From Squalus acanthias (taxonomy: Eukaryota), in NCBI GenBank assembly GCA_030390025.1, contig JASTWF010000033.1, positions 4,218,001 through 4,282,000 of the forward strand: a stretch of DNA of 64,000 bases. The letters run 5' to 3'. Positions within the stretch are counted from its first letter, which is position 1, and every line of letters starts with the position of its first letter. The notes beneath the pieces were generated by a model that ran no database searches, was not told the DNA's origin, and saw only the letters and a program-made list of their open reading frames with translations. A program made the position numbers and the translations under genes. Positions 1 through 64,000 of this stretch are shown piece after piece.

Positions 1-3000
1 TCTGAATGGAGCTGTCTGTGTCTGTGAATTGAGCTTTCAGTATCTGTAAATGGAGCTGTTTGGGTCTTTGAATACAGCTGCCTGTTTCCGTGAATGGAAC
101 TGTCTGTGATGTGAATGGAGCTGTCTGGGTCTGTGAATGGAGCTGTCTGAGTCTGTAAATATAGCTGTCTGTATCTGTGAATGGAACTGTCTGTGTCTTT
201 GAATGAGCTGTCTGGATCTGTGAAATGTGTTGTCTGTGTCTAAAAATGGAGTTGTCTTGGTCTGTGAATAGAGTTGTCTGACGTTGTTAATGGAGCTGAA
301 TGGGTCTGTGACCTGAGCTTTCAGAGTCTTTGAAGTCAGCCGTCTGGATCTTTGAATGGAGCTGTCGGTGTGTCTGAAATGAGCTTTTTGAGTTTCTGAA
401 TACAGATGTCTGGGTCTGTCAAATTAATTGTCTAAATCTGTTCGTGAAATGAGCTGTCTGTTTTTTTTCAAATTTGCTTTCCATGTCTGTGAATGTTGGT
501 GTCTGAGTCTGTGAATGGATCTGTCTAGGTCAGTGAATGGAGCTGTCTGAGACTGTGAATGGAGCTGTCTGAGTCTGTGAATGGAGCTATCTGGGTCTGT
601 GAATGGAGCTGTCTGGGTTTCTGAATGGAACTGTCTGGGTCTGTGAATGGAGCTGTCTGAGTCAGTGAATGGAGCTGTCTGTGTCTGTGAATGGAGCTGT
701 CTGAGTCTGTGAATGGAGCTGCCTGGGTCTGTGAATGAAGGTGTCTGGGTCTGTGAATGGAGCTGTCTGAGTCTGTGAATGGAGCTGTCTGGGTCTGTGA
801 ATGGAGCTGTCTGGGTCTGTGAATGGTGCTGTCTGTGTCTGTGAATGGAGCTGTCTGGGTCTGTGAATGGAGCTGTCTGGGTCTGTGAATGGAGCTGTCT
901 GGGTCTGTGAATGGATCTGTCTGGGTCTGTGAATGAATCTTTCTGGGTCTGTGAATAGAGCTGTCTGGATCTGTGAATGGAGCTGTCTGGGTCTGTGAAT
1001 GGTGCTGTCTGAGTCTGTGAATGGAGCTGTCTGGGTCTGTGAATGGAGCTGTCTGGGTCTTTGAATGGAGCTGTCTGGGTCTGTGAATGGATCTGTCTGG
1101 GTCTGTGAATGGATCTTTCTGGGTCTGTGAATAGAGCTGTCTGGATCTGTGAATGGAGCTGTCTGGGTCTGTGAATGGAGCTGTCTGAATCTGTAATTGG
1201 AGCTGTCTGGGTCTGTAAATGGAGCTGTTTGGGTCTGTGAATGGAGCTGTCTGAGTCTGTGAATGGAACTGTCTGGGTCCGTGAATGGAGCTGCCTGGGT
1301 CTTTGAATAGAGCTGTCTGGGTCTGTGAATGGAGCTGTCTGAATCTGTAAATGGTGCTGTCTGTGTCTGTGACTGGAGCTGTCTGTGTCTGTGAATGAAC
1401 TGTCTGGGTCTGTTATTGGAGCTGTTTGAGTCTGTGAATGGAGCTGTCTGTGTCTGTGAATGGAGCTGTCTGAGTCTGTGAATGGAGCTGTCTGGGTCTG
1501 TGAATGGAGCTGTCTGGGTCTGTGAATGGTGCTGTCTGAGTCTGTGAATGGAGCTGTCTGGGTCTGTGAATGGAGCTGTCTGGGTCTGTGAATGGTGCTG
1601 TCTGAGTCTGTGAATGGAGCTGTCTGGGTCTGTGAATGGAGCGGTCTGGGTCTGTGAATGGAGCTGTCTGGGTCTGTGAATGGATCTGTCTGGGTCTGTG
1701 AATGGATCTTTCTGGGTCTGTGAATAGAGCTGTCTGGATCTGTGAAATAAACTTTCGGAGTCTGTGAATGGAGCTGTCTGAGTCTCTGAAATGAACTTTC
1801 TGAGTCTGTAAATGGAGCAATCTGGGTCTGTAAATGGAGCTGTTTGGGTCTGTGAATGGAGCTGTCTGGGTCTGTGAATGGAGCTGTCTGAATCTGTAAT
1901 TGGAGCTGTCTGGGTCTGTAAATGGAGCTGTTTTGGTCTGTGAATGGAGCTGTCTGTGTCTGTGAATGGAGCTGACTGTGTCTGTGAATGGAGCTGTCTG
2001 AGTCTGTGAATGGAGCCATCTGTGCCTGTGAATGAGCTATCTGGGTCTGCGAATGTAGCTGTCTGGGTCTGTGAATGGAGCCATATGTGTCTGTGAATGA
2101 GCTGTCTGGGTCTGTAAATGGAGCTGTTTGGGTCTGTGAATGGTGCTGTCTCTGTCTGTGAATGGAGCTGTTTGTTCTCTGAATGGAGCTTTCTGAGTCT
2201 GTGAATGGAGCTGTCTGAGTCTGTGAATGGAGCTGTCTGGGTCTGTGAATGGAGTTGCCTGAGTCTGTGAATGGAGTTGTTTGGGTTTGTGAATGGAACT
2301 GTTTGGGTCTGTGAATGGAGCTGTCTGGGCCTGTGAATGGAGCTGTCTGAGTCTGTGAATGGAACTGTCTGGGTCCGTGAATGGAGCTGCCTGGGTCTGT
2401 GAATAGAGCTGTCTGGGTCTGTGAATGGAGCTGTCTGAATCTGTAAATGGTTCTGTCTGGGTCTGTGAATGGAGCTGTCTGGATCTGTAAATGGTGCTGT
2501 CTGAGTCTGTGAATGGAGCTCTCTGATTCTGAGAATGGAGCTTTCTGAGTCTGTAAATGGAGATGTCTGGATCTGTTAATGGAGCTGTTTGGGTCCTTGA
2601 ATGGAGCTGTCTGTGTCTGTGACTGGAGCTGTCTGTGTCTGTGAATGAACTGTCTGGGTCTGTAAATGGAGCTGTCTGGATCTGTGAATGGCACTGTCTG
2701 TGTCTGTGAATGAGCTGTCTTTGATCTGTGAAATGTGCTTTCTGGGTCTGAAAATGCTGTTCTCTGGGTCTGTGAATAGAGCTGTCTGACGTTGTTAATG
2801 GAGCTGTCTGGGTCTGTGACCTGAGCTTTCAGAGTCTTTGAAGTCAGCCGTCTGTATCTTTGAATGGAGCAGCATGAGTGTCTGAAATGAGCTTTTTGAA
2901 TTTCTGAATGGAGATGTCTGGGTCTGTCAAATGAATTGTCTGAATCTGTTCGTGAAATGAGCTGTCTGTTTTTTTCAAATTAGCTATCCATGTCTGTGAA

Positions 3001-6000
3001 TGTTGCTGTCTGAGTCTGTAAATGAAACTGTCTTGATCTGTGAATGGAGCTGTCTGGGTCTGTGAATGGAACTGTCTTGGTCTGTGAATGGAGCTGTCTG
3101 AGTCTGTGAATGGAGCTGTCTGGGTCTCGGAATGGAACTGTCTGGGTCTGTGAATGGAGCTGACTGAGTATGTGAATGGAGCTGTTTGAGTCTCTGAATG
3201 GAACTGTCTGTGTCTGTGAATGGTGCTATCTAGATCTCTGAAATGAACTTTGAGTCTGTAAATGGAGCTGTCTAGGTCTGCAAATGGAGCTGTTTGGGTC
3301 TGTGAATGGAGCTGTCTGGGTCTGTGAATGGAGCTGTCTGAGTCTGTAAATGGAGCTGTCTTGGTCTGTAAATGGAGCTGTTTGGGTCTGTGAATGGAGC
3401 TGTCTGAGTCTGTGAATGGAGCTGTCTGAGTCTGTGAATGGAGCTGTCTGTGTCTGTAAATGGAGCTGTTTGGGTCTGTAAATGGAGCTGTCTGGGTCTG
3501 TGAATGGAGCTGCCAGAGTATGTAAATGGAGCTGACTCGGTCTGTGAATGCAGCTTTCTGGGTCTGTGAAAGAAGCTGTCTAGGTCTGTGAATGGAGCTG
3601 TCTATGTCTGTGAATGGAGCTGCCAGAGTCTGTAAATGGAGCTGTCTGTGTCTGTGAATGCAGATGTCTGGGTCTGTGAATGGAGCTATCTGTATCTGTG
3701 AATGGAGCTGTCTGAGTCTCTGAATGGGGATGTCTAGTTCTGTGAATGGAGCTGTCTGGGTCTGTGACAGAAGCTGTCTTGGTCTGTGAATGGATCTGTC
3801 TGGGTCTGTGAATGGAGCTATCTTGGTCTGTGAATGGAGCTGCGAGAGTATGTGAATGGAGCTGTCTGGGTCTGTGAAATTAGCTTTCTGGGTCTGTGAT
3901 TGGCATTGTCTGGGTCTGTGAATGCATCGTTCTGGGTCTGTGAATGGAGCTGTCTGGGTCTGTGAATTGTGATGTCAGAGTCTGTGAATTGAGCTGACTG
4001 AGTCTGTGCAATGAGTTGTCTGAGTCTGTGAATGGAGCTGCATGCGTCTGTGAATTGAGCTTTCTGGGTCTGTAAATGGAGCTGTCTGGGTCTGTAAATG
4101 TAGGTGTTTGGGTATGTAAATGGAGCTGTTTGAGTCTCTGATGGAGCTGTCTGTGTCTGTGAATAGAGCTGTCTGGATCTGTGAAATAAACTTTCGGAGT
4201 CTGTGAATGGAGCTGTCTGAGTCTGTGAATGGAGCTGTCTGGGTCTGAAAATGGAGCTGTTTGGGTCTGTGAATGGAGCTGTCTGTGTCTGTGAATGGAG
4301 CTGTCTGAGTTTGAGAATGGAGCTGTCTGGGTCTGTAAATGGAGCTGTTTGGGTCTGTGAATGGAGCTGTCTGTGCCTGTGAATGAGCTGTCCGGGTCTG
4401 TGAATGTAGCTGTCTGGGTCTGTGAATGGAGCCATATGTGTCTGTGAATAAGCTGTCTGGGTCTGTAAATGGAGCTGTTTGGGTCTGTGAATGGTGCTGT
4501 CTCTGTCTGTGAATGGAGCTGTTTATTCTCTGAATGGAGCTTTCTGAGTCTGTGAATGGAGCTGTCTGGGTCTGTGAATGGAGTTGTCTGAGTCTGTGAA
4601 TGGAATTGTTCGGGTCTGTGAATGGAGCTGTCTGGGCCTGTGAATGGAGCTGTCTGGTTCTGTGAATGGAGCTGTCTGGGTCTGTGATTGGCATTGTCTG
4701 GGTCTGTGAATGCATCTTTCTGGGTCTGTGAATGGAGCTGTCTGGGTCTGTGCAATGAGTTGTCTGAGTCTGTGAATGGAGCTGCATGGGTCTGTGAATT
4801 GAGCTTTCTGGGTCTGTAAATGAAGCTGTCTGGGTCTGTAAATGTAGGTGTTTGGGTATGTAAATGGAGCTGTTTGAGTCTCTGATGGAGCTGTCTGTGT
4901 CTGTGAATGGAGCTGTCTGGGTCTGTGCAATGAGTTGTCTGAGTCTGTGAATGGAGCTGTCTGAATCTGTAAATGGTGCTGTCTGGGTCTGTGAATGGAG
5001 CTGTCTCGATCTGTAAATGGTGCTGTCTGAGTCTGTGAATGGAGCTCTCTGATTCTGAGAATGGAGCTTTCTGAGTCTGTAAATGGAGATGTCTGGATCT
5101 GTTAATGGAGCTGTTTGGGTCCTTGAATGGAGCTGTCTGTGTCTGTGACTGGAGCTGTCTGGATCTGTGAATGGAGCTGCCTGTGTCTGTGAATGAACTG
5201 TCTGGGTCTGTGATTGGAGCTGTTTGAGTCTGTGAATGGAGGTATCTGTGTCTGTGGATGAGCTGTCTGGGACTGTAAATTGCGCTGTCTGGGTCTGTGA
5301 ATGGAGCTGTCTGAGTCTGTGAATGGAGCTGTCTGGGTCTCTGAATGGAACTGTCTGGGTCTGTGAATGGAGCTGACTGAGTCTGTGAATGGAGCTGTCT
5401 GTGTCTGTAAATGGAGCTGTTTGGGTCTGTAAATGGAGCTGTCTGGGTCTGTGAATGGAGCTGCCAGAGTATGTAAATGGAGCTGACTCGGTCTGTGAAT
5501 GGAGCTGTCTGGGTCTGTGAAAGAAGCTGTCTAGGTCTGTGAATGGAGCTGTCTATGTCTGTGAATGGAGCTGTTTGGGTCTGTGAATGGAGCTGTCTGA
5601 ATCTGTAAATGGTGCTGTCTGGGTCTGTGAATGGAGCTGTCTGGATCTGTAAATGGTGCTGTCTGAGTCTGTGAATGGAGCTCTCTGATTCTGAGAATGG
5701 AGCTTTCTGAGTCTGTAAATGGAGATGTCTGGATCTGTTAATGGAGCTGTTTGGGTCCTTGAATGGAGCTGTCTGTGTCTGTGACTGGAGCTGTCTGGAT
5801 CTGTGAATGGAGCTGCCTGTGTCTGTGAATGAACTGTCTGGGTCTGTGATTGGAGCTGTTTGAGTCTGTGAATGGAGGTATCTGTGTCTGTGGATGAGCT
5901 GTCTGGGACTGTAAATTGCGCTGTCTGGGTCTGTGAATGGAGCTGTCTGAGTCTGTGAATGGAGCTGTCTGGGTCTCTGAATGGAACTGTCTGGGTCTGT

Positions 6001-8162
6001 GAATGGAGCTGACTGAGTCTGTGAATGGAGCTGTCTGAGTCTGTGAATGGAGCTGTCTGTGTCTGTAAATGGAGCTGTTTGGGTCTGTAAATGGAGCTGT
6101 CTGGGTCTGTGAATGGAGCTGCCAGAGTATGTAAATGGAGCTGACTCGGTCTGTGAATGGAGCTGTCTGGGTCTGTGAAAGAAGCTGTCTAGGTCTGTGA
6201 ATGGAGCTGTCTATGTCCGTGAATGGAGCTGTTTGGGTCTGTGAATGGAGCTGTCTGGGTCTGTGAATGGAGCTGTCTGAGTCTGTAAATGGAGCTGTCT
6301 TGGTCTGTAAATGGAGCTGTTTGGGTCTGTGAATGGAGCTATCTTGGTCTGTGAATGGAGCTGCGAGAGTATGTGAATGGAGCTGTCTGGGTCTGTGAAA
6401 TTAGCTTTCTGGGTCTGTGATTGGCATTGTCTGGGTCTGTGAATGCATCTTTCTGGGTCTGTGAATGGAGCTGTCTGGGTCTGTGCAATGAGTTGTCTGA
6501 GTCTGTGAATGGAGCTGCATGGGTCTGTGAATTGAGCTTTCTGGGTCTGTAAATGGAGCTGTCTGGGTCTGTAAATGTAGGTGTTTGGGTATGTAAATGG
6601 AGCTGTTTGAGTCTCTGATGGAGCTGTCTGTGTCTGTGAATGGAGCTGTCTGGGTCTGTGCAATGAGTTGTCTGAGTCTGTGAATGGAGCTGTCTGAATC
6701 TGTAAATGGTGCTGTCTGGGTCTGTGAATGGAGCTGTCTGGATCTGTAAATGGCGCTGTCTGAGTCTGTGAATGGAGCTCTCTGATTCTGAGAATGGAGC
6801 TTTCTGAGTCTGTAAATGGAGATGTCTGGATCTGTTAATGGAGCTGTTTGGGTCCTTGAATGGAGCTGTCTGTGTCTGTGACTGGAGCTGTCTGGATCTG
6901 TGAATGGAGCTGCCTGTGTCTGTGAATGAACTGTCTGGGTCTGTGATTGGAGCTGTTTGAGTCTGTGAATGGAGGTATCTGTGTCTGTGGATGAGCTGTC
7001 TGGGACTGTAAATTGCGCTGTCTGGGTCTGTGAATGGAGCTGTCTGAGTCTGTGAATGGAGCTGTCTGGGTCTCTGAATGGAACTGTCTGGGTCTGTGAA
7101 TGGAGCTGACTGAGTCTGTGAATGGAGCTGTCTGAGTCTGTGAATGGAGCTGTCTGTGTCTGTAAATGGAGCTGTTTGGGTCTGTAAATGGAGCTGTCTG
7201 GGTCTGTGAATGGAGCTGACTCGGTCTGTGAATGGAGCTGTCTGGGTCTGTGAAAGAAGCTGTCTAGGTCTGTGAATGGAGCTGTCTATGTCTGTGAATG
7301 GAGCTGTTTGGGTCTGTGAATGGAGCTGTCTGGGTCTGTGAATGGAGCTGTCTGAGTCTGTAAATGGAGCTGTCTTGGTCTGTAAATGGAGCTGTTTGGG
7401 TCTGTGAATGGAGCTATCTTGGTCTGTGAATGGAGCTGCGAGAGTATGTGAATGGAGCTGTCTGGGTCTGTGAAATTAGCTTTCTGGGTCTGTGATTGGC
7501 ATTGTCTGGTTCTGTGAATGCATCTTTCTGGGTCTGTGAATGGAGCTGTCTGGGTCTGTGCAATGAGTTGTCTGAGTCTGTGAATGGAGCTGCATGGGTC
7601 TGTGAATTGAGCTTTCTGGGTCTGTAAATGGAGCTGTCTGGGTCTGTAAATGTAGGTGTTTGGGTATGTAAATGGAGCTGTTTGAGTCTCTGATGGAGCT
7701 GTCTGTGTCTGTGAATGGAGCTGCCAGTGTCTGTAAATGGAGCTGACTCGGTATGTGAATGGAGCTGTCTGGGTCTGTGAAAGAAGCTGTCTGGGTCTGT
7801 GAATCGAGCGGTCTGGATTTGTGAATGGAACTGTCTGTGTCTGTGAATGCAGCTGTCTGGGTCTGTGAATGGTGCTGTCTATGTCTGTGAATGGAGCTGC
7901 GAGAGTCTGTGAATGGAGCTGTCTGTGTCTGTGAATGGAGCTGTCTGTGTCTGTGAATTGAGCTGTCTGAGTCTGTGAATGGATCTGTCTGTGTCTGTGA
8001 ATGGAGCTGTCTGGATCTGTGAAATGAACATTCAGAGTCTGTGAATGGAGCTGTCTGGGTCTGTGAATGGAACTGTCTGTGTCTGTGAATGTTGCTATCT
8101 AGCTCTCTGAAATGAACTTTCTGATTCTGTGAATGGAGCTCTCTGAATCTGTGAATGAATCT

Positions 8163-8254
8163 AACAACAGAAAACGCTGGAAAACTCTGCAGGCCAGGCA
8201 CAATCCGTGGAGAGAGAAACAGAGTTAACGTTTCCGGTCGAAGACCTATCGTCA
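8163..8254 (-). mobile_element. ~92-bp Penelope-like terminal fragment with partial hammerhead motif inserted in satellite (copy 1)
   Basis: Non-satellite sequence AACAACAGAAAACGCTGG...GAGTTAACGTTTCCGGTCGAAGACCTATCGTCA, homologous to 36101-36190 at the end of the Penelope-like element. Confidence 0.75.
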
Positions 8255-11200
8255 ATGGAGCTGTCTGGGTCTGTAAATGGAGCTGTCTGGGTCTGTAAAT
8301 GGAGCTGCTTTGGTCGATGTAATCAGGTGTCTGTGTCTTTGAATGGAGCTGTCTGGATCTGTGAAATGTGCTGTCTGTGTCTGTGAAATCAGCTGCCTGG
8401 GTCCGTGAATGAAGCTGACTGAGTCTGTGAATGGAGCTGTCTGGGTCTGTGAATGGAGCTGTCTGGGTCTGTAAATGGAGCTGTCTGAGTCTGTGAATCG
8501 AGCTGTCTGAGTCTGTGAATGGAGCTGTCTGGGTCTGTGAATGGAGCTGTCTGTGTCTGTGAATGGAGCTGTCTGGGTCTGTGAATGGAGCTGTCAGGGT
8601 CTGTGAATGGAGCTGTCTGGGTCTGTGAATGGAGCTGACTGAGTCTGTGAATGGTGATGTTTGGGTCTGTGAATGGAGCCATCTGTGTCTGTGAATGAGC
8701 TGTCTGGATCTGTGAATGGAGCTGTCTGGGTCTGTAAATGGAGCTGTCTGGCTCTGTGAATGGAACTCTCTGTGTCTGTGAATGAGCTGTCTGGATCTGT
8801 GAAATGTGCTGTCTGGGTCTGAAAATGGAGTTGTCTGTGTCTGTGGCCTGAGCTTTCAGATTCTTTGAAGTCAGCCATCTGGATCTTTTAATGGAGCTGT
8901 CTGAGTGTCTGAAATGAGCTTTCTGAGTCTCTGAATGGAGATGTCTGTGTCTGTCAAATGAATTGTCTGAATCTGTTCGTGAAATGAGCTGTCTGTTTTT
9001 TTCAAATAAGCTTTCCATGTCTGTGAATGGAGCTGTCTGGGTTTGTGAATGGTGTTGTCTTGGTCTGTGAATGGATCAGTCTGAGTCTGTGAATGGATCT
9101 GTCTGGGTCTGTGAATGGAGCTGTCTGGGTCTGTGACTGGAGCTGTCTGAGTCTGTGAATGGAGTTGTCTGGGTCGGTGAATCGAGCTGTCTGAGTCTGT
9201 GAATGGAGCTGTCTGAGTCTGTGAATGGAGCTGTCTGTGTCTGTGAATGGAGCTGTCTGGGTCTTTGAATGAAGCTGTCTGGGCCTGTGAATGGAGCTGT
9301 CTGGGTCTGTGAATGGAGCTGACTGGGTCTGTAAATGGAGCTGTCTGGCTCTGTGAATGGAACTCTCTGTGTCTGTGAATGAGCTGTCTGGATCTGTGAA
9401 ATGTGCTGTCTGGGTCTGAAAATGGAGTTGTCTGGGTCTGTGAATAGAGCTGCCTGACGTTGTTAATGGAGCTGTCTGGGTCTGTGACCTGAGCTTTCAG
9501 AGTCTTTGAAGTCAGCCATCTGGATCTTTGAATGGAGCTGTCTGAGTGTCTGATATGAGCTTTCTGAGTCTCTGAATGGAGATGTCTTTGTCTGTCAAAT
9601 GAATTGTCTGAATCTGTTCGTGAAATGAGCTGTCTGTTTTTTTCAAATTAGCTATCCATGTCGGTGAATGTTGCTGTCTGAGTCTGTGAATGGATGTGTC
9701 TGTGTCTGTGAATGGACCTGTCTGAGTCTGTGAATGGAGCTGTCTGAGTCTGTAAATGAAACTGTCTTGGTCTGTGATTGGAGCTGTCTGAGTCTGTGAA
9801 TGGAGCTGTCTGGGTCTGTGAATGGAGCTATCTGGGTCTGTGAATGGAGCTGTCTGGGTCTCTGAATGAAACTGTCTTGGTCTCTGAATGGAGCTGTCTG
9901 AGTCCGTGAATGGAGCTGTCTGGGTCTCTGAATGGAACTGTCTGGGTCTGTGAATGGAGCTGACTGAGTCTGTGAATGGAGCTGTTTGAGTCTGTGAATG
10001 GAGCTGTCTGTGTCTGTAAATGGAGCTGTCTAGGTCTGTAAATGGAGCTGTTTGGGTCTGTGAATGGAGCTGTCTGGGTCTGTGAATGGAGCTGTCTGAG
10101 TCTGTAAATGGAGCTGTCTTGGTCTGTAAATGGAGCTGTTTGGGTCTGTGAATGGAGCTGTCTGAGTCTGTGAATGGAGCTGTCTGAGTCTGTGAATGGA
10201 GCTGTCTGTGTCTGTAAATGGAGCTGTTTGGGTCTGTAAATGGAGCTGTCTGGGTCTGTGAATGGAGCTGCCAGAGTATGTAAATGGAGCTGACTCGGTC
10301 TGTGAATGGAGCTTTCTGGGTCTGTGAAAGAAGCTGTCTAGGTCTGTGAATGGAGCTGTCTATGTCTGTGAATGCAGATGTCTGGGTCTGTGAATGGAGC
10401 TATCTGTATCTGTGAATGGAGCTGTCTGAGTCTCTGAATGGGGATGTCTAGTTCTGTGAATGGAGCTGTCTGGGTCTGTGACAGAAGCTGTCTTGGTCTG
10501 TGAATGGATCTGTCTGTGTCTGTGAATGGAGCTATCTTGGTCTGTGAATGGAGCTGCGAGAGTATGTGAATGGAGCTGTCTGGGTCTGTGAAATTAGCTT
10601 TCTGGGTCTGTGATTGGCATTGTCTGGGTCTGTGAATGCATCGTTCTGGGTCTGTGAATGGAGCTGTCTGGGTCTGTGAATTGTGATGTCAGAGTCTGTG
10701 AATTGAGCTGACTGAGTCTGTGAATGGAGCTGCATGGGTCTGTAAATGGAGCTGTCTGGGTCTGTAAATGTAGGTGTTTGGGTATGTAAATGGAGCTGTT
10801 TGAGTCTCTGATGGAGCTGTCTGTGTCTGTGAATGGAGCTGTCTGGGTCTGTGCAATGAGTTGTCTGAGTCTGTGAATGGAGCTGTCTGAATCTGTAAAT
10901 GGTGCTGTCTGGGTCTGTGAATGGAGCTGTCTGGATCTGTAAATGGTGCTGTCTGAGTCTGTGAATGGAGCTCTCTGATTCTGAGAATGGAGCTTTCTGA
11001 GTCTGTAAATGGAGATGTCTGGATCTGTTAATAGAGCTGTTTGGGTCCTTGAATGGAGCTGTCTGTGTCTGTGACTGGAGCTGTCTGGATCTGTGAATGG
11101 AGCTGCCTGTGTCTGTGAATGAACTGTCTGGGTCTGTGATTGGAGCTGTTTGAGTCTGTGAATGGAGGTATCTGTGTCTGTGGATGAGCTGTCTGGGACT

Positions 11201-12376
11201 GTAAATTGCGCTGTCTGGGTCTGTGAATGGAGCTGTCTGAGTCTGTGAATGGAGCTGTCTGGGTCTCTGAATGGAACTGTCTGGGTCTGTGAATGGAGCT
11301 GACTGAGTCTGTGAATGGAGCTGTCTGAGTCTGTGAATGGAGCTGTCTGTGTCTGTAAATGGAGCTGTTTGGGTCTGTAAATGGAGCTGTCTGGGTCTGT
11401 GAATGGAGCTGCCAGAGTATGTAAATGGAGCTGACTCGGTCTGTGAATGGAGCTGTCTGGGTCTGTGAAAGAAGCTGTCTAGGTCTGTGAATGGAGCTGT
11501 CTATGTCTGTGAATGGAGCTGTTTGGGTCTGTGAATGGAGCTGTCTGGGTCTGTGAATGGAGCTGTCTGAGTCTGTAAATGGAGCTGTCTTGGTCTGTAA
11601 ATGGAGCTGTTTGGGTCTGTGAATGGAGCTATCTTGGTCTGTGAATGGAGCTGCGAGAGTATGTGAATGGAGCTGTCTGGGTCTGTGAAATTAGCTTTCT
11701 GGGTCTGTGATTGGCATTGTCTGGGTCTGTGAATGCATCTTTCTGGGTCTGTGAATGGAGCTGTCTGGGTCTGTGCAATGAGTTGTCTGAGTCTGTGAAT
11801 GGAGCTGCATGGGTCTGTGAATTGAGCTTTCTGGGTCTGTAAATGGAGCTGTCTGGTCTGTAAATGTAGGTGTTTGGGTATGTAAATGGAGCTGTTTGAG
11901 TCTCTGATGGAGCTGTCTGTGTCTGTGAATGGAGCTGCCAGTGTCTGTAAATGGAGCTGACTCGGTATGTGAATGGAGCTGTCTGGGTCTGTGAAAGAAG
12001 CTGTCTGGGTCTGTGAATCGAGCTGTCTGGATTTGTGAATGGAACTGTCTGTGTCTGTGAATGCAGCTGTCTGGGTCTGTGAATGGTGCTGTCTATGTCT
12101 GTGAATGGAGCTGCGAGAGTCTGTGAATGGAGCTGTCTGTGTCTGTGAATGGAGCTGTCTGTGTCTGTGAATTGAGCTGTCTGAGTCTGTGAATGGATCT
12201 GTCTGTGTCTGTGAATGGAGCTGTCTGGATCTGTGAAATGAACATTCAGAGTCTGTGAATGGAGCTGTCTGGGTCTGTGAATGGAACTGTCTGTGTCTGT
12301 GAATGTTGCTATCTAGCTCTCTGAAATGAACTTTCTGATTCTGTGAATGGAGCTCTCTGAATCTGTGAATGAATCT

Positions 12377-12468
12377 AACAACAGAAAACGCTGGAAAACT
12401 CTGCAGGCCAGGCACAATCCGTGGAGAGAGAAACAGAGTTAACGTTTCCGGTCGAAGACCTATCGTCA
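12377..12468 (-). mobile_element. Second copy of the Penelope-like terminal fragment in the satellite
   Basis: Same sequence as 8163-8254 with the same flanking monomers, offset 4214 bp. Confidence 0.75.
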
Positions 12469-15400
12469 ATGGAGCTGTCTGGGTCTGTAAATGGAGCTGT
12501 CTGGGTCTGTAAATGGAGCTGTCTTGGTCGATGTAATCAGCTGTCTGTGTCTTTGAATGGAGCTGTCTGGATCTGTGAAATGTGCTGTCTGTGTCTGTGA
12601 AATCAGCTGCCTGGGTCCGTGAATGAAGCTGACTGAGTCTGTGAATGGAGCTGTCTGGGTCTGTGAATGGAGCTGTCTGGGTCTGTAAATGGAGCTGTCT
12701 GAGTCTGTGAATCGAGCTGTCTGAGTCTGTGAATGGAGCTGTCTGGGTCTGTGAATGGAGCTGTCTGTGTCTGTGAATGGAGCTGTCTGGGTCTGTGAAT
12801 GGAGCTGTCAGGGTCTGTGAATGGAGCTGTCTGGGTCTGTGAATGGAGCTGACTGAGTCTGTGAATGGTGATGTTTGGGTCTGTGAATGGAGCCATCTGT
12901 GTCTGTGAATGAGCTGTCTGGATCTGTGAATGGAGCTGTCTGGGTCTGTAAATGGAGCTGTCTGGCTCTGTGAATGGAACTCTCTGTGTCTGTGAATGAG
13001 CTGTCTGGATCTGTGAAATGTGCTGTCTGGGTCTGAAAATGGAGTTGTCTGTGTCTGTGACCTGAGCTTTCAGATTCTTTGAAGTCAGCCATCTGGATCT
13101 TTGAATAGAGCTGTCTGAGTGTCTGAAATGAGCTTTCTGAGTCTCTGAATGGAGATGTCTGTGTCTGTCAAATGAATTGTCTGAATCTGTTCGTGAAATG
13201 AGCTGTCTGTTTTTTTCAAATAAGCTTTCCATGTCTGTGAATGGAGCTGTCTGGGTTTGTGAATGGTGTTGTCTTGGTCTGTGAATGGATCAGTCTGAGT
13301 CTGTGAATGGATCTGTCTGGGTCTGTGAATGGAGCTGTCTGGGTCTGTGACTGGAGCTGTCTGAGTCTGTGAATGGAGTTGTCTGGGTCGGTGAATCGAG
13401 CTGTCTGAGTCTGTGAATGGAGCTGTCTGAGTCTGTGAATGGAGCTGTCTGTGTCTGTGAATGGAGCTGTCTGGGTCTTTGAATGAAGCTGTCTGGGCCT
13501 GTGAATGGAGCTGTCTGGGTCTGTGAATGGAGCTGACTGGGTCTGTAAATGGAGCTGTCTGGCTCTGTGAATGGAACTCTCTGTGTCTGTGAATGAGCTG
13601 TCTGGATCTGTGAAATGTGCAGTCTGGGTCTGAAAATGGAGTTGTCTGGGTCTGTGAATAGAGCTGCCTGACGTTGTTAATGGAGCTGTCTGGGTCTGTG
13701 ACCTGAGCTTTCAGAGTCTTTGAAGTCAGCCATCTGGATCTTTGAATGGAGCTGTCTGAGTGTCTGATATGAGCTTTCTGAGTCTCTGAATGGAGATGTC
13801 TTTGTCTGTCAAATGAATTGTCTGAATCTGTTCGTGAAATGAGCTGTCTGTTTTTTTCAAATTAGCTATCCATGTCGGTGAATGTTGCTGTCTGAGTCTG
13901 TGAATGGATGTGTCTGTGTCTGTGAATGGACCTGTCTGAGTCTGTGAATGGAGCTGTCTGAGTCTGTAAATGAAACTGTCTTGGTCTGTGATTGGAGCTG
14001 TCTGAGTCTGTGAATGGAGCTGTCTGGGTCTGTGAATGGAGCTATCTGGGTCTGTGAATGGAGCTGTCTGGGTCTCTGAATGAAACTGTCTTGGTCTCTG
14101 AATGGAGCTGTCTGAGTCCGTGAATGGAGCTGTCTGGGTCTCTGAATGGAACTGTCTGGGTCTGTGAATGGAGCTGACTGAGTCTGTGAATGGAGCTGTT
14201 TGAGTCTGTGAATGGAGCTGTCTGTGTCTGTAAATGGAGCTGTCTAGGTCTGTAAATGGAGCTGTTTGGGTCTGTGAATGGAGCTGTCTGGGTCTGTGAA
14301 TGGAGCTGTCTGGGTCTGAAAATGGAGTTGTCTGTGTCTGTGACCTGAGCTTTCAGATTCTTTGAAGTCAGCCATCTGGATCTTTGAATAGAGCTGTCTG
14401 AGTGTCTGAAATGATCTTTCTGAGTCTCTGAATGGAGATGTCTGTGTCTGTCAAATGAATTGTCTGAATCTGTTCGTGAAATGAGCTGTCTGTTTTTTTC
14501 AAATAAGCTTTCCATGTCTGTGAATGGAGCTGTCTGGGTTTGTGAATGGTGTTGTCTTGGTCTGTGAATGGATCAGTCTGAGTCTGTGAATGGATCTGTC
14601 TGGGTCTGTGAATGGAGCTGTCTGGGTCTGTGACTGGAGCTGTCTGAGTCTGTGAATGGAGTTGTCTGGGTCGGTGAATCGAGCTGTCTGAGTCTGTGAA
14701 TGGAGCTGTCTGAGTCTGTGAATGGAGCTGTCTGTGTCTGTGAATGGAGCTGTCTGGGTCTTTGAATGAAGCTGTCTGGGCCTGTGAATGGAGCTGTCTG
14801 GGTCTGTGAATGGAGCTGACTGGGTCTGTAAATGGAGCTGTCTGGCTCTGTGAATGGAACTCTCTGTGTCTGTGAATGAGCTGTCTGGATCTGTGAAATG
14901 TGCAGTCTGGGTCTGAAAATGGAGTTGTCTGGGTCTGTGAATAGAGCTGCCTGACGTTGTTAATGGAGCTGTCTGGGTCTGTGACCTGAGCTTTCAGAGT
15001 CTTTGAAGTCAGCCATCTGGATCTTTGAATGGAGCTGTCTGAGTGTCTGATATGAGCTTTCTGAGTCTCTGAATGGAGATGTCTTTGTCTGTCAAATGAA
15101 TTGTCTGAATCTGTTCGTGAAATGAGCTGTCTGTTTTTTTCAAATTAGCTATCCATGTCGGTGAATGTTGCTGTCTGAGTCTGTGAATGGATGTGTCTGT
15201 GTCTGTGAATGGACCTGTCTGAGTCTGTGAATGGAGCTGTCTGAGTCTGTAAATGAAACTGTCTTGGTCTGTGATTGGAGCTGTCTGAGTCTGTGAATGG
15301 AGCTGTCTGGGTCTGTGAATGGAGCTATCTGGGTCTGTGAATGGAGCTGTCTGGGTCTCTGAATGAAACTGTCTTGGTCTCTGAATGGAGCTGTCTGAGT

Positions 15401-15973
15401 CCGTGAATGGAGCTGTCTGGGTCTCTGAATGGAACTGTCTGGGTCTGTGAATGGAGCTGACTGAGTCTGTGAATGGAGCTGTTTGAGTCTGTGAATGGAG
15501 CTGTCTGTGTCTGTAAATGGAGCTGTCTAGGTCTGTAAATGGAGCTGTTTGGGTCTGTGAATGGAGCTGTCTGGGTCTGTGAATGGAGCTGTCTGAGTCT
15601 GTAAATGGAGCTGTCTTGGTCTGTAAATGGAGCTGTTTGGGTCTGTGAATGGAGCTGTCTGAGTCTGTGAATGGAGCTGTCTGAGTCTGTGAATGGAGCT
15701 GTCTGTGTCTGTAAATGGAGCTGTTTGGGTCTGTAAATGGAGCTGTCTGGGTCTGTGAATGGAGCTGCCAGAGTATGTAAATGGAGCTGACTCGGTCTGT
15801 GAATGGAGCTTTCTGGGTCTGTGAAAGAAGCTGTCTAGGTCTGTGAATGGAGCTGTCTATGTCTGTGAATGCAGATGTCTGGGTCTGTGAATGGAGCTAT
15901 CTGTATCTGTGAATGGAGCTGTCTGAGTCTCTGAATGGGGATGTCTAGTTCTGTGAATGGAGCTGTCTGGGTC

Positions 15974-16173
15974 NNNNNNNNNNNNNNNNNNNNNNNNNNN
16001 NNNNNNNNNNNNNNNNNNNNNNNNNNNNNNNNNNNNNNNNNNNNNNNNNNNNNNNNNNNNNNNNNNNNNNNNNNNNNNNNNNNNNNNNNNNNNNNNNNNN
16101 NNNNNNNNNNNNNNNNNNNNNNNNNNNNNNNNNNNNNNNNNNNNNNNNNNNNNNNNNNNNNNNNNNNNNNNNN
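15974..16173. other. Assembly gap (200 N)
   Basis: Run of exactly 200 N. The round number suggests a scaffolding gap of unknown true size. Confidence 0.99.
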
Positions 16174-19100
16174 GGTGATGGGAAGGAGCTGAGGATATTA
16201 GGTGGGGTGGTGAGGAGCTGAGGATATTAGGTGCGGTGGGGTGGAGCTGAGGATATTAGGTTGGGTGGGGAGGAGCTGAGGATATTAGGTGGGGTGGGGA
16301 GGAGCTGAGGATATTAGATGGGGTGGGGAGGAGCTGAGGATTTTAGGTCGGGTGGGGAGGAGCTGAGGATATTAGATGGGGTTGGGAGGAGCTGAGGATA
16401 TTAGGTGAGGTGGGAAGGAGCTGACGATATTAGGTGGGGTGGGGAGGAGCTGAGAATTTTAGGTCGGGTGGGGAGGAGCTGCGGATATTAGGTGGGGTGG
16501 GGAGGAGCTGAGGATATTAGGTGGGGTGGGGAGGAGCTGAGGATATTAGGTGGGGTGGGGAGGAGCTGAGGATATTAGGTGTGGTGGGGAGGAGCTGAGG
16601 GTATTAGGTGGGGTGGGGAGGAGCTGAGGATATTAGGTGGAGTGGGGAGGAGCTGAGGATATTAGGTGGGGTGAGGAGGAGCTGACGATATTAGGTGGGG
16701 TGGGGAGGAGCTGTGGAAATTAGGTGGGGTGGGTATGAGCTGAGGGTATTAGGTGGGGTGGGGAGGAGCTGAGGATATTAGGTGGAGTGGGGAGGAGCTG
16801 AGGATATTAGGTGGGGTGGGGAGGAGCTGAGGATATTAGGTGAGGTGGGGAGGAACTGAGGATATTAGGTGGGGTGGGAAGGAGCTGAGGATATTAGGTG
16901 GGGTGGTGAGGAGCTGAGGATATTAGGTGCGGTGGGGTGGAGCTGAGGATATTAGGTTGGGTGGGGAGGAGCTGAGGATATTAGGTGGGGTGGGGAGGAG
17001 CTGAGGATATTAGATGGGGTGGGGAAGAGCTGAGGATTTTAGGTCGGGTGGGGAGGAGCTGAGAATATTAGATGGGGTTGGGAGGAGCTGAGGATATTAG
17101 GTGGGGTGGGAAGGAGCTGACGATATTAGGTGGGGTGGGGAGGAGCTGAGAATTTTAGGTCGGGTGGGGAGGAGCTGCGGATATTAGGTGGGGTGGGGAG
17201 GAGCTGAGGATATTAGGTGGAATGGGGAGGAGCTGAGGATATTAGGTGGGGTGGGGAGGAGCTGAGGATATTGGGTGGGGTGGGGAGGAGCTGAGGATAT
17301 TTAGTGGGGTGGGGAGGAGCTGAGGATATTAGGTGGGGTGGGGAGGAGCTGAGGATATTACGTGGGTTGGGATGACCTAAGGATATTAGCTGGTGTGGGG
17401 AGGAGCAGAGGATATTAGGTGGTGTGGGGAGGAGCTGAGGCATATTAGGTGGGTGGGGAGGAGCTGAGGATATTAGGTGGGATGGGAAGGAGCTGAGGAT
17501 ATTAGGTGGGGTGGTGAGGAGCTGAGGATATTAGGTGCGGTGGGGTGGAGCTGAGGATATTAGGTTGGGTGGGGAGGAGCTGAGGATATTAGGTGGGGTG
17601 GGGAGGAGCTGAGGATATTAGATGGGGTGGGGAGGAGCTGAGGATTTTAGGTCGTGGGGGGAGGAGCTGAGGATATTAGATGGGGTTGGGAGGAGCTGAG
17701 GATATTAGGTGAGGTGGGAAGGAGCTGACGATATTAGGTGGGGTGGGGAGGAGCTGAGAATTTAGGTCGGGTGGGGAGGAGCTGCGGATATTAGGTGGGG
17801 TGGGGAGGAGCTGAGGATATTAGGTGGGGTGGGGAGGAGCTGAGGATATTAGGTGGGGTGGGGAGGAGCTGAGGATATTAGGTGGGGTGGGGAGGAGCTG
17901 AGGGTATTAGGTGGGGTGGGGAGGAGCTGAGGATATTAAGTGGGGTGGGGAGGAGCTGAGTATATTAGGTGGGGTGGGGAGGAGCTGAGCATATTAGGTG
18001 GGTTGGGAATGACCTAAGGATATTAGCTGGTGTGGGGAGGAGCAGAGGATATTAGGTGGTGTGGGGAGGAGCTGAGGATATTAGGTGGGGTGGGGAGGAG
18101 CTGAGGATATTAGGTGGGGTGGGGAGGAGCTGAGGATATTAGGTGGGGTGGGGAAGAGCTGAGGATATTAGGTTGGGTGGGGAGGAGCTGAGGATATTAG
18201 GTGGGGTGGGGAGGAGCTGAGGATATTAGATGGGGTGGGGAGGAGTTGAGGATTTTAGGTCGGGTGGGGAGGAGCTGAGGATATTAGATGGGGTTGGGAG
18301 GAGCTGAGGATATTAGGTGGGGTGGGAAGGAGCTGACGATATTAGGTGGGGTGGGGAGGAGCTGAGAATTTTAGGTCGGGTGTGGAGGAGCAGCAGATAT
18401 TAGGTGGGGTGGGGAGGAGCTGAGGATATTTAGTGGGGTGGGGAGGAGCTGAGGATATTAGGTGGGGTGGGGAGGAGCTGAGGATATTACGTGGGTTGGG
18501 AATGACCTAAGGATATTAGCTGGTGTGGGGAGGAGCAGAGGATATTAGGTGGTGTGGGGAGGAGCTGAGCATATTAAGTGAGGTGGGGAGGAACTGAGGA
18601 TATTAGGTGTGATGGGAAGGAGCTGAGGATATTAGGTGGGGTGGTGAGGAGCTGAGGATATTAGGTGCGTTGGGGTGGAGCCGAGGATATTAGGTTGGGT
18701 GGGGAGGAGCTGAGGATATTAGGTGGGGTGGGGAGGAGCTGAGGATATTAGATGGGGTGGGGAGGAGCTGAGGATTTTAGGTCGTGGGGGGAGGAGCTGA
18801 GGATATTAGATGGGGTTGGGAGGAGCTGAGGATATTAGGTGAGGTGGGAAGGAGCTGACGATATTAGGTGTGGTGGGGAGGAGCTGAGAATTTTAGGTCG
18901 GGTGGGGAGGAGCTGCGGATATTAGGTGGGGTGGGGAGGAGCTGAGGATATTAGGTGGGGTGGGGAGGAGCTGAGGATATTAGGTGGGGTGGGGAGGAGC
19001 TGAGGATATTAGGTGGGGTGGGGAGGAGCTGAGGGTATTAGGTGGGGTGGGGAGGAGCTGAGGATATTAAGTGGGGTGGGGAGGAGCTGAGTATATTAGG

Positions 19101-22100
19101 TGGGGTGGGGAGGAGCTGAGCATATTAGGTGGGTTGGGAATGACCTAAGGATATTAGCTGGTGTGGGGAGGAGCAGAGGATATTAGGTGGTGTGGGGAGG
19201 AGCTGAGGATATTAGGTGGGGTGGGGAGGAGCTGAGGATATTAGGTGGGGTGGGGAGGAGCTGAGGATATTAGGTGGGGTGGGGGAAGAGCTGAGGATAT
19301 TAGGTTGGGTGGGGAGGAGCTGAGGATATTAGGTGGGGTGGGGAGGAGCTGAGGATATTAGATGGGGTGGGGAGGAGTTGAGGATTTTAGGTCGGGTGGG
19401 GAGGAGCTGAGGATATTAGATGGGGTTGGGAGGAGCTGAGGATATTAGGTGGGGTGGGAAGGAGCTGACGATATTAGGTGGGGTGGGGAGGAGCTGAGAA
19501 TTTTAGGTCGGGTGTGGAGGAGCAGCGGATATTAGGTGGGGTGGGGAGGAGCTGAGGATATTAGGTGGGGTGGGGAGGAGCTGAGGATATTAGGTGGGGT
19601 GGGGAGGAGCTGAGGATATTAGGTGGGGTGGGGAGGAGCTGAGGATATTAGGTGGGGTGGGGAGGAGCTTAGGATATTAGGTGGGGTGGGGAGGAGCTGA
19701 GGATATTAGGTGGGGTGGGGAGGAGCTGAGGGTATTAGGAGGGGTGGGGAGCAGCTGAGGATATTAGGTGGAGTGTGGAGGAGCTGAGGATATTAGGTGG
19801 GGTGTGGAGGAGCTGAGGATATTAGGTGGAGTGGGGAGGAGCTGAGGATATTAGGTGGGGTGGGGAGGAGCTGAGGATATTAGGTGAGGTGGGGAGGAAC
19901 TGAGGATATTAGGTGGGGTGGGAAGGAGCTGAGGATATTAGGTGGGGTGGTGAGGAGCTGAGGATATTAGGTGCGGTGGGGTGGAGCTGAGGATATTAGG
20001 TTGGGTGGGGAGGAGCTGAGGATATTAGGTGGGGTGGGGAGGAGCTGAGGATATTAGATGGGGTGGGGAAGAGCTGAGGATTTTAGGTCGGGTGGGGAGG
20101 AGCTGAGAATATTAGATGGGGTTGGGAGGAGCTGAGGATATTAGGTGGGGTGGGAAGGAGCTGACGATATTAGGTGGGGTGGGGAGGAGCTGAGAATTTT
20201 AGGTCGGGTGGGGAGGAGCTGCGGATATTAGGTGGGGTGGGGAGGAGCTGAGGATATTAGGTGGAATGGGGAGGAGCTGAGGATATTAGGTGGGGTGGGG
20301 AGGAGCTGAGGATATCGGGTGGGGTGGGGAGGAGCTGAGGATATTAGTGGGGTGGGGAGGAGCTGAGGATATTAGGTGGGGTGGGGAGGAGCTGAGGATA
20401 TTACGTGGGTTGGGAATGACCTAAGGATATTAGCTGGTGTGGGGAGGAGCAGAGGATATTAGGTGGTGTGGGGAGGAGCTGAGCATATTAAGTGAGGTGG
20501 GGAGGAACTGAGGATATTAGGTGTGATGGGAAGGAGCTGAGGATATTAGGTGGGGTGGTGAGGAGCTGAGGATATTAGGTGCGTTGGGGTGGAGCTGAGG
20601 ATATTAGGTTGGGTGGGGAGGAGCTGAGGATATTAGGTGGGGTGGGGAGGAGCTGAGGATATTAGATGGGGTGGGGAGGAGCTGAGGATTTTAGGTCGGG
20701 TGGGGAGGAGCTGAGGATATTAGATGGGGTTGGGAGGAGCTGAGGATATTAGGTGAGGTGGGAAGGAGCTGACGATATTAGGTGTGGTGGGGAGGAGCTG
20801 AGAATTTTAGGTCGGGTGGGGAGGAGCTGCGGATATTAGGTGGGGTGGGGAGGAGCTGAGGATATTAGGTGGGGTGGGGAGGAGCTGAGGATATTAGGTG
20901 GGGTGGGGAGGAGCTGAGGATATTAGGTGGGGTGGGGAGGAGCTGAGGGTATTAGGTGGGGTGGGGAGGAGCTGAGGATATTAGTGGGGTGGGGAGGAGC
21001 TGAGTATATTAGGTGGGGTGGGGAGGAGCTGAGCATATTAGGTGGGTTGGGAATGACCTAAGGATATTAGCTGGTGTGGGGAGGAGCAGAGGATATTAGG
21101 TGGTGTGGGGAGGAGCTGAGGATATTAGGTGGGGTGGGGAGGAGCTGAGGATATTAGGTGGGGTGGGGAGGAGCTGAGGATATTAGGTGGGGTGGGGAAG
21201 AGCTGAGGATATTAGGTTGGGTGGGGAGGAGCTGAGGATATTAGGTGGGGTGGGGAGGAGCTGAGGATATTAGATGGGGTGGGGAGGAGTTGAGGATTTT
21301 AGGTCGGGTGGGGAGGAGCTGAGGATATTAGATGGGGTTGGGAGGAGCTGAGGATATTAGGTGGGGTGGGAAGGAGCTGAGAATTTTAGGTCGGGTGTGG
21401 AGGAGCAGCAGATATTAGGTGGGGTGGGGAGGAGCTGAGGATATTAGGTGGGGTGGGGAGGAGCTGAGGATATTAGGTGGGGTGGGGAGGAGCTGAGGAT
21501 ATTAGGCGGGGTGGGGAGGAGCTGAGGATATTAGGTGGGGTGGGGAGGAGCTTAGGATATTAGGTGGGGTGGGGAGGAGCTGAGGGTATTAGGTGGGGTG
21601 GGGAGCAGCTGAGGATATTAGGTGGAGTGTGGAGGAGCTGAGGATATTAGGTGGGGTGTGGAGGAGCTGAGGATATTAGGTGGGGTGAGGAGGAGCTGAC
21701 GATATTAGGTGGGGTGCGGAGGAGCTGAGGATATTAGGTGGGGTGAGGAGGAGCTGACGATATTAGGTGGGGTGCGGAGGAGCTGTGGAAATTAGGTGGG
21801 GTGGGTATGAGCTGAGGGTATTAGGTGGGGTGGGGAGGAGCTGAGGATATTAGGTGTGGTGGGGAGGAGCTGAGGATATTAGGTGAGGTGGGGAGGAACT
21901 GAGGATATTAGGTGTGATGGGAAGGAGCTGAGGATATTAGGTGGGGTGGTGCGGAGCTGAGGATATTAGGTGCGGTGGGGTGGAGCTGAGGATATTAGGT
22001 TGGGTGGGGAGGAGCTGAGGATATTAGGTGGGGTGGGGAGGAGCTGAGGATATTAGATGGGGTGGGAAGAGCTGAGGATTTTAGGTCGGGTGGGGAGGAG

Positions 22101-25100
22101 CTGAGAATATTAGATGGGGTTGGGAGGAGCTGAGGATATTAGGTGGGGTGGGAAGGAGCTGACGATATTAGGTGGGGTGGGGAGGAGCTGAGAATTTTAG
22201 GTCGGGTGGGGAGGAGCTGCGGATATTAGGTGGGGTGGGGAGGAGCTGAGGATATTAGGTGGAATGGGGAGGAGCTGAGGATATTAGGTGGGGTGGGGAG
22301 GAGCTGAGGATATTAGGTGGGGTGGGGAGGAGCTGAGGATATTAGGTGGGGTGGGGAGGAGCTGACGATATTAGGTTGGGTGGGGAGGAGCTGAGGATAT
22401 TAGGTGGGGTGGGGAGGAGCTGAGGATTTTAGGTCGTGGGGGGAGGAGCTGAGGATATTAGATGGGGTTGGGAGGAGCTGAGGATATTAGGTGAGGTGGG
22501 AAGGAGCTGACGATATTAGGTTGGGTGGGGAGGAGCTGAGGATATTAGGTGGGGTGGGGAGGAGCTGAGGATTTTAGGTCGTGGGGGGAGGAGCTGAGGA
22601 TATTAGATGGGGTTGGGAGGAGCTGAGGATATTAGGTGAGGTGGGAAGGAGCTGACGATATTAGGTGGGGTGGGGAGGAGCTGAGAATTTTAGGTCGGGT
22701 GGGGAGTAGCTGCGGATATTAGGTGGGGTGGGGAGGAGCTGAGGATATTAGGTGGGGTGGGGAGGAGCTGAGGATATTAGGTGGGGTGGGGAGGAGCTGA
22801 GGATATTAGGTGGGGTGGGGAGGAGCTGAGGGGATTAGGTGGGGTGGGGAGGAGCTGAGGATATTAGGTGGAGTGGGGAGGAGCTGAGGATATTAGGTGG
22901 GGTGAGGAGGAGCTGACGATATTAGGTGGGGTGGGGAGGAGCTGTGGAAATTAGGTGGGGTGGGTATGAGCTAAGGGTATTAGGTGGGGTGGGGAGGAGC
23001 TGAGGATATTAGGTGGAGTGGGGAGGAGCTGAGGATATTAGGTGGGGTGGGGAGGAGCTGAGGATATTAGGTGAGGTGGGGAGGAACTGAGGATATTAGG
23101 TGGGGTGGGAAGGAGCTGAGGATATTAGGTGGGGTGGTGAGGAGCTGAGGATATTAGGTGCGGTGGGGTGGAGCTGAGGATATTAGGTTGGGTGGGGAGG
23201 AGCTGAGGATATTAGGTGGGGTGGGGAGGAGCTGAGGATATTAGATGGGGTGGGGAAGAGCTGAGGATTTTAGGTCGGGTGGGGAGGAGCTGAGAATATT
23301 AGATGGGGTTGGGAGGAGCTGAGGATATTAGGTGGGGTGGGAAGGAGCTGACGATATTAGGTGGGGTGGGGAGGAGCTGAGAATTTTAGGTCGGGTGGGG
23401 AGGAGCTGCGGATATTAGGTGGGGTGGGGAGGAGCTGAGGATATTAGGTGGAATGGGGAGGAGCTGAGGATATTAGGTGGGGTGGGGAGGAGCTGAGTAT
23501 ATTGGGTGGGGTGGGGACGAGCTGAGGATATTTAGTGGGGTGGGGAGGAGCTGAGGATATTAGGTGGGGTGGGGAGGAGCTGAGGATATTAGGTGGGTTG
23601 GGAATGACCTAAGGATATTAGCTGGTGTGGGGAGGAGCAGAGGATATTAGGTGGTGTGGGGAGGAGCTGAGGATATTAGGTGGGGTGGGGAGGAGCTGAG
23701 GATATTAGGTGGGGTGGGGAGGAGCTGAGGATATTAGGTGGGGTGGGGGAAGAGCTGAGGATATTAGGTTGGGTGGGGAGGAGCTGAGGATATTAGGTGG
23801 GGTGGGGAGGAGCTGAGGATATTAGATGGGGTGGGGAGGAGCTGAGGATTTTAGGTCGGGTGGGGAGGAGCTGAGGATATTAGATGGGGTTGGGAGGAGC
23901 TGAGGATATTAGGTGGGGTGGGGAGGAGCTGAGGATATTAGGTGGGGTGGGGAGGAGCTGAGGGTATTAGGTGGGGTGGGGAGGAGCTGAGGATATTAGG
24001 TGGAGTGGGCAGGAGCTGAGGATATTAGGTGGGGTGAGGAGGAGCTGAGGATATTAGGTGGGGTGGGGAGGAGCTGAGGATATTAGATGGGGTGGGGAAG
24101 AGCTGAGGATTTTAGGTCGGGTGGGGAGGAGCTGAGAATATTAGATGGGGTTGGGAGGAGCTGAGGATATTAGGTGGGGTGGGAAGGAGCTGACGATATT
24201 AGGTGGGGTGGGGAGGAGCTGAGAATTTTAGGTCGGGTGGGGAGGAGCTGCGGATATTAGGTGGGGTGGGGAGGAGCTGAGGATATTAGGTGGAATGGGG
24301 AGTAGCTGAGGATATTAGGTGGGGTGGGGAGGAGCTGAGTATATTGGGTGGGGTGGGGAGGAGCTGAGGATATTTAGTGGGGTGGGGAGGAGCTGAGGAT
24401 ATTAGGTGGGGTGGGGAGGAGCTGAGGATATTAGGTGGGTTGGGAATGACCTAAGGATATTAGCTGGTGTGGGGAGGAGCAGAGGATATTAGGTGGTGTG
24501 GGGAGGAGCTGAGGATATTAGGTGGGGTGGGGAGGAGCTGAGGATATTAGGTGGGGTGGGGAGGAGCTGAGGATATTAGGTGGGGTGGGGGAAGAGCTGA
24601 GGATATTAGGTTGGGTGGGGAGGAGCTGAGGATATTAGGTGGGGTGGGGAGGAGCTGAGGATATTAGATGGGGTGGGGAGGAGCTGAGGATTTTAGGTCG
24701 GGTGGGGAGGAGCTGAGGATATTAGATGGGGTTGGGAGGAGCTGAGATATTAGGTGGGGTGGGAAGGAGCTGACGATATTAGGTGGGGTGGGGAGGAGCT
24801 GAGAATTTTAGGTCGGGTGGGGAGGAGCTGCGGATGTTAGGTGGGGTGGGGAGGAGCTGAGGATATTAGGTGGGGTGGGGAGGAGCTGAGGATATTAGGT
24901 GGGGTGGGGAGGAGCTGAGGATATTAGGTGGGGTGGGGAGGAGCTGAGGATATTAAGTGGGGTGGGAAGGAGCTGAGGATATTAGCTGGGGTGGGGAGGA
25001 GCAGAGGATATTAGGTGGGGTGGGGAGGAGCTGAGGATATTATGTGGGGTGGGGAGGAGCTGAGGATATTAGGTGGGGTGGGGAGGAGCTGAGGATATTA

Positions 25101-26424
25101 GGTGGAATGGGGAGTAGCTGAGGATATTAGGTGGGGTGGGGAGGAGCTGAGTATATTGGGTGGGGTGGGGAGGAGCTGAGGATATTTAGTGGGGTGGGGA
25201 GGAGCTGAGGATATTAGGTGGGGTGGGGAGGAGCTGAGGATATTAGGTGGGTTGGGAATGACCTAAGGATATTAGCTGGTGTGGGGAGGAGCAGAGGATA
25301 TTAGGTGGTGTGGGGAGGAGCTGAGGATATTAGGTGGGGTGGGGAGGAGCTGAGGATATTAGGTGGGGTGGGGAGGAGCTGAGGATATTAGGTGGGGTGG
25401 GGGAAGAGCTGAGGATATTAGGTTGGGTGGGGAGGAGCTGAGGATATTAGGTGGGGTGGGGAGGAGCTGAGGATATTAGATGGGGTGGGGAGGAGCTGAG
25501 GATTTTAGGTCGGGTGGGGAGGAGCTGAGGATATTAGATGGGGTTGGGAGGAGCTGAGATATTAGGTGGGGTGGGAAGGAGCTGACGATATTAGGTGGGG
25601 TGGGGAGGAGCTGAGAATTTTAGGTCGGGTGGGGAGGAGCTGCGGATGTTAGGTGGGGTGGGGAGGAGCTGAGGATATTAGGTGGGGTGGGGAGGAGCTG
25701 AGGATATTAGGTGGGGTGGGGAGGAGCTGAGGATATTAGGTGGGGTGGGGAGGAGCTGAGGATATTAAGTGGGGTGGGAAGGAGCTGAGGATATTAGCTG
25801 GGGTGGGGAGGAGCAGAGGATATTAGGTGGGGTGGGGAGGAGCTGAGGATATTATGTGGGGTGGGGAGGAGCTGAGGATATTAGGTGGGGTGGGGAGGAG
25901 CTGAGGATATTAGGTGGGTTGGGAATGACCTGAGGATATTAGCTGGTGTGGGGAGGAGCAGAGGATATTAGGTGGTGTGGGGAGGAGCTGAGGATATTAG
26001 GTGGGGTGGGGAGGAGCTGAGGATATTAGGTGGGGTGGGGAGTAGCTGAGGATATTAGGTGTCGTGGGGGAAGAGCTGAGGATATTCGGTGTGGTGGGAG
26101 AGGAGCTGAGGATATTAGGTGTGGTGGGGAGGAGCTGAGGTTATTAGGTGGGGTGGGGAGGAGCAGAGGATATTAGGTGGGGTGGGGAGGAGCTGAGGAT
26201 ATTAGATGGGGTGGGGAAGAGCTGAGGATATTAGGTGGGGTGAGGAGGATCTGAGGATTATAGGTGGGGTGGGGAGGAGCTGAGGATATTAGGTGGGGTG
26301 GGGAGGAGCTGAGGATATCAGTTGGGGTGAGGAGGTTCTGAGGATTATAGGTGGGGTGGGGAGGAGCTGCGGATATTAGATGGGGTGGGGAGGAGCTGAG
26401 GATATTAGGTGGGGTGAGGAGGAG
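16174..26424 (+). repeat. G-rich satellite/minisatellite, 29-bp monomer (GGATATTAGGTGGGGTGGGGAGGAGCTGA)
   Basis: Monomer read directly (GAGCTG at 16505 and 16534). Variant AATGACCTAAGG recurs at multiples of 29 (18011 to 19142 = 1131; 24448 to 25260 = 812). Confidence 0.98.
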
Positions 26425-26759
26425 TTTACGATGTGCGATGCATATATCGAAAGTCACAAAGTGAGGCTGAAGGAAAGTGGAGAGCATTTCTGTTATTTGA
26501 AATAAATAATATCTTCACCAACTTCTTCGAAAAATAGTGGTACAAAGTGACAAGCCAGGAGTTTACTCTGCAATAATTCGTCAGATTTTCTGATAAAATT
26601 CCAAAACCACACACAGTTTTAGATGGCTGCCTTTATTAATTATTATTGTTTTTTATTCAATACACAGTGCTTTGCTTCAAATACTGAAAAGACATTTCTC
26701 TACATGACATCTCAGAATAGACATTGGAAAACACACAGACTGCGCAGTTAAGTGACAAG

Positions 26760-27170
26760 TGAACTTTAACATCGATGAATGCGAGGCGATGCACTTTGGT
26801 AGGACACTAGAAACATCATGAGGGTAGTGCGGTTGATGTTGTGTATATGGGCTTTCAAAAGGCGTTTGACAAAGTACCACATGACATACCTGGTCATAAA
26901 ATTGTAGTCCATGTGATTAATGGGACAGGGCACCATGGATACCAAATTGGCCAAGTGTCAGAAAGCAGAGAGTCGTGGTGACGGGTTGTTGTTCAGACTG
27001 GAGCGAAGTACACAGTGGTGTTCCCCAGGGGTCGCTATTAGGACCAGTGCTCTCTTTGATATAATTTAATGACCTAGAGTTGGGTATACAGGGCATCGAA
27101 ACTCGGAAATGTAGCACACAATGAGGAGGATAGTCACAGACTTCAGGAGGACGTAGACTGACTGGTCAAC
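26760..27170 (+). mobile_element. Decayed CR1-type LINE RT fragment
   Basis: Degenerate coding for VDVVYM..QKAFDKVPH (~26830-26882) and GVPQGSLLGP (~27017-27046), with frameshifts. Confidence 0.8.
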
Positions 27171-27171
27171 A

Positions 27172-27260
27172 AGAGAACATAAGAAATAGGAGCAGGAGTA
27201 GGCCATTCGGCCCTTCGATCCAGCTCCACCATTCAATACGATCATGGCTGACCTTCGGTT
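27172..27260 (-). mobile_element. Isolated CR1 3' tail
   Basis: AGAACATAAGAAATAGGAGCAGGAGTAGGCCATTCGGCCC is the reverse complement of the tail type ending the CR1 copy at 35899. Confidence 0.8.
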
Positions 27261-27589
27261 AAAAAGTATTTCATGCAACACCTTCTAACTGACCCTCATT
27301 CCTGCATATAAAGTTATCTCCTTACTCAGTTTACTGGCATATTTTGCATTAGCAGAATAAAATATAATTGGAACCAAAAGCAAGACACTAAATGCCAAGA
27401 AAATTTGGCTGGGTGTTTACCCTTATAAACTGTTCCTCAGGCTGGAGGGTCTGAGAGCTTCAGATTAGGCCCTGGCATGATCCTGCACTTCTCTGATGGC
27501 GTTTCTTTCCGAATCCTATCCCTTTGCTTACAGCATAACCCGAACTCTGATTCAATTAGGCAGACACTTGTCAGATTCTATTTAACACA

Positions 27590-28372
27590 GAGAATTGTGA
27601 AGTGAAAAATGAGAAGAGGCAATGTGATCTCAATGCTGTAACTATAAGGGGAGTGCAGGAACAGAGGATCAAGCATGTATGTACACTAATCTTTGAAGGC
27701 GGCCGGACAATTTGAGAAGTATTTTAATAATGCATAAGGGATCCTTCGCTTTATTAATAAGCAGTAGAGTACAAAAGCAAGGAAGTTATGCGAAAACATT
27801 ATAAAGCACTGATTAGGCGTCAGCTGGAGCATTGTGTCCAATTCTGGACACCACACTTTAGGATAATGTCAAGGCCTTGGAGCGTGTGCAGAAGAGATTT
27901 ACTAGAATGGTACCAGAGACAAGGGACTTCAGTTATGTGGAGAGACTGGAGAAGCTGGGGTTGTTCTGATTAGAGCAGAGAAGGTTAAGAGGAGATTTGA
28001 TAGAGGTGTTCAAACGCCTAAATAGATTTAATAGTGTAATTGAAGAGCAACTGTTTCCAGTGGTAGCGGGGTCGGTAACCAGATGACACAGATTTAATGT
28101 GATTGGCAAAAGAACCGAAGACAACATGAGGAGGATTTATTTTGTTTTACACAGCGAGTTGTTGTGATCTGGAATGTGCTGCCTGAAAGGGTGGTGGAAG
28201 CAGATTCAATAGTAACTTTCAAAGGGGATTTGGAAAAATAGTTGAGATTAAAAAAAATACTGGGGAAAGAGCAGAGGAGTGGTATTAATTGGACAGCTGT
28301 ACCAAACAGCCGGCACAGGTACGGTGGGCTGAATGGCCACCTTCTGTGCTGTATCATTCCATGATTCTATAA
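27590..28372 (+). mobile_element. 5'-truncated CR1 LINE (ORF2 C-terminus plus 3' tail)
   Basis: YKALIRRQLEHCVQFWTPH, RRLRGDLIEVFK, then 3' tail ending CATTCCATGATTCTAT. Confidence 0.85.
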
Positions 28373-28479
28373 TCACCGATACCTTAGAAAATAAGAAACT
28401 GAACGTGGCAGAAGAGCAAAGGGCTCTCGGGCGACAGGTGAACTAATAATTAAATGCAGTATCTCAGGACAGCAAAACA

Positions 28480-29570
28480 ATTAAAATGTTAACAATGAAT
28501 TGGGGTTTATTTCTAAGGAAATAGAATTCAAAAGAAGTGAAGTTGGCCAATGGTGAGAAGTGGTGTTTCACAAGGATCGGTGCTGGCAACACTTTTGTTC
28601 ACCATTTACTTAAACAATTAGGACTCAGGAATCGGAAGTGCAATTTCAAACATTGTGGATGCCACCCAAATGGGTGTTTATGGTTAATACAGAGGGGGAC
28701 TGCGACAAAATCCAGGAAGACTTTATTAAACTGGCAGAATGGGCGTGTAACTGGCAAATGAACCTCAATATGGAGAAATGCGAGGTAGTGCATTTTAATA
28801 GGAAGAATACGGAGGTCACAGACTCCTTGGAAAATAAGTTCTAAACGGGGTTGAGGGACAGAGGGATGTGAGGGTACAGTTACATAAATCACTAAAAGTT
28901 GCAATGCAGGTTGATAAGGCCATAAAAACAAAGAAAGCACTGGGGTTCATTTCTAGAGGAATATAATTGTAAAGAATAGAAGTTATGTTGAACCTGTATG
29001 GAACCTTGGTTAGACCACACTTGGTGTACTGTGAACATGGACTCCATCTTATAAAAAGGGCATAGAGTGTCTGGCGAAGGTACAAAGAGTATTTACTAGA
29101 ATGATACCGGAACTGAGAGGTTATACCTGTCAGGAAAGACTGAACAGGCTGGGGCTCTTTCCTTTAGGAAAGTGAAGACTGAGGGATGATCAGATAGAGT
29201 TCTTTGAGATTAATGAAAGGTTTTCATAGGGTAGATTAGGGAAGGTGTTTCCACTTTCAGGAGAGATCCAGAACTTGGGGTCATAGATTTAAGATAGTCA
29301 TTAATAAATCTAATAGGGAATGCAGGAGAAACCTTTTTACCAAATGAGTGGTCAGAATGTGGAACTCGCCACCACGAGGAGTAGTTGATGCGAATAGCAT
29401 AGACACATTTAAGGGGTAGCGAGACAAGCACATGAGGGGGAAAGGAATAGAACGATATTTTTACTGGGTTAGATGAAGCGGGGTGGGTGGAGGCTCGTGT
29501 GGAGCATGGACACCAACATGAACATTTTGAGTCGAATAGCATGTCTCTGTGCTGTAAATACTTTGTAAAT
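28480..29570 (+). mobile_element. Decayed CR1 LINE 3' half
   Basis: ORF 28638 contains KLAEWACNWQMNLNMEKCEVVHF, followed by ORF2 C-terminal motifs. Tail GTGCTGTAAATACTTTGTAA. Confidence 0.85.
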
Positions 29571-29574
29571 TGTA

Positions 29575-30985
29575 TTAAACATGTATAGGACCGGGGTCGG
29601 GTCACACTTACAGAACTGTGTATGGTTATGGTCTCCATAATATAAAAAAGTCAAAGAAGAACTGGAGAAAGTGCAAAAAATACTTACAACATCAACTTCT
29701 TGTATTTATATAGCGCCTTTAACAAAGTAAAATGACCCAAGCGATTCACGGGAGCGTTATTGAACAACACCTGACCCTGAGCCACATAAGGAGATATTAG
29801 GAAAGATGCCAAAAGCTTAGTCAAAGAGGTAAGTTTTCAGCAGCATCTTAAAGGAGGAGGGAGATTTGGAGAAGCAGAGAGGTTTAGGGAGGGGATTCCA
29901 AGCTTAGGGCCAAGGCAGCTGAAAGCACAGCCGCCAGTGGTGGAGCGGTTACAATCGGGGATGTGCAAGTGGACAGAATTAGAGGAACACAGAGATCTCG
30001 GGAGTGTTGTGGGGCTGGTGGAGCTTGCAGAGGTAGGGAGGGCGAGGCCGTGTAGGGATTTGAAAGCAAGGGTGATAATTTTAAAATGGAGACATTGCCG
30101 GAACGGGAGTCACTGTAGGTCAGCGAGCACAGGGGTGGTGGTTTACCGGGATTTGGTGTGAGTTAGGTGACGGGCAGCACAGCTTTGGATGAGCTCAAGT
30201 TATGCAGGGTGGGAGATGGGAAGCCGGCCAGGAGAGAGTTGGTGTTATCAAGTCTAGAGCTACCAAAGGCATGGATGATGGCTTGAGCAGCAGATGAGCT
30301 GAGGCAGGGGCGAAGTTCGGCGATGTTACAGAGGTAGAGGTGAGCAGTCCTGGTGATGGAGTGAATATCCGGTCGGAAGATCATCCCGTGGTCAAATACG
30401 ACACCAAGGTTGCAAACTGCAAACTGGTGCTAAGGAGAGGGATGGAGTCGATGGCTAGGCAACGGACTTTGTGAAGTGGGCGAATAGCTTCGGTCTTACA
30501 AATATTTAGTTGGATGGCACCAGAACTGAAAGATTGCATCTATCGGGAAAGATTAAACAGGTTGGACCTTTCTGCTATAGAAGAGAGAGGACTGTGATGA
30601 GGCCTGATAGAGATCTTTAAATTAAGAATGGGTTGTACAGGGTAGATGTGGAGAGAATGTTTCCACTTGTGGGAGAATGCAACACTTGGGGTCATAAATA
30701 CAAGATAGTTACTAATAAATTCAACAGGGAAATAAGGAGGAATTTCTTTACTCAGAGAGTGGTTAGAATTTGGAACAAACTCGCACAGGAAGTGGTTGAG
30801 CAAAATACTTTAGATACTTTCAGAATCAAACATGATGAGTAAATGCTAGAAAGAGCAATAGAAAGATATTCTGAGCGGCTGAGATGAGGTCGATGCAATG
30901 AGAGGAGACTGTTGTGGAGCATAAACACCAGCAAAGACTGATTGGGCCGAATGGCCAGTTTGTGTGCTGTATATTCCATGTAATA
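29575..30985 (+). mobile_element. CR1 LINE 3' fragment split by an L2 insertion
   Basis: CR1 text ..GAGAAAGTGCAAAAAATACTTACAA (to ~29689) resumes as GGATGGCACCAGAACTG at 30512. ORF 30633 reads RRNFFTQRVVRIWNKL. Tail GTGCTGTATATTCCATGTAA. Confidence 0.8.
29687..30511 (-). mobile_element. L2-type LINE 3' fragment
   Basis: ORF 30163-30384 (AQAIIHAFGSSRLDNTNSLLAG) matches the L2 ORF2 C-terminal motif. The minus-strand 3' end GTTAAAGGCGCTATATAAATAC is an L2-type tail. Confidence 0.8.
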
Positions 30986-31242
30986 TAATCCTCTGAACTG
31001 CAGCTCAGCTCTGTCTGCCCACCTACTGACCAGGCTCTTAATCTGGAAGCTGCGAATGAATTGCTGCCTTCAATAGCTGCAGGGACTCTTTGCAGAAGAG
31101 CTCAGAGTGAAAGCAGTAAACTAATGCTCTTGTCCCGAGAGACAATGTGGGAATGTCAGTCAGAAACAGTGCCGAGTCCTAAACACAGTGCTCGCCCCGC
31201 CGCTGGCTGTATCTTCAGATCTGGAGCGATTGCTGGTGCAAT

Positions 31243-32222
31243 TCAGTGGATGGCAGTCTGGGGCTGAATTTTACATTCCTGGGCTGGAAACACTGGGATC
31301 CGCCTCTGGGCTGCACTTAGTTGTTTCTGATTATTAATTAATTGAATAATTGTGGAAAGCGGATATTTCACCGCCCTCTTCACCTGCTCTCTGAACTTGG
31401 ACTGGGTCACCCCATAAATAAATGTGTTTGTGCAGCAATTTAAATTCCGCAGCATAAATCCGACTCGTTGAAAGATAAGTAATGAATCAGTGTAATAAAT
31501 GGTTCCTGTAATGGTATAATATAAGAAAACTAAAACAGATACCAGCCACAGCAGTATGAAGCTGCCGGATATGGTGAAGAGTAAAATCACAGACTTCCTT
31601 CTGCTCTCCATCTCTGGGTCTCTGCCATTCTCTCCCTTGCTCTCACCCCTCAGTCCCTTACGGACCCGACTGGCCACAAAAATGTGTCTGACTGTCAGAG
31701 CGTTGAGCAACAGAATTAAAGCGAATGGGAGCAATGGGGTTAAAACCGTATTAAGCCAGTCAAATCCCACCCACCCGGGCTCAGTACGAAAGCTCGGGAT
31801 TGCGGCACAGAACCACGGCACATTGTCGATTATCCTCCTGGGTTGATATATAAAGTAGAATGGAACGTTTTTTAAAGAGAGCAGAATGCAGCTTGTTGCC
31901 AGAACCACAGCCGCAGTTTTCTCGGTGCAATATTTAGTTTTCAGCTTCTGGCAACAAATGGCCACAAATCGATCAAAGGTGAAAGTGACGGTGAACCAGA
32001 CAGAACAGTCTGTGGCTGCACAGGACAGGACAACGAGAACACTACACATAGGGGTGAGGCCCAGGAAAGACCATGGGAAATAATACATTCTGATCCTCCT
32101 CAGTATGACCTCAATGACAATGGCCAGGAGATCCGCCGCTGCCATGCCCACCAGGTAACGAGTGGTGCAGGTGGAGAGCCCGCACTTTCCCCGGGACAGG
32201 ATCACAATCGCCAGCAAATTCA
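31243..32222 (-). CDS. GPR139-like: Orphan class A (rhodopsin-like) GPCR, GPR139/GPR142-like family, coding exon 2 (TM1 end to C-terminus)
   Basis: Uninterrupted frame with hydrophobic helices: VNLLAIVIL (TM1 Asn), MAAADLL (TM2 Asp), FTFDRFVAIC (DRY variant), LPF..ILLLN (TM5), FILLWL (TM6), NCCTNTFIY (TM7), SKFREQ (helix 8). Preceded by polypyrimidine tract and acceptor TCTCTTTTCCCTTTTGTGTTTTACAG. Confidence 0.92.
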
Positions 32223-32296
32223 CTGTAAAACACAAAAGGGAAAAGAGACTGGAAATTACTGATCAAACATTCTCGGTGTCTGAACCCAGGCAGTCG

Positions 32297-33301
32297 GGCT
32301 GGATTTTAACACCGCAAAAACCGGCGGGTTGAGTTCGGGTCAGAGGTGAAAATTGAACAATATTCTCCCGAACCCAACCCGCCTCCAACCCGCCCGCTTC
32401 CGATTTTAACGGAGACGGGACAGGGTGCGGGCAGCGAACCGCTCCCAGGAGGCGGGTTGGCAAGTTAAATATTTTAATGAGGCGGGCAGCCTCTGATTTA
32501 ACCTGTTCACAGGTTTAACTGCGACTGGCCGGGCTTCCTGGGCCTCGGGAATGATGTCAGCCCCACCCCGCAAGCTCTACCCACTGCCCGAGCACCCCAA
32601 GAATAGAATCCTGGGGTCGGGTTCGGACATCCCTAAGACTGGGGATTGGACAAACACCCGGGAGCGGTCGAACCACCGGGACCGGTCAAACTCCCCGGGA
32701 CCAGTCAAACCCCCCGGGACCGGTCAAACCCCCAGGACTGGTCAAACCTCCGGGACCGGTCAAACCCCCGGGACCAGTCAAACCCCCCGGGACCAGTCAA
32801 AACCCCGGGACCAGTCAAACCCCCCGGGACCAGTCAAACCCCCGGGACCAGTCAAACCCCCCGGGACCAGTCAAATCCCCGGGACCAGTCAAACCCCCCG
32901 GGACCGGTCACACCCCCGGGACCGGTCAAACCCCCGGGAATGGTCAAATCCCCGGGACCGGTAATACCCCGGGACCGGTTAAACCTCCTGGAATGGTCAA
33001 ACCCCCGGATCCCTGATGGGACACACCGCGGGATCAGACGCCCCATCCAACCCAGTTTCGTCCATCTGACCTACCTGGTCCTGACCCGGAGTCCCCCCAC
33101 CCTGTCTGACTAGCAGCCCGACTGTCAATCAGGCTGACTTCCCGGGTGGGGAACCAGTCAAAGACAAATGACGTACGCTGTGGAGTTAAGTCACGCCAAC
33201 GTCTGGGAATACCTGGACTTCCAGGTATCCTGTCTGATATTCTATATCCACCCCGAACCAACCGGCCATCGGACATAACCCGCCTCTGTTAATATCCAGG
33301 C
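32297..33301. mobile_element. Non-autonomous TIR (MITE-like) element with internal minisatellite
   Basis: Imperfect terminal inverted repeats GGCTGGATTTTAAC ... GTTAATATCCAGGC and subterminal inverted motif GGCGGGTTGAGTTCGGG / CCCGAACCAACCGGCC. GC-rich relative to flanks. Confidence 0.6.
32650..33010. repeat. ~18-20-bp minisatellite (CCCCCGGGACCAGTCAAA)n
   Basis: Tandem units with variable C-run length, read directly. Confidence 0.92.
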
Positions 33302-33353
33302 GGAAGTATATGACCAAATGCAAAATACTGAGGCTGCTGTAAATCGGTTAAGA

Positions 33354-36094
33354 GCATAAGAACATAAGTAATCGGAGCAGGAGTAGGCCGTTCGGCCCTT
33401 CGAGCCAGCTCTGCAATTCAATCAGATTATGGCTGATCTTCTGCCTCAATTCCATTCACCGGCACAATTGTCAAATCCCTTGATGCCCTTACTAGTCAGA
33501 AATCTATCGACTTCTGTTTTGAATATACCCAATGACTGAGCCTCCACAGCCCTCTGGGGTAGAGAATTGCAAAGATTCACCACCCTCTGTTTGAAGAAAT
33601 GTCTTCTCATCTTAGTCCTGAATGGCCTACCCTTTATCCAGAGGCTGTGGCCCCCGGTTCTAGACTCCCCAGCCAAGGGAAACATTCTCCCAGTATCCAC
33701 CCTATCAAGCCCTGCAATAATTCTGTATGCTTCAATGAGATCCCTTCTCTTTCTTCTGAATTCAAGAGAATGCAGGCCTAGTTTACTCAATCTCTTCTCA
33801 TACGACAGTCCCGCCATCCCAGGAATCAATCTCATGAACCTTCGTTGCACTTCCTCTGTGTCAAGTATATCCTTCCTTATGTAAGGAGACCAAAATTGTA
33901 CACAGTAATCCAGGTGTGGTCTCACCAAGGCCCTATAGAATTGGAGTAAGACTTCTTTACTCCGGTAGTCAAATCCTCTTGTAATGACGACCAGCATACA
34001 ATTTGCCTTTCTAATTGCTTGCTGCACCATCAAATTCACTTTCAGTAATTCATGTACAAGGACATCCAGCCCCCTTTGAGCATCTGCATTCCCCAATCAT
34101 TCACCATTTAGGAAATACACTATCTTTCTGTTTTTTCTACCAAAGTGGATAACTTCACACTTTTCCACATTGTATTCCATCTGCCATGACCTCGCCCACT
34201 CACTGAGCCTCTCGAGATCCCCTTGAAGACTCTTCACATCCATTTCGCAACTGACACTGCCACCGAAATTTGTGTCATCAGCAAATTTGTAAATGTTACA
34301 TTAAGTCCCCTCATCCAAATCATTGATATAGATTGTGAATAGCTGAGGCCCAAGCACCAATCCTTGCGGTACCCCATTAGTCACAGCCTGCCATCCTGAA
34401 AAAGACCCGTGTATCCCTACTCTTTGTTTTCTGTCTGTTAACCAATTATCAATCCATGCTAGTACATTACCCCCAAGTCCATGTGCCGTAATTTTATTCC
34501 CCAGCCCCTTGTGTGGGACCTTATCGAAGGCCGTCTGAAAATCGAAATACACCACATCTATCAGTTCCCCTTTGTCTACTCCACTAGTTACATCCTCACA
34601 GAAATCCAATAGGTTTGTCAATAAGGACTTCCTTTTAATAAATCCATTTTCACTCTGCCCAATCTTACTATTAGTTTCTAAGTGCCCAGTTATTGCATCC
34701 TTTATAATAGATTCCAGCATTTTCGCAACTACTGATGTGAGACCAACAGGTCTGTTGTTCCCCGATTTCTCTCTCCCTCCTTTCTTAAAGAGCGGGGTTA
34801 CATTTGCTCTCCTCCAATCTGCAGGAACCGTTCCAGAATCTATAGAATATTGGAAGATGACAAACAATGCGTCCACTATCCCAATGGCCACCTCTTTCAA
34901 AACCTAGGATTTAGGTCATCCTGTCCTTGAGATTTATCAACTTTCTGTCTCATTAATTTTGCTAGTCCTGTTTTTTTAGTAATAATAATTTCTTTAAGTT
35001 CCTCATTCTCGCCACACCCTTGGTTTTCTCGTATTTCTAAGAGGTTCTTTCTGCCTTCCTCCGTGAAGACAGAAACAAAGTATTTATTTAATTTTTCTGT
35101 CATTTCCTCATTCCCCATTATAAATTCTACCGTCTCTGACTGTAACGGATCTAAATTTATCTTCGCCAGTGCAACGAGACCTGGGTGTCCTTGTGCACAG
35201 TCGCTGAAGGTAAGCATACAGGTGCAGCAGGCGGTTAAGAAGGCAAATGGTATGTTGGCCTTCGTAGCGAGAGGGTTTGAGTACAGGAACATGGATGTCT
35301 TGCTGCAGTTGTACAGCGCCTTGGTGAGATCACATCTTGAGTATTGTGTGCAGTTTTGGTCGCCTTATCTGAGGAAGGATGTTCGTGCCATGCAAGGAGT
35401 TCAGCGAAGATTCCCCAGGCTGATACCTGGGATGGCCGGGATGACGTATGATGAGAGATTGGGTCGATTGGGCTTATACTCGCTGGAGTTTAGAGGAATG
35501 AGAGGGGATCTCATTGAAACTTATAACATTCTGACAGGCCTGGATAGACTAGACGCAGGAAGGATGTTCCCGATGGTCGGAGAGTCCAGAGCCAGTGGTC
35601 ACAGTCTAAGGATAAGGGGTAAGCCATTTAAGACAGAAATGAGGAGGAATTTATTTACCCAGAGATTGGTGAACCTGTGGAATTCTCTACCATAGTAGGC
35701 AGTAGAGGCCAATTAATTAAATATATTCAAGAAGGAGTTGGATATATTTCTTAAGGCTAAAGGGATCAAGGGATATGGGGAGAAAGCAGGGAGAGGGTTA
35801 TGAATTTGGATGATCAGCCATGATCGCATTGAATGGCAGAGCAGGCTACAAGGGCCGAATGGCCTACTCCTGCTCCTATCTTCTATGTTTCTATGTTTCA
35901 CATACCTATAGAAGCTTTAATAATCCGTTTATATATTTTTCGCTAGTTTGTGCTCGTATTCCATTTCCCCTTTCTTTACCAATTTCTTGGTCCCCCTTAG
36001 CTGATTTCTAAAAAGATCCCATTACTCAGGCTGACCGCTTTTTCTGGCAACTTTATAAGCTTCCTCCTTTGACTTAATAGTAGCTTTAATTTAA
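33354..36094 (-). mobile_element. CR1 LINE ORF2 (RT) relic, interrupted by a plus-strand CR1
   Basis: ORF pieces [64 protein letters not shown]. Tail at 33354. Flanked by TTAAGA at 33348-33353 and 36095-36100. Confidence 0.9.
35168..35899 (+). mobile_element. 5'-truncated CR1 LINE nested in the opposite-strand CR1
   Basis: ORF 35063-35695 C-terminal part QQAVKKANGMLAF...LVRSHLEYCVQFWSP...FTQRLVNLWNSLP. Tail TTCTATGTTTCTATGTTTC. Confidence 0.9.
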
Positions 36095-37921
36095 TTAAGA
36101 AAAACAATGCTGAAAACCCTCAGCGGGCCAGGCAGCATCTTTGCAGATAGAAACAGAGTCAACATTTGAGATCGATGACCTTTCATCAGAACTGGAAGAT
36201 ATCAGAGATTAATAGTATTAAAGCAATGATAGAGTCAGAGAAAAGTGCGGATGCATTAGGAAAGAGCAAAGTCTGTGATTGGCTGGAGGGCAGGAGTGAT
36301 TCAATGACAAAAGGGATGATGGTGCAAGGCGAATGGGACAATTAAAGAAACAGAAGATGGGTCTAGAGGAGGTGTAAATGGTTACAGCATAATAACAAGG
36401 GGGAGGGGCAGTAGGGCACATGTGGCAGAGATGCGGATACGGTAGCATAGTAGCTATGTTACTGGACTAGTAATCCAGCGGCTTAGACTAATAGTACGAG
36501 ACGAGAGCTCAAATCCCACCACAAGCAGTTGTGGAATTTAAATTCAATTAAAATAATCTCGAATTTAAAAACTAGTATTGGTAATGGTGACAATAAAACT
36601 GGCGGATTGTCGTAAAAACTCATCTGGTTCACTAATGCCCTTTAGAAGAAGGAAATCTGCCGTCCTTACCCGGTCTGGCCTATATGTATCTCCAGACCCA
36701 CAGCAATGTGATTGAATCTTAACTGCCCTCTGAAATAGCCCACCTTCTCGAGAGCAATTAGGGATGGTCAATAAATGTCGGCCTTGCCAGCGACGCCCAC
36801 ATCCCAAGAACGAATAAAAAAAAAAGCTGGGTACACCCCAGATGTTTGGACCAGTCCGCTAGCTGTGTACCGGGTTGGACACCACAAAACCCCAGCCCAC
36901 AGCTCCTCCACTCCCAGTGGCTCTGTGGAACCATCTTCCATTGCCAGCGCATGTCGTTCGAGAAAACGGGAGCGGAGGTTATGATCTGAAGCATTTATAC
37001 ATAGTGTTGTGTCCGGAAGGCAATAAACTGCCTAACCGAAAAATACGGTGCTGTTCCTCATTGAGTTTAAAATGGGAATAGTGCAGGATGCCGAGAACAG
37101 TGAGTTCAGAGTGAGAGTGGGAGTGCAGAATTAAAGTGGCAAGTGACCTGAAGCTCAGGATCACACTTGCGGACTGAACGGAGGCGTTCAGCGAAGCAAT
37201 TACTCAATCTGCGTTTAGTCCACCCAATATACAGGAGACTGGATCGTGGGCAGCGAATACGATATACTGAATAGGAAGAAGTACAAGTAAATTAGTCTTT
37301 CACGTGGATGGACTGTTTGGGGCCCTGGCTCTTGGGATGGAAAAGGGGGAAATGGCATCCGTTGCATCTCCTGCACTTGCACAGGAAGGTGCCAGGGAAG
37401 GGGAGCAGATGTTAGGGGTGACGGAAGAGTGGATCAGGGTGTTGCGAGAGCCGGGGGATGGGAGGTCAGGGGATGATATGTTTGTTGGTGGCCTTAGCTG
37501 TACATGACGGAAATGGCAGAGGATAATCCGTTGAATGTGAAGGCTGGTGCACTGGAAGCTGAGGACAAAGGAAACCCTATCTGGGTTCTAGCCGGGAGGG
37601 CAAGTGGTGACGGGAGCAATATAGGATAGACACGGTCGAGGGCCCTGTCAATTACAATGGAGGTGAATACTCGGCTGAGAAAATATGAAGAGATTTCAGA
37701 AGCACTGATGTGCAAGGTGGCATCGTCAGAATGTATGCAACGGTGGTGGAGAAACTTTGAGAATAGAATAGAGCCCGTCCAGGAAGCTGGGTGGGAGGAA
37801 GTCTACTCAAGATTCCTGTGGGAGTTGGTGGGATCATAGTAGATATTGGTGGACAGCCTAAACCCTGAAATGGAGATCGAGAAGTCAAGGAAGTGATGGG
37901 AAGACCACTGTGGTTCACCAT
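36095..37921 (-). mobile_element. Penelope-like retroelement relic (RT C-terminus, GIY-YIG endonuclease, terminal hammerhead-like motif)
   Basis: Minus strand encodes degenerate LLYIG.TKRRL (~37203-37238) and LNEEQHRIFRLGSLLPSGHN (ORF 36979-37164), typical of the PLE GIY-YIG C-terminus. Terminal CTGATGA-hairpin motif at 36157-36193. Confidence 0.75.
36424..36825 (+). mobile_element. tRNA-derived SINE with LINE-derived 3' tail
   Basis: Box A-like TAGCATAGTAG (~36443), box B-like GAGCTCAAATCCC (~36505), poly(A) end. The last ~85 nt match the LINE 3' end at 46589-46670. Confidence 0.8.
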
Positions 37922-40015
37922 GTTATTCCTGTATTTAAAATGGAAGATAGAACAATTCCAAAGATCTACAGACCAGTTAGAAAAACGTCGATGCTAGGAA
38001 ATATAACGGAATCCTTACTCAAAGATGTAACAAAAAAACATCTAGAAACAATAATATAAGAACGAGTATTCAGCAGGTATTCCAAAAGGCAATCATAGAA
38101 TGGTTACTGCACAGAAGGAGGCCATCCGGGTCCGTCGATACCGAGCTCACTCTCTGCACATGCACTGCAGCTAATCCCAATCCCCCGCCCTTTCGCCATA
38201 GCCCTGCAATTATTGTCCTTCAGGTACATATCCCATTCTCTTCTGAAAGCCACGATTGAATCTGCCTCCATCTCCAATTCAATCAGTGCATTCCAGATCA
38301 TAATCACTCACTGCCTTAAAAAGTTTTCCTTCATGTCGCCTTTGGATCTTCAGCACATCACCTAAAACCTGTATCCTCTGTTTCTCGACCGTTCCACCAA
38401 TGGGAACAGCTTCTCTCTATCTACTCTGTCTACACTGTCTAGACTCCTGATGATTTTGATCACCTCTATCAAATCTCCTCTCAATCTTTACTGCTCTAAT
38501 GAGAACAACCCCAACTTCTCTAGTATAACTACGTAACTAAAGTCCCTCATCCCTGGAACCATTCTTGTGAATCTTTTCTGCACCCTCTCTAAAGCTTTCA
38601 TCCCCTTCTTAAAGTGCGGAGCCCAGAATTGGAAACTATACTCCAGTTGTGGCCTAACCAATGTTTTATAAATGTTTATCATAACTTGCTCGCTTTTGCA
38701 TTCTATTCCTCTATTTATAAAGCTCAGATTCCCGTAAGCATTTTTAACCGCTTTCTCTACCTGCCCTGCCACCTTCATCGATTTTGTACATGTACCCCCG
38801 GGTCCATCTGTTTCTGCACACCCTTTGGAATGTCTTGCTTGAGTAACCTTAGTGAACTCTTTGAATAAGTACCAACAAGTGTAGATAAGGGGAATATCGC
38901 AGATGTAATATATTTGATTTTTTAAAGCCATTCGATAAGGTACCACTTAGCAGGCTGAATCACAGAGCAGGTGGAGTTAGGAGACAAGCAGCAGAATGGA
39001 TAGCAAGATGGCTGCAAGAACAGAAAATAGGGAGTAGTGGATAAAGCTATTTACTCAGCTAGCTGGATGGTGAGAAGTGATGTTCCACAAGGGTCGGCGT
39101 TGCGACCCCTGTTGTTCATCATTTACATAAACGATATTGATTCGGGAAGCAGAAGCACAAATTCAAAATTTGCGGATGAATCCAAATTGGGAACAGAGTT
39201 CATGCAGAGGAAGAATGCAACACAATACCTGAAGACATTAATACACTTGCAGAAAGGGCGTTTAAATGGCAAATTAATTTCAATATAGCTGAGTGAGAGG
39301 TATAGCATTTTGGTAGGAAGAAAAAGGTTCCCAAATAATCCTTGGAAAATCAGAGCGGGAATGGGGTAGAGGGGTACCGATTAACTAATCATTTAAAGTA
39401 GCAACGCATGGTAACAAGGCCATAAACATGCAAACAAAGCACTGGGGTTCATTTCTAGAAGAATAGAATCGTAAAGCAAGGTGGTTAGCTTAAACTTATA
39501 TCGGACCTTGGTTATACCACACTGAGCGTACTGTGTGCAGTTCTGATCTCCATATTACATAAAGGATATTAAGGCTCAGGAGAAAGTGCAATTTTTTTAC
39601 AAGGATGACACCAGAACTGAAACATTATAACCATCAGGAAAGATTGAACAGGCTGGGTCTCTTTTCTTTACAAAAGCGAAGGCAGAGGGGTGGCCTAATA
39701 GAGGCCTTTAAATTTTGAAGGGGTAACATAGGGTTGATGTTTATACTTGAGACGTGAGTGCAAAATTGGAATTATCGATAAAAGATAGTCATGAATAAAT
39801 CCAACACGGAATTGAGGCGAAATTTCTTTACTCAGAGAGTGGTCGAATAGCAGAAATGCATTTAAGGGTAAGCTAGAGAAGTACACGAGATGGAAAGCAG
39901 TAGAAGGTTATGCTGATAGGGTTAGATGAAGAGAGGTGGGAGGAGGCTCCTGCGGAGCATAAACACTGGTACAACCTAGTAGGGCCGAATGGCCTGCTTT
40001 GTGCTGGAAATTCTA
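37922..40015 (+). mobile_element. Decayed CR1 LINE RT region to 3' end, interrupted at 38092-38831
   Basis: YRPV (~37966), then after the insert SCLSNLSELFE, DF.KPFDKVP, DVPQGSALRPLLFIIYINDID, KFADESKLG, and C-terminal motifs. Confidence 0.85.
38092..38831 (-). mobile_element. 5'-truncated CR1 LINE nested in the plus-strand CR1
   Basis: ORF 38488 part YKTLVRPQLEYSFQFWAPH..LEKLGLFSLEQ. Tail ATCATAGAATGG at left end. Confidence 0.85.
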
Positions 40016-40610
40016 AGGAGTTCTCCGTAACTTGAACAAATAAATCACATTCATCAGTTCATTTAATCATTGAAGTGTTTTATTTATTAAAGCATTGCAC
40101 TATTTATTTGATCGTTATCAGTGCATTAATGCTATTATTTACTGCCCCCCGGAATGATCTCTGTATTATGAAAACCTGATATGCGTGTTCTATACGTGTC
40201 CCTCCTCGTAGGGACTCACCGCACTGAGCTAAGGCCAGAGGTCGGTGCAGGTAGAGACTCTGAATCAGAGATAAGAACTGGTTCTTCAAACCTTAATCAG
40301 TTACAGCAGTGGAATAATCAATGACCACAGCCCAATATTCATCCCGTCTAACGGTAACATAATGAAATTCAGCACTCATGACCCACAGATTCCCAGGGCC
40401 GTGTTGGGGGAAGGGGATAAATCAGCACCAAAACAATTAAACTGTTTACAATAACTATACATAAAATAAGAATACGTCATTATACAGAGGATTTGAATAT
40501 TGCAACACTGCTCTCCTGCTGTTTACTTGTCAGTAATTAGTTAAGATCTGTTTCTGTTGGTGCAGTTCAATAGGAAACAAAGCATTATCAATACATTTCA
40601 CCTTATATAT

Positions 40611-41088
40611 GAGCATAAGAACATAAGAAATAGGAGCAGGAGTAGGCCATACGGCCCCTCGAACCAGCTCCGCCAATCAATAAGATCATGGCTGATTATC
40701 GACCTCAATAGCCCTTTCCTGCCCGATCTCTATATCCCTTGGTTCCGCTAGAGTCCAAAAATCTATCTATCTCAGTCTTGAATATACTTTCACAGGCCTC
40801 TGGGGCAGAGAATTCCAAAGATTCACAACCCTCCTTCTAATCTCAGTCTTAAATGGACTTCCCCTTATCCTGAGACTATGCCCCCCAGTTCTAGACACTC
40901 CAGCCAGGGGAAACAACCTCTCATCATCTAACCCTGGCAATCCCCTTCGGAATCGTGTATGTTTCAATGAGATCACCTCTCATTCTTCTAACCTGCAGAG
41001 AGTATAGGCCCATTCTGCACAATCTCTCATCATAGGACAGCCCTCACATCCCAGGAATCAATCTCGTGAACCTTCGCTGCAGCGCCTC
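40611..41088 (-). mobile_element. CR1 LINE 3' fragment
   Basis: Tail CATAAGAACATAAGAAATAGGAGCAGGAG. ORF 40767 SRTGGHSLRIRG..VVNLWNSLPQR. Confidence 0.88.
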
Positions 41089-41227
41089 ATATGCTTATAA
41101 CCAAACGTTTTCAACCAACAGCAAAAATCTTCACCTTTGCCGTTGGTTACATTGAGAAAACACGAATGCAGCTCCATGAAGGGGAAATATCAAATACCTC
41201 AAATAATAATTTCAAATTCGAACCGAC

Positions 41228-41375
41228 GTGTTCCACTCGGGTTGGTGACCCACACTCAGTACAATTCTACAGTGACAGGCACTCCCAGTAATACATGGCC
41301 ACTGGGATGAGGTGTTCCACTCCAGTTAGTGACCCACACTCAGTAGTTCTACAGTGAGAGTCCCTTCCACTAATA
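41228..41375. repeat. Diverged direct duplication (~65 bp, 84-bp spacing) in GPCR intron
   Basis: GTGTTCCACTC..GTGACCCACACTCAGTA..TTCTACAGTGA starts at both 41228 and 41312. Confidence 0.75.
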
Positions 41376-41679
41376 CCTTCTCTCAGAGAGTTACTTACAC
41401 TTAGGTCTGATTCAACAGGACACAATATTACACTAAAGGCAATAACTTCATAACACAGCGAGCCCGTGATTTACAAACAGAATTTTACTTTCAGTTGAGG
41501 CAATGGAATAAAACTTCAGAAGTAATTCACGACATTACACTAAACGAAATGTTATCACTGAACGGGTGTCTGTATAACTGTGGCCACTAGATCAGGATGT
41601 AACATTATCAGTCACAGAGCCAGACCAGAGATCAGCTCACACACAGATTTACACAACTTCAATGGTTATAATCACTTAC

Positions 41680-41746
41680 CAGGAACACCAATGACGGCAA
41701 TGATCATGTAGCATATTTTCTCCATATGTTGAATTGGTCGATGCAT
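41680..41746 (-). CDS. GPR139-like: GPCR coding exon 1 (MHRPIQHMEKICYMIIAVIGVP)
   Basis: ATG at 41746, 67 nt, ends CCTG|GTAAGT (consensus donor). The phase-1 join G+TG=Val with exon 2 gives a continuous TM1 IIAVIGVPVNLLAIVIL. Intron 32223-41679 (9457 bp), protein 348 aa. Confidence 0.85.
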
Positions 41747-41830
41747 TTTCTGTGTGAAGCGATGTGTCTCTTCGTGATGCAGGCAATCTCTCTGAATTAA
41801 ACTCTGAGGCGCGACATTCCCAGAGCCTTT

Positions 41831-41838
41831 CATATATA
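41831..41838 (-). promoter_or_regulatory. Candidate TATA box of the GPCR gene
   Basis: Minus strand GGGTATATATGAAAGG, about 85 nt upstream of the exon 1 ATG, in unique sequence. Confidence 0.5.
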
Positions 41839-42268
41839 CCCTGCGGGATCTCCACGAGGACAGTGAGGTTGCAACATCGCTGAAAATACTGTTTAAAAAA
41901 AAAACATTTGAAAAAATAGATGACGACAGCCGAGTTAATTCCCTTCTGTGATGGAATATATTTAGTGCTGAGATTGAAATTGAAAACCCCAAAGACCAGT
42001 CAAATTCTGATCACATGAATTAACTAATGAAAATTGCCAGCTGTATTCTCCCAGCAATGGGATTGTTGTTTCAAACACCACCAGACCCATCTCTGGACCT
42101 CATATTGTTTCGGTGATGTCTTTCACTCTGCTGTGGCCATTCAGTAACTAAATTCCAAATGTTAGAGTGTCCTCTCAGGGCTGCTCTGCTGCACACTGGG
42201 ATGGGGCTGTCCGCCTTAACTGTGGCCATTTATTTAAACAATTAAACTGAGGAATTTGTGTCGATGGA

Positions 42269-43110
42269 TCCTCAAACTAATACAGCCCCCCAAACAAGTA
42301 CAGCCCCTCAAACTAGTACAGCTCCTCAAACTAATACAGCCCCTCAAACTAGTACAGCCCCTCAAACTAATACAGCCCCTAAAACTAGTACAGCTCATCA
42401 AACTAATACAGCCCCTCAAACAAGTACAGCCCCTCAAACTAGTACAGCCCCTCAAACTAGTACAGCCCCTAAAACTAGTACAGCTCCTAAAAATATTACA
42501 GCCCCTCAAACTATTACAGCCCCTCAAACTAATACAGCCCCTCAAACTAATACAGCCCCTCAAACTAATAAAGTACCTCAAACTAATACAGTACCTCAAA
42601 CTAATACAGTACCTCATACTAATGCAGCCCCTCAATCTAATAAAGTACCTCAAACTAATACAGCCCCTCAAACTAATACAGCACCTCAAGCTAATGCAGT
42701 ACCTCAAACTAATACAGTACCTCAAACTAATAGAGTACCTCAAACAAATACAGGCCCTCAAACTAATAGAGTACCTCAAACTAATACAGCCCCTCAAACT
42801 AATAGAGTACCTCAAACTAATACACACTGTCAAAAAATACATGTACCTCAAACTAATACAACCCCTCAAAGAAATACACACCCTCAAAAAATGCAGTACC
42901 TCAAACTAAAACAGCCCCTCAAACTAATACAGCCCCTGAAACTAACACAGTACCTCAAACTAATACAGAACATCAAACTATTACATCCCCTCAAACTAAT
43001 ACAGCCCCTGAAACTAATACAGTACCTCAAACTAATACAGCACATCAAACTATTACATCCCCTCAAACTAATACAGCCCTTGAAACTAATACAGTACCAC
43101 AAACTAATAG
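42269..43110. repeat. 18-bp minisatellite (CCTCAAACTAATACAGCC/TA)n
   Basis: Read directly. Translations have a 6-aa period (PQTNTA, LKLIQP, CISLRG). Confidence 0.97.
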
Positions 43111-43336
43111 CCAGACCCGCCCACCTCCTCTCTGGTCCAAAGTCCTGTAATCTCGTGTTCCCACAAAATCACAGTGCATGTGATCTCATTTGCCAGACAC
43201 CAAGAGGTCGTTACCAGGCTAACAAGAACTGATTGTGCAGATTATTTGAACAGTTTAACAATGCGAATTCTAAATATATATTTAAAAGACTTGAGTTTAT
43301 TTCTGTTAAGTTCGTAATGGTCTATTAAATAAAGGC

Positions 43337-44806
43337 ATGGCAGGGCTCATCATTCCCGTGGAATGCACATCTTGTGCCATGTGAAAACTCCAGTACTCTT
43401 CCCGTGTCCTCGACAACCACATGTGCAGGAGATCTCGTCAGCTGGAGTAGCTCGAACTCCGGGTTTCGGAGCTTGAGCAGCAACTGGCGTCACTGCGGTG
43501 CATCCGTGAGGCTGAGAGCTACGTGGATAGCACGTTTCAGGAGGTGGTCACCCCGCAGCTTAAGCGTGTGCAGGCAGAGAGGGAATGGCTGACCGCCAGA
43601 CAGACAAGGAGGACCAGGCAGGTAGTGCAGGATTCCCTGATTGCATCTCACTCTCTAACCGGTATTCATTTCTAAATACTGGAGAGGATGATGGTTCATT
43701 GTGGCGAGTACAGCCAGAGCCAAGTCCAGAGCACCACGGGTGGATCAGCTGTACAGTGTGTTTCAGGATTGGCGAGGAGAAAGATCAGGAAAGCAATAGT
43801 GATAGGGGATTCAATAGTTAGGGGAATAGACACGTGTTTCTGCGGCCACTTAAGTGAATCCAGGATAGGATGATGCCTCCCTGGTGCCAGGGCCAAGAAT
43901 GTCACTGAGCGGCTGAAGAACATTCTGAGGTGGGAGCTTAAACAGCCAGAGGTCGTGGTCCATTTCGTTACCAATGACATATGTAGAAAGAGGGATGAAG
44001 ATTTGCAGGCAGATTTTAGGGAGCTAGGAAAGAGATTAAAATCAGGACCTCAAAGGTAGTAATCTTCCAATTAAACCCGGTGCCTGTGCTGGTGAGTATA
44101 GAAATAGGAGGATAGAGCAGATAAATGTGTGGCTGGAGAGATGCTACAAGAGGGAGGGCTTTAGATTCCTGGGACATTGGGACTGGTTCTCGGGGAGGTG
44201 GGACCTGTACAGGCCAGACAGGTTGCACATGAACAGGGCCGCAACCAATGGCCTTGCCGGGGACGGGGTGGGTTGGTCGTAGTGTTGGGGAGGTTTTAAA
44301 CTGATTTGGCAGTGGGTGGGCACCAGGCTGTAGCTTCAGAAAGGAGAAACAAGGTGCACATAGAATTGGGAGACACGGATAGCACAAGGGTAATAAATAA
44401 TAAGTTATTATGTGGGGTCAGACTAAGAGAATACAATACAGGTTTGCAGTGCATGTGGGTACATGCATGAAGTGTGGTTAATTGGGTTGGTGAGCTGCAG
44501 GCGCAAATAGACACATGGAAATATGATGTCGTGGTGATAACGAAGAACAGGCTCAAAAAAGGGCAGGATTGGGTACTAATTATTCCTGGGGAGAAGGTGT
44601 TCAGGAAAGTAAGGGAAGGAAAGAAAGGAGGAGGTGTGGTAGTATTGATTCAGCAGAATGTTACAGTGCTGGAGAGAGAGGATGTCCTGGAGGGGTCAAG
44701 GACAGAACCTATTTGGTTAGATGTAATAAATAATAGAGGTGCCATGACACGACTAGGTGTATTTTATAGGCCACCAACTAGTGGGAAAGATATGGAGGAG
44801 CAAAAA
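43337..44806 (+). mobile_element. CR1 LINE 5' part: ORF1 (Cys finger, coiled coil, SGNH/GDSL esterase) and start of ORF2 endonuclease, pseudogenised
   Basis: ATG 43337 MAGLIIPVECTSCAM*, then IVIGDSIVRGID, CLPGAR, VVVHFVTND. ORF 44474 ELQAQIDTWKYDVVVIT..KGGGVVVLI..GVFYRPP. Confidence 0.88.
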
Positions 44807-46670
44807 TGCTGAACAGCGGAAGCAGCTTGCTATAGACAGGGCTATGCGATCCCATAATCAATGGATCAGAACAAAGCTCTGCATTCAAGCCACATCCAGT
44901 CATGAATGCTGGTGGACCATTAAACAACTAATGGGAGGAGGAGGCTCCAGGAATATCCCCATCCTCACTGAATGCAAAAGACAAGTCTCAAGCGTTTACA
45001 ACCATCTTCAATCGGAAGTTCCAAAGTGGAGGATCCATATAGGCCTCCTTCTGAGTTCCCACCATCACAGAAGCCAGTCTTCAGCCAATTCGATTCACTT
45101 CACGTGATAACAAGAAAAGGCTGAGCGCACTGGATACAGCAAAGGCGATGGGCCCTGACAGCATCCCGGCTGTCGTGCTGAAGACTTGTGCTCCAGAACT
45201 AGCCTGGACTCTAGCCTAGCTGATCCAGGACAGCAACAAAACTGGCATCTACCCGACAATGTGGAAACCTGCCCAGATATGTCATATCCATAAAAAGCAG
45301 GACAAATCCAATCTGATCAATTACATCCCCATCAGTCTATTCTCAATCATCAGCAAAGTGATGGAAGGTGTCATCGACAGTGCTTTCAAGCAGCACTTAC
45401 ACAGCAATAAGATGCTCACCAATGATCAGTTCAGGATCCGCCAGGACCACTCGGCTCCAGACCTCATTACAGCCTTGGTCCAAACATAGACGAAAGAGCT
45501 TAATACCAGAGGTGAGGTGAGAGAGACAGAATTTGACCGAGTGTGGCATCAAGGAGCCCTATCAATATTGAAGTTAATGGGAATCAAGGGGAAAACACTC
45601 CACTGGCTGGAGCCATAACTAGCACAAAGGAAGATGGTTGTGGTTGATGGAGGTCAAACATTTCAGGCACAGGACATCGCTGCAGGAGTTCCTCAGGATA
45701 GTGTCCTAGGCCCAACCACCTTCAGCTACTTCATCAATGAACTTCCCTCCATCATAAGGTCAGAATTGGGGATGTTTACTGATTATTTCACAGTGTTCAG
45801 TTCCATTCTCAGCCCCTACGGATAATGAGGCAGTCCATACGCCAATTCAGCAAGACCTGGACGACATTCAAGCTTGGGCTGATAAGTGGCAGTTAATATT
45901 CGCGCCACAGAAGAGCAGGGCAATGATTATCTCCAACGGGCGAGAGTCTAACCTACGTCCCTTGACATTCAACGGCATTACCATCGCCGAATCCACCAGC
46001 ATTAACATCCTGGGGATTCACAATTGACCAGAAACTTAACTGGACCAACCACATAAATACTGTGACAACAAGAACAGGTCAGAGGCTAGGTATTCTGCGG
46101 CGAGTGGGTCACATTCTGACTCCCCAAATCCTTTCCACCATCTACAAGGCACAAGTAAGGAGTATGATAGAATACTCTCCACTTGCCTGGATGAGTGCAG
46201 CTCCAACAACACTCAAGAAGCTCGACCCCATCCAGGACAAAGCAGCCCGCATTAATGGCACCCCATCCACCACCTTAAACATTCATTTTTCCACCACCGG
46301 CGCACCGTGGCTAAAGTGTGTACCATCTACAAGATGCACTGCAGCAACTCGCCAAGGTGTCTTTGGTAGCACCTCCCAAACCCGTGAACTCTTCCACCTT
46401 GAAGGGCAAGGGCCGCAGACGCATGGTAACACCAGCAACTCCAAGAGCCCTTCCAATTAACACGCCATCCTGAGTTAGAAGTATATCGCAGATCCTTCAT
46501 CGTCGCTGGGTCAAACTCCCTCCGTAACAGCACTGCGGGAATACTTTCACCACATGGACTGAAGCGGTTCAAGAAGGTGGCTCAGCACCACCTTCTCAAG
46601 TGAAATTAGGGATGGGCAATAAATGCTGGCCTTGCCAGCGACGCTCACATCCCAGAAACGAGTTAAAAAA
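44807..46670 (+). mobile_element. Second LINE family (CR1/Jockey-group RT), 3' half with intact tail
   Basis: KAMGPDSIP, WKPAQI.HIHKKQDKSN..NY.PISL.SIISKVME, GVPQDSVLGP, YKAQVRSMIEYSPLAW. Ends GCCTTGCCAGCGACGCTCACATCCCAGAAACGAGTTAAAAAA. Confidence 0.85.
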
Positions 46671-48180
46671 GGCAGGCAGAGAGTTAGAGACAGACAGATC
46701 CAAACAAAGAGACAGAGACAGACTGGCAGTGACAGACAGACTGAAATACTCAGACGGATATAGCCAGAGAGACAGATACATACAGAGAGACCGGCAGACA
46801 GAGACACAGAAAGACAGAGATAGAGAAGCAGAAAGAGAAATAGACTCCGACAGACAGAGACAGACAGAGGTAGACACAGGGAATCAGACAGACAGACAAA
46901 GACAGAGATACACAGACGGACAGCGACACATTCAGCAACAGAAACTGACACAGAAAGTGAGAGAGAGAGAGACAAAGATAGACAGAGCCGGAGAGAGGGA
47001 GACAGAGACAAACAGAAATAGAGACAGTCACAGACAGACAGACGGAGACAGGCAGACAGCAGACAAATACAGCGACAGAAACTGACAGAGTGAAAGACAA
47101 ACACAGACAGAGCCAGAGAGAGGGACAGAGAAAGTCAGCTCGACATAGAGACAGAGACAGACAAACATAGACAGAGAAACAAACACAGAGACACAGACAG
47201 AGACACAGATTCAGATGGACAGACTGACAGCCAGATACCGACAGGCGACAGACATAAATTAGGACAGGGAAATAGACAGACGGGGACAGACAGGCAGCAA
47301 CAGAGACAAACAGATAGAGACACAAAGACAGAAAGAGCCACATAGAGAGGGACAGTGGGAGAAAGACAGGGGGAGATAGACAGACAGAGACACAGACGTA
47401 CCGTTGCAAATTAACAGAAACAGACACACAGACATGGACAGACAGCCAGGGAGAGATATGCAGAGACAGGAAGATAGGCAGGGACAGACTCAGACAGACA
47501 GAGACAACAGATGGAGAGAACCAGAGAGAGAGACCGATAGAGACAGAGACAGAGACATATTATAACAGATAAAGACAGACAGAGAGAAACAGAGAGACAA
47601 TCAGAGAGACACAAATAGAGAGGCAGACAGATACAGACAGAAAAACAGAGAGTTATAGACAGACAAACAGAGAGACAAAGAAACAGAAAGAGGTAGGCAG
47701 AGAAGGAAACAGGCAGATAGAGAAAGAATGGCATAGACAGGGACACAGACGGACAGAGACAGAGACAACGATAGAAACTGACAGAGAGAGAGGGACAGAC
47801 AGAGACACATAGACAGAATGAACAGATAGACAGAGAAAGAAACACAGATGGACAGAGAGAGTCCAACAGACAGACAGAAATATATGGTCAGACAAACAGA
47901 CAGATAGAGACACAGACAGATAGGGACACAGCCAGACTGAGACAGAGAGACAGCAACAAGGACAGACAGAGGGAGACAGATAGACCAACAGGGCCAGACA
48001 GAGAGGGAGAGACAGAAACAGAGAGAGGCAGACAGATGGAAATAGACATACAGAGAGAGTCAGATGAACTGAGACAGACAGACTCAGACAGGCAGAGTAC
48101 AGGCGGAGAGTGAAAGACTGACTGAGACAGACAGAAACTGAACAACACATTCAGACAGAGAGAGACACACAGGGACACAC
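46671..48180 (+). repeat. GA/GACA-rich low-complexity tract (macro-repeat copy)
   Basis: Purine-rich ACAG/AGAG text, collinear with 53990-55420. Confidence 0.9.
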
Positions 48181-48182
48181 GT

Positions 48183-49798
48183 ACATAGCATCATAGAAAT
48201 ATAATCATAGAAATTTACATTTCGGCCCCTCCTGTCCGCGCCTGCCGAAAAAGAGCTATCAATCCTAATTCCACTTTCTCGCTGTTGGTCCGTTGCCCTG
48301 TCGGTTACGGCAATTCAAGTGCACATCCAAGCAATTTTTAAATGTGATGAGGGTTCCTGCCTCTACCATCCTTTCAGGCAGTGAGTTCCAGACCCTCACA
48401 ATCCTGTGGCTGAAGACATTTCCCCTTGAAATCGCCTCGAAACCTTCCACCAATTACTTTAAATCTGTGCACCCTGGTTTTTGAACCCTCTGCTGAGGGA
48501 AATAGACCCTTCCTGCCCACTCTATCTAGGCCCCTCATAATTTTATACACCTCAATAAGGTCTCCCCTCAGCCTCCTCTGCTCCAAGGAAAACAAATCCT
48601 ACCTTTTCTAGTCTTTCCTCATAGCTAAGATTCTCTACTCCCGGCAACATCCTTGTAAAACTCCTCTGTACCCTCTCTAGTGCAATCACATATTTCCTGC
48701 ACTGTGGTGACCAGAACTGCACGCAGCACTCTAGCTGAGGCCTAACTAGTGTTTTATACAGTTGAAGCATAACAACCCTGATCTTGTATTCTATGCCACG
48801 GCTAATAAAGGCAAACATTCATATGCCTTCTTAAACACCTTATCTAACTGGCCTGCTATCTTTAGGGATCTTTGGACATGCACTCCCAGATCCCTTTATT
48901 CCTCTACACTTTTCAGTGTCCTGCCATTTAATGTGTATTCCCTTGCCGTGTTAGCCCTCCCCAAATGCATTACCTCCCACTTCTCTCGATTGAATAACAT
49001 TTGCCACTGTTCTGCCTACCTGACCAATGTATTGATATCTTGCTGCAGTCTACAGCTTCCTTCTGCAGTGTCAGCCACACAGCTGATTTTAGTATCATCT
49101 GCACACTTCTTAATCATATCTCCTATATTCAAGTCCAGATGATTGATATATACCACGAAAAGCAAGGGACCAAGTATTGAGCCCTGCGGAACCTGAATGG
49201 AAACAGCCTTCCAGTCACAAAAACACCCATTAACCAGTTACCCTCTGCTTCCTGTCTCCGAGCCAGTTTTGAATTTAACTTGACACTTTGCCCTGGACCC
49301 CATGGGCTTTTACTTTCGTGACCAGTCTGCCATGTGGGACCATATCAAAAGCCTTGCTAAAATCCATATACACTACAGCAAACGCACTACCCTCATCGAC
49401 CCTCCTTTTCACCTCCTCAAAAAATTCAATCAAATTAATCAGAGACGATCTTCCCTTAACAAATCCGTGCTGACTATCCTTGATTAATCCGTGTCTTTCT
49501 GAATGAAGATTTATCCTGTCCCTCAGAACATTTTTCAATAATTTTCCCACCACCCAGGTTAGACTGACTGGGCTGTAATTACTCGGTCTATCCCTTTCTC
49601 CCTTTTTAAACAAGGTAGAACGTTAGCAGTCCTCCAGATCTCTGGCACCACACCTGTAGCCAGATAGGATTAGAAAATGATGGTAAAAGCCTCTGCTATT
49701 TCCTATTTTGCTGCTCTTAATAACCTAGGATACATTTCATCCGGGCCTAGGGATTTATCCACTTTCAAAGCTGGTAAGTCCCGTAATACTTCCTCTCT
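48183..49798 (-). mobile_element. CR1 LINE RT plus 3' end
   Basis: [65 protein letters not shown]. Tail ATCATAGAA. Confidence 0.92.
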
Positions 49799-50628
49799 CA
49801 GTCTGCCTCTGTCAGGCACAGTCTTTCTGTTTCTCTCTGTCAGTCTCTTTCTGCGTGTCTGTCTCTGTCTGTTTGTCTGGCACAGTCTGTCTGTTTCTAT
49901 GTCTTTCTCCGTCTGCCTGCCTCTGTCTGTCTCACACACATACACACACACACACACGCACGCACACCCGCAAAAACACAGAAATAGACGGAGAGACAGA
50001 CAGACAGAGTCAGACAGACAGAGGCAGACAGACAGACAGAGAAACACACGCAACAAGAGACCGACAAAGAGATATAGACAAACTATGTCAGACAGAGGCT
50101 GACTGAGACTGACAGAAGAGACAGACAGCAGAAGACTGTTGACGTGACTGAATGAGACTGATGGAGAATTAGACAGACAATCAGAAAGATGCCGATAAAC
50201 CGACGGGGACAGAGAGACATGTAAATCCGGAGACACAGGCAGTGATACAGACAGACAGAGGCAGAGAGATACATAGATATGGAGAGACGGAGTGCGAGGC
50301 CAAGACAGAGAAACAGACAGCGACAGACAGAGATATACAGAGACAGATGAAGAGGCATAGACAGTGAGACAGAGAAACAGACAAAGACATACAGACAGAG
50401 ACAGCGAGACAGAGCTAGACACACAGGCAGAGAGATAGAGGCAGACAGAGACAAACTAAGTGACAGAGACAGAAAAATGAGACAGAAACAGGCAGTCAAT
50501 GACAGACAGACTTAGATAGTCAGACGGACATGGACAGAGAGACAGATACATAGAATGAAGCGACAGACAGAGATAGAGAGGTAGAAAAATAAATAGACTC
50601 AGATTGACAGAGCCAGACAGAGGTGGAC
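49799..50628. repeat. CT-rich then GA-rich low-complexity tract with (CA)n at the polarity switch
   Basis: TCTG-rich 49799-49931, (CA)n ~49933-49967, GACA-rich thereafter. Confidence 0.85.
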
Positions 50629-53245
50629 TCTTCTCTTCTTAGGCAGTCCCTCGGAACCGAGGATGACTTGCTCCCACACTGAAGATGAGTTCTCAGGTGA
50701 CTGATGAGTCCAATGCGGGACCTACAGTCTCTGTCACAGGGGGGGCAGACGGTGGTTGAAGGGGCGGGAGGGTGGGGTGCTTTGGTTGACGTGCGCTCCT
50801 ACCGCTATTTGCGCTTGGCTTCCGCTTACTCCCGGCGAAGAATCTCGATGTGTTCGGAGCCTTCCGGGATGCTTCACCTCCACTTTGAGTGATCTTTGGC
50901 CAGGGAATCCCAGGTGTCGAAGGAGGCTTTGAGGGTGCCCTTGAAGTGTATCCTCTGCACACCTGGGGCTCTCCTACCTTGTCGGAGCTCCGAGTAGAGC
51001 CCTAGTTTAGGGAGTCTCGTATCTGACATGCGGATGTTGTGGCCAGTCCATAGGAGCTGATAGAGCCTGGTCAAAGCTTCGATGCTAGGGATGTTGGCCT
51101 GAGCGGGAACATTGACGTTGGTGCGCCTATCCTGCCAATGGATTTGCAGGATCTTGCGGAGGCAGCGTTGGTGGTACCTCTCCAGTGCGTTGAGTTGCCT
51201 GCTGTACATGGTGCATATCTCTGAAGCATACAGGAGGGCGGGAGTCACCACTGCTCTGTAGACCATGAGCTTGGTGCCGGGTTTGAGGTCCTGGTATTCA
51301 AACACTCTCTTCCTCAGGCGACTGAAGGCTGCACTGGCACACTGAGTGCGGTGTTGGACTACGTCATCGACGTCTGACCTTGTTGACAGTGGGGTCCCGA
51401 GGTATGGAAAGTGGTCCACGTTGTCCAAGGCCTCGTCGTGGATTTTGATAATCGTGGGGCAGTACTGTGTGTCGGGGCAGGTCGGTAGAGGACCTTTGTC
51501 TTAAGGATGTTTAGTGTAAGGCCCATGCTCTCGAACGCTTCGGTGAAGGTTTTGAGGATGGTTTGGAGTTCGAACTCCGAGTGTACGCAGACAACGCGTC
51601 GTCTGCATACTGTAATTCGATGACAGAGGATGGAACGAACTTGGATCTGGACTGGAGGTGACGCGACGGAGGTTGAACAGTTTCCCGTTTGTTCTGTAGA
51701 TTAGCTCCACTCCAGCGGGGAGCTTATTAAGAGTGAGATGGAGCATTGCAGCCAGGAAGACCGAGAAGAGCGTTGGTGCGATGACACAGCCTTGCTTGGC
51801 ACCGGTCCATACGTTTATTGGGTCTGTGGTGGATCCGTTGGTCAGGATCACGGCTTGCATGTCGTTGTGAAGCAGGCGCAGGATGATGACAATCTCTTGA
51901 GGGCTGCCGAATTTGAGGAGGACACTCCGTAATCCCTCACGGTTGACAGTGTCGAAGGCCTTTGTGAGGTCAAAGAAGGCCATGTACAGCGGTTGGTGCT
52001 GTTCCCTGCATTTCTATTGTAGTTGACGTGCGGTGAAGATCATGTCCATTGTGCCCCTTAGTGTGCGAATTCCGCATTGTAACTCTGGTAGGAGCTCTTC
52101 ATCCACTGGGAGAAGGCAATTGATGAGGATTCTTGCGATGACTTTCCCTGTGGGAGACAGCAGGGAAACTCCTCTGTAATTACCGCAATCGGAATTGTCA
52201 CCTTTCTTTAAAAAGGTCAAGATTATGGCGTCTCTGTGATCCCCTGGCATGCTCTCCTCCTTCCAGATAAGCGAAATTAGTTAATGTATTTGCGTCAATA
52301 CTGCTTCTTCGCCATGCTTTAGTGCCTCGACGGGGGTTCCATCGGATCCTGTGGTCTTGTTGTTCTTCAGTTGTCGGATAGCGTTTTCAAACTCATGTCG
52401 GGCTGGGGTTGTACTGAGGTGGTGGCGGGTAGAATGCTGCGGGATGGATTTGCGCACACTCGCATTGAAGACAGAGTCTCGGTTTATGAGATCTTCGAAG
52501 TCCTCCTTCCAGCGGGCACTGACTGCCTCTCTGTCCTTGATGAGTACCTCTCCGTTCTTGACCCGCAATGGGGTAGGAACTTGGGTGAATGGGCCGGTGG
52601 TGGTCTTGACTGCGCTAAAGAATCCAAGCATGTCGTGGTTGCGGCTAGCTGCTGGGCCTCCTGCGCTTTCTCCACACATCATCTGTTCTTTAGGTGGCGA
52701 GTTTTTTTGGACCTCGGCCTTCAGGCGTCTGTGGAGCTTCTTTCTTTCTCTCGAGTTCTGTTGCTGGTTCCTGATCAGGAATGCCGTGCGCTTCCGGCTT
52801 ATTAGCTCCTGGATCTCCTGGTCATTCTCGTCGAACCAGTCTTGGTATTTCCTGGTCGATTGACCGAGCGTCTGTTCACAGGTGCTGATTATGGAGGCCT
52901 TGAGTGCAGACCAGGCGATGTGGGCACTCTGTGACTCTGGATCACTGGGAGTCGCCAGGTTGGTTGTGAGGCGCACGCTGAATAGGGCATTCTTAGCATG
53001 GTCTTTGTGTGCTCCAGCATTTATTTTCCTGCGGCATTGATGGAAATGACAGAGCGGATTAGGCGGTGGTCGGTCCAGCAGACGTCAGCTCCAGTCATGG
53101 CGCATGTGATGCGGACATCTTTTCGGGCCCTCGCTCGAATGAAGATGTCGTCCAGCAGATGCCAGTGCTTGGAGCGGGAATGTTGCCATGAAGCCTTGTA
53201 CTTGTCCCTCTGACGGAACAATGTGTTGGTTATGACAAGGCCATC
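50629..53245 (-). mobile_element. RTE-clade LINE relic (APE endonuclease C-terminus plus RT)
   Basis: HSRSKHWHLLD..DVCWTDHRL, QDWFDEND, KKGDNSDCGNYRGVSLL, AFFDLTKAFDTV, KQGCVIAPTLF, FPYLG, ALLYASE. 3' end has a (AAG)n-like tail. Confidence 0.92.
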
Positions 53246-56142
53246 GGTAGGCACAAAGAAAGAGACAGACAGACAAACAGACAGATGGACGCAAACCGCC
53301 CGAGACACAGACAGCAACAGGAACTGACAGAGAGAGAGACACCCTGAGAACAGAGCCGGAGAGAGGGAGACAGAGATAGACAGAAATAGAGACAGTCAGA
53401 GACAGACAGACAGAGACAGCAAAACAGAAAGAGACAGGCCGAGAGACAGAGACGGACAGACAAAGAAAGACTGAGACAGTGGAAAACTGAGCCTGAAAGA
53501 AAGTGAGAGAGAATGAGGCAGAAGGAGACTGAGGCAGACTGCGACAGACAATCAGACAGAGACAGAAAAACAGACAGAGACAGATAGACAGACAAAGCCA
53601 GAGACACAAGCAGAGAGACGGAGGCAGAGACATACAGAGATATACAGAGACAGAAAATGAGGCCAAGACAGAGACACAGAGAGACAGACAGACAGAGAAA
53701 CAGACAAAGACAGGCAGAGACAGATTGACAGCGATGGGGACAGCCAGAGAATGGAAGACTCAGAAAGACAGAGATAGAGAAACACAAAGAGGCAGAAAGA
53801 CAGACAGAGACACAAACGGAAAGTGATAGACAGTATAAACCAACAAACAAAATCAGACAGACAGAGAGGGAGAACGAGTGACATACAGAAGGATACAGAA
53901 ACGTCGACAGACAGAGATATGCAGAGACAGAGGGAGAGGCACAGTCAGAGTCATGGACAGACATACAGACAGAGAGACAGAGAGAGAGAAAAACTTAGAG
54001 ACAGAGACTGGCAAAGAGATAGAGACAGATAGAGACAAACAAAGAGAGACATGCAGACAGGCAGTGACAGACAGACTGAGATAGTCAGACGGACGTAGGC
54101 AGAGAGAGAGATACATACAGAGAGAACGGCAGATACAGAAAGACAGAGACAGACAGAGATAGAGAGGCAGAAAGAGCAATCGACTCAGAGTGACACAGCC
54201 AGACAGAGGTACACACAGAGAAAGAGACAGACAGAGAGAGAGAGAGGCAGATGGACAGAGAAACAGACAGTAACAGAAACTGACAGAGAGAGAGAGACAA
54301 CGACAGACAGAGCGGGAGAGAGGGAGACAGATACAGACAGAAATAGTGACAGTCATAGACAGACAGACTGACACAGGCAGACAGCAGTCAAAGACAGCGA
54401 CAGAAACAGACAGAGTGAAAGACAAAGACAGACAGCCAGAGAGAGGGACAGAGAAATACAGCCCGACAGAGAGACTGGGACAAACAGACATAGACAGAGA
54501 AACAAACACAGAGACACAGGCAGAGTTCAAATTTAGGTGAAGGGACAGACAGACAGATACAGACAGGCAGACAGAGATCCATTCCAAAGGGGGCATAGAC
54601 AGACAGAGACAGACTGATAGCAACAGAGACACAGAGAGAGACAGACACAAATACAGACAGCGCCAGAAAGAGAAGGACAGCGAGAGACAGAGAGGGGGAG
54701 ATAGACAAACAGAGACACAGACGTACAGTGGCAGACCAACAGAAACAGACAGACAGACATGGACAGACAGCCAGGGACAGACATGCAGAGACAGACAAAC
54801 AGGCAGGGACAGGCTCAGACTAACAGAGGCAACACATGGAGGGAAACAGAGAGAGAGAGAGATAAAGAGAGAGACAGAGACAGAGGCATGGGCGAACAGA
54901 TCCAGACAGATAGAGAGAAACAGAGAGACAGACAGAGAGACAGAGAGTGAAAAAGAAACAGACAGAGCTAGGCAGGGTAAGAAACAGTCAGATATAGACA
55001 GAATGACAGAGATACTGACACAGACGGGCAGAGACACAGACTGCGACAGAAACTGACAGAGAGAGAGAGAGAGAGAGAACAGAGAGAGACAGAGAAACGT
55101 AGACAGAATGAGACAGACAGACAGAAAACGAGACACAGATGGACAGAGAAAGACCAACAAACAGACAGAAATATGCAGACAGACAAACAGGCAGACAGAG
55201 ACACAGACAGACAGGGACACAGACAGACTCAGACAGTCAGACAGCAACAAGGGAAGACAGAGAGAGACAGAAAGACATGCAGAGCCAGACAGAGAGAGAT
55301 ACATAGGCAGAGATATGGAAATAGACATACAGAGACAGACAGATAGACAGAGACAGACAAACTCAGACAGGCAGAGCACAGACGGACAGACAGAGGAATA
55401 GACTCAGATTGATACAGCCAGACAAGGTAGACACAGAAAATGAAATAGATGGGAGACAGACAGTCAGAAAGTAAAAAGGGATGCAGACGGATAGAGACAA
55501 AGGCAGCAACAACAACAGACAAAGAGAGAGAGAGAGAGTGAGAGAGACAAAGAATGACAGAGACGGACAGAGAGACACAGAGATAGACATACAGACTAAG
55601 ACAGGCACACATCAGACAAAGACAGCGGCAGAAACTGAAACTGAATGACGAAGACAGACAGCTCCAGAGAGAGACACCGAGATAGACAGACACAGACAGG
55701 GAATCAAACTCAGAGAAAAAGATAGGCTGACAGAGACACATTCAGACGGGGGCACAGACGGACAGAGACAGAGACAAAGACGGACAGTGACAGACCAATA
55801 GAAACAGACACGCAGACACGGACAGACAGACAGGGACAGACATGTAGAGACAGACAGGCAGTGTCAGATTCAGACTGAGAGAGACAACAGAGCTAGAGAA
55901 CCAGTGATAGAGAGAGAGAAAGAGAAATAGCTCCAAAGAGTGAGAGACAGACATGGAAATAGACAGACAGAGACTCAGGCAACCAGACAGAGATAGACCA
56001 ACATACACAGAGAAAGAGACGGTCAGACCGACAGATACAGACAAAGATGCAGACAGACAGACAGATACAGACAGACAAGACTCAGTCTGAGAGCCAGATT
56101 TAGACAGCGAAACAGAGACAGACAGAGACAGAGAGACATAGT
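53246..56142 (+). repeat. GA/GACA-rich low-complexity macro-repeat
   Basis: Purine-rich ACAG/AGAG text with blocks homologous to 46700-48170. Confidence 0.9.
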
Positions 56143-56149
56143 TCAAATT

Positions 56150-56295
56150 TATTTGCTACCAGACACCATCCTGCTATCCCACGCCGTAATCGTGAACATC
56201 TTCAAGAAAGGTGACAAATCCGATTGCGGTAATAGCAGAGGAGTTACCCTGCTGCCTGCCACAGGTAAAGTCATCGGAAGAATCCTACTTAATCA
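56150..56295 (+). mobile_element. Short RTE LINE RT fragment
   Basis: AVIVNIFKKGDKSDCGNSRGVTLL..GKVIGRILLN, homologous to ORF 52014-52250 on the opposite strand. Confidence 0.8.
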
Positions 56296-56317
56296 CAATG
56301 GCCCCTTTAAATTTTCT

Positions 56318-58380
56318 TTCAATATAACAGTCATTAGCAATGCAATAGAGCATTACAATTGAATATCACTTTGCAATATATTCGTCATTTGCAATGCAAT
56401 AGAACATTGCAATTGAATTGCACTTTGCAATATAAAAGTCATTTCCAATGCAATGGAACATTGCAATGGAATATCACTTTGCAATATAATAGGGCTTTGC
56501 GGTGAAATATCCCTTTGCAATGGCATCTGACTTTGCAATATAATATTCATTTGCAATGCAATTGCATATTACAATGGAATATCACTTTGTAATCTAACAG
56601 TTATTTGCAGTGCAATAGTACATTGCAACCTAATATAACATTGTAATATAATAATTATTTGCAATGCAATGGCACATTGCACTAAATTCTGAAGTTGCAA
56701 TATAATAGTGATTTGCAAAGCAATAGAACATTGCAATGAAAGATCACATTGCAATATAATACTTATTTGCAATGCAATACCACATTGCAATGTAAAATCA
56801 CTGAACAATATCGTAGTTATTTCTAATGCATTCCAACATTGCAATGGAATATCACTTTGCAATATGAAAGCTATTTGCAATTCCATAAAACATTGCAATG
56901 GAATATTGCTTTGCAATATAATAGACATTTACAATGTAATATCATGTTTTAATGGAAATTACTTTGCAATATAATAGTCATTTACAATGCAATGGCACAT
57001 TGCAGTGGAATATTAGTTTGCAAAATGAAATTCATTAGCAATGCAATACACCATTGCAAATGAATATCGCTTTACAAAACGATCGTCATTTGCAATGCAG
57101 TAGAATATTGCAATGGAATATTAGTTTGCAATAGAATTGTCATTTGCAATGTAATAGCATATTGCAATGGAATATCGCTTTGCAATATAACCGTCATTTG
57201 CAATGCAACAGAACATTGCAATGGAATATCGCTCTGCAATATAATCATCATTTGCAATGCGATAGAACATTGCAATGGAAGATTACTTTGCAATACAATA
57301 GACATTTAAAATGCAATAGCACATGCAATGGAATATCATTTTGCAATAAAATCGTTATTTGCAAAGCAATAGCACATTTTAATCAAATGTCGCTTTGCAA
57401 TATAATAGTCATTTGCAATGAAATAGCACATTGCAATGGAATATCACTTTGTAATATTATAGTCAATTCCAAGGCAATAGAACATTGCAATGAAATATTA
57501 CTTTGCAACATACCAGTCATTTACAATACTATAGCACATTGTAATGCAATGTCTCTTTGCAATATAATAGTCTTTTGCAATGAAATAGCACATTGCAATG
57601 GAATATAACTTTGTCATATTATAGTTAATTCCAAGGCAATAGAACATTTCAATGGAATATCACTTTGCAATATAATAGTCATTGGCAATGCAATAGAAAA
57701 ATGCAATCCGATATCACTTTGCAATATAATTGTCACTTGCAATGCAATAAAACATTGCAATGGCTTATTACTTTGCAATATAATAGTCATTTGCAATCTA
57801 ATAGCACATTGCAATGGACTATCGCTTTGCAATATGATCGTCATTTGCAATGTAATAGCACATTGCAATGGAATGTCGCTTTGCAATATAATCATCATTT
57901 GCAATGCGATGGAACATTGCAATGGAATATTACTTTGCAATATAATAGTCATTTGCCATGCTATAACACCTTGCAATGGAATAGCACTTTGCAATATAAC
58001 TGTCATTTACAATGCAATAGCACATTGTAATGCAATGTTGCTTTCCAATATCATCATCATTTGCAGTGCAATAGTACATTGCAATGGAACATCACTTTGC
58101 CAATATAATAGTCATTTGCAATGCAATAGAACATTGCAAAGGAATATCGCTTTGCAATATAATAGACATTTACAATGTAATATCACGTTGCAATGGAATA
58201 TCATTTTGCAATATAATATCATTTACAAGGCAGTAAAACATTTCAATTTAATATCACTTTGCAATATAATAGTCAGTTGCAATGCAATAGCATATTGCAA
58301 TGTAATATTACTTTGCAATGTCATTGTCATTTGCAATGCAATAACCCATTCCAGTGGAATATTACTTTGCAATATAATTG
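56318..58380. repeat. AT-rich satellite, 54-bp monomer of three 18-bp TTGCAAT-containing subunits (left block)
   Basis: Consensus TTTGCAATATAATAGTCA TTTGCAATGCAATAGCAC ATTGCAATGGAATATCAC. Translation has an 18-aa period (LCNIIVICNAIAHCNGIS). Confidence 0.95.
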
Positions 58381-59486
58381 TGATAGATTCGAATTTGGTG
58401 AAACTCTAGATGGAAACGGAATTGAGGACAGGAACAAAATTTATTAAAACATCTAAGAGAGACTTGTGCACAAGGAGAGCCACCCAGTTTCCTGAAGCTT
58501 GAGGTGCACTCACAAAGGAAATACGACGGTTCATTCAAGATATACAGTTCTATAAGCAATGCCCACTTACTACAGAATGGGAGTGTACACTTACAAACAA
58601 CGTCACCACAGTTACTCTTTATTGGTTTTGGTGTTTAGTCACTCAACTGTTGGGCCCATCCCCTGAACTCAGGTGCCCCCCCCCCCTGCCCATGCTGGAC
58701 ACAGATGTTGGGAGTAACCCTACCTCCACATTCCTGTTGTTATCTCTTCCTCGCTATAAGCATAGTTTATTGTTCGAGAGGACCGGTTTTACCCTTAACT
58801 GCCGAACAAGCACAAAGCCACAGTGATTCATGTGTCCAGCGAACTCGTAACATGTTTGATAATTGGTACCCTTATCTCCTGGGATGACAGGTATTGCTTG
58901 GACAGTGACTCCACTAAGGCGCTGTTTATAAAACCCCGAAGTTTAATTAGTGAAGAGACGCCTTGCAGCCTGCAAAAGTGCCTTTTCCTTGCATTTTAAG
59001 ATCCCCTTATCACTTTTACTGGTCTTTGATGTTCGATATTCGACCTCGCTTACATCCTTGCTATCTGTTCACAGCTGCATGTTGTCAGTCTCCGATTTAT
59101 TTAAGCCCCATCTTTGAATCTACAGCTATTCCTTACAAGTGCCTTTTTTACGAGAGGGTTAAACATAGTGAAGTACCCCAGAATTCTTTGGGCCCAGGGG
59201 CCGTGTAGCCTGATCCTGCTCCTATTTCATGTGTCCAATTCTGTTAGTTTCAGGAGATGTTTCTGTGATAGTAGATTGGCGGTTATGATTAGATCAGCCT
59301 TGATCTCATTGAATGGCGGAGCAGGCTCGAGGGGCCAATTGGCCTACTCCTGCTCCTATTTCTGATGTTATAATGTTCTTATAACAAGCTGAACCTTTCA
59401 GTGAGTTATTTCTTAGTTACCTTCTTTGGGAGGGTTAAACCTAGCCAAGTATCCCAGAATTCTTTGGGAACTAGCTGGATCCTTCG
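58381..59486 (-). mobile_element. 1.1-kb insertion in satellite, probable solo LTR
   Basis: Begins TG, ends CG (CA expected). Flanked by ATTG/ATAG (imperfect 4-bp duplication). Minus-strand AATAAA at ~58440 and ~58618. Internal 40-bp direct repeat. No coding signal. Confidence 0.55.
59277..59385 (+). mobile_element. CR1 3' tail inside the LTR-like insert
   Basis: GATCAGCCTTGATCTCATTGAATGGCGGAGCAGGCTCGAGGGGCC..GGCCTACTCCTGCTCCTATTTC matches the tail at 35812-35899. Confidence 0.85.
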
Positions 59487-62240
59487 ATAGTAATTTACAA
59501 TGCAATAGCAAATTGCAGTGGAATATCACCTTGCAATATGAACGTCATTTAAAATGCAATAGCACAATGCAGTGAAATATCACTTTACAAAATAATAGTC
59601 ATTTGCAATGCAATAAAACATTGCAATGAAATATCGATTTGCAATATGATCGTCATTTGCAATTCAATAGAAAATTGAAATCGAATATCAGTTTGCAACA
59701 GAGTCGTCATTTGCAACGTAATAGCACATTGCAATGGAATATCGTTTTGCAATATAACCATCATTTGCAATGCAATAGAACATTGCAATGGAATATCACT
59801 ATGCAACATGATTGTCATTTGCACTGCGAAAGAACATTGCAATGGAATATTAATTTGCAATATAATCGTCATTTGCAAAGCAACAGCACATTCTAATGCA
59901 ATGTCGCTTTACAAAGTAATAGTCATTTGCAATGCAATAGCACATTGCAATGGAATATCCCTTTGTAACATTATAGTCATGTCCAAGGCCATAGAACATT
60001 GCAATGGAATATTCATTTGGAATAAAATTGTCATTTGCAATGCAATAGAACTTTGCAATGCGATATCAATTTCCAATACAATTATCATTTGCAATGCAAT
60101 AGCATATTGCACTGGAATATCACTATGCAATATGACTGTCAGTTGCACTGCAATAGTACATTGCAATGGAATATCACTTTGTAATAAAATAATCACTTGC
60201 AATGCAATACAACATTGCAATATTATATTACTTTGCAATAAAATATTCATTTGCAATGCAATAGCACATTGCAATAGAATATCGCTTTGCAATATGATAG
60301 GCATTTGCAAAGCAATAGAACATTGATATGGAATTACAGTTTGCAATATAATTGCCATTTGCAATGCAATAGAACATTGCAAATTTACCCCATTGAAATA
60401 TAATCGTCATTGGCAATGCAATAGAACATTGCAATGTAATATCACTTTGCAATATAATTGTCATTTGCAATGCAATAGCACATTCTAATGCAATGTCGCT
60501 TTGCAATATGGTGGTCATTATCTAAGCAATAGCAAAATGAAATGGAATATCACGTTGTAATATAATAGTCATTTGCAATGCAATAGAACATTACAATGCA
60601 ATATCAATTTGCAATTTAATAGTCATTTCCAGGGCAAAAAAACAATGCAATGCGATATCACTTTGCAATATAATAGTCATTTGCAACGCAATAGCATATT
60701 GCAATGGATTATCACTTTACAATATGATTGTCATTTGCAATGCAATAGCACATTGCAATGGAATATCATTTTGCAATATAATTGTCACTTGCAATGCAAA
60801 AAAACTTTGCAATGGCTTTTACTTTGCAATACAATAGTCATTTGCAATGCAATATCACATTGCAATGAAATATCGCTTTTGCAATATGATCGTCATTTGC
60901 AATATAATAGACATTGCAATGGAATATTACTTTGCAATAAAATCGTTATTTGCAAAGCAATAGCACATTGTAATGCAATTTCGCTTTGCTATATAATAGT
61001 CATTTGCAATGCAATAGAACATTACAATGCAATATCAATTTGCAATTTAATAGTCATTTCCAGGGCAAAAAAACAATGCAATGCGATATCACTTTGCAAT
61101 ATAATAGTCATTTGCAACGCAATAGCATATTGCAATGGATTATCACTTTGCAATATGATTGTCATTTGCAATGCAATAGCACATTGCAATGGAATATCAC
61201 TTTGCAATATAATTGTCACTTGCAATGCAAAAAAACTTTGCAATGGCTTTTACTTTGCAATACAATAGTCATTTGCAATGCAATAGCACATTGCAATGAA
61301 ATATCGCTTTTGCAATATGATCGTCATTTGCAATACAATAGACATTTCAATGGAATATTACTTTGCAATAAAATCGTTATTTGCAAAGCAATAGCACATT
61401 GTAATGCAATTTCGCTTTGCAATATAATAGTCATTTGCAATGAAATAGCACATTGCAATGGAATATAACTTTGTAATATTATAGTCAATTCCAAGGCAAT
61501 AGGACATTGCAATGCAATATCACTTTACAATCTAATAGTCATTTCCAAGGTAATAGAACAATGTAACTTTGCAATAAACTGTCATTTGCAATGCAATAGC
61601 ACTTTGCAATGGAATATCACTTTGCAATATAATTGTCTGTTGAAATGCAATAGCACATTGTAATGATATGTCACAATGCAATAGAATAGGCATTTGCATT
61701 GCAATAGCACTTTGCAATGGAATTTTAGTTTGCAAAGTAATAGTCATTTGAAATGCATTAGAAGATTACAATGTAATATCACTTAACAGCATAGTAGTTA
61801 TTTATAATGCAATAGCACATTCGAATGAAATGTCGCTTTGCAATATAATCGTCAGTTGCAATGCAACATAACAATGCAATGGAATATCACTTTGCATTAT
61901 AATAGTCATTTTACAATGCAATAGCAAATTGCAACGGAATATAAAGTTGCAACATAATAGTCAGTTGCAATGCAATATCACATTGTAATTGAATATCGCT
62001 TTAAAATGAAATCATAATTGGCAGTGCAATAGCATATTGTAATGGAATATCAATTTGGAATATAATCATCAGTTGCAATGCAATAAAACATTGCAATCGA
62101 ATATCACTTTGCTATATAATAGTCATTTGTAATGCAACAGAGCATTGCAATGGAATATCACACCAATATAATTATCATTTGCAATGCAATCGAAAATTAC
62201 AATGGACTAACACTTTGCAATATAATAGTTATATTGCAAA
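59487..62240. repeat. 54-bp TTGCAAT satellite (right block)
   Basis: Same monomer as the left block. Contains a near-identical 431-bp (about 8 monomer) duplication, marker CAGGGCAAAAAAAC at ~60630 and ~61061. Confidence 0.95.
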
Positions 62241-62241
62241 T

Positions 62242-64000
62242 GACTCACCGGCAGCAGCAGCGAGAGCGGCCCTGGGTGGAGACTGAGCGCAGAGACCGAG
62301 GAATTAAGCACTGGGGTGAGAGAGAGCAGCCCAGACTCACCCGCAGCAGCAGCGAGAAAAGCCCTGGGTGGAGACCAGGATTTAAGGAACGGGGAGAGAG
62401 ACAGCGGCCGAGACTCCCGGTGGCAGCAGCGAGAGCGGCCCTTGGTGGAGACTGAGCGCAGAGTCCGAAGATTTAAGGAGTGCGGAGAGAGAGAAGTAAA
62501 TAGTAATCGAAGTGTGACGTCACCAGAAAGCAGGTAAATGATTGGTTGGTGAGCATTTATCTCTTTGTCGCTTTTTTCCAAACTTAAATTTGGTGGTTTC
62601 TAGTTTCTAGGGTCTCTGTTGTGTAGCGGGGAGTGCGAGTGAAAAAGGGCCCTTGAGTATATCATTTAATTGTTGTGTAATTAGTGGTATTGATTTGATT
62701 TAATTTAATTTGAATTAATTAAAGGGTAATTCAAGGCAGCACAGCTCGGCCCCTGGCATGCTCCTCCTGCACTATGTGGGAAATCAGGGACACTTCCTTG
62801 ACTCTGACGACCATGTGTGCGGGAAGTGTATCCAGCTGCAGCTACTTGCAGACCGCATAGCGGCGCTGGAGCTGCGAATGGATACATATTGGAGCATTGG
62901 CTATTCTGAGGACATCGTGGATAGCACGATTAGGGAGTTGGCCACACTGCAGGTAAAGGCTGCACAGGCAGGAAGAGAATGGGTGAACGCCAGGCAGAGC
63001 ACTAGACTCGGCAGGTAGTGCAGGGGTCCCCTGTGGTCATCCCCCTCTCAAACAGTTATACCACTTGGATATTGTGGGGGGAGACGTTTTATCCGGGGAA
63101 GGCAGCAGTAGCCAGCTTTCTGGCACCATGGATGATTCTACTGCACAGGACGGGAGGAAAAACAGCGGGGGAGCTATAGTGATAGAGGATTCTATTGTAA
63201 GGGTAATCGATAGGCGTTTCTGCGGCCGCAAACGAGACTCCAGCATGGATAGTTGCCTCCCTGGTGCAAGGGTCAAGGTGTCTCAGAGCGGCTGCAGGGA
63301 ATTCTGGAGGGGGATGCTGAACAGCCAGCTGTCGTGGTGCATATAGGTATCAACGATATAGGTAAAAAACGGGTTGAGGTCCTAAAAGCTGAATATAGGA
63401 AATTAGCAGGTAAATTAAAACATAGGTCCTTAAAGGTAGTAATCTCAGTATTGCTAGAAGCGCCACGTGCTCGTCAGAGAAGAAATAGAAGGATATTTCA
63501 GATGAATACGTGGCTAGAGGAATGGTGCAAGGGGGAGTGATTCAAATTCCTGGGACATTGGAACCGGTTCTGTGGGAGGTGGGACCAGTACAAACTGGAC
63601 GGTTTGCACCTGGGCAGGACTGGGACCGATGTCCTAGGGGGAGTGTTTGCTAGTGCTGTTGGGGAGTGTTTAAACTAAAATGGCAGGTGGTTGGGAACCT
63701 GTGCAGGGAGACAGAGAAAAGGGAAGCAAGGATAGAAGCAAAAGACAGGAAGGCGAAAAGCAGAAGTGAAAGGCAAAGAAATGAAGTGTGTAAATCAAAC
63801 AAGGCCACAGTAAATAATAATCCCAAAAGGACTCCGAGTTCTAAAAAAACAAGCCTGAAGGCTTTGTGAGTTAATACGAGGAGAATTTGTAATATGGTGG
63901 ATGAATAAGCTGCGCAATTAGATATACATGGATATGATATAATTGGGATTGCGGATACATTGCTCCAGCGTGACCAAGGGTGGGAATTTAACATCCAGGG
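62242..64000 (+). mobile_element. CR1 LINE 5' end: repeated 5' UTR, ORF1 (Cys/His finger, coiled coil, esterase) and ORF2 start; pseudogenised, runs off window
   Basis: CSSCTMW..HVCGKCIQLQLLADRIAALELR, IEDSIVRVIDRRFCG, CLPGAR, VVVHIGINDIG. ORF2-like LKAL.VNTRRI..GYDIIGI near 63850-63960. Contains stops and frameshifts. Confidence 0.88.

Follow-up and report, generated by a model that had tools for sequence, protein, structure and literature searches.

A 92-bp fragment with the layout of part of a hammerhead ribozyme lies inside a 22-bp satellite in the 64,000-nucleotide stretch of Squalus acanthias DNA analyzed here (the window), and the question raised by this locus is whether the satellite is acquiring a ribozyme or carries a passive piece of a transposon. 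The 22-bp satellite array occupies positions 3..15973 of the forward strand with approximately 725 monomers at 79% matches (TRF). It is open at the window start and its other end is a 200-N assembly gap at 15974-16173, so that the 16 kb originally ascribed to it is a minimum length. The fragment is present twice on the minus strand, at 8163..8254 (copy 1) and 12377..12468 (copy 2), with 92/92 positions identical. Two scans of 1-15973 agree that the insert and its duplicate are the only foreign sequence in the array; low-match runs cover 91 positions at both inserts and at most 12 elsewhere, and an indel-tolerant scan gives scores of 8-10 at the two inserts alone with the next lowest value elsewhere being 15. 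The insert is scarce among the monomers in the window (2 in approximately 725). The 22-bp satellite appears to be undescribed, with no description of it or of the insert found among the literature matches listed (subscription journals and Repbase/Dfam being outside the coverage) and no matches to four 15-base strings of monomer and insert searched in the literature.

The remainder of the window contains many further tandem arrays together with decayed LINE-like pieces. Directly after the gap is a very homogeneous 29-bp array (16179-26424, 353 copies, 90% matches) with a GC skew of approximately 0.83, in which quadruplexes are possible on the G-rich strand. An AT-rich 54-bp array at 56316-62239, with other sequence intervening at approximately 58378-59487, contains internal near-palindromic TTGCAA subunits and is traversed by long stop-free frames. 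A two-exon rhodopsin-family receptor gene (Pfam 7tm_1, E 8e-22) runs on the minus strand from approximately 41746 to 31243, covering approximately 41680-41746 and 31243-32262, with a short exon 1 that has a GT donor, an intron of approximately 9.4 kb and an AG acceptor near 32223. A TATA element is located near 41835, and an 18-bp array (42270-43109) lies immediately upstream of the promoter. The intron contains a GC-rich 18/37-bp minisatellite (32651-33008) inside a repeat at approximately 32290-33300 with long inverted-looking ends.

The 22-bp array around the inserts contains a block duplication, with a first copy at 7209..10098 and a second at 11424..14312, separated by an offset of 4,214-4,215 and each containing one insert. 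The blocks differ at 9 positions in 2,889 bp plus a 1-bp indel (0.3%), and the duplication extends upstream of the first copy to approximately 6325 with a one-monomer shift and 16 differences in 884. Further internal duplications of the array occur at offsets of 1283, 1733, 5290 and 5497. The 4.2-kb period is represented by fewer than two copies within the window, and a fixed monomer set recurring several times at one period is not seen there. The array is a patchwork of recent block copies and not a regular higher-order repeat as had been proposed. The difference of 0.3% between the blocks falls in the allelic range and the array ends at a gap, so that the second insert could in principle be an assembly artefact with two haplotypes placed in tandem. 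This is unlikely given the several other internal duplications at different offsets and the multi-copy status of the insert in public contigs, described below, which is independent of the pair in the window.

The insert is closely related to a dispersed repeat copy located at 36099..36193 on the minus strand (the 36-kb copy). The two align at 36106-36188 with 63/83 identical positions (E 3e-11), bearing out the homology to 36101-36190 in the original prediction. An nhmmer search of the window, using a profile built from the insert and the 36-kb copy, matches these three places and nothing else at E ≤ 1. To place the insert within a wider family, contigs of four public runs (X1, X2, X8 and X11, with organism labels A, B, C and E, from four studies and taken from 23 candidate runs) were aligned to 8080-8300 at 90% likeness, placing 10,112, 2,296, 2,128 and 342 records, respectively. 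The 22-bp satellite is abundant in the contigs of all four organisms. Contig depth is highest over 8208-8239, which indicates a very abundant dispersed family. At 8235 this family has A in 96.7-99.7% of the depth, a base that closes helix II of the hammerhead. Behind 8254 the loose ends read GAACTGG in 4/4 runs, corresponding to C3 and the 5' strand of helix I, and the insert is therefore cut one base short of C3. The family core exists in at least two versions that differ at hammerhead position 7, which is U or C in loose ends of X2, X8 and X11; the insert is of the C7 type. The depth, the alternative letters, the loose ends and the 36-kb copy together describe a dispersed high-copy family whose intact members contain a whole minimal hammerhead.

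Judged by its sequence, the insert corresponds to the last 92 nt at the 3' end of a repeat that is very abundant and has a Penelope-type minimal hammerhead layout, and it is 5'-truncated at hammerhead position 3/4, and the assignment to Penelope would follow from this motif layout. No reading frame of Penelope type occurs in the window beside either copy, and the 36-kb copy is without a long frame. A pattern of 25 insert bases has no matches in metagenome contigs. The other end of the insert is reached 64 nt past the would-be cut site, at a distance of 85 nt from where helix II starts. The insert and the 36-kb copy end at matching places (profile positions 2-4), in two examples only. The spacing of 85 nt, compared with 111-118 nt in Anolis, fits an insertion that would have been primed from a nick in satellite DNA and shortened at its 5' end. 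The flanks contain a candidate target-site duplication with its left arm at 8154..8162 (monomer positions 3/4-11) and its right arm at 8254..8262, both on the forward strand, in which 7/9 letters are alike, monomer positions 4-11 are present on both sides and A8254 is assignable to the insert or the satellite. This candidate duplication of 8-9 bp could also be a deletion of 13-14 bp, because a tandem array gives the same register in both cases.

The hammerhead remnant extends over 8223..8254 on the minus strand and can be numbered position by position. The core segment U4-G5-A6-C7-G8-A9 (8254-8249) is followed by one unpaired U (8248), by helix II with 4/5 pairs and a 3-nt loop (8247-8235), and by G12-A13-A14-A15.1 (8234-8231). 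There is no loop III, and C15.2-G16.2-U16.1-U17 completes the palindrome AACGUU (8232-8227), after which the cut would fall behind 8227, with the 3' strand of helix I at 8226-8223. This numbering confirms the minus-strand motif of the original prediction, namely a partial core, a GGTC/GACC helix II and GAAAC followed by AACGTT, and likewise its statement that C3 is replaced and the 5' strand of helix I is missing. The sequence GAAA, the palindrome and the NUH triplet GUU are all intact in the insert, but the other three of the four sequence features of an active minimal hammerhead are lacking. Position 3 is a U contributed by the satellite and faces G8 in both inserts, with no Watson-Crick 3-8 pair. 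Satellite DNA stands in for the 5' strand of helix I and provides 0/4 pairs both in cis and in a homodimer, in place of a helix of 4-5 bp, and the pairing probability of helix I is 0.0 in 3/3 folds. The base of helix II is an A10.1 × G11.1 mismatch, a defect absent from the original description, and leaves the helix unclosed although the unpaired base after A9 is present.

The 36-kb copy is better preserved, with C3 and a 3-8 pair within a complete C3-A9 core, helix I at 4/4 in the GUU register and helix II at 5/5, but it has C in place of G12 and from its sequence is expected to be inactive too. The cleavage register is GUU and not UUA, the latter being ruled out by the 4/4 helix I pairs that the GUU register gives in this copy. 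A strict hammerhead descriptor, run without an intact positive control, has no matches in the window. Relaxed for the three defects of the insert, the descriptor matches both inserts and nothing else in the window; relaxed at G12 it has a sole match at 36189, and each relaxed form has 0 matches in 30 Markov-resampled windows. Because the relaxations were picked after the sequences had been seen, these matches are evidence of non-randomness and not of function. A search with hammerhead models, suggested as a check on the original prediction, returned no Rfam hammerhead at E ≤ 5 in the window or at E ≤ 10 in either 191-bp stretch. Minimal hammerheads may lie outside the Rfam models, since the better-preserved 36-kb copy is likewise unmatched.

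Two further elements are seen around the motif. Just downstream of the cut site, a splice-acceptor-like stretch with a branch-like TTRAC and a pyrimidine tract is present at 8195-8230 and 36128-36165 on the minus strand, ending in AG in the 36-kb copy and in GG in the insert; in Drosophila Penelope an intron end is placed at helix I (PMC4209133). In the 36-kb copy a 31-codon frame begins at an ATG within the hammerhead core and continues through the element tail (36090-36186, minus strand), and the reading frame of the Anolis element likewise starts at the hammerhead (PMC11167929).

Folding and the known behavior of related ribozymes indicate that the insert should not cleave, either alone or as a homodimer. 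The original doubt about cis activity agrees with the combination of helix I at 0/4, U3-G8 and A10.1 × G11.1. The homodimer has no hammerhead fold by folding calculations, with helix III possible at 4/4. The satellite was considered as a substitute strand for helix I and gives no productive pairing, the best duplex with the upstream satellite reaching -5.6 kcal/mol and lying away from the core. In the Anolis Penelope hammerhead a single C3G or G8C change abolishes cleavage and a protein is also needed (PMC11167929), and minimal hammerheads with an intact motif do not cleave as monomers and cleave at a low level as dimers (PMC4209133). A mismatch at 10.1-11.1 is tolerated by some natural hammerheads (PMC3088659), and no hammerhead without helix I is among the variants in the text of that source. 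The literature search turned up no direct measurement of C3U. No RNA run is listed among those with the insert, and four runs guessed to be RNA contain only 0.12-0.18 of the words, results with no bearing on transcription.

The original prediction took the insert to be an early stage of a ribozyme-bearing satellite unit; on such a reading the unit would cleave as a dimer or regain activity. U4-A9, G12-A15.1, four helix II pairs and the palindrome all survive, helix III can form at 4/4 in the homodimer, the insert has been amplified, and a 10.1-11.1 mismatch is tolerated by some natural hammerheads. Against this, helix I is absent in every register tried and is impossible in the monomer or the homodimer (0/4), and one variant damages helix II further. 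The copies lie 4.2 kb apart, compared with units of 150-450 bp in active repeats (PMC7229834), and the age and drift of the variants argue against the term early. Such a unit is therefore extremely unlikely.

The retained half of the motif could in principle act in another way. The insert keeps the cut half, GAAAC-GUU/AACU, so that an intact family transcript might base-pair with a satellite transcript, by way of helix I and the palindrome, and cut it in trans. Penelope activity would in that case extend to the processing of satellite RNA. When the 36-kb copy is the partner, 13/13 pairs of helices I-III are possible, and the substrate half matches the family with no listed difference over 8202-8234, in a count dominated by dispersed copies. 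The forced trans fold has an energy of -2.2 kcal/mol compared with -17.4 kcal/mol for the best dimer fold, approximately 15 higher, for a decayed partner and with tertiary contacts excluded from the calculation. The same substrate is present in any dispersed family transcript, so that the satellite is not singled out, and minimal hammerheads are weak and protein-dependent (PMC4209133, PMC11167929). A role of the insert as a trans substrate is accordingly highly improbable, and the fuller version, in which Penelope-family RNAs cleave in trans, the substrate half is kept across species and the amplification is due to such cutting, is slightly more improbable still.

The junctions between insert and satellite allow the history of the insert to be followed in other organisms. 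They are present in contigs of 4/4 runs, each of which bridges at least one junction with 31 letters on each side. Among 32 listed of 14,972 pieces, at least 7 contigs cross the left junction and at least 13 the right, all ungapped. In the pieces listed, contigs bridging the left junction come from X1 (two, depth 55.6 and 200.5), X2 (4.99) and X11 (21.8, with 1 difference in 101). Those bridging the right junction come from X1 (261.7 and 107.9) and X8 (7.62). Shorter flanks are seen in a left contig of X8 (27 letters, depth 93, 1 difference) and a right contig of X2 (30 letters). The right junction is crossed by at least four different contigs in X1 (depth 79-454) and at least five in X2 (5-24).

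In assemblies of this kind a word occurs in one contig only. Separate junction contigs are therefore different variants, and their number exceeds the two alleles of one locus unless the runs pool individuals. Between the listed junction contigs and the window there are 0-15 letter differences; the contigs are known by difference counts and not by letters, and may include variants with a restored C3 or helix I. A junction contig of X2 (contig 22) carries C8245A, which breaks another helix II pair; this change occurs in 11, 1, 1 and 3 contigs of the four runs and is tied to a junction contig in X2 only. Three listed contigs (X2, X8 and X11) match the window over 73-101 bp with 0-1 letter different, indicating that part of the spread is recent. 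Contig depth is not copy number, the library types are unrecorded and the runs may pool individuals. As a guess, the window-like variant has approximately 106-293 copies in X2, 91-244 in X8 and 13-31 in X11, in a Poisson calculation that assumes shotgun runs, a genome of 3.0-4.5 Gb, retention of words seen 2-3 times and a single-copy depth of approximately 0.3-1.7, the X2 contig having only 5 flank letters. Three more runs sharing a study or species label contain 0 of the words, which is not proof of absence.

The junction contigs, occurring under four organism labels and in several variants, support capture and amplification more strongly than the original reading of the window could. The early stage that formed the other part of that prediction is not supported, given identical junctions common to the four labels and contigs lying 0-15 letters from the window. 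The insertion is shared, is probably old and would have been broken from the start. Repeated independent insertions at one favored satellite position would accommodate variants that differ by up to approximately 10%, but independent events would not have the identical 5' truncation base, and the right-junction contigs (at least 13 among the pieces listed) align ungapped; this explanation is very unlikely.

A different route of multiplication accepts the insert as a passenger and has it copied mainly by large gene cassettes composed of satellite and receptor gene rather than by turnover within one array. The two-exon 7TM receptor gene in the window does lie amid several arrays, but the only duplication seen here is internal to the array and the 22-bp array is 15 kb away from the gene. 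As the main route the cassettes are rather unlikely, although they are compatible with within-array turnover and both can apply.

The insert is a passive transposon fragment in a satellite, and the explanation that very probably holds as a whole is a truncated insertion that occurred as a single ancient event, was copied with the array and has no catalysis. A Penelope-type element would have nicked the 22-bp satellite, with reverse transcription beginning at the usual 3' end of the element and stopping after approximately 92 nt, one base short of C3. The fragment would thus never have been a whole ribozyme, as its three defects relative to the family indicate. The identical junction registers under four organism labels suggest that this single insertion predates the split of the sampled organisms. 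The insert would then have become a passenger, copied with its flanking monomers by unequal exchange and block duplication; one recent duplication of 2.9-3.8 kb is seen in the window, and several variants per run are seen in the public contigs. Point changes appear to have piled up irrespective of the hammerhead fold, and the insert would have no catalytic role.

Satellites containing scraps of transposons are already known, as are decayed Penelope hammerheads. A fixed-junction insertion that is common to several species and has many variants is a marker for the turnover and spread of the 22-bp satellite, and the insert could serve as a clade marker. It also provides a negative control for the origin of hammerhead satellites by ribozyme capture, as a hammerhead piece has been captured and amplified with no working ribozyme apparent from modeling. 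Should trans cleavage of satellite RNA by Penelope transcripts prove true, retroelement ribozymes would be connected in a new way to the processing of satellite RNA.

The closest known relatives of the motif are the minimal type I hammerheads (min-HHR) of metazoan Penelope-like elements (Cervera and De la Pena 2014, PMC4209133). The family shares with these the absence of loop III, a palindrome spanning 15.2-16.2, a single unpaired base separating A9 from helix II, a short helix I and many single truncated copies. The insert differs in the loss of C3 and of the helix I 5' strand, in the mismatch at 10.1-11.1 and in its location in a satellite, and the family has A10.1-U11.1 where PMC4209133 calls G10.1-C11.1 highly conserved. 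Sharks do not appear to be named in that paper; the two supplementary files searched do not name them, and supplementary file 1 may hold shark motifs. In PAc, the Poseidon element of Anolis carolinensis, reverse transcription begins at a distance of 111-118 nt from where helix II starts, hammerhead cleavage is unnecessary for insertion and 5'-shortened templates still insert (Frangieh et al. 2024, PMC11167929). PAc insertions stop at a constant short distance past the hammerhead, a pattern that the two examples in the window would fit. Here the distance is 85 nt, and the family is known without a linked reading frame or endonuclease.

Satellite arrays hold multiple transposable element insertions, and parts of such elements can amplify in tandem (review, PMC10048060). 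Unlike the generic pieces in that review, the piece here contains a broken ribozyme motif and is rare among the monomers. The hammerhead satellites of newt, Dolichopoda and Schistosoma, with which the insert had been compared, are non-LTR retrozymes (Cervera and De la Pena 2020, PMC7229834). According to this source each unit of 150-450 bp has a whole canonical ribozyme, the units are transcribed, cleave and circularize, and circular RNA is the presumed source of the tandem copies of active units. What the array has in common with the retrozymes is tandem DNA with a type I hammerhead motif whose helix III region is palindromic. The array described here, by contrast, has a 22-bp unit of other origin with two broken motifs in approximately 725 monomers, each motif minimal and 4.2 kb from its twin. 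The analogy is not supported, as the retrozymes are repeats of whole active units and not fragments captured by an older satellite (PMC7229834).
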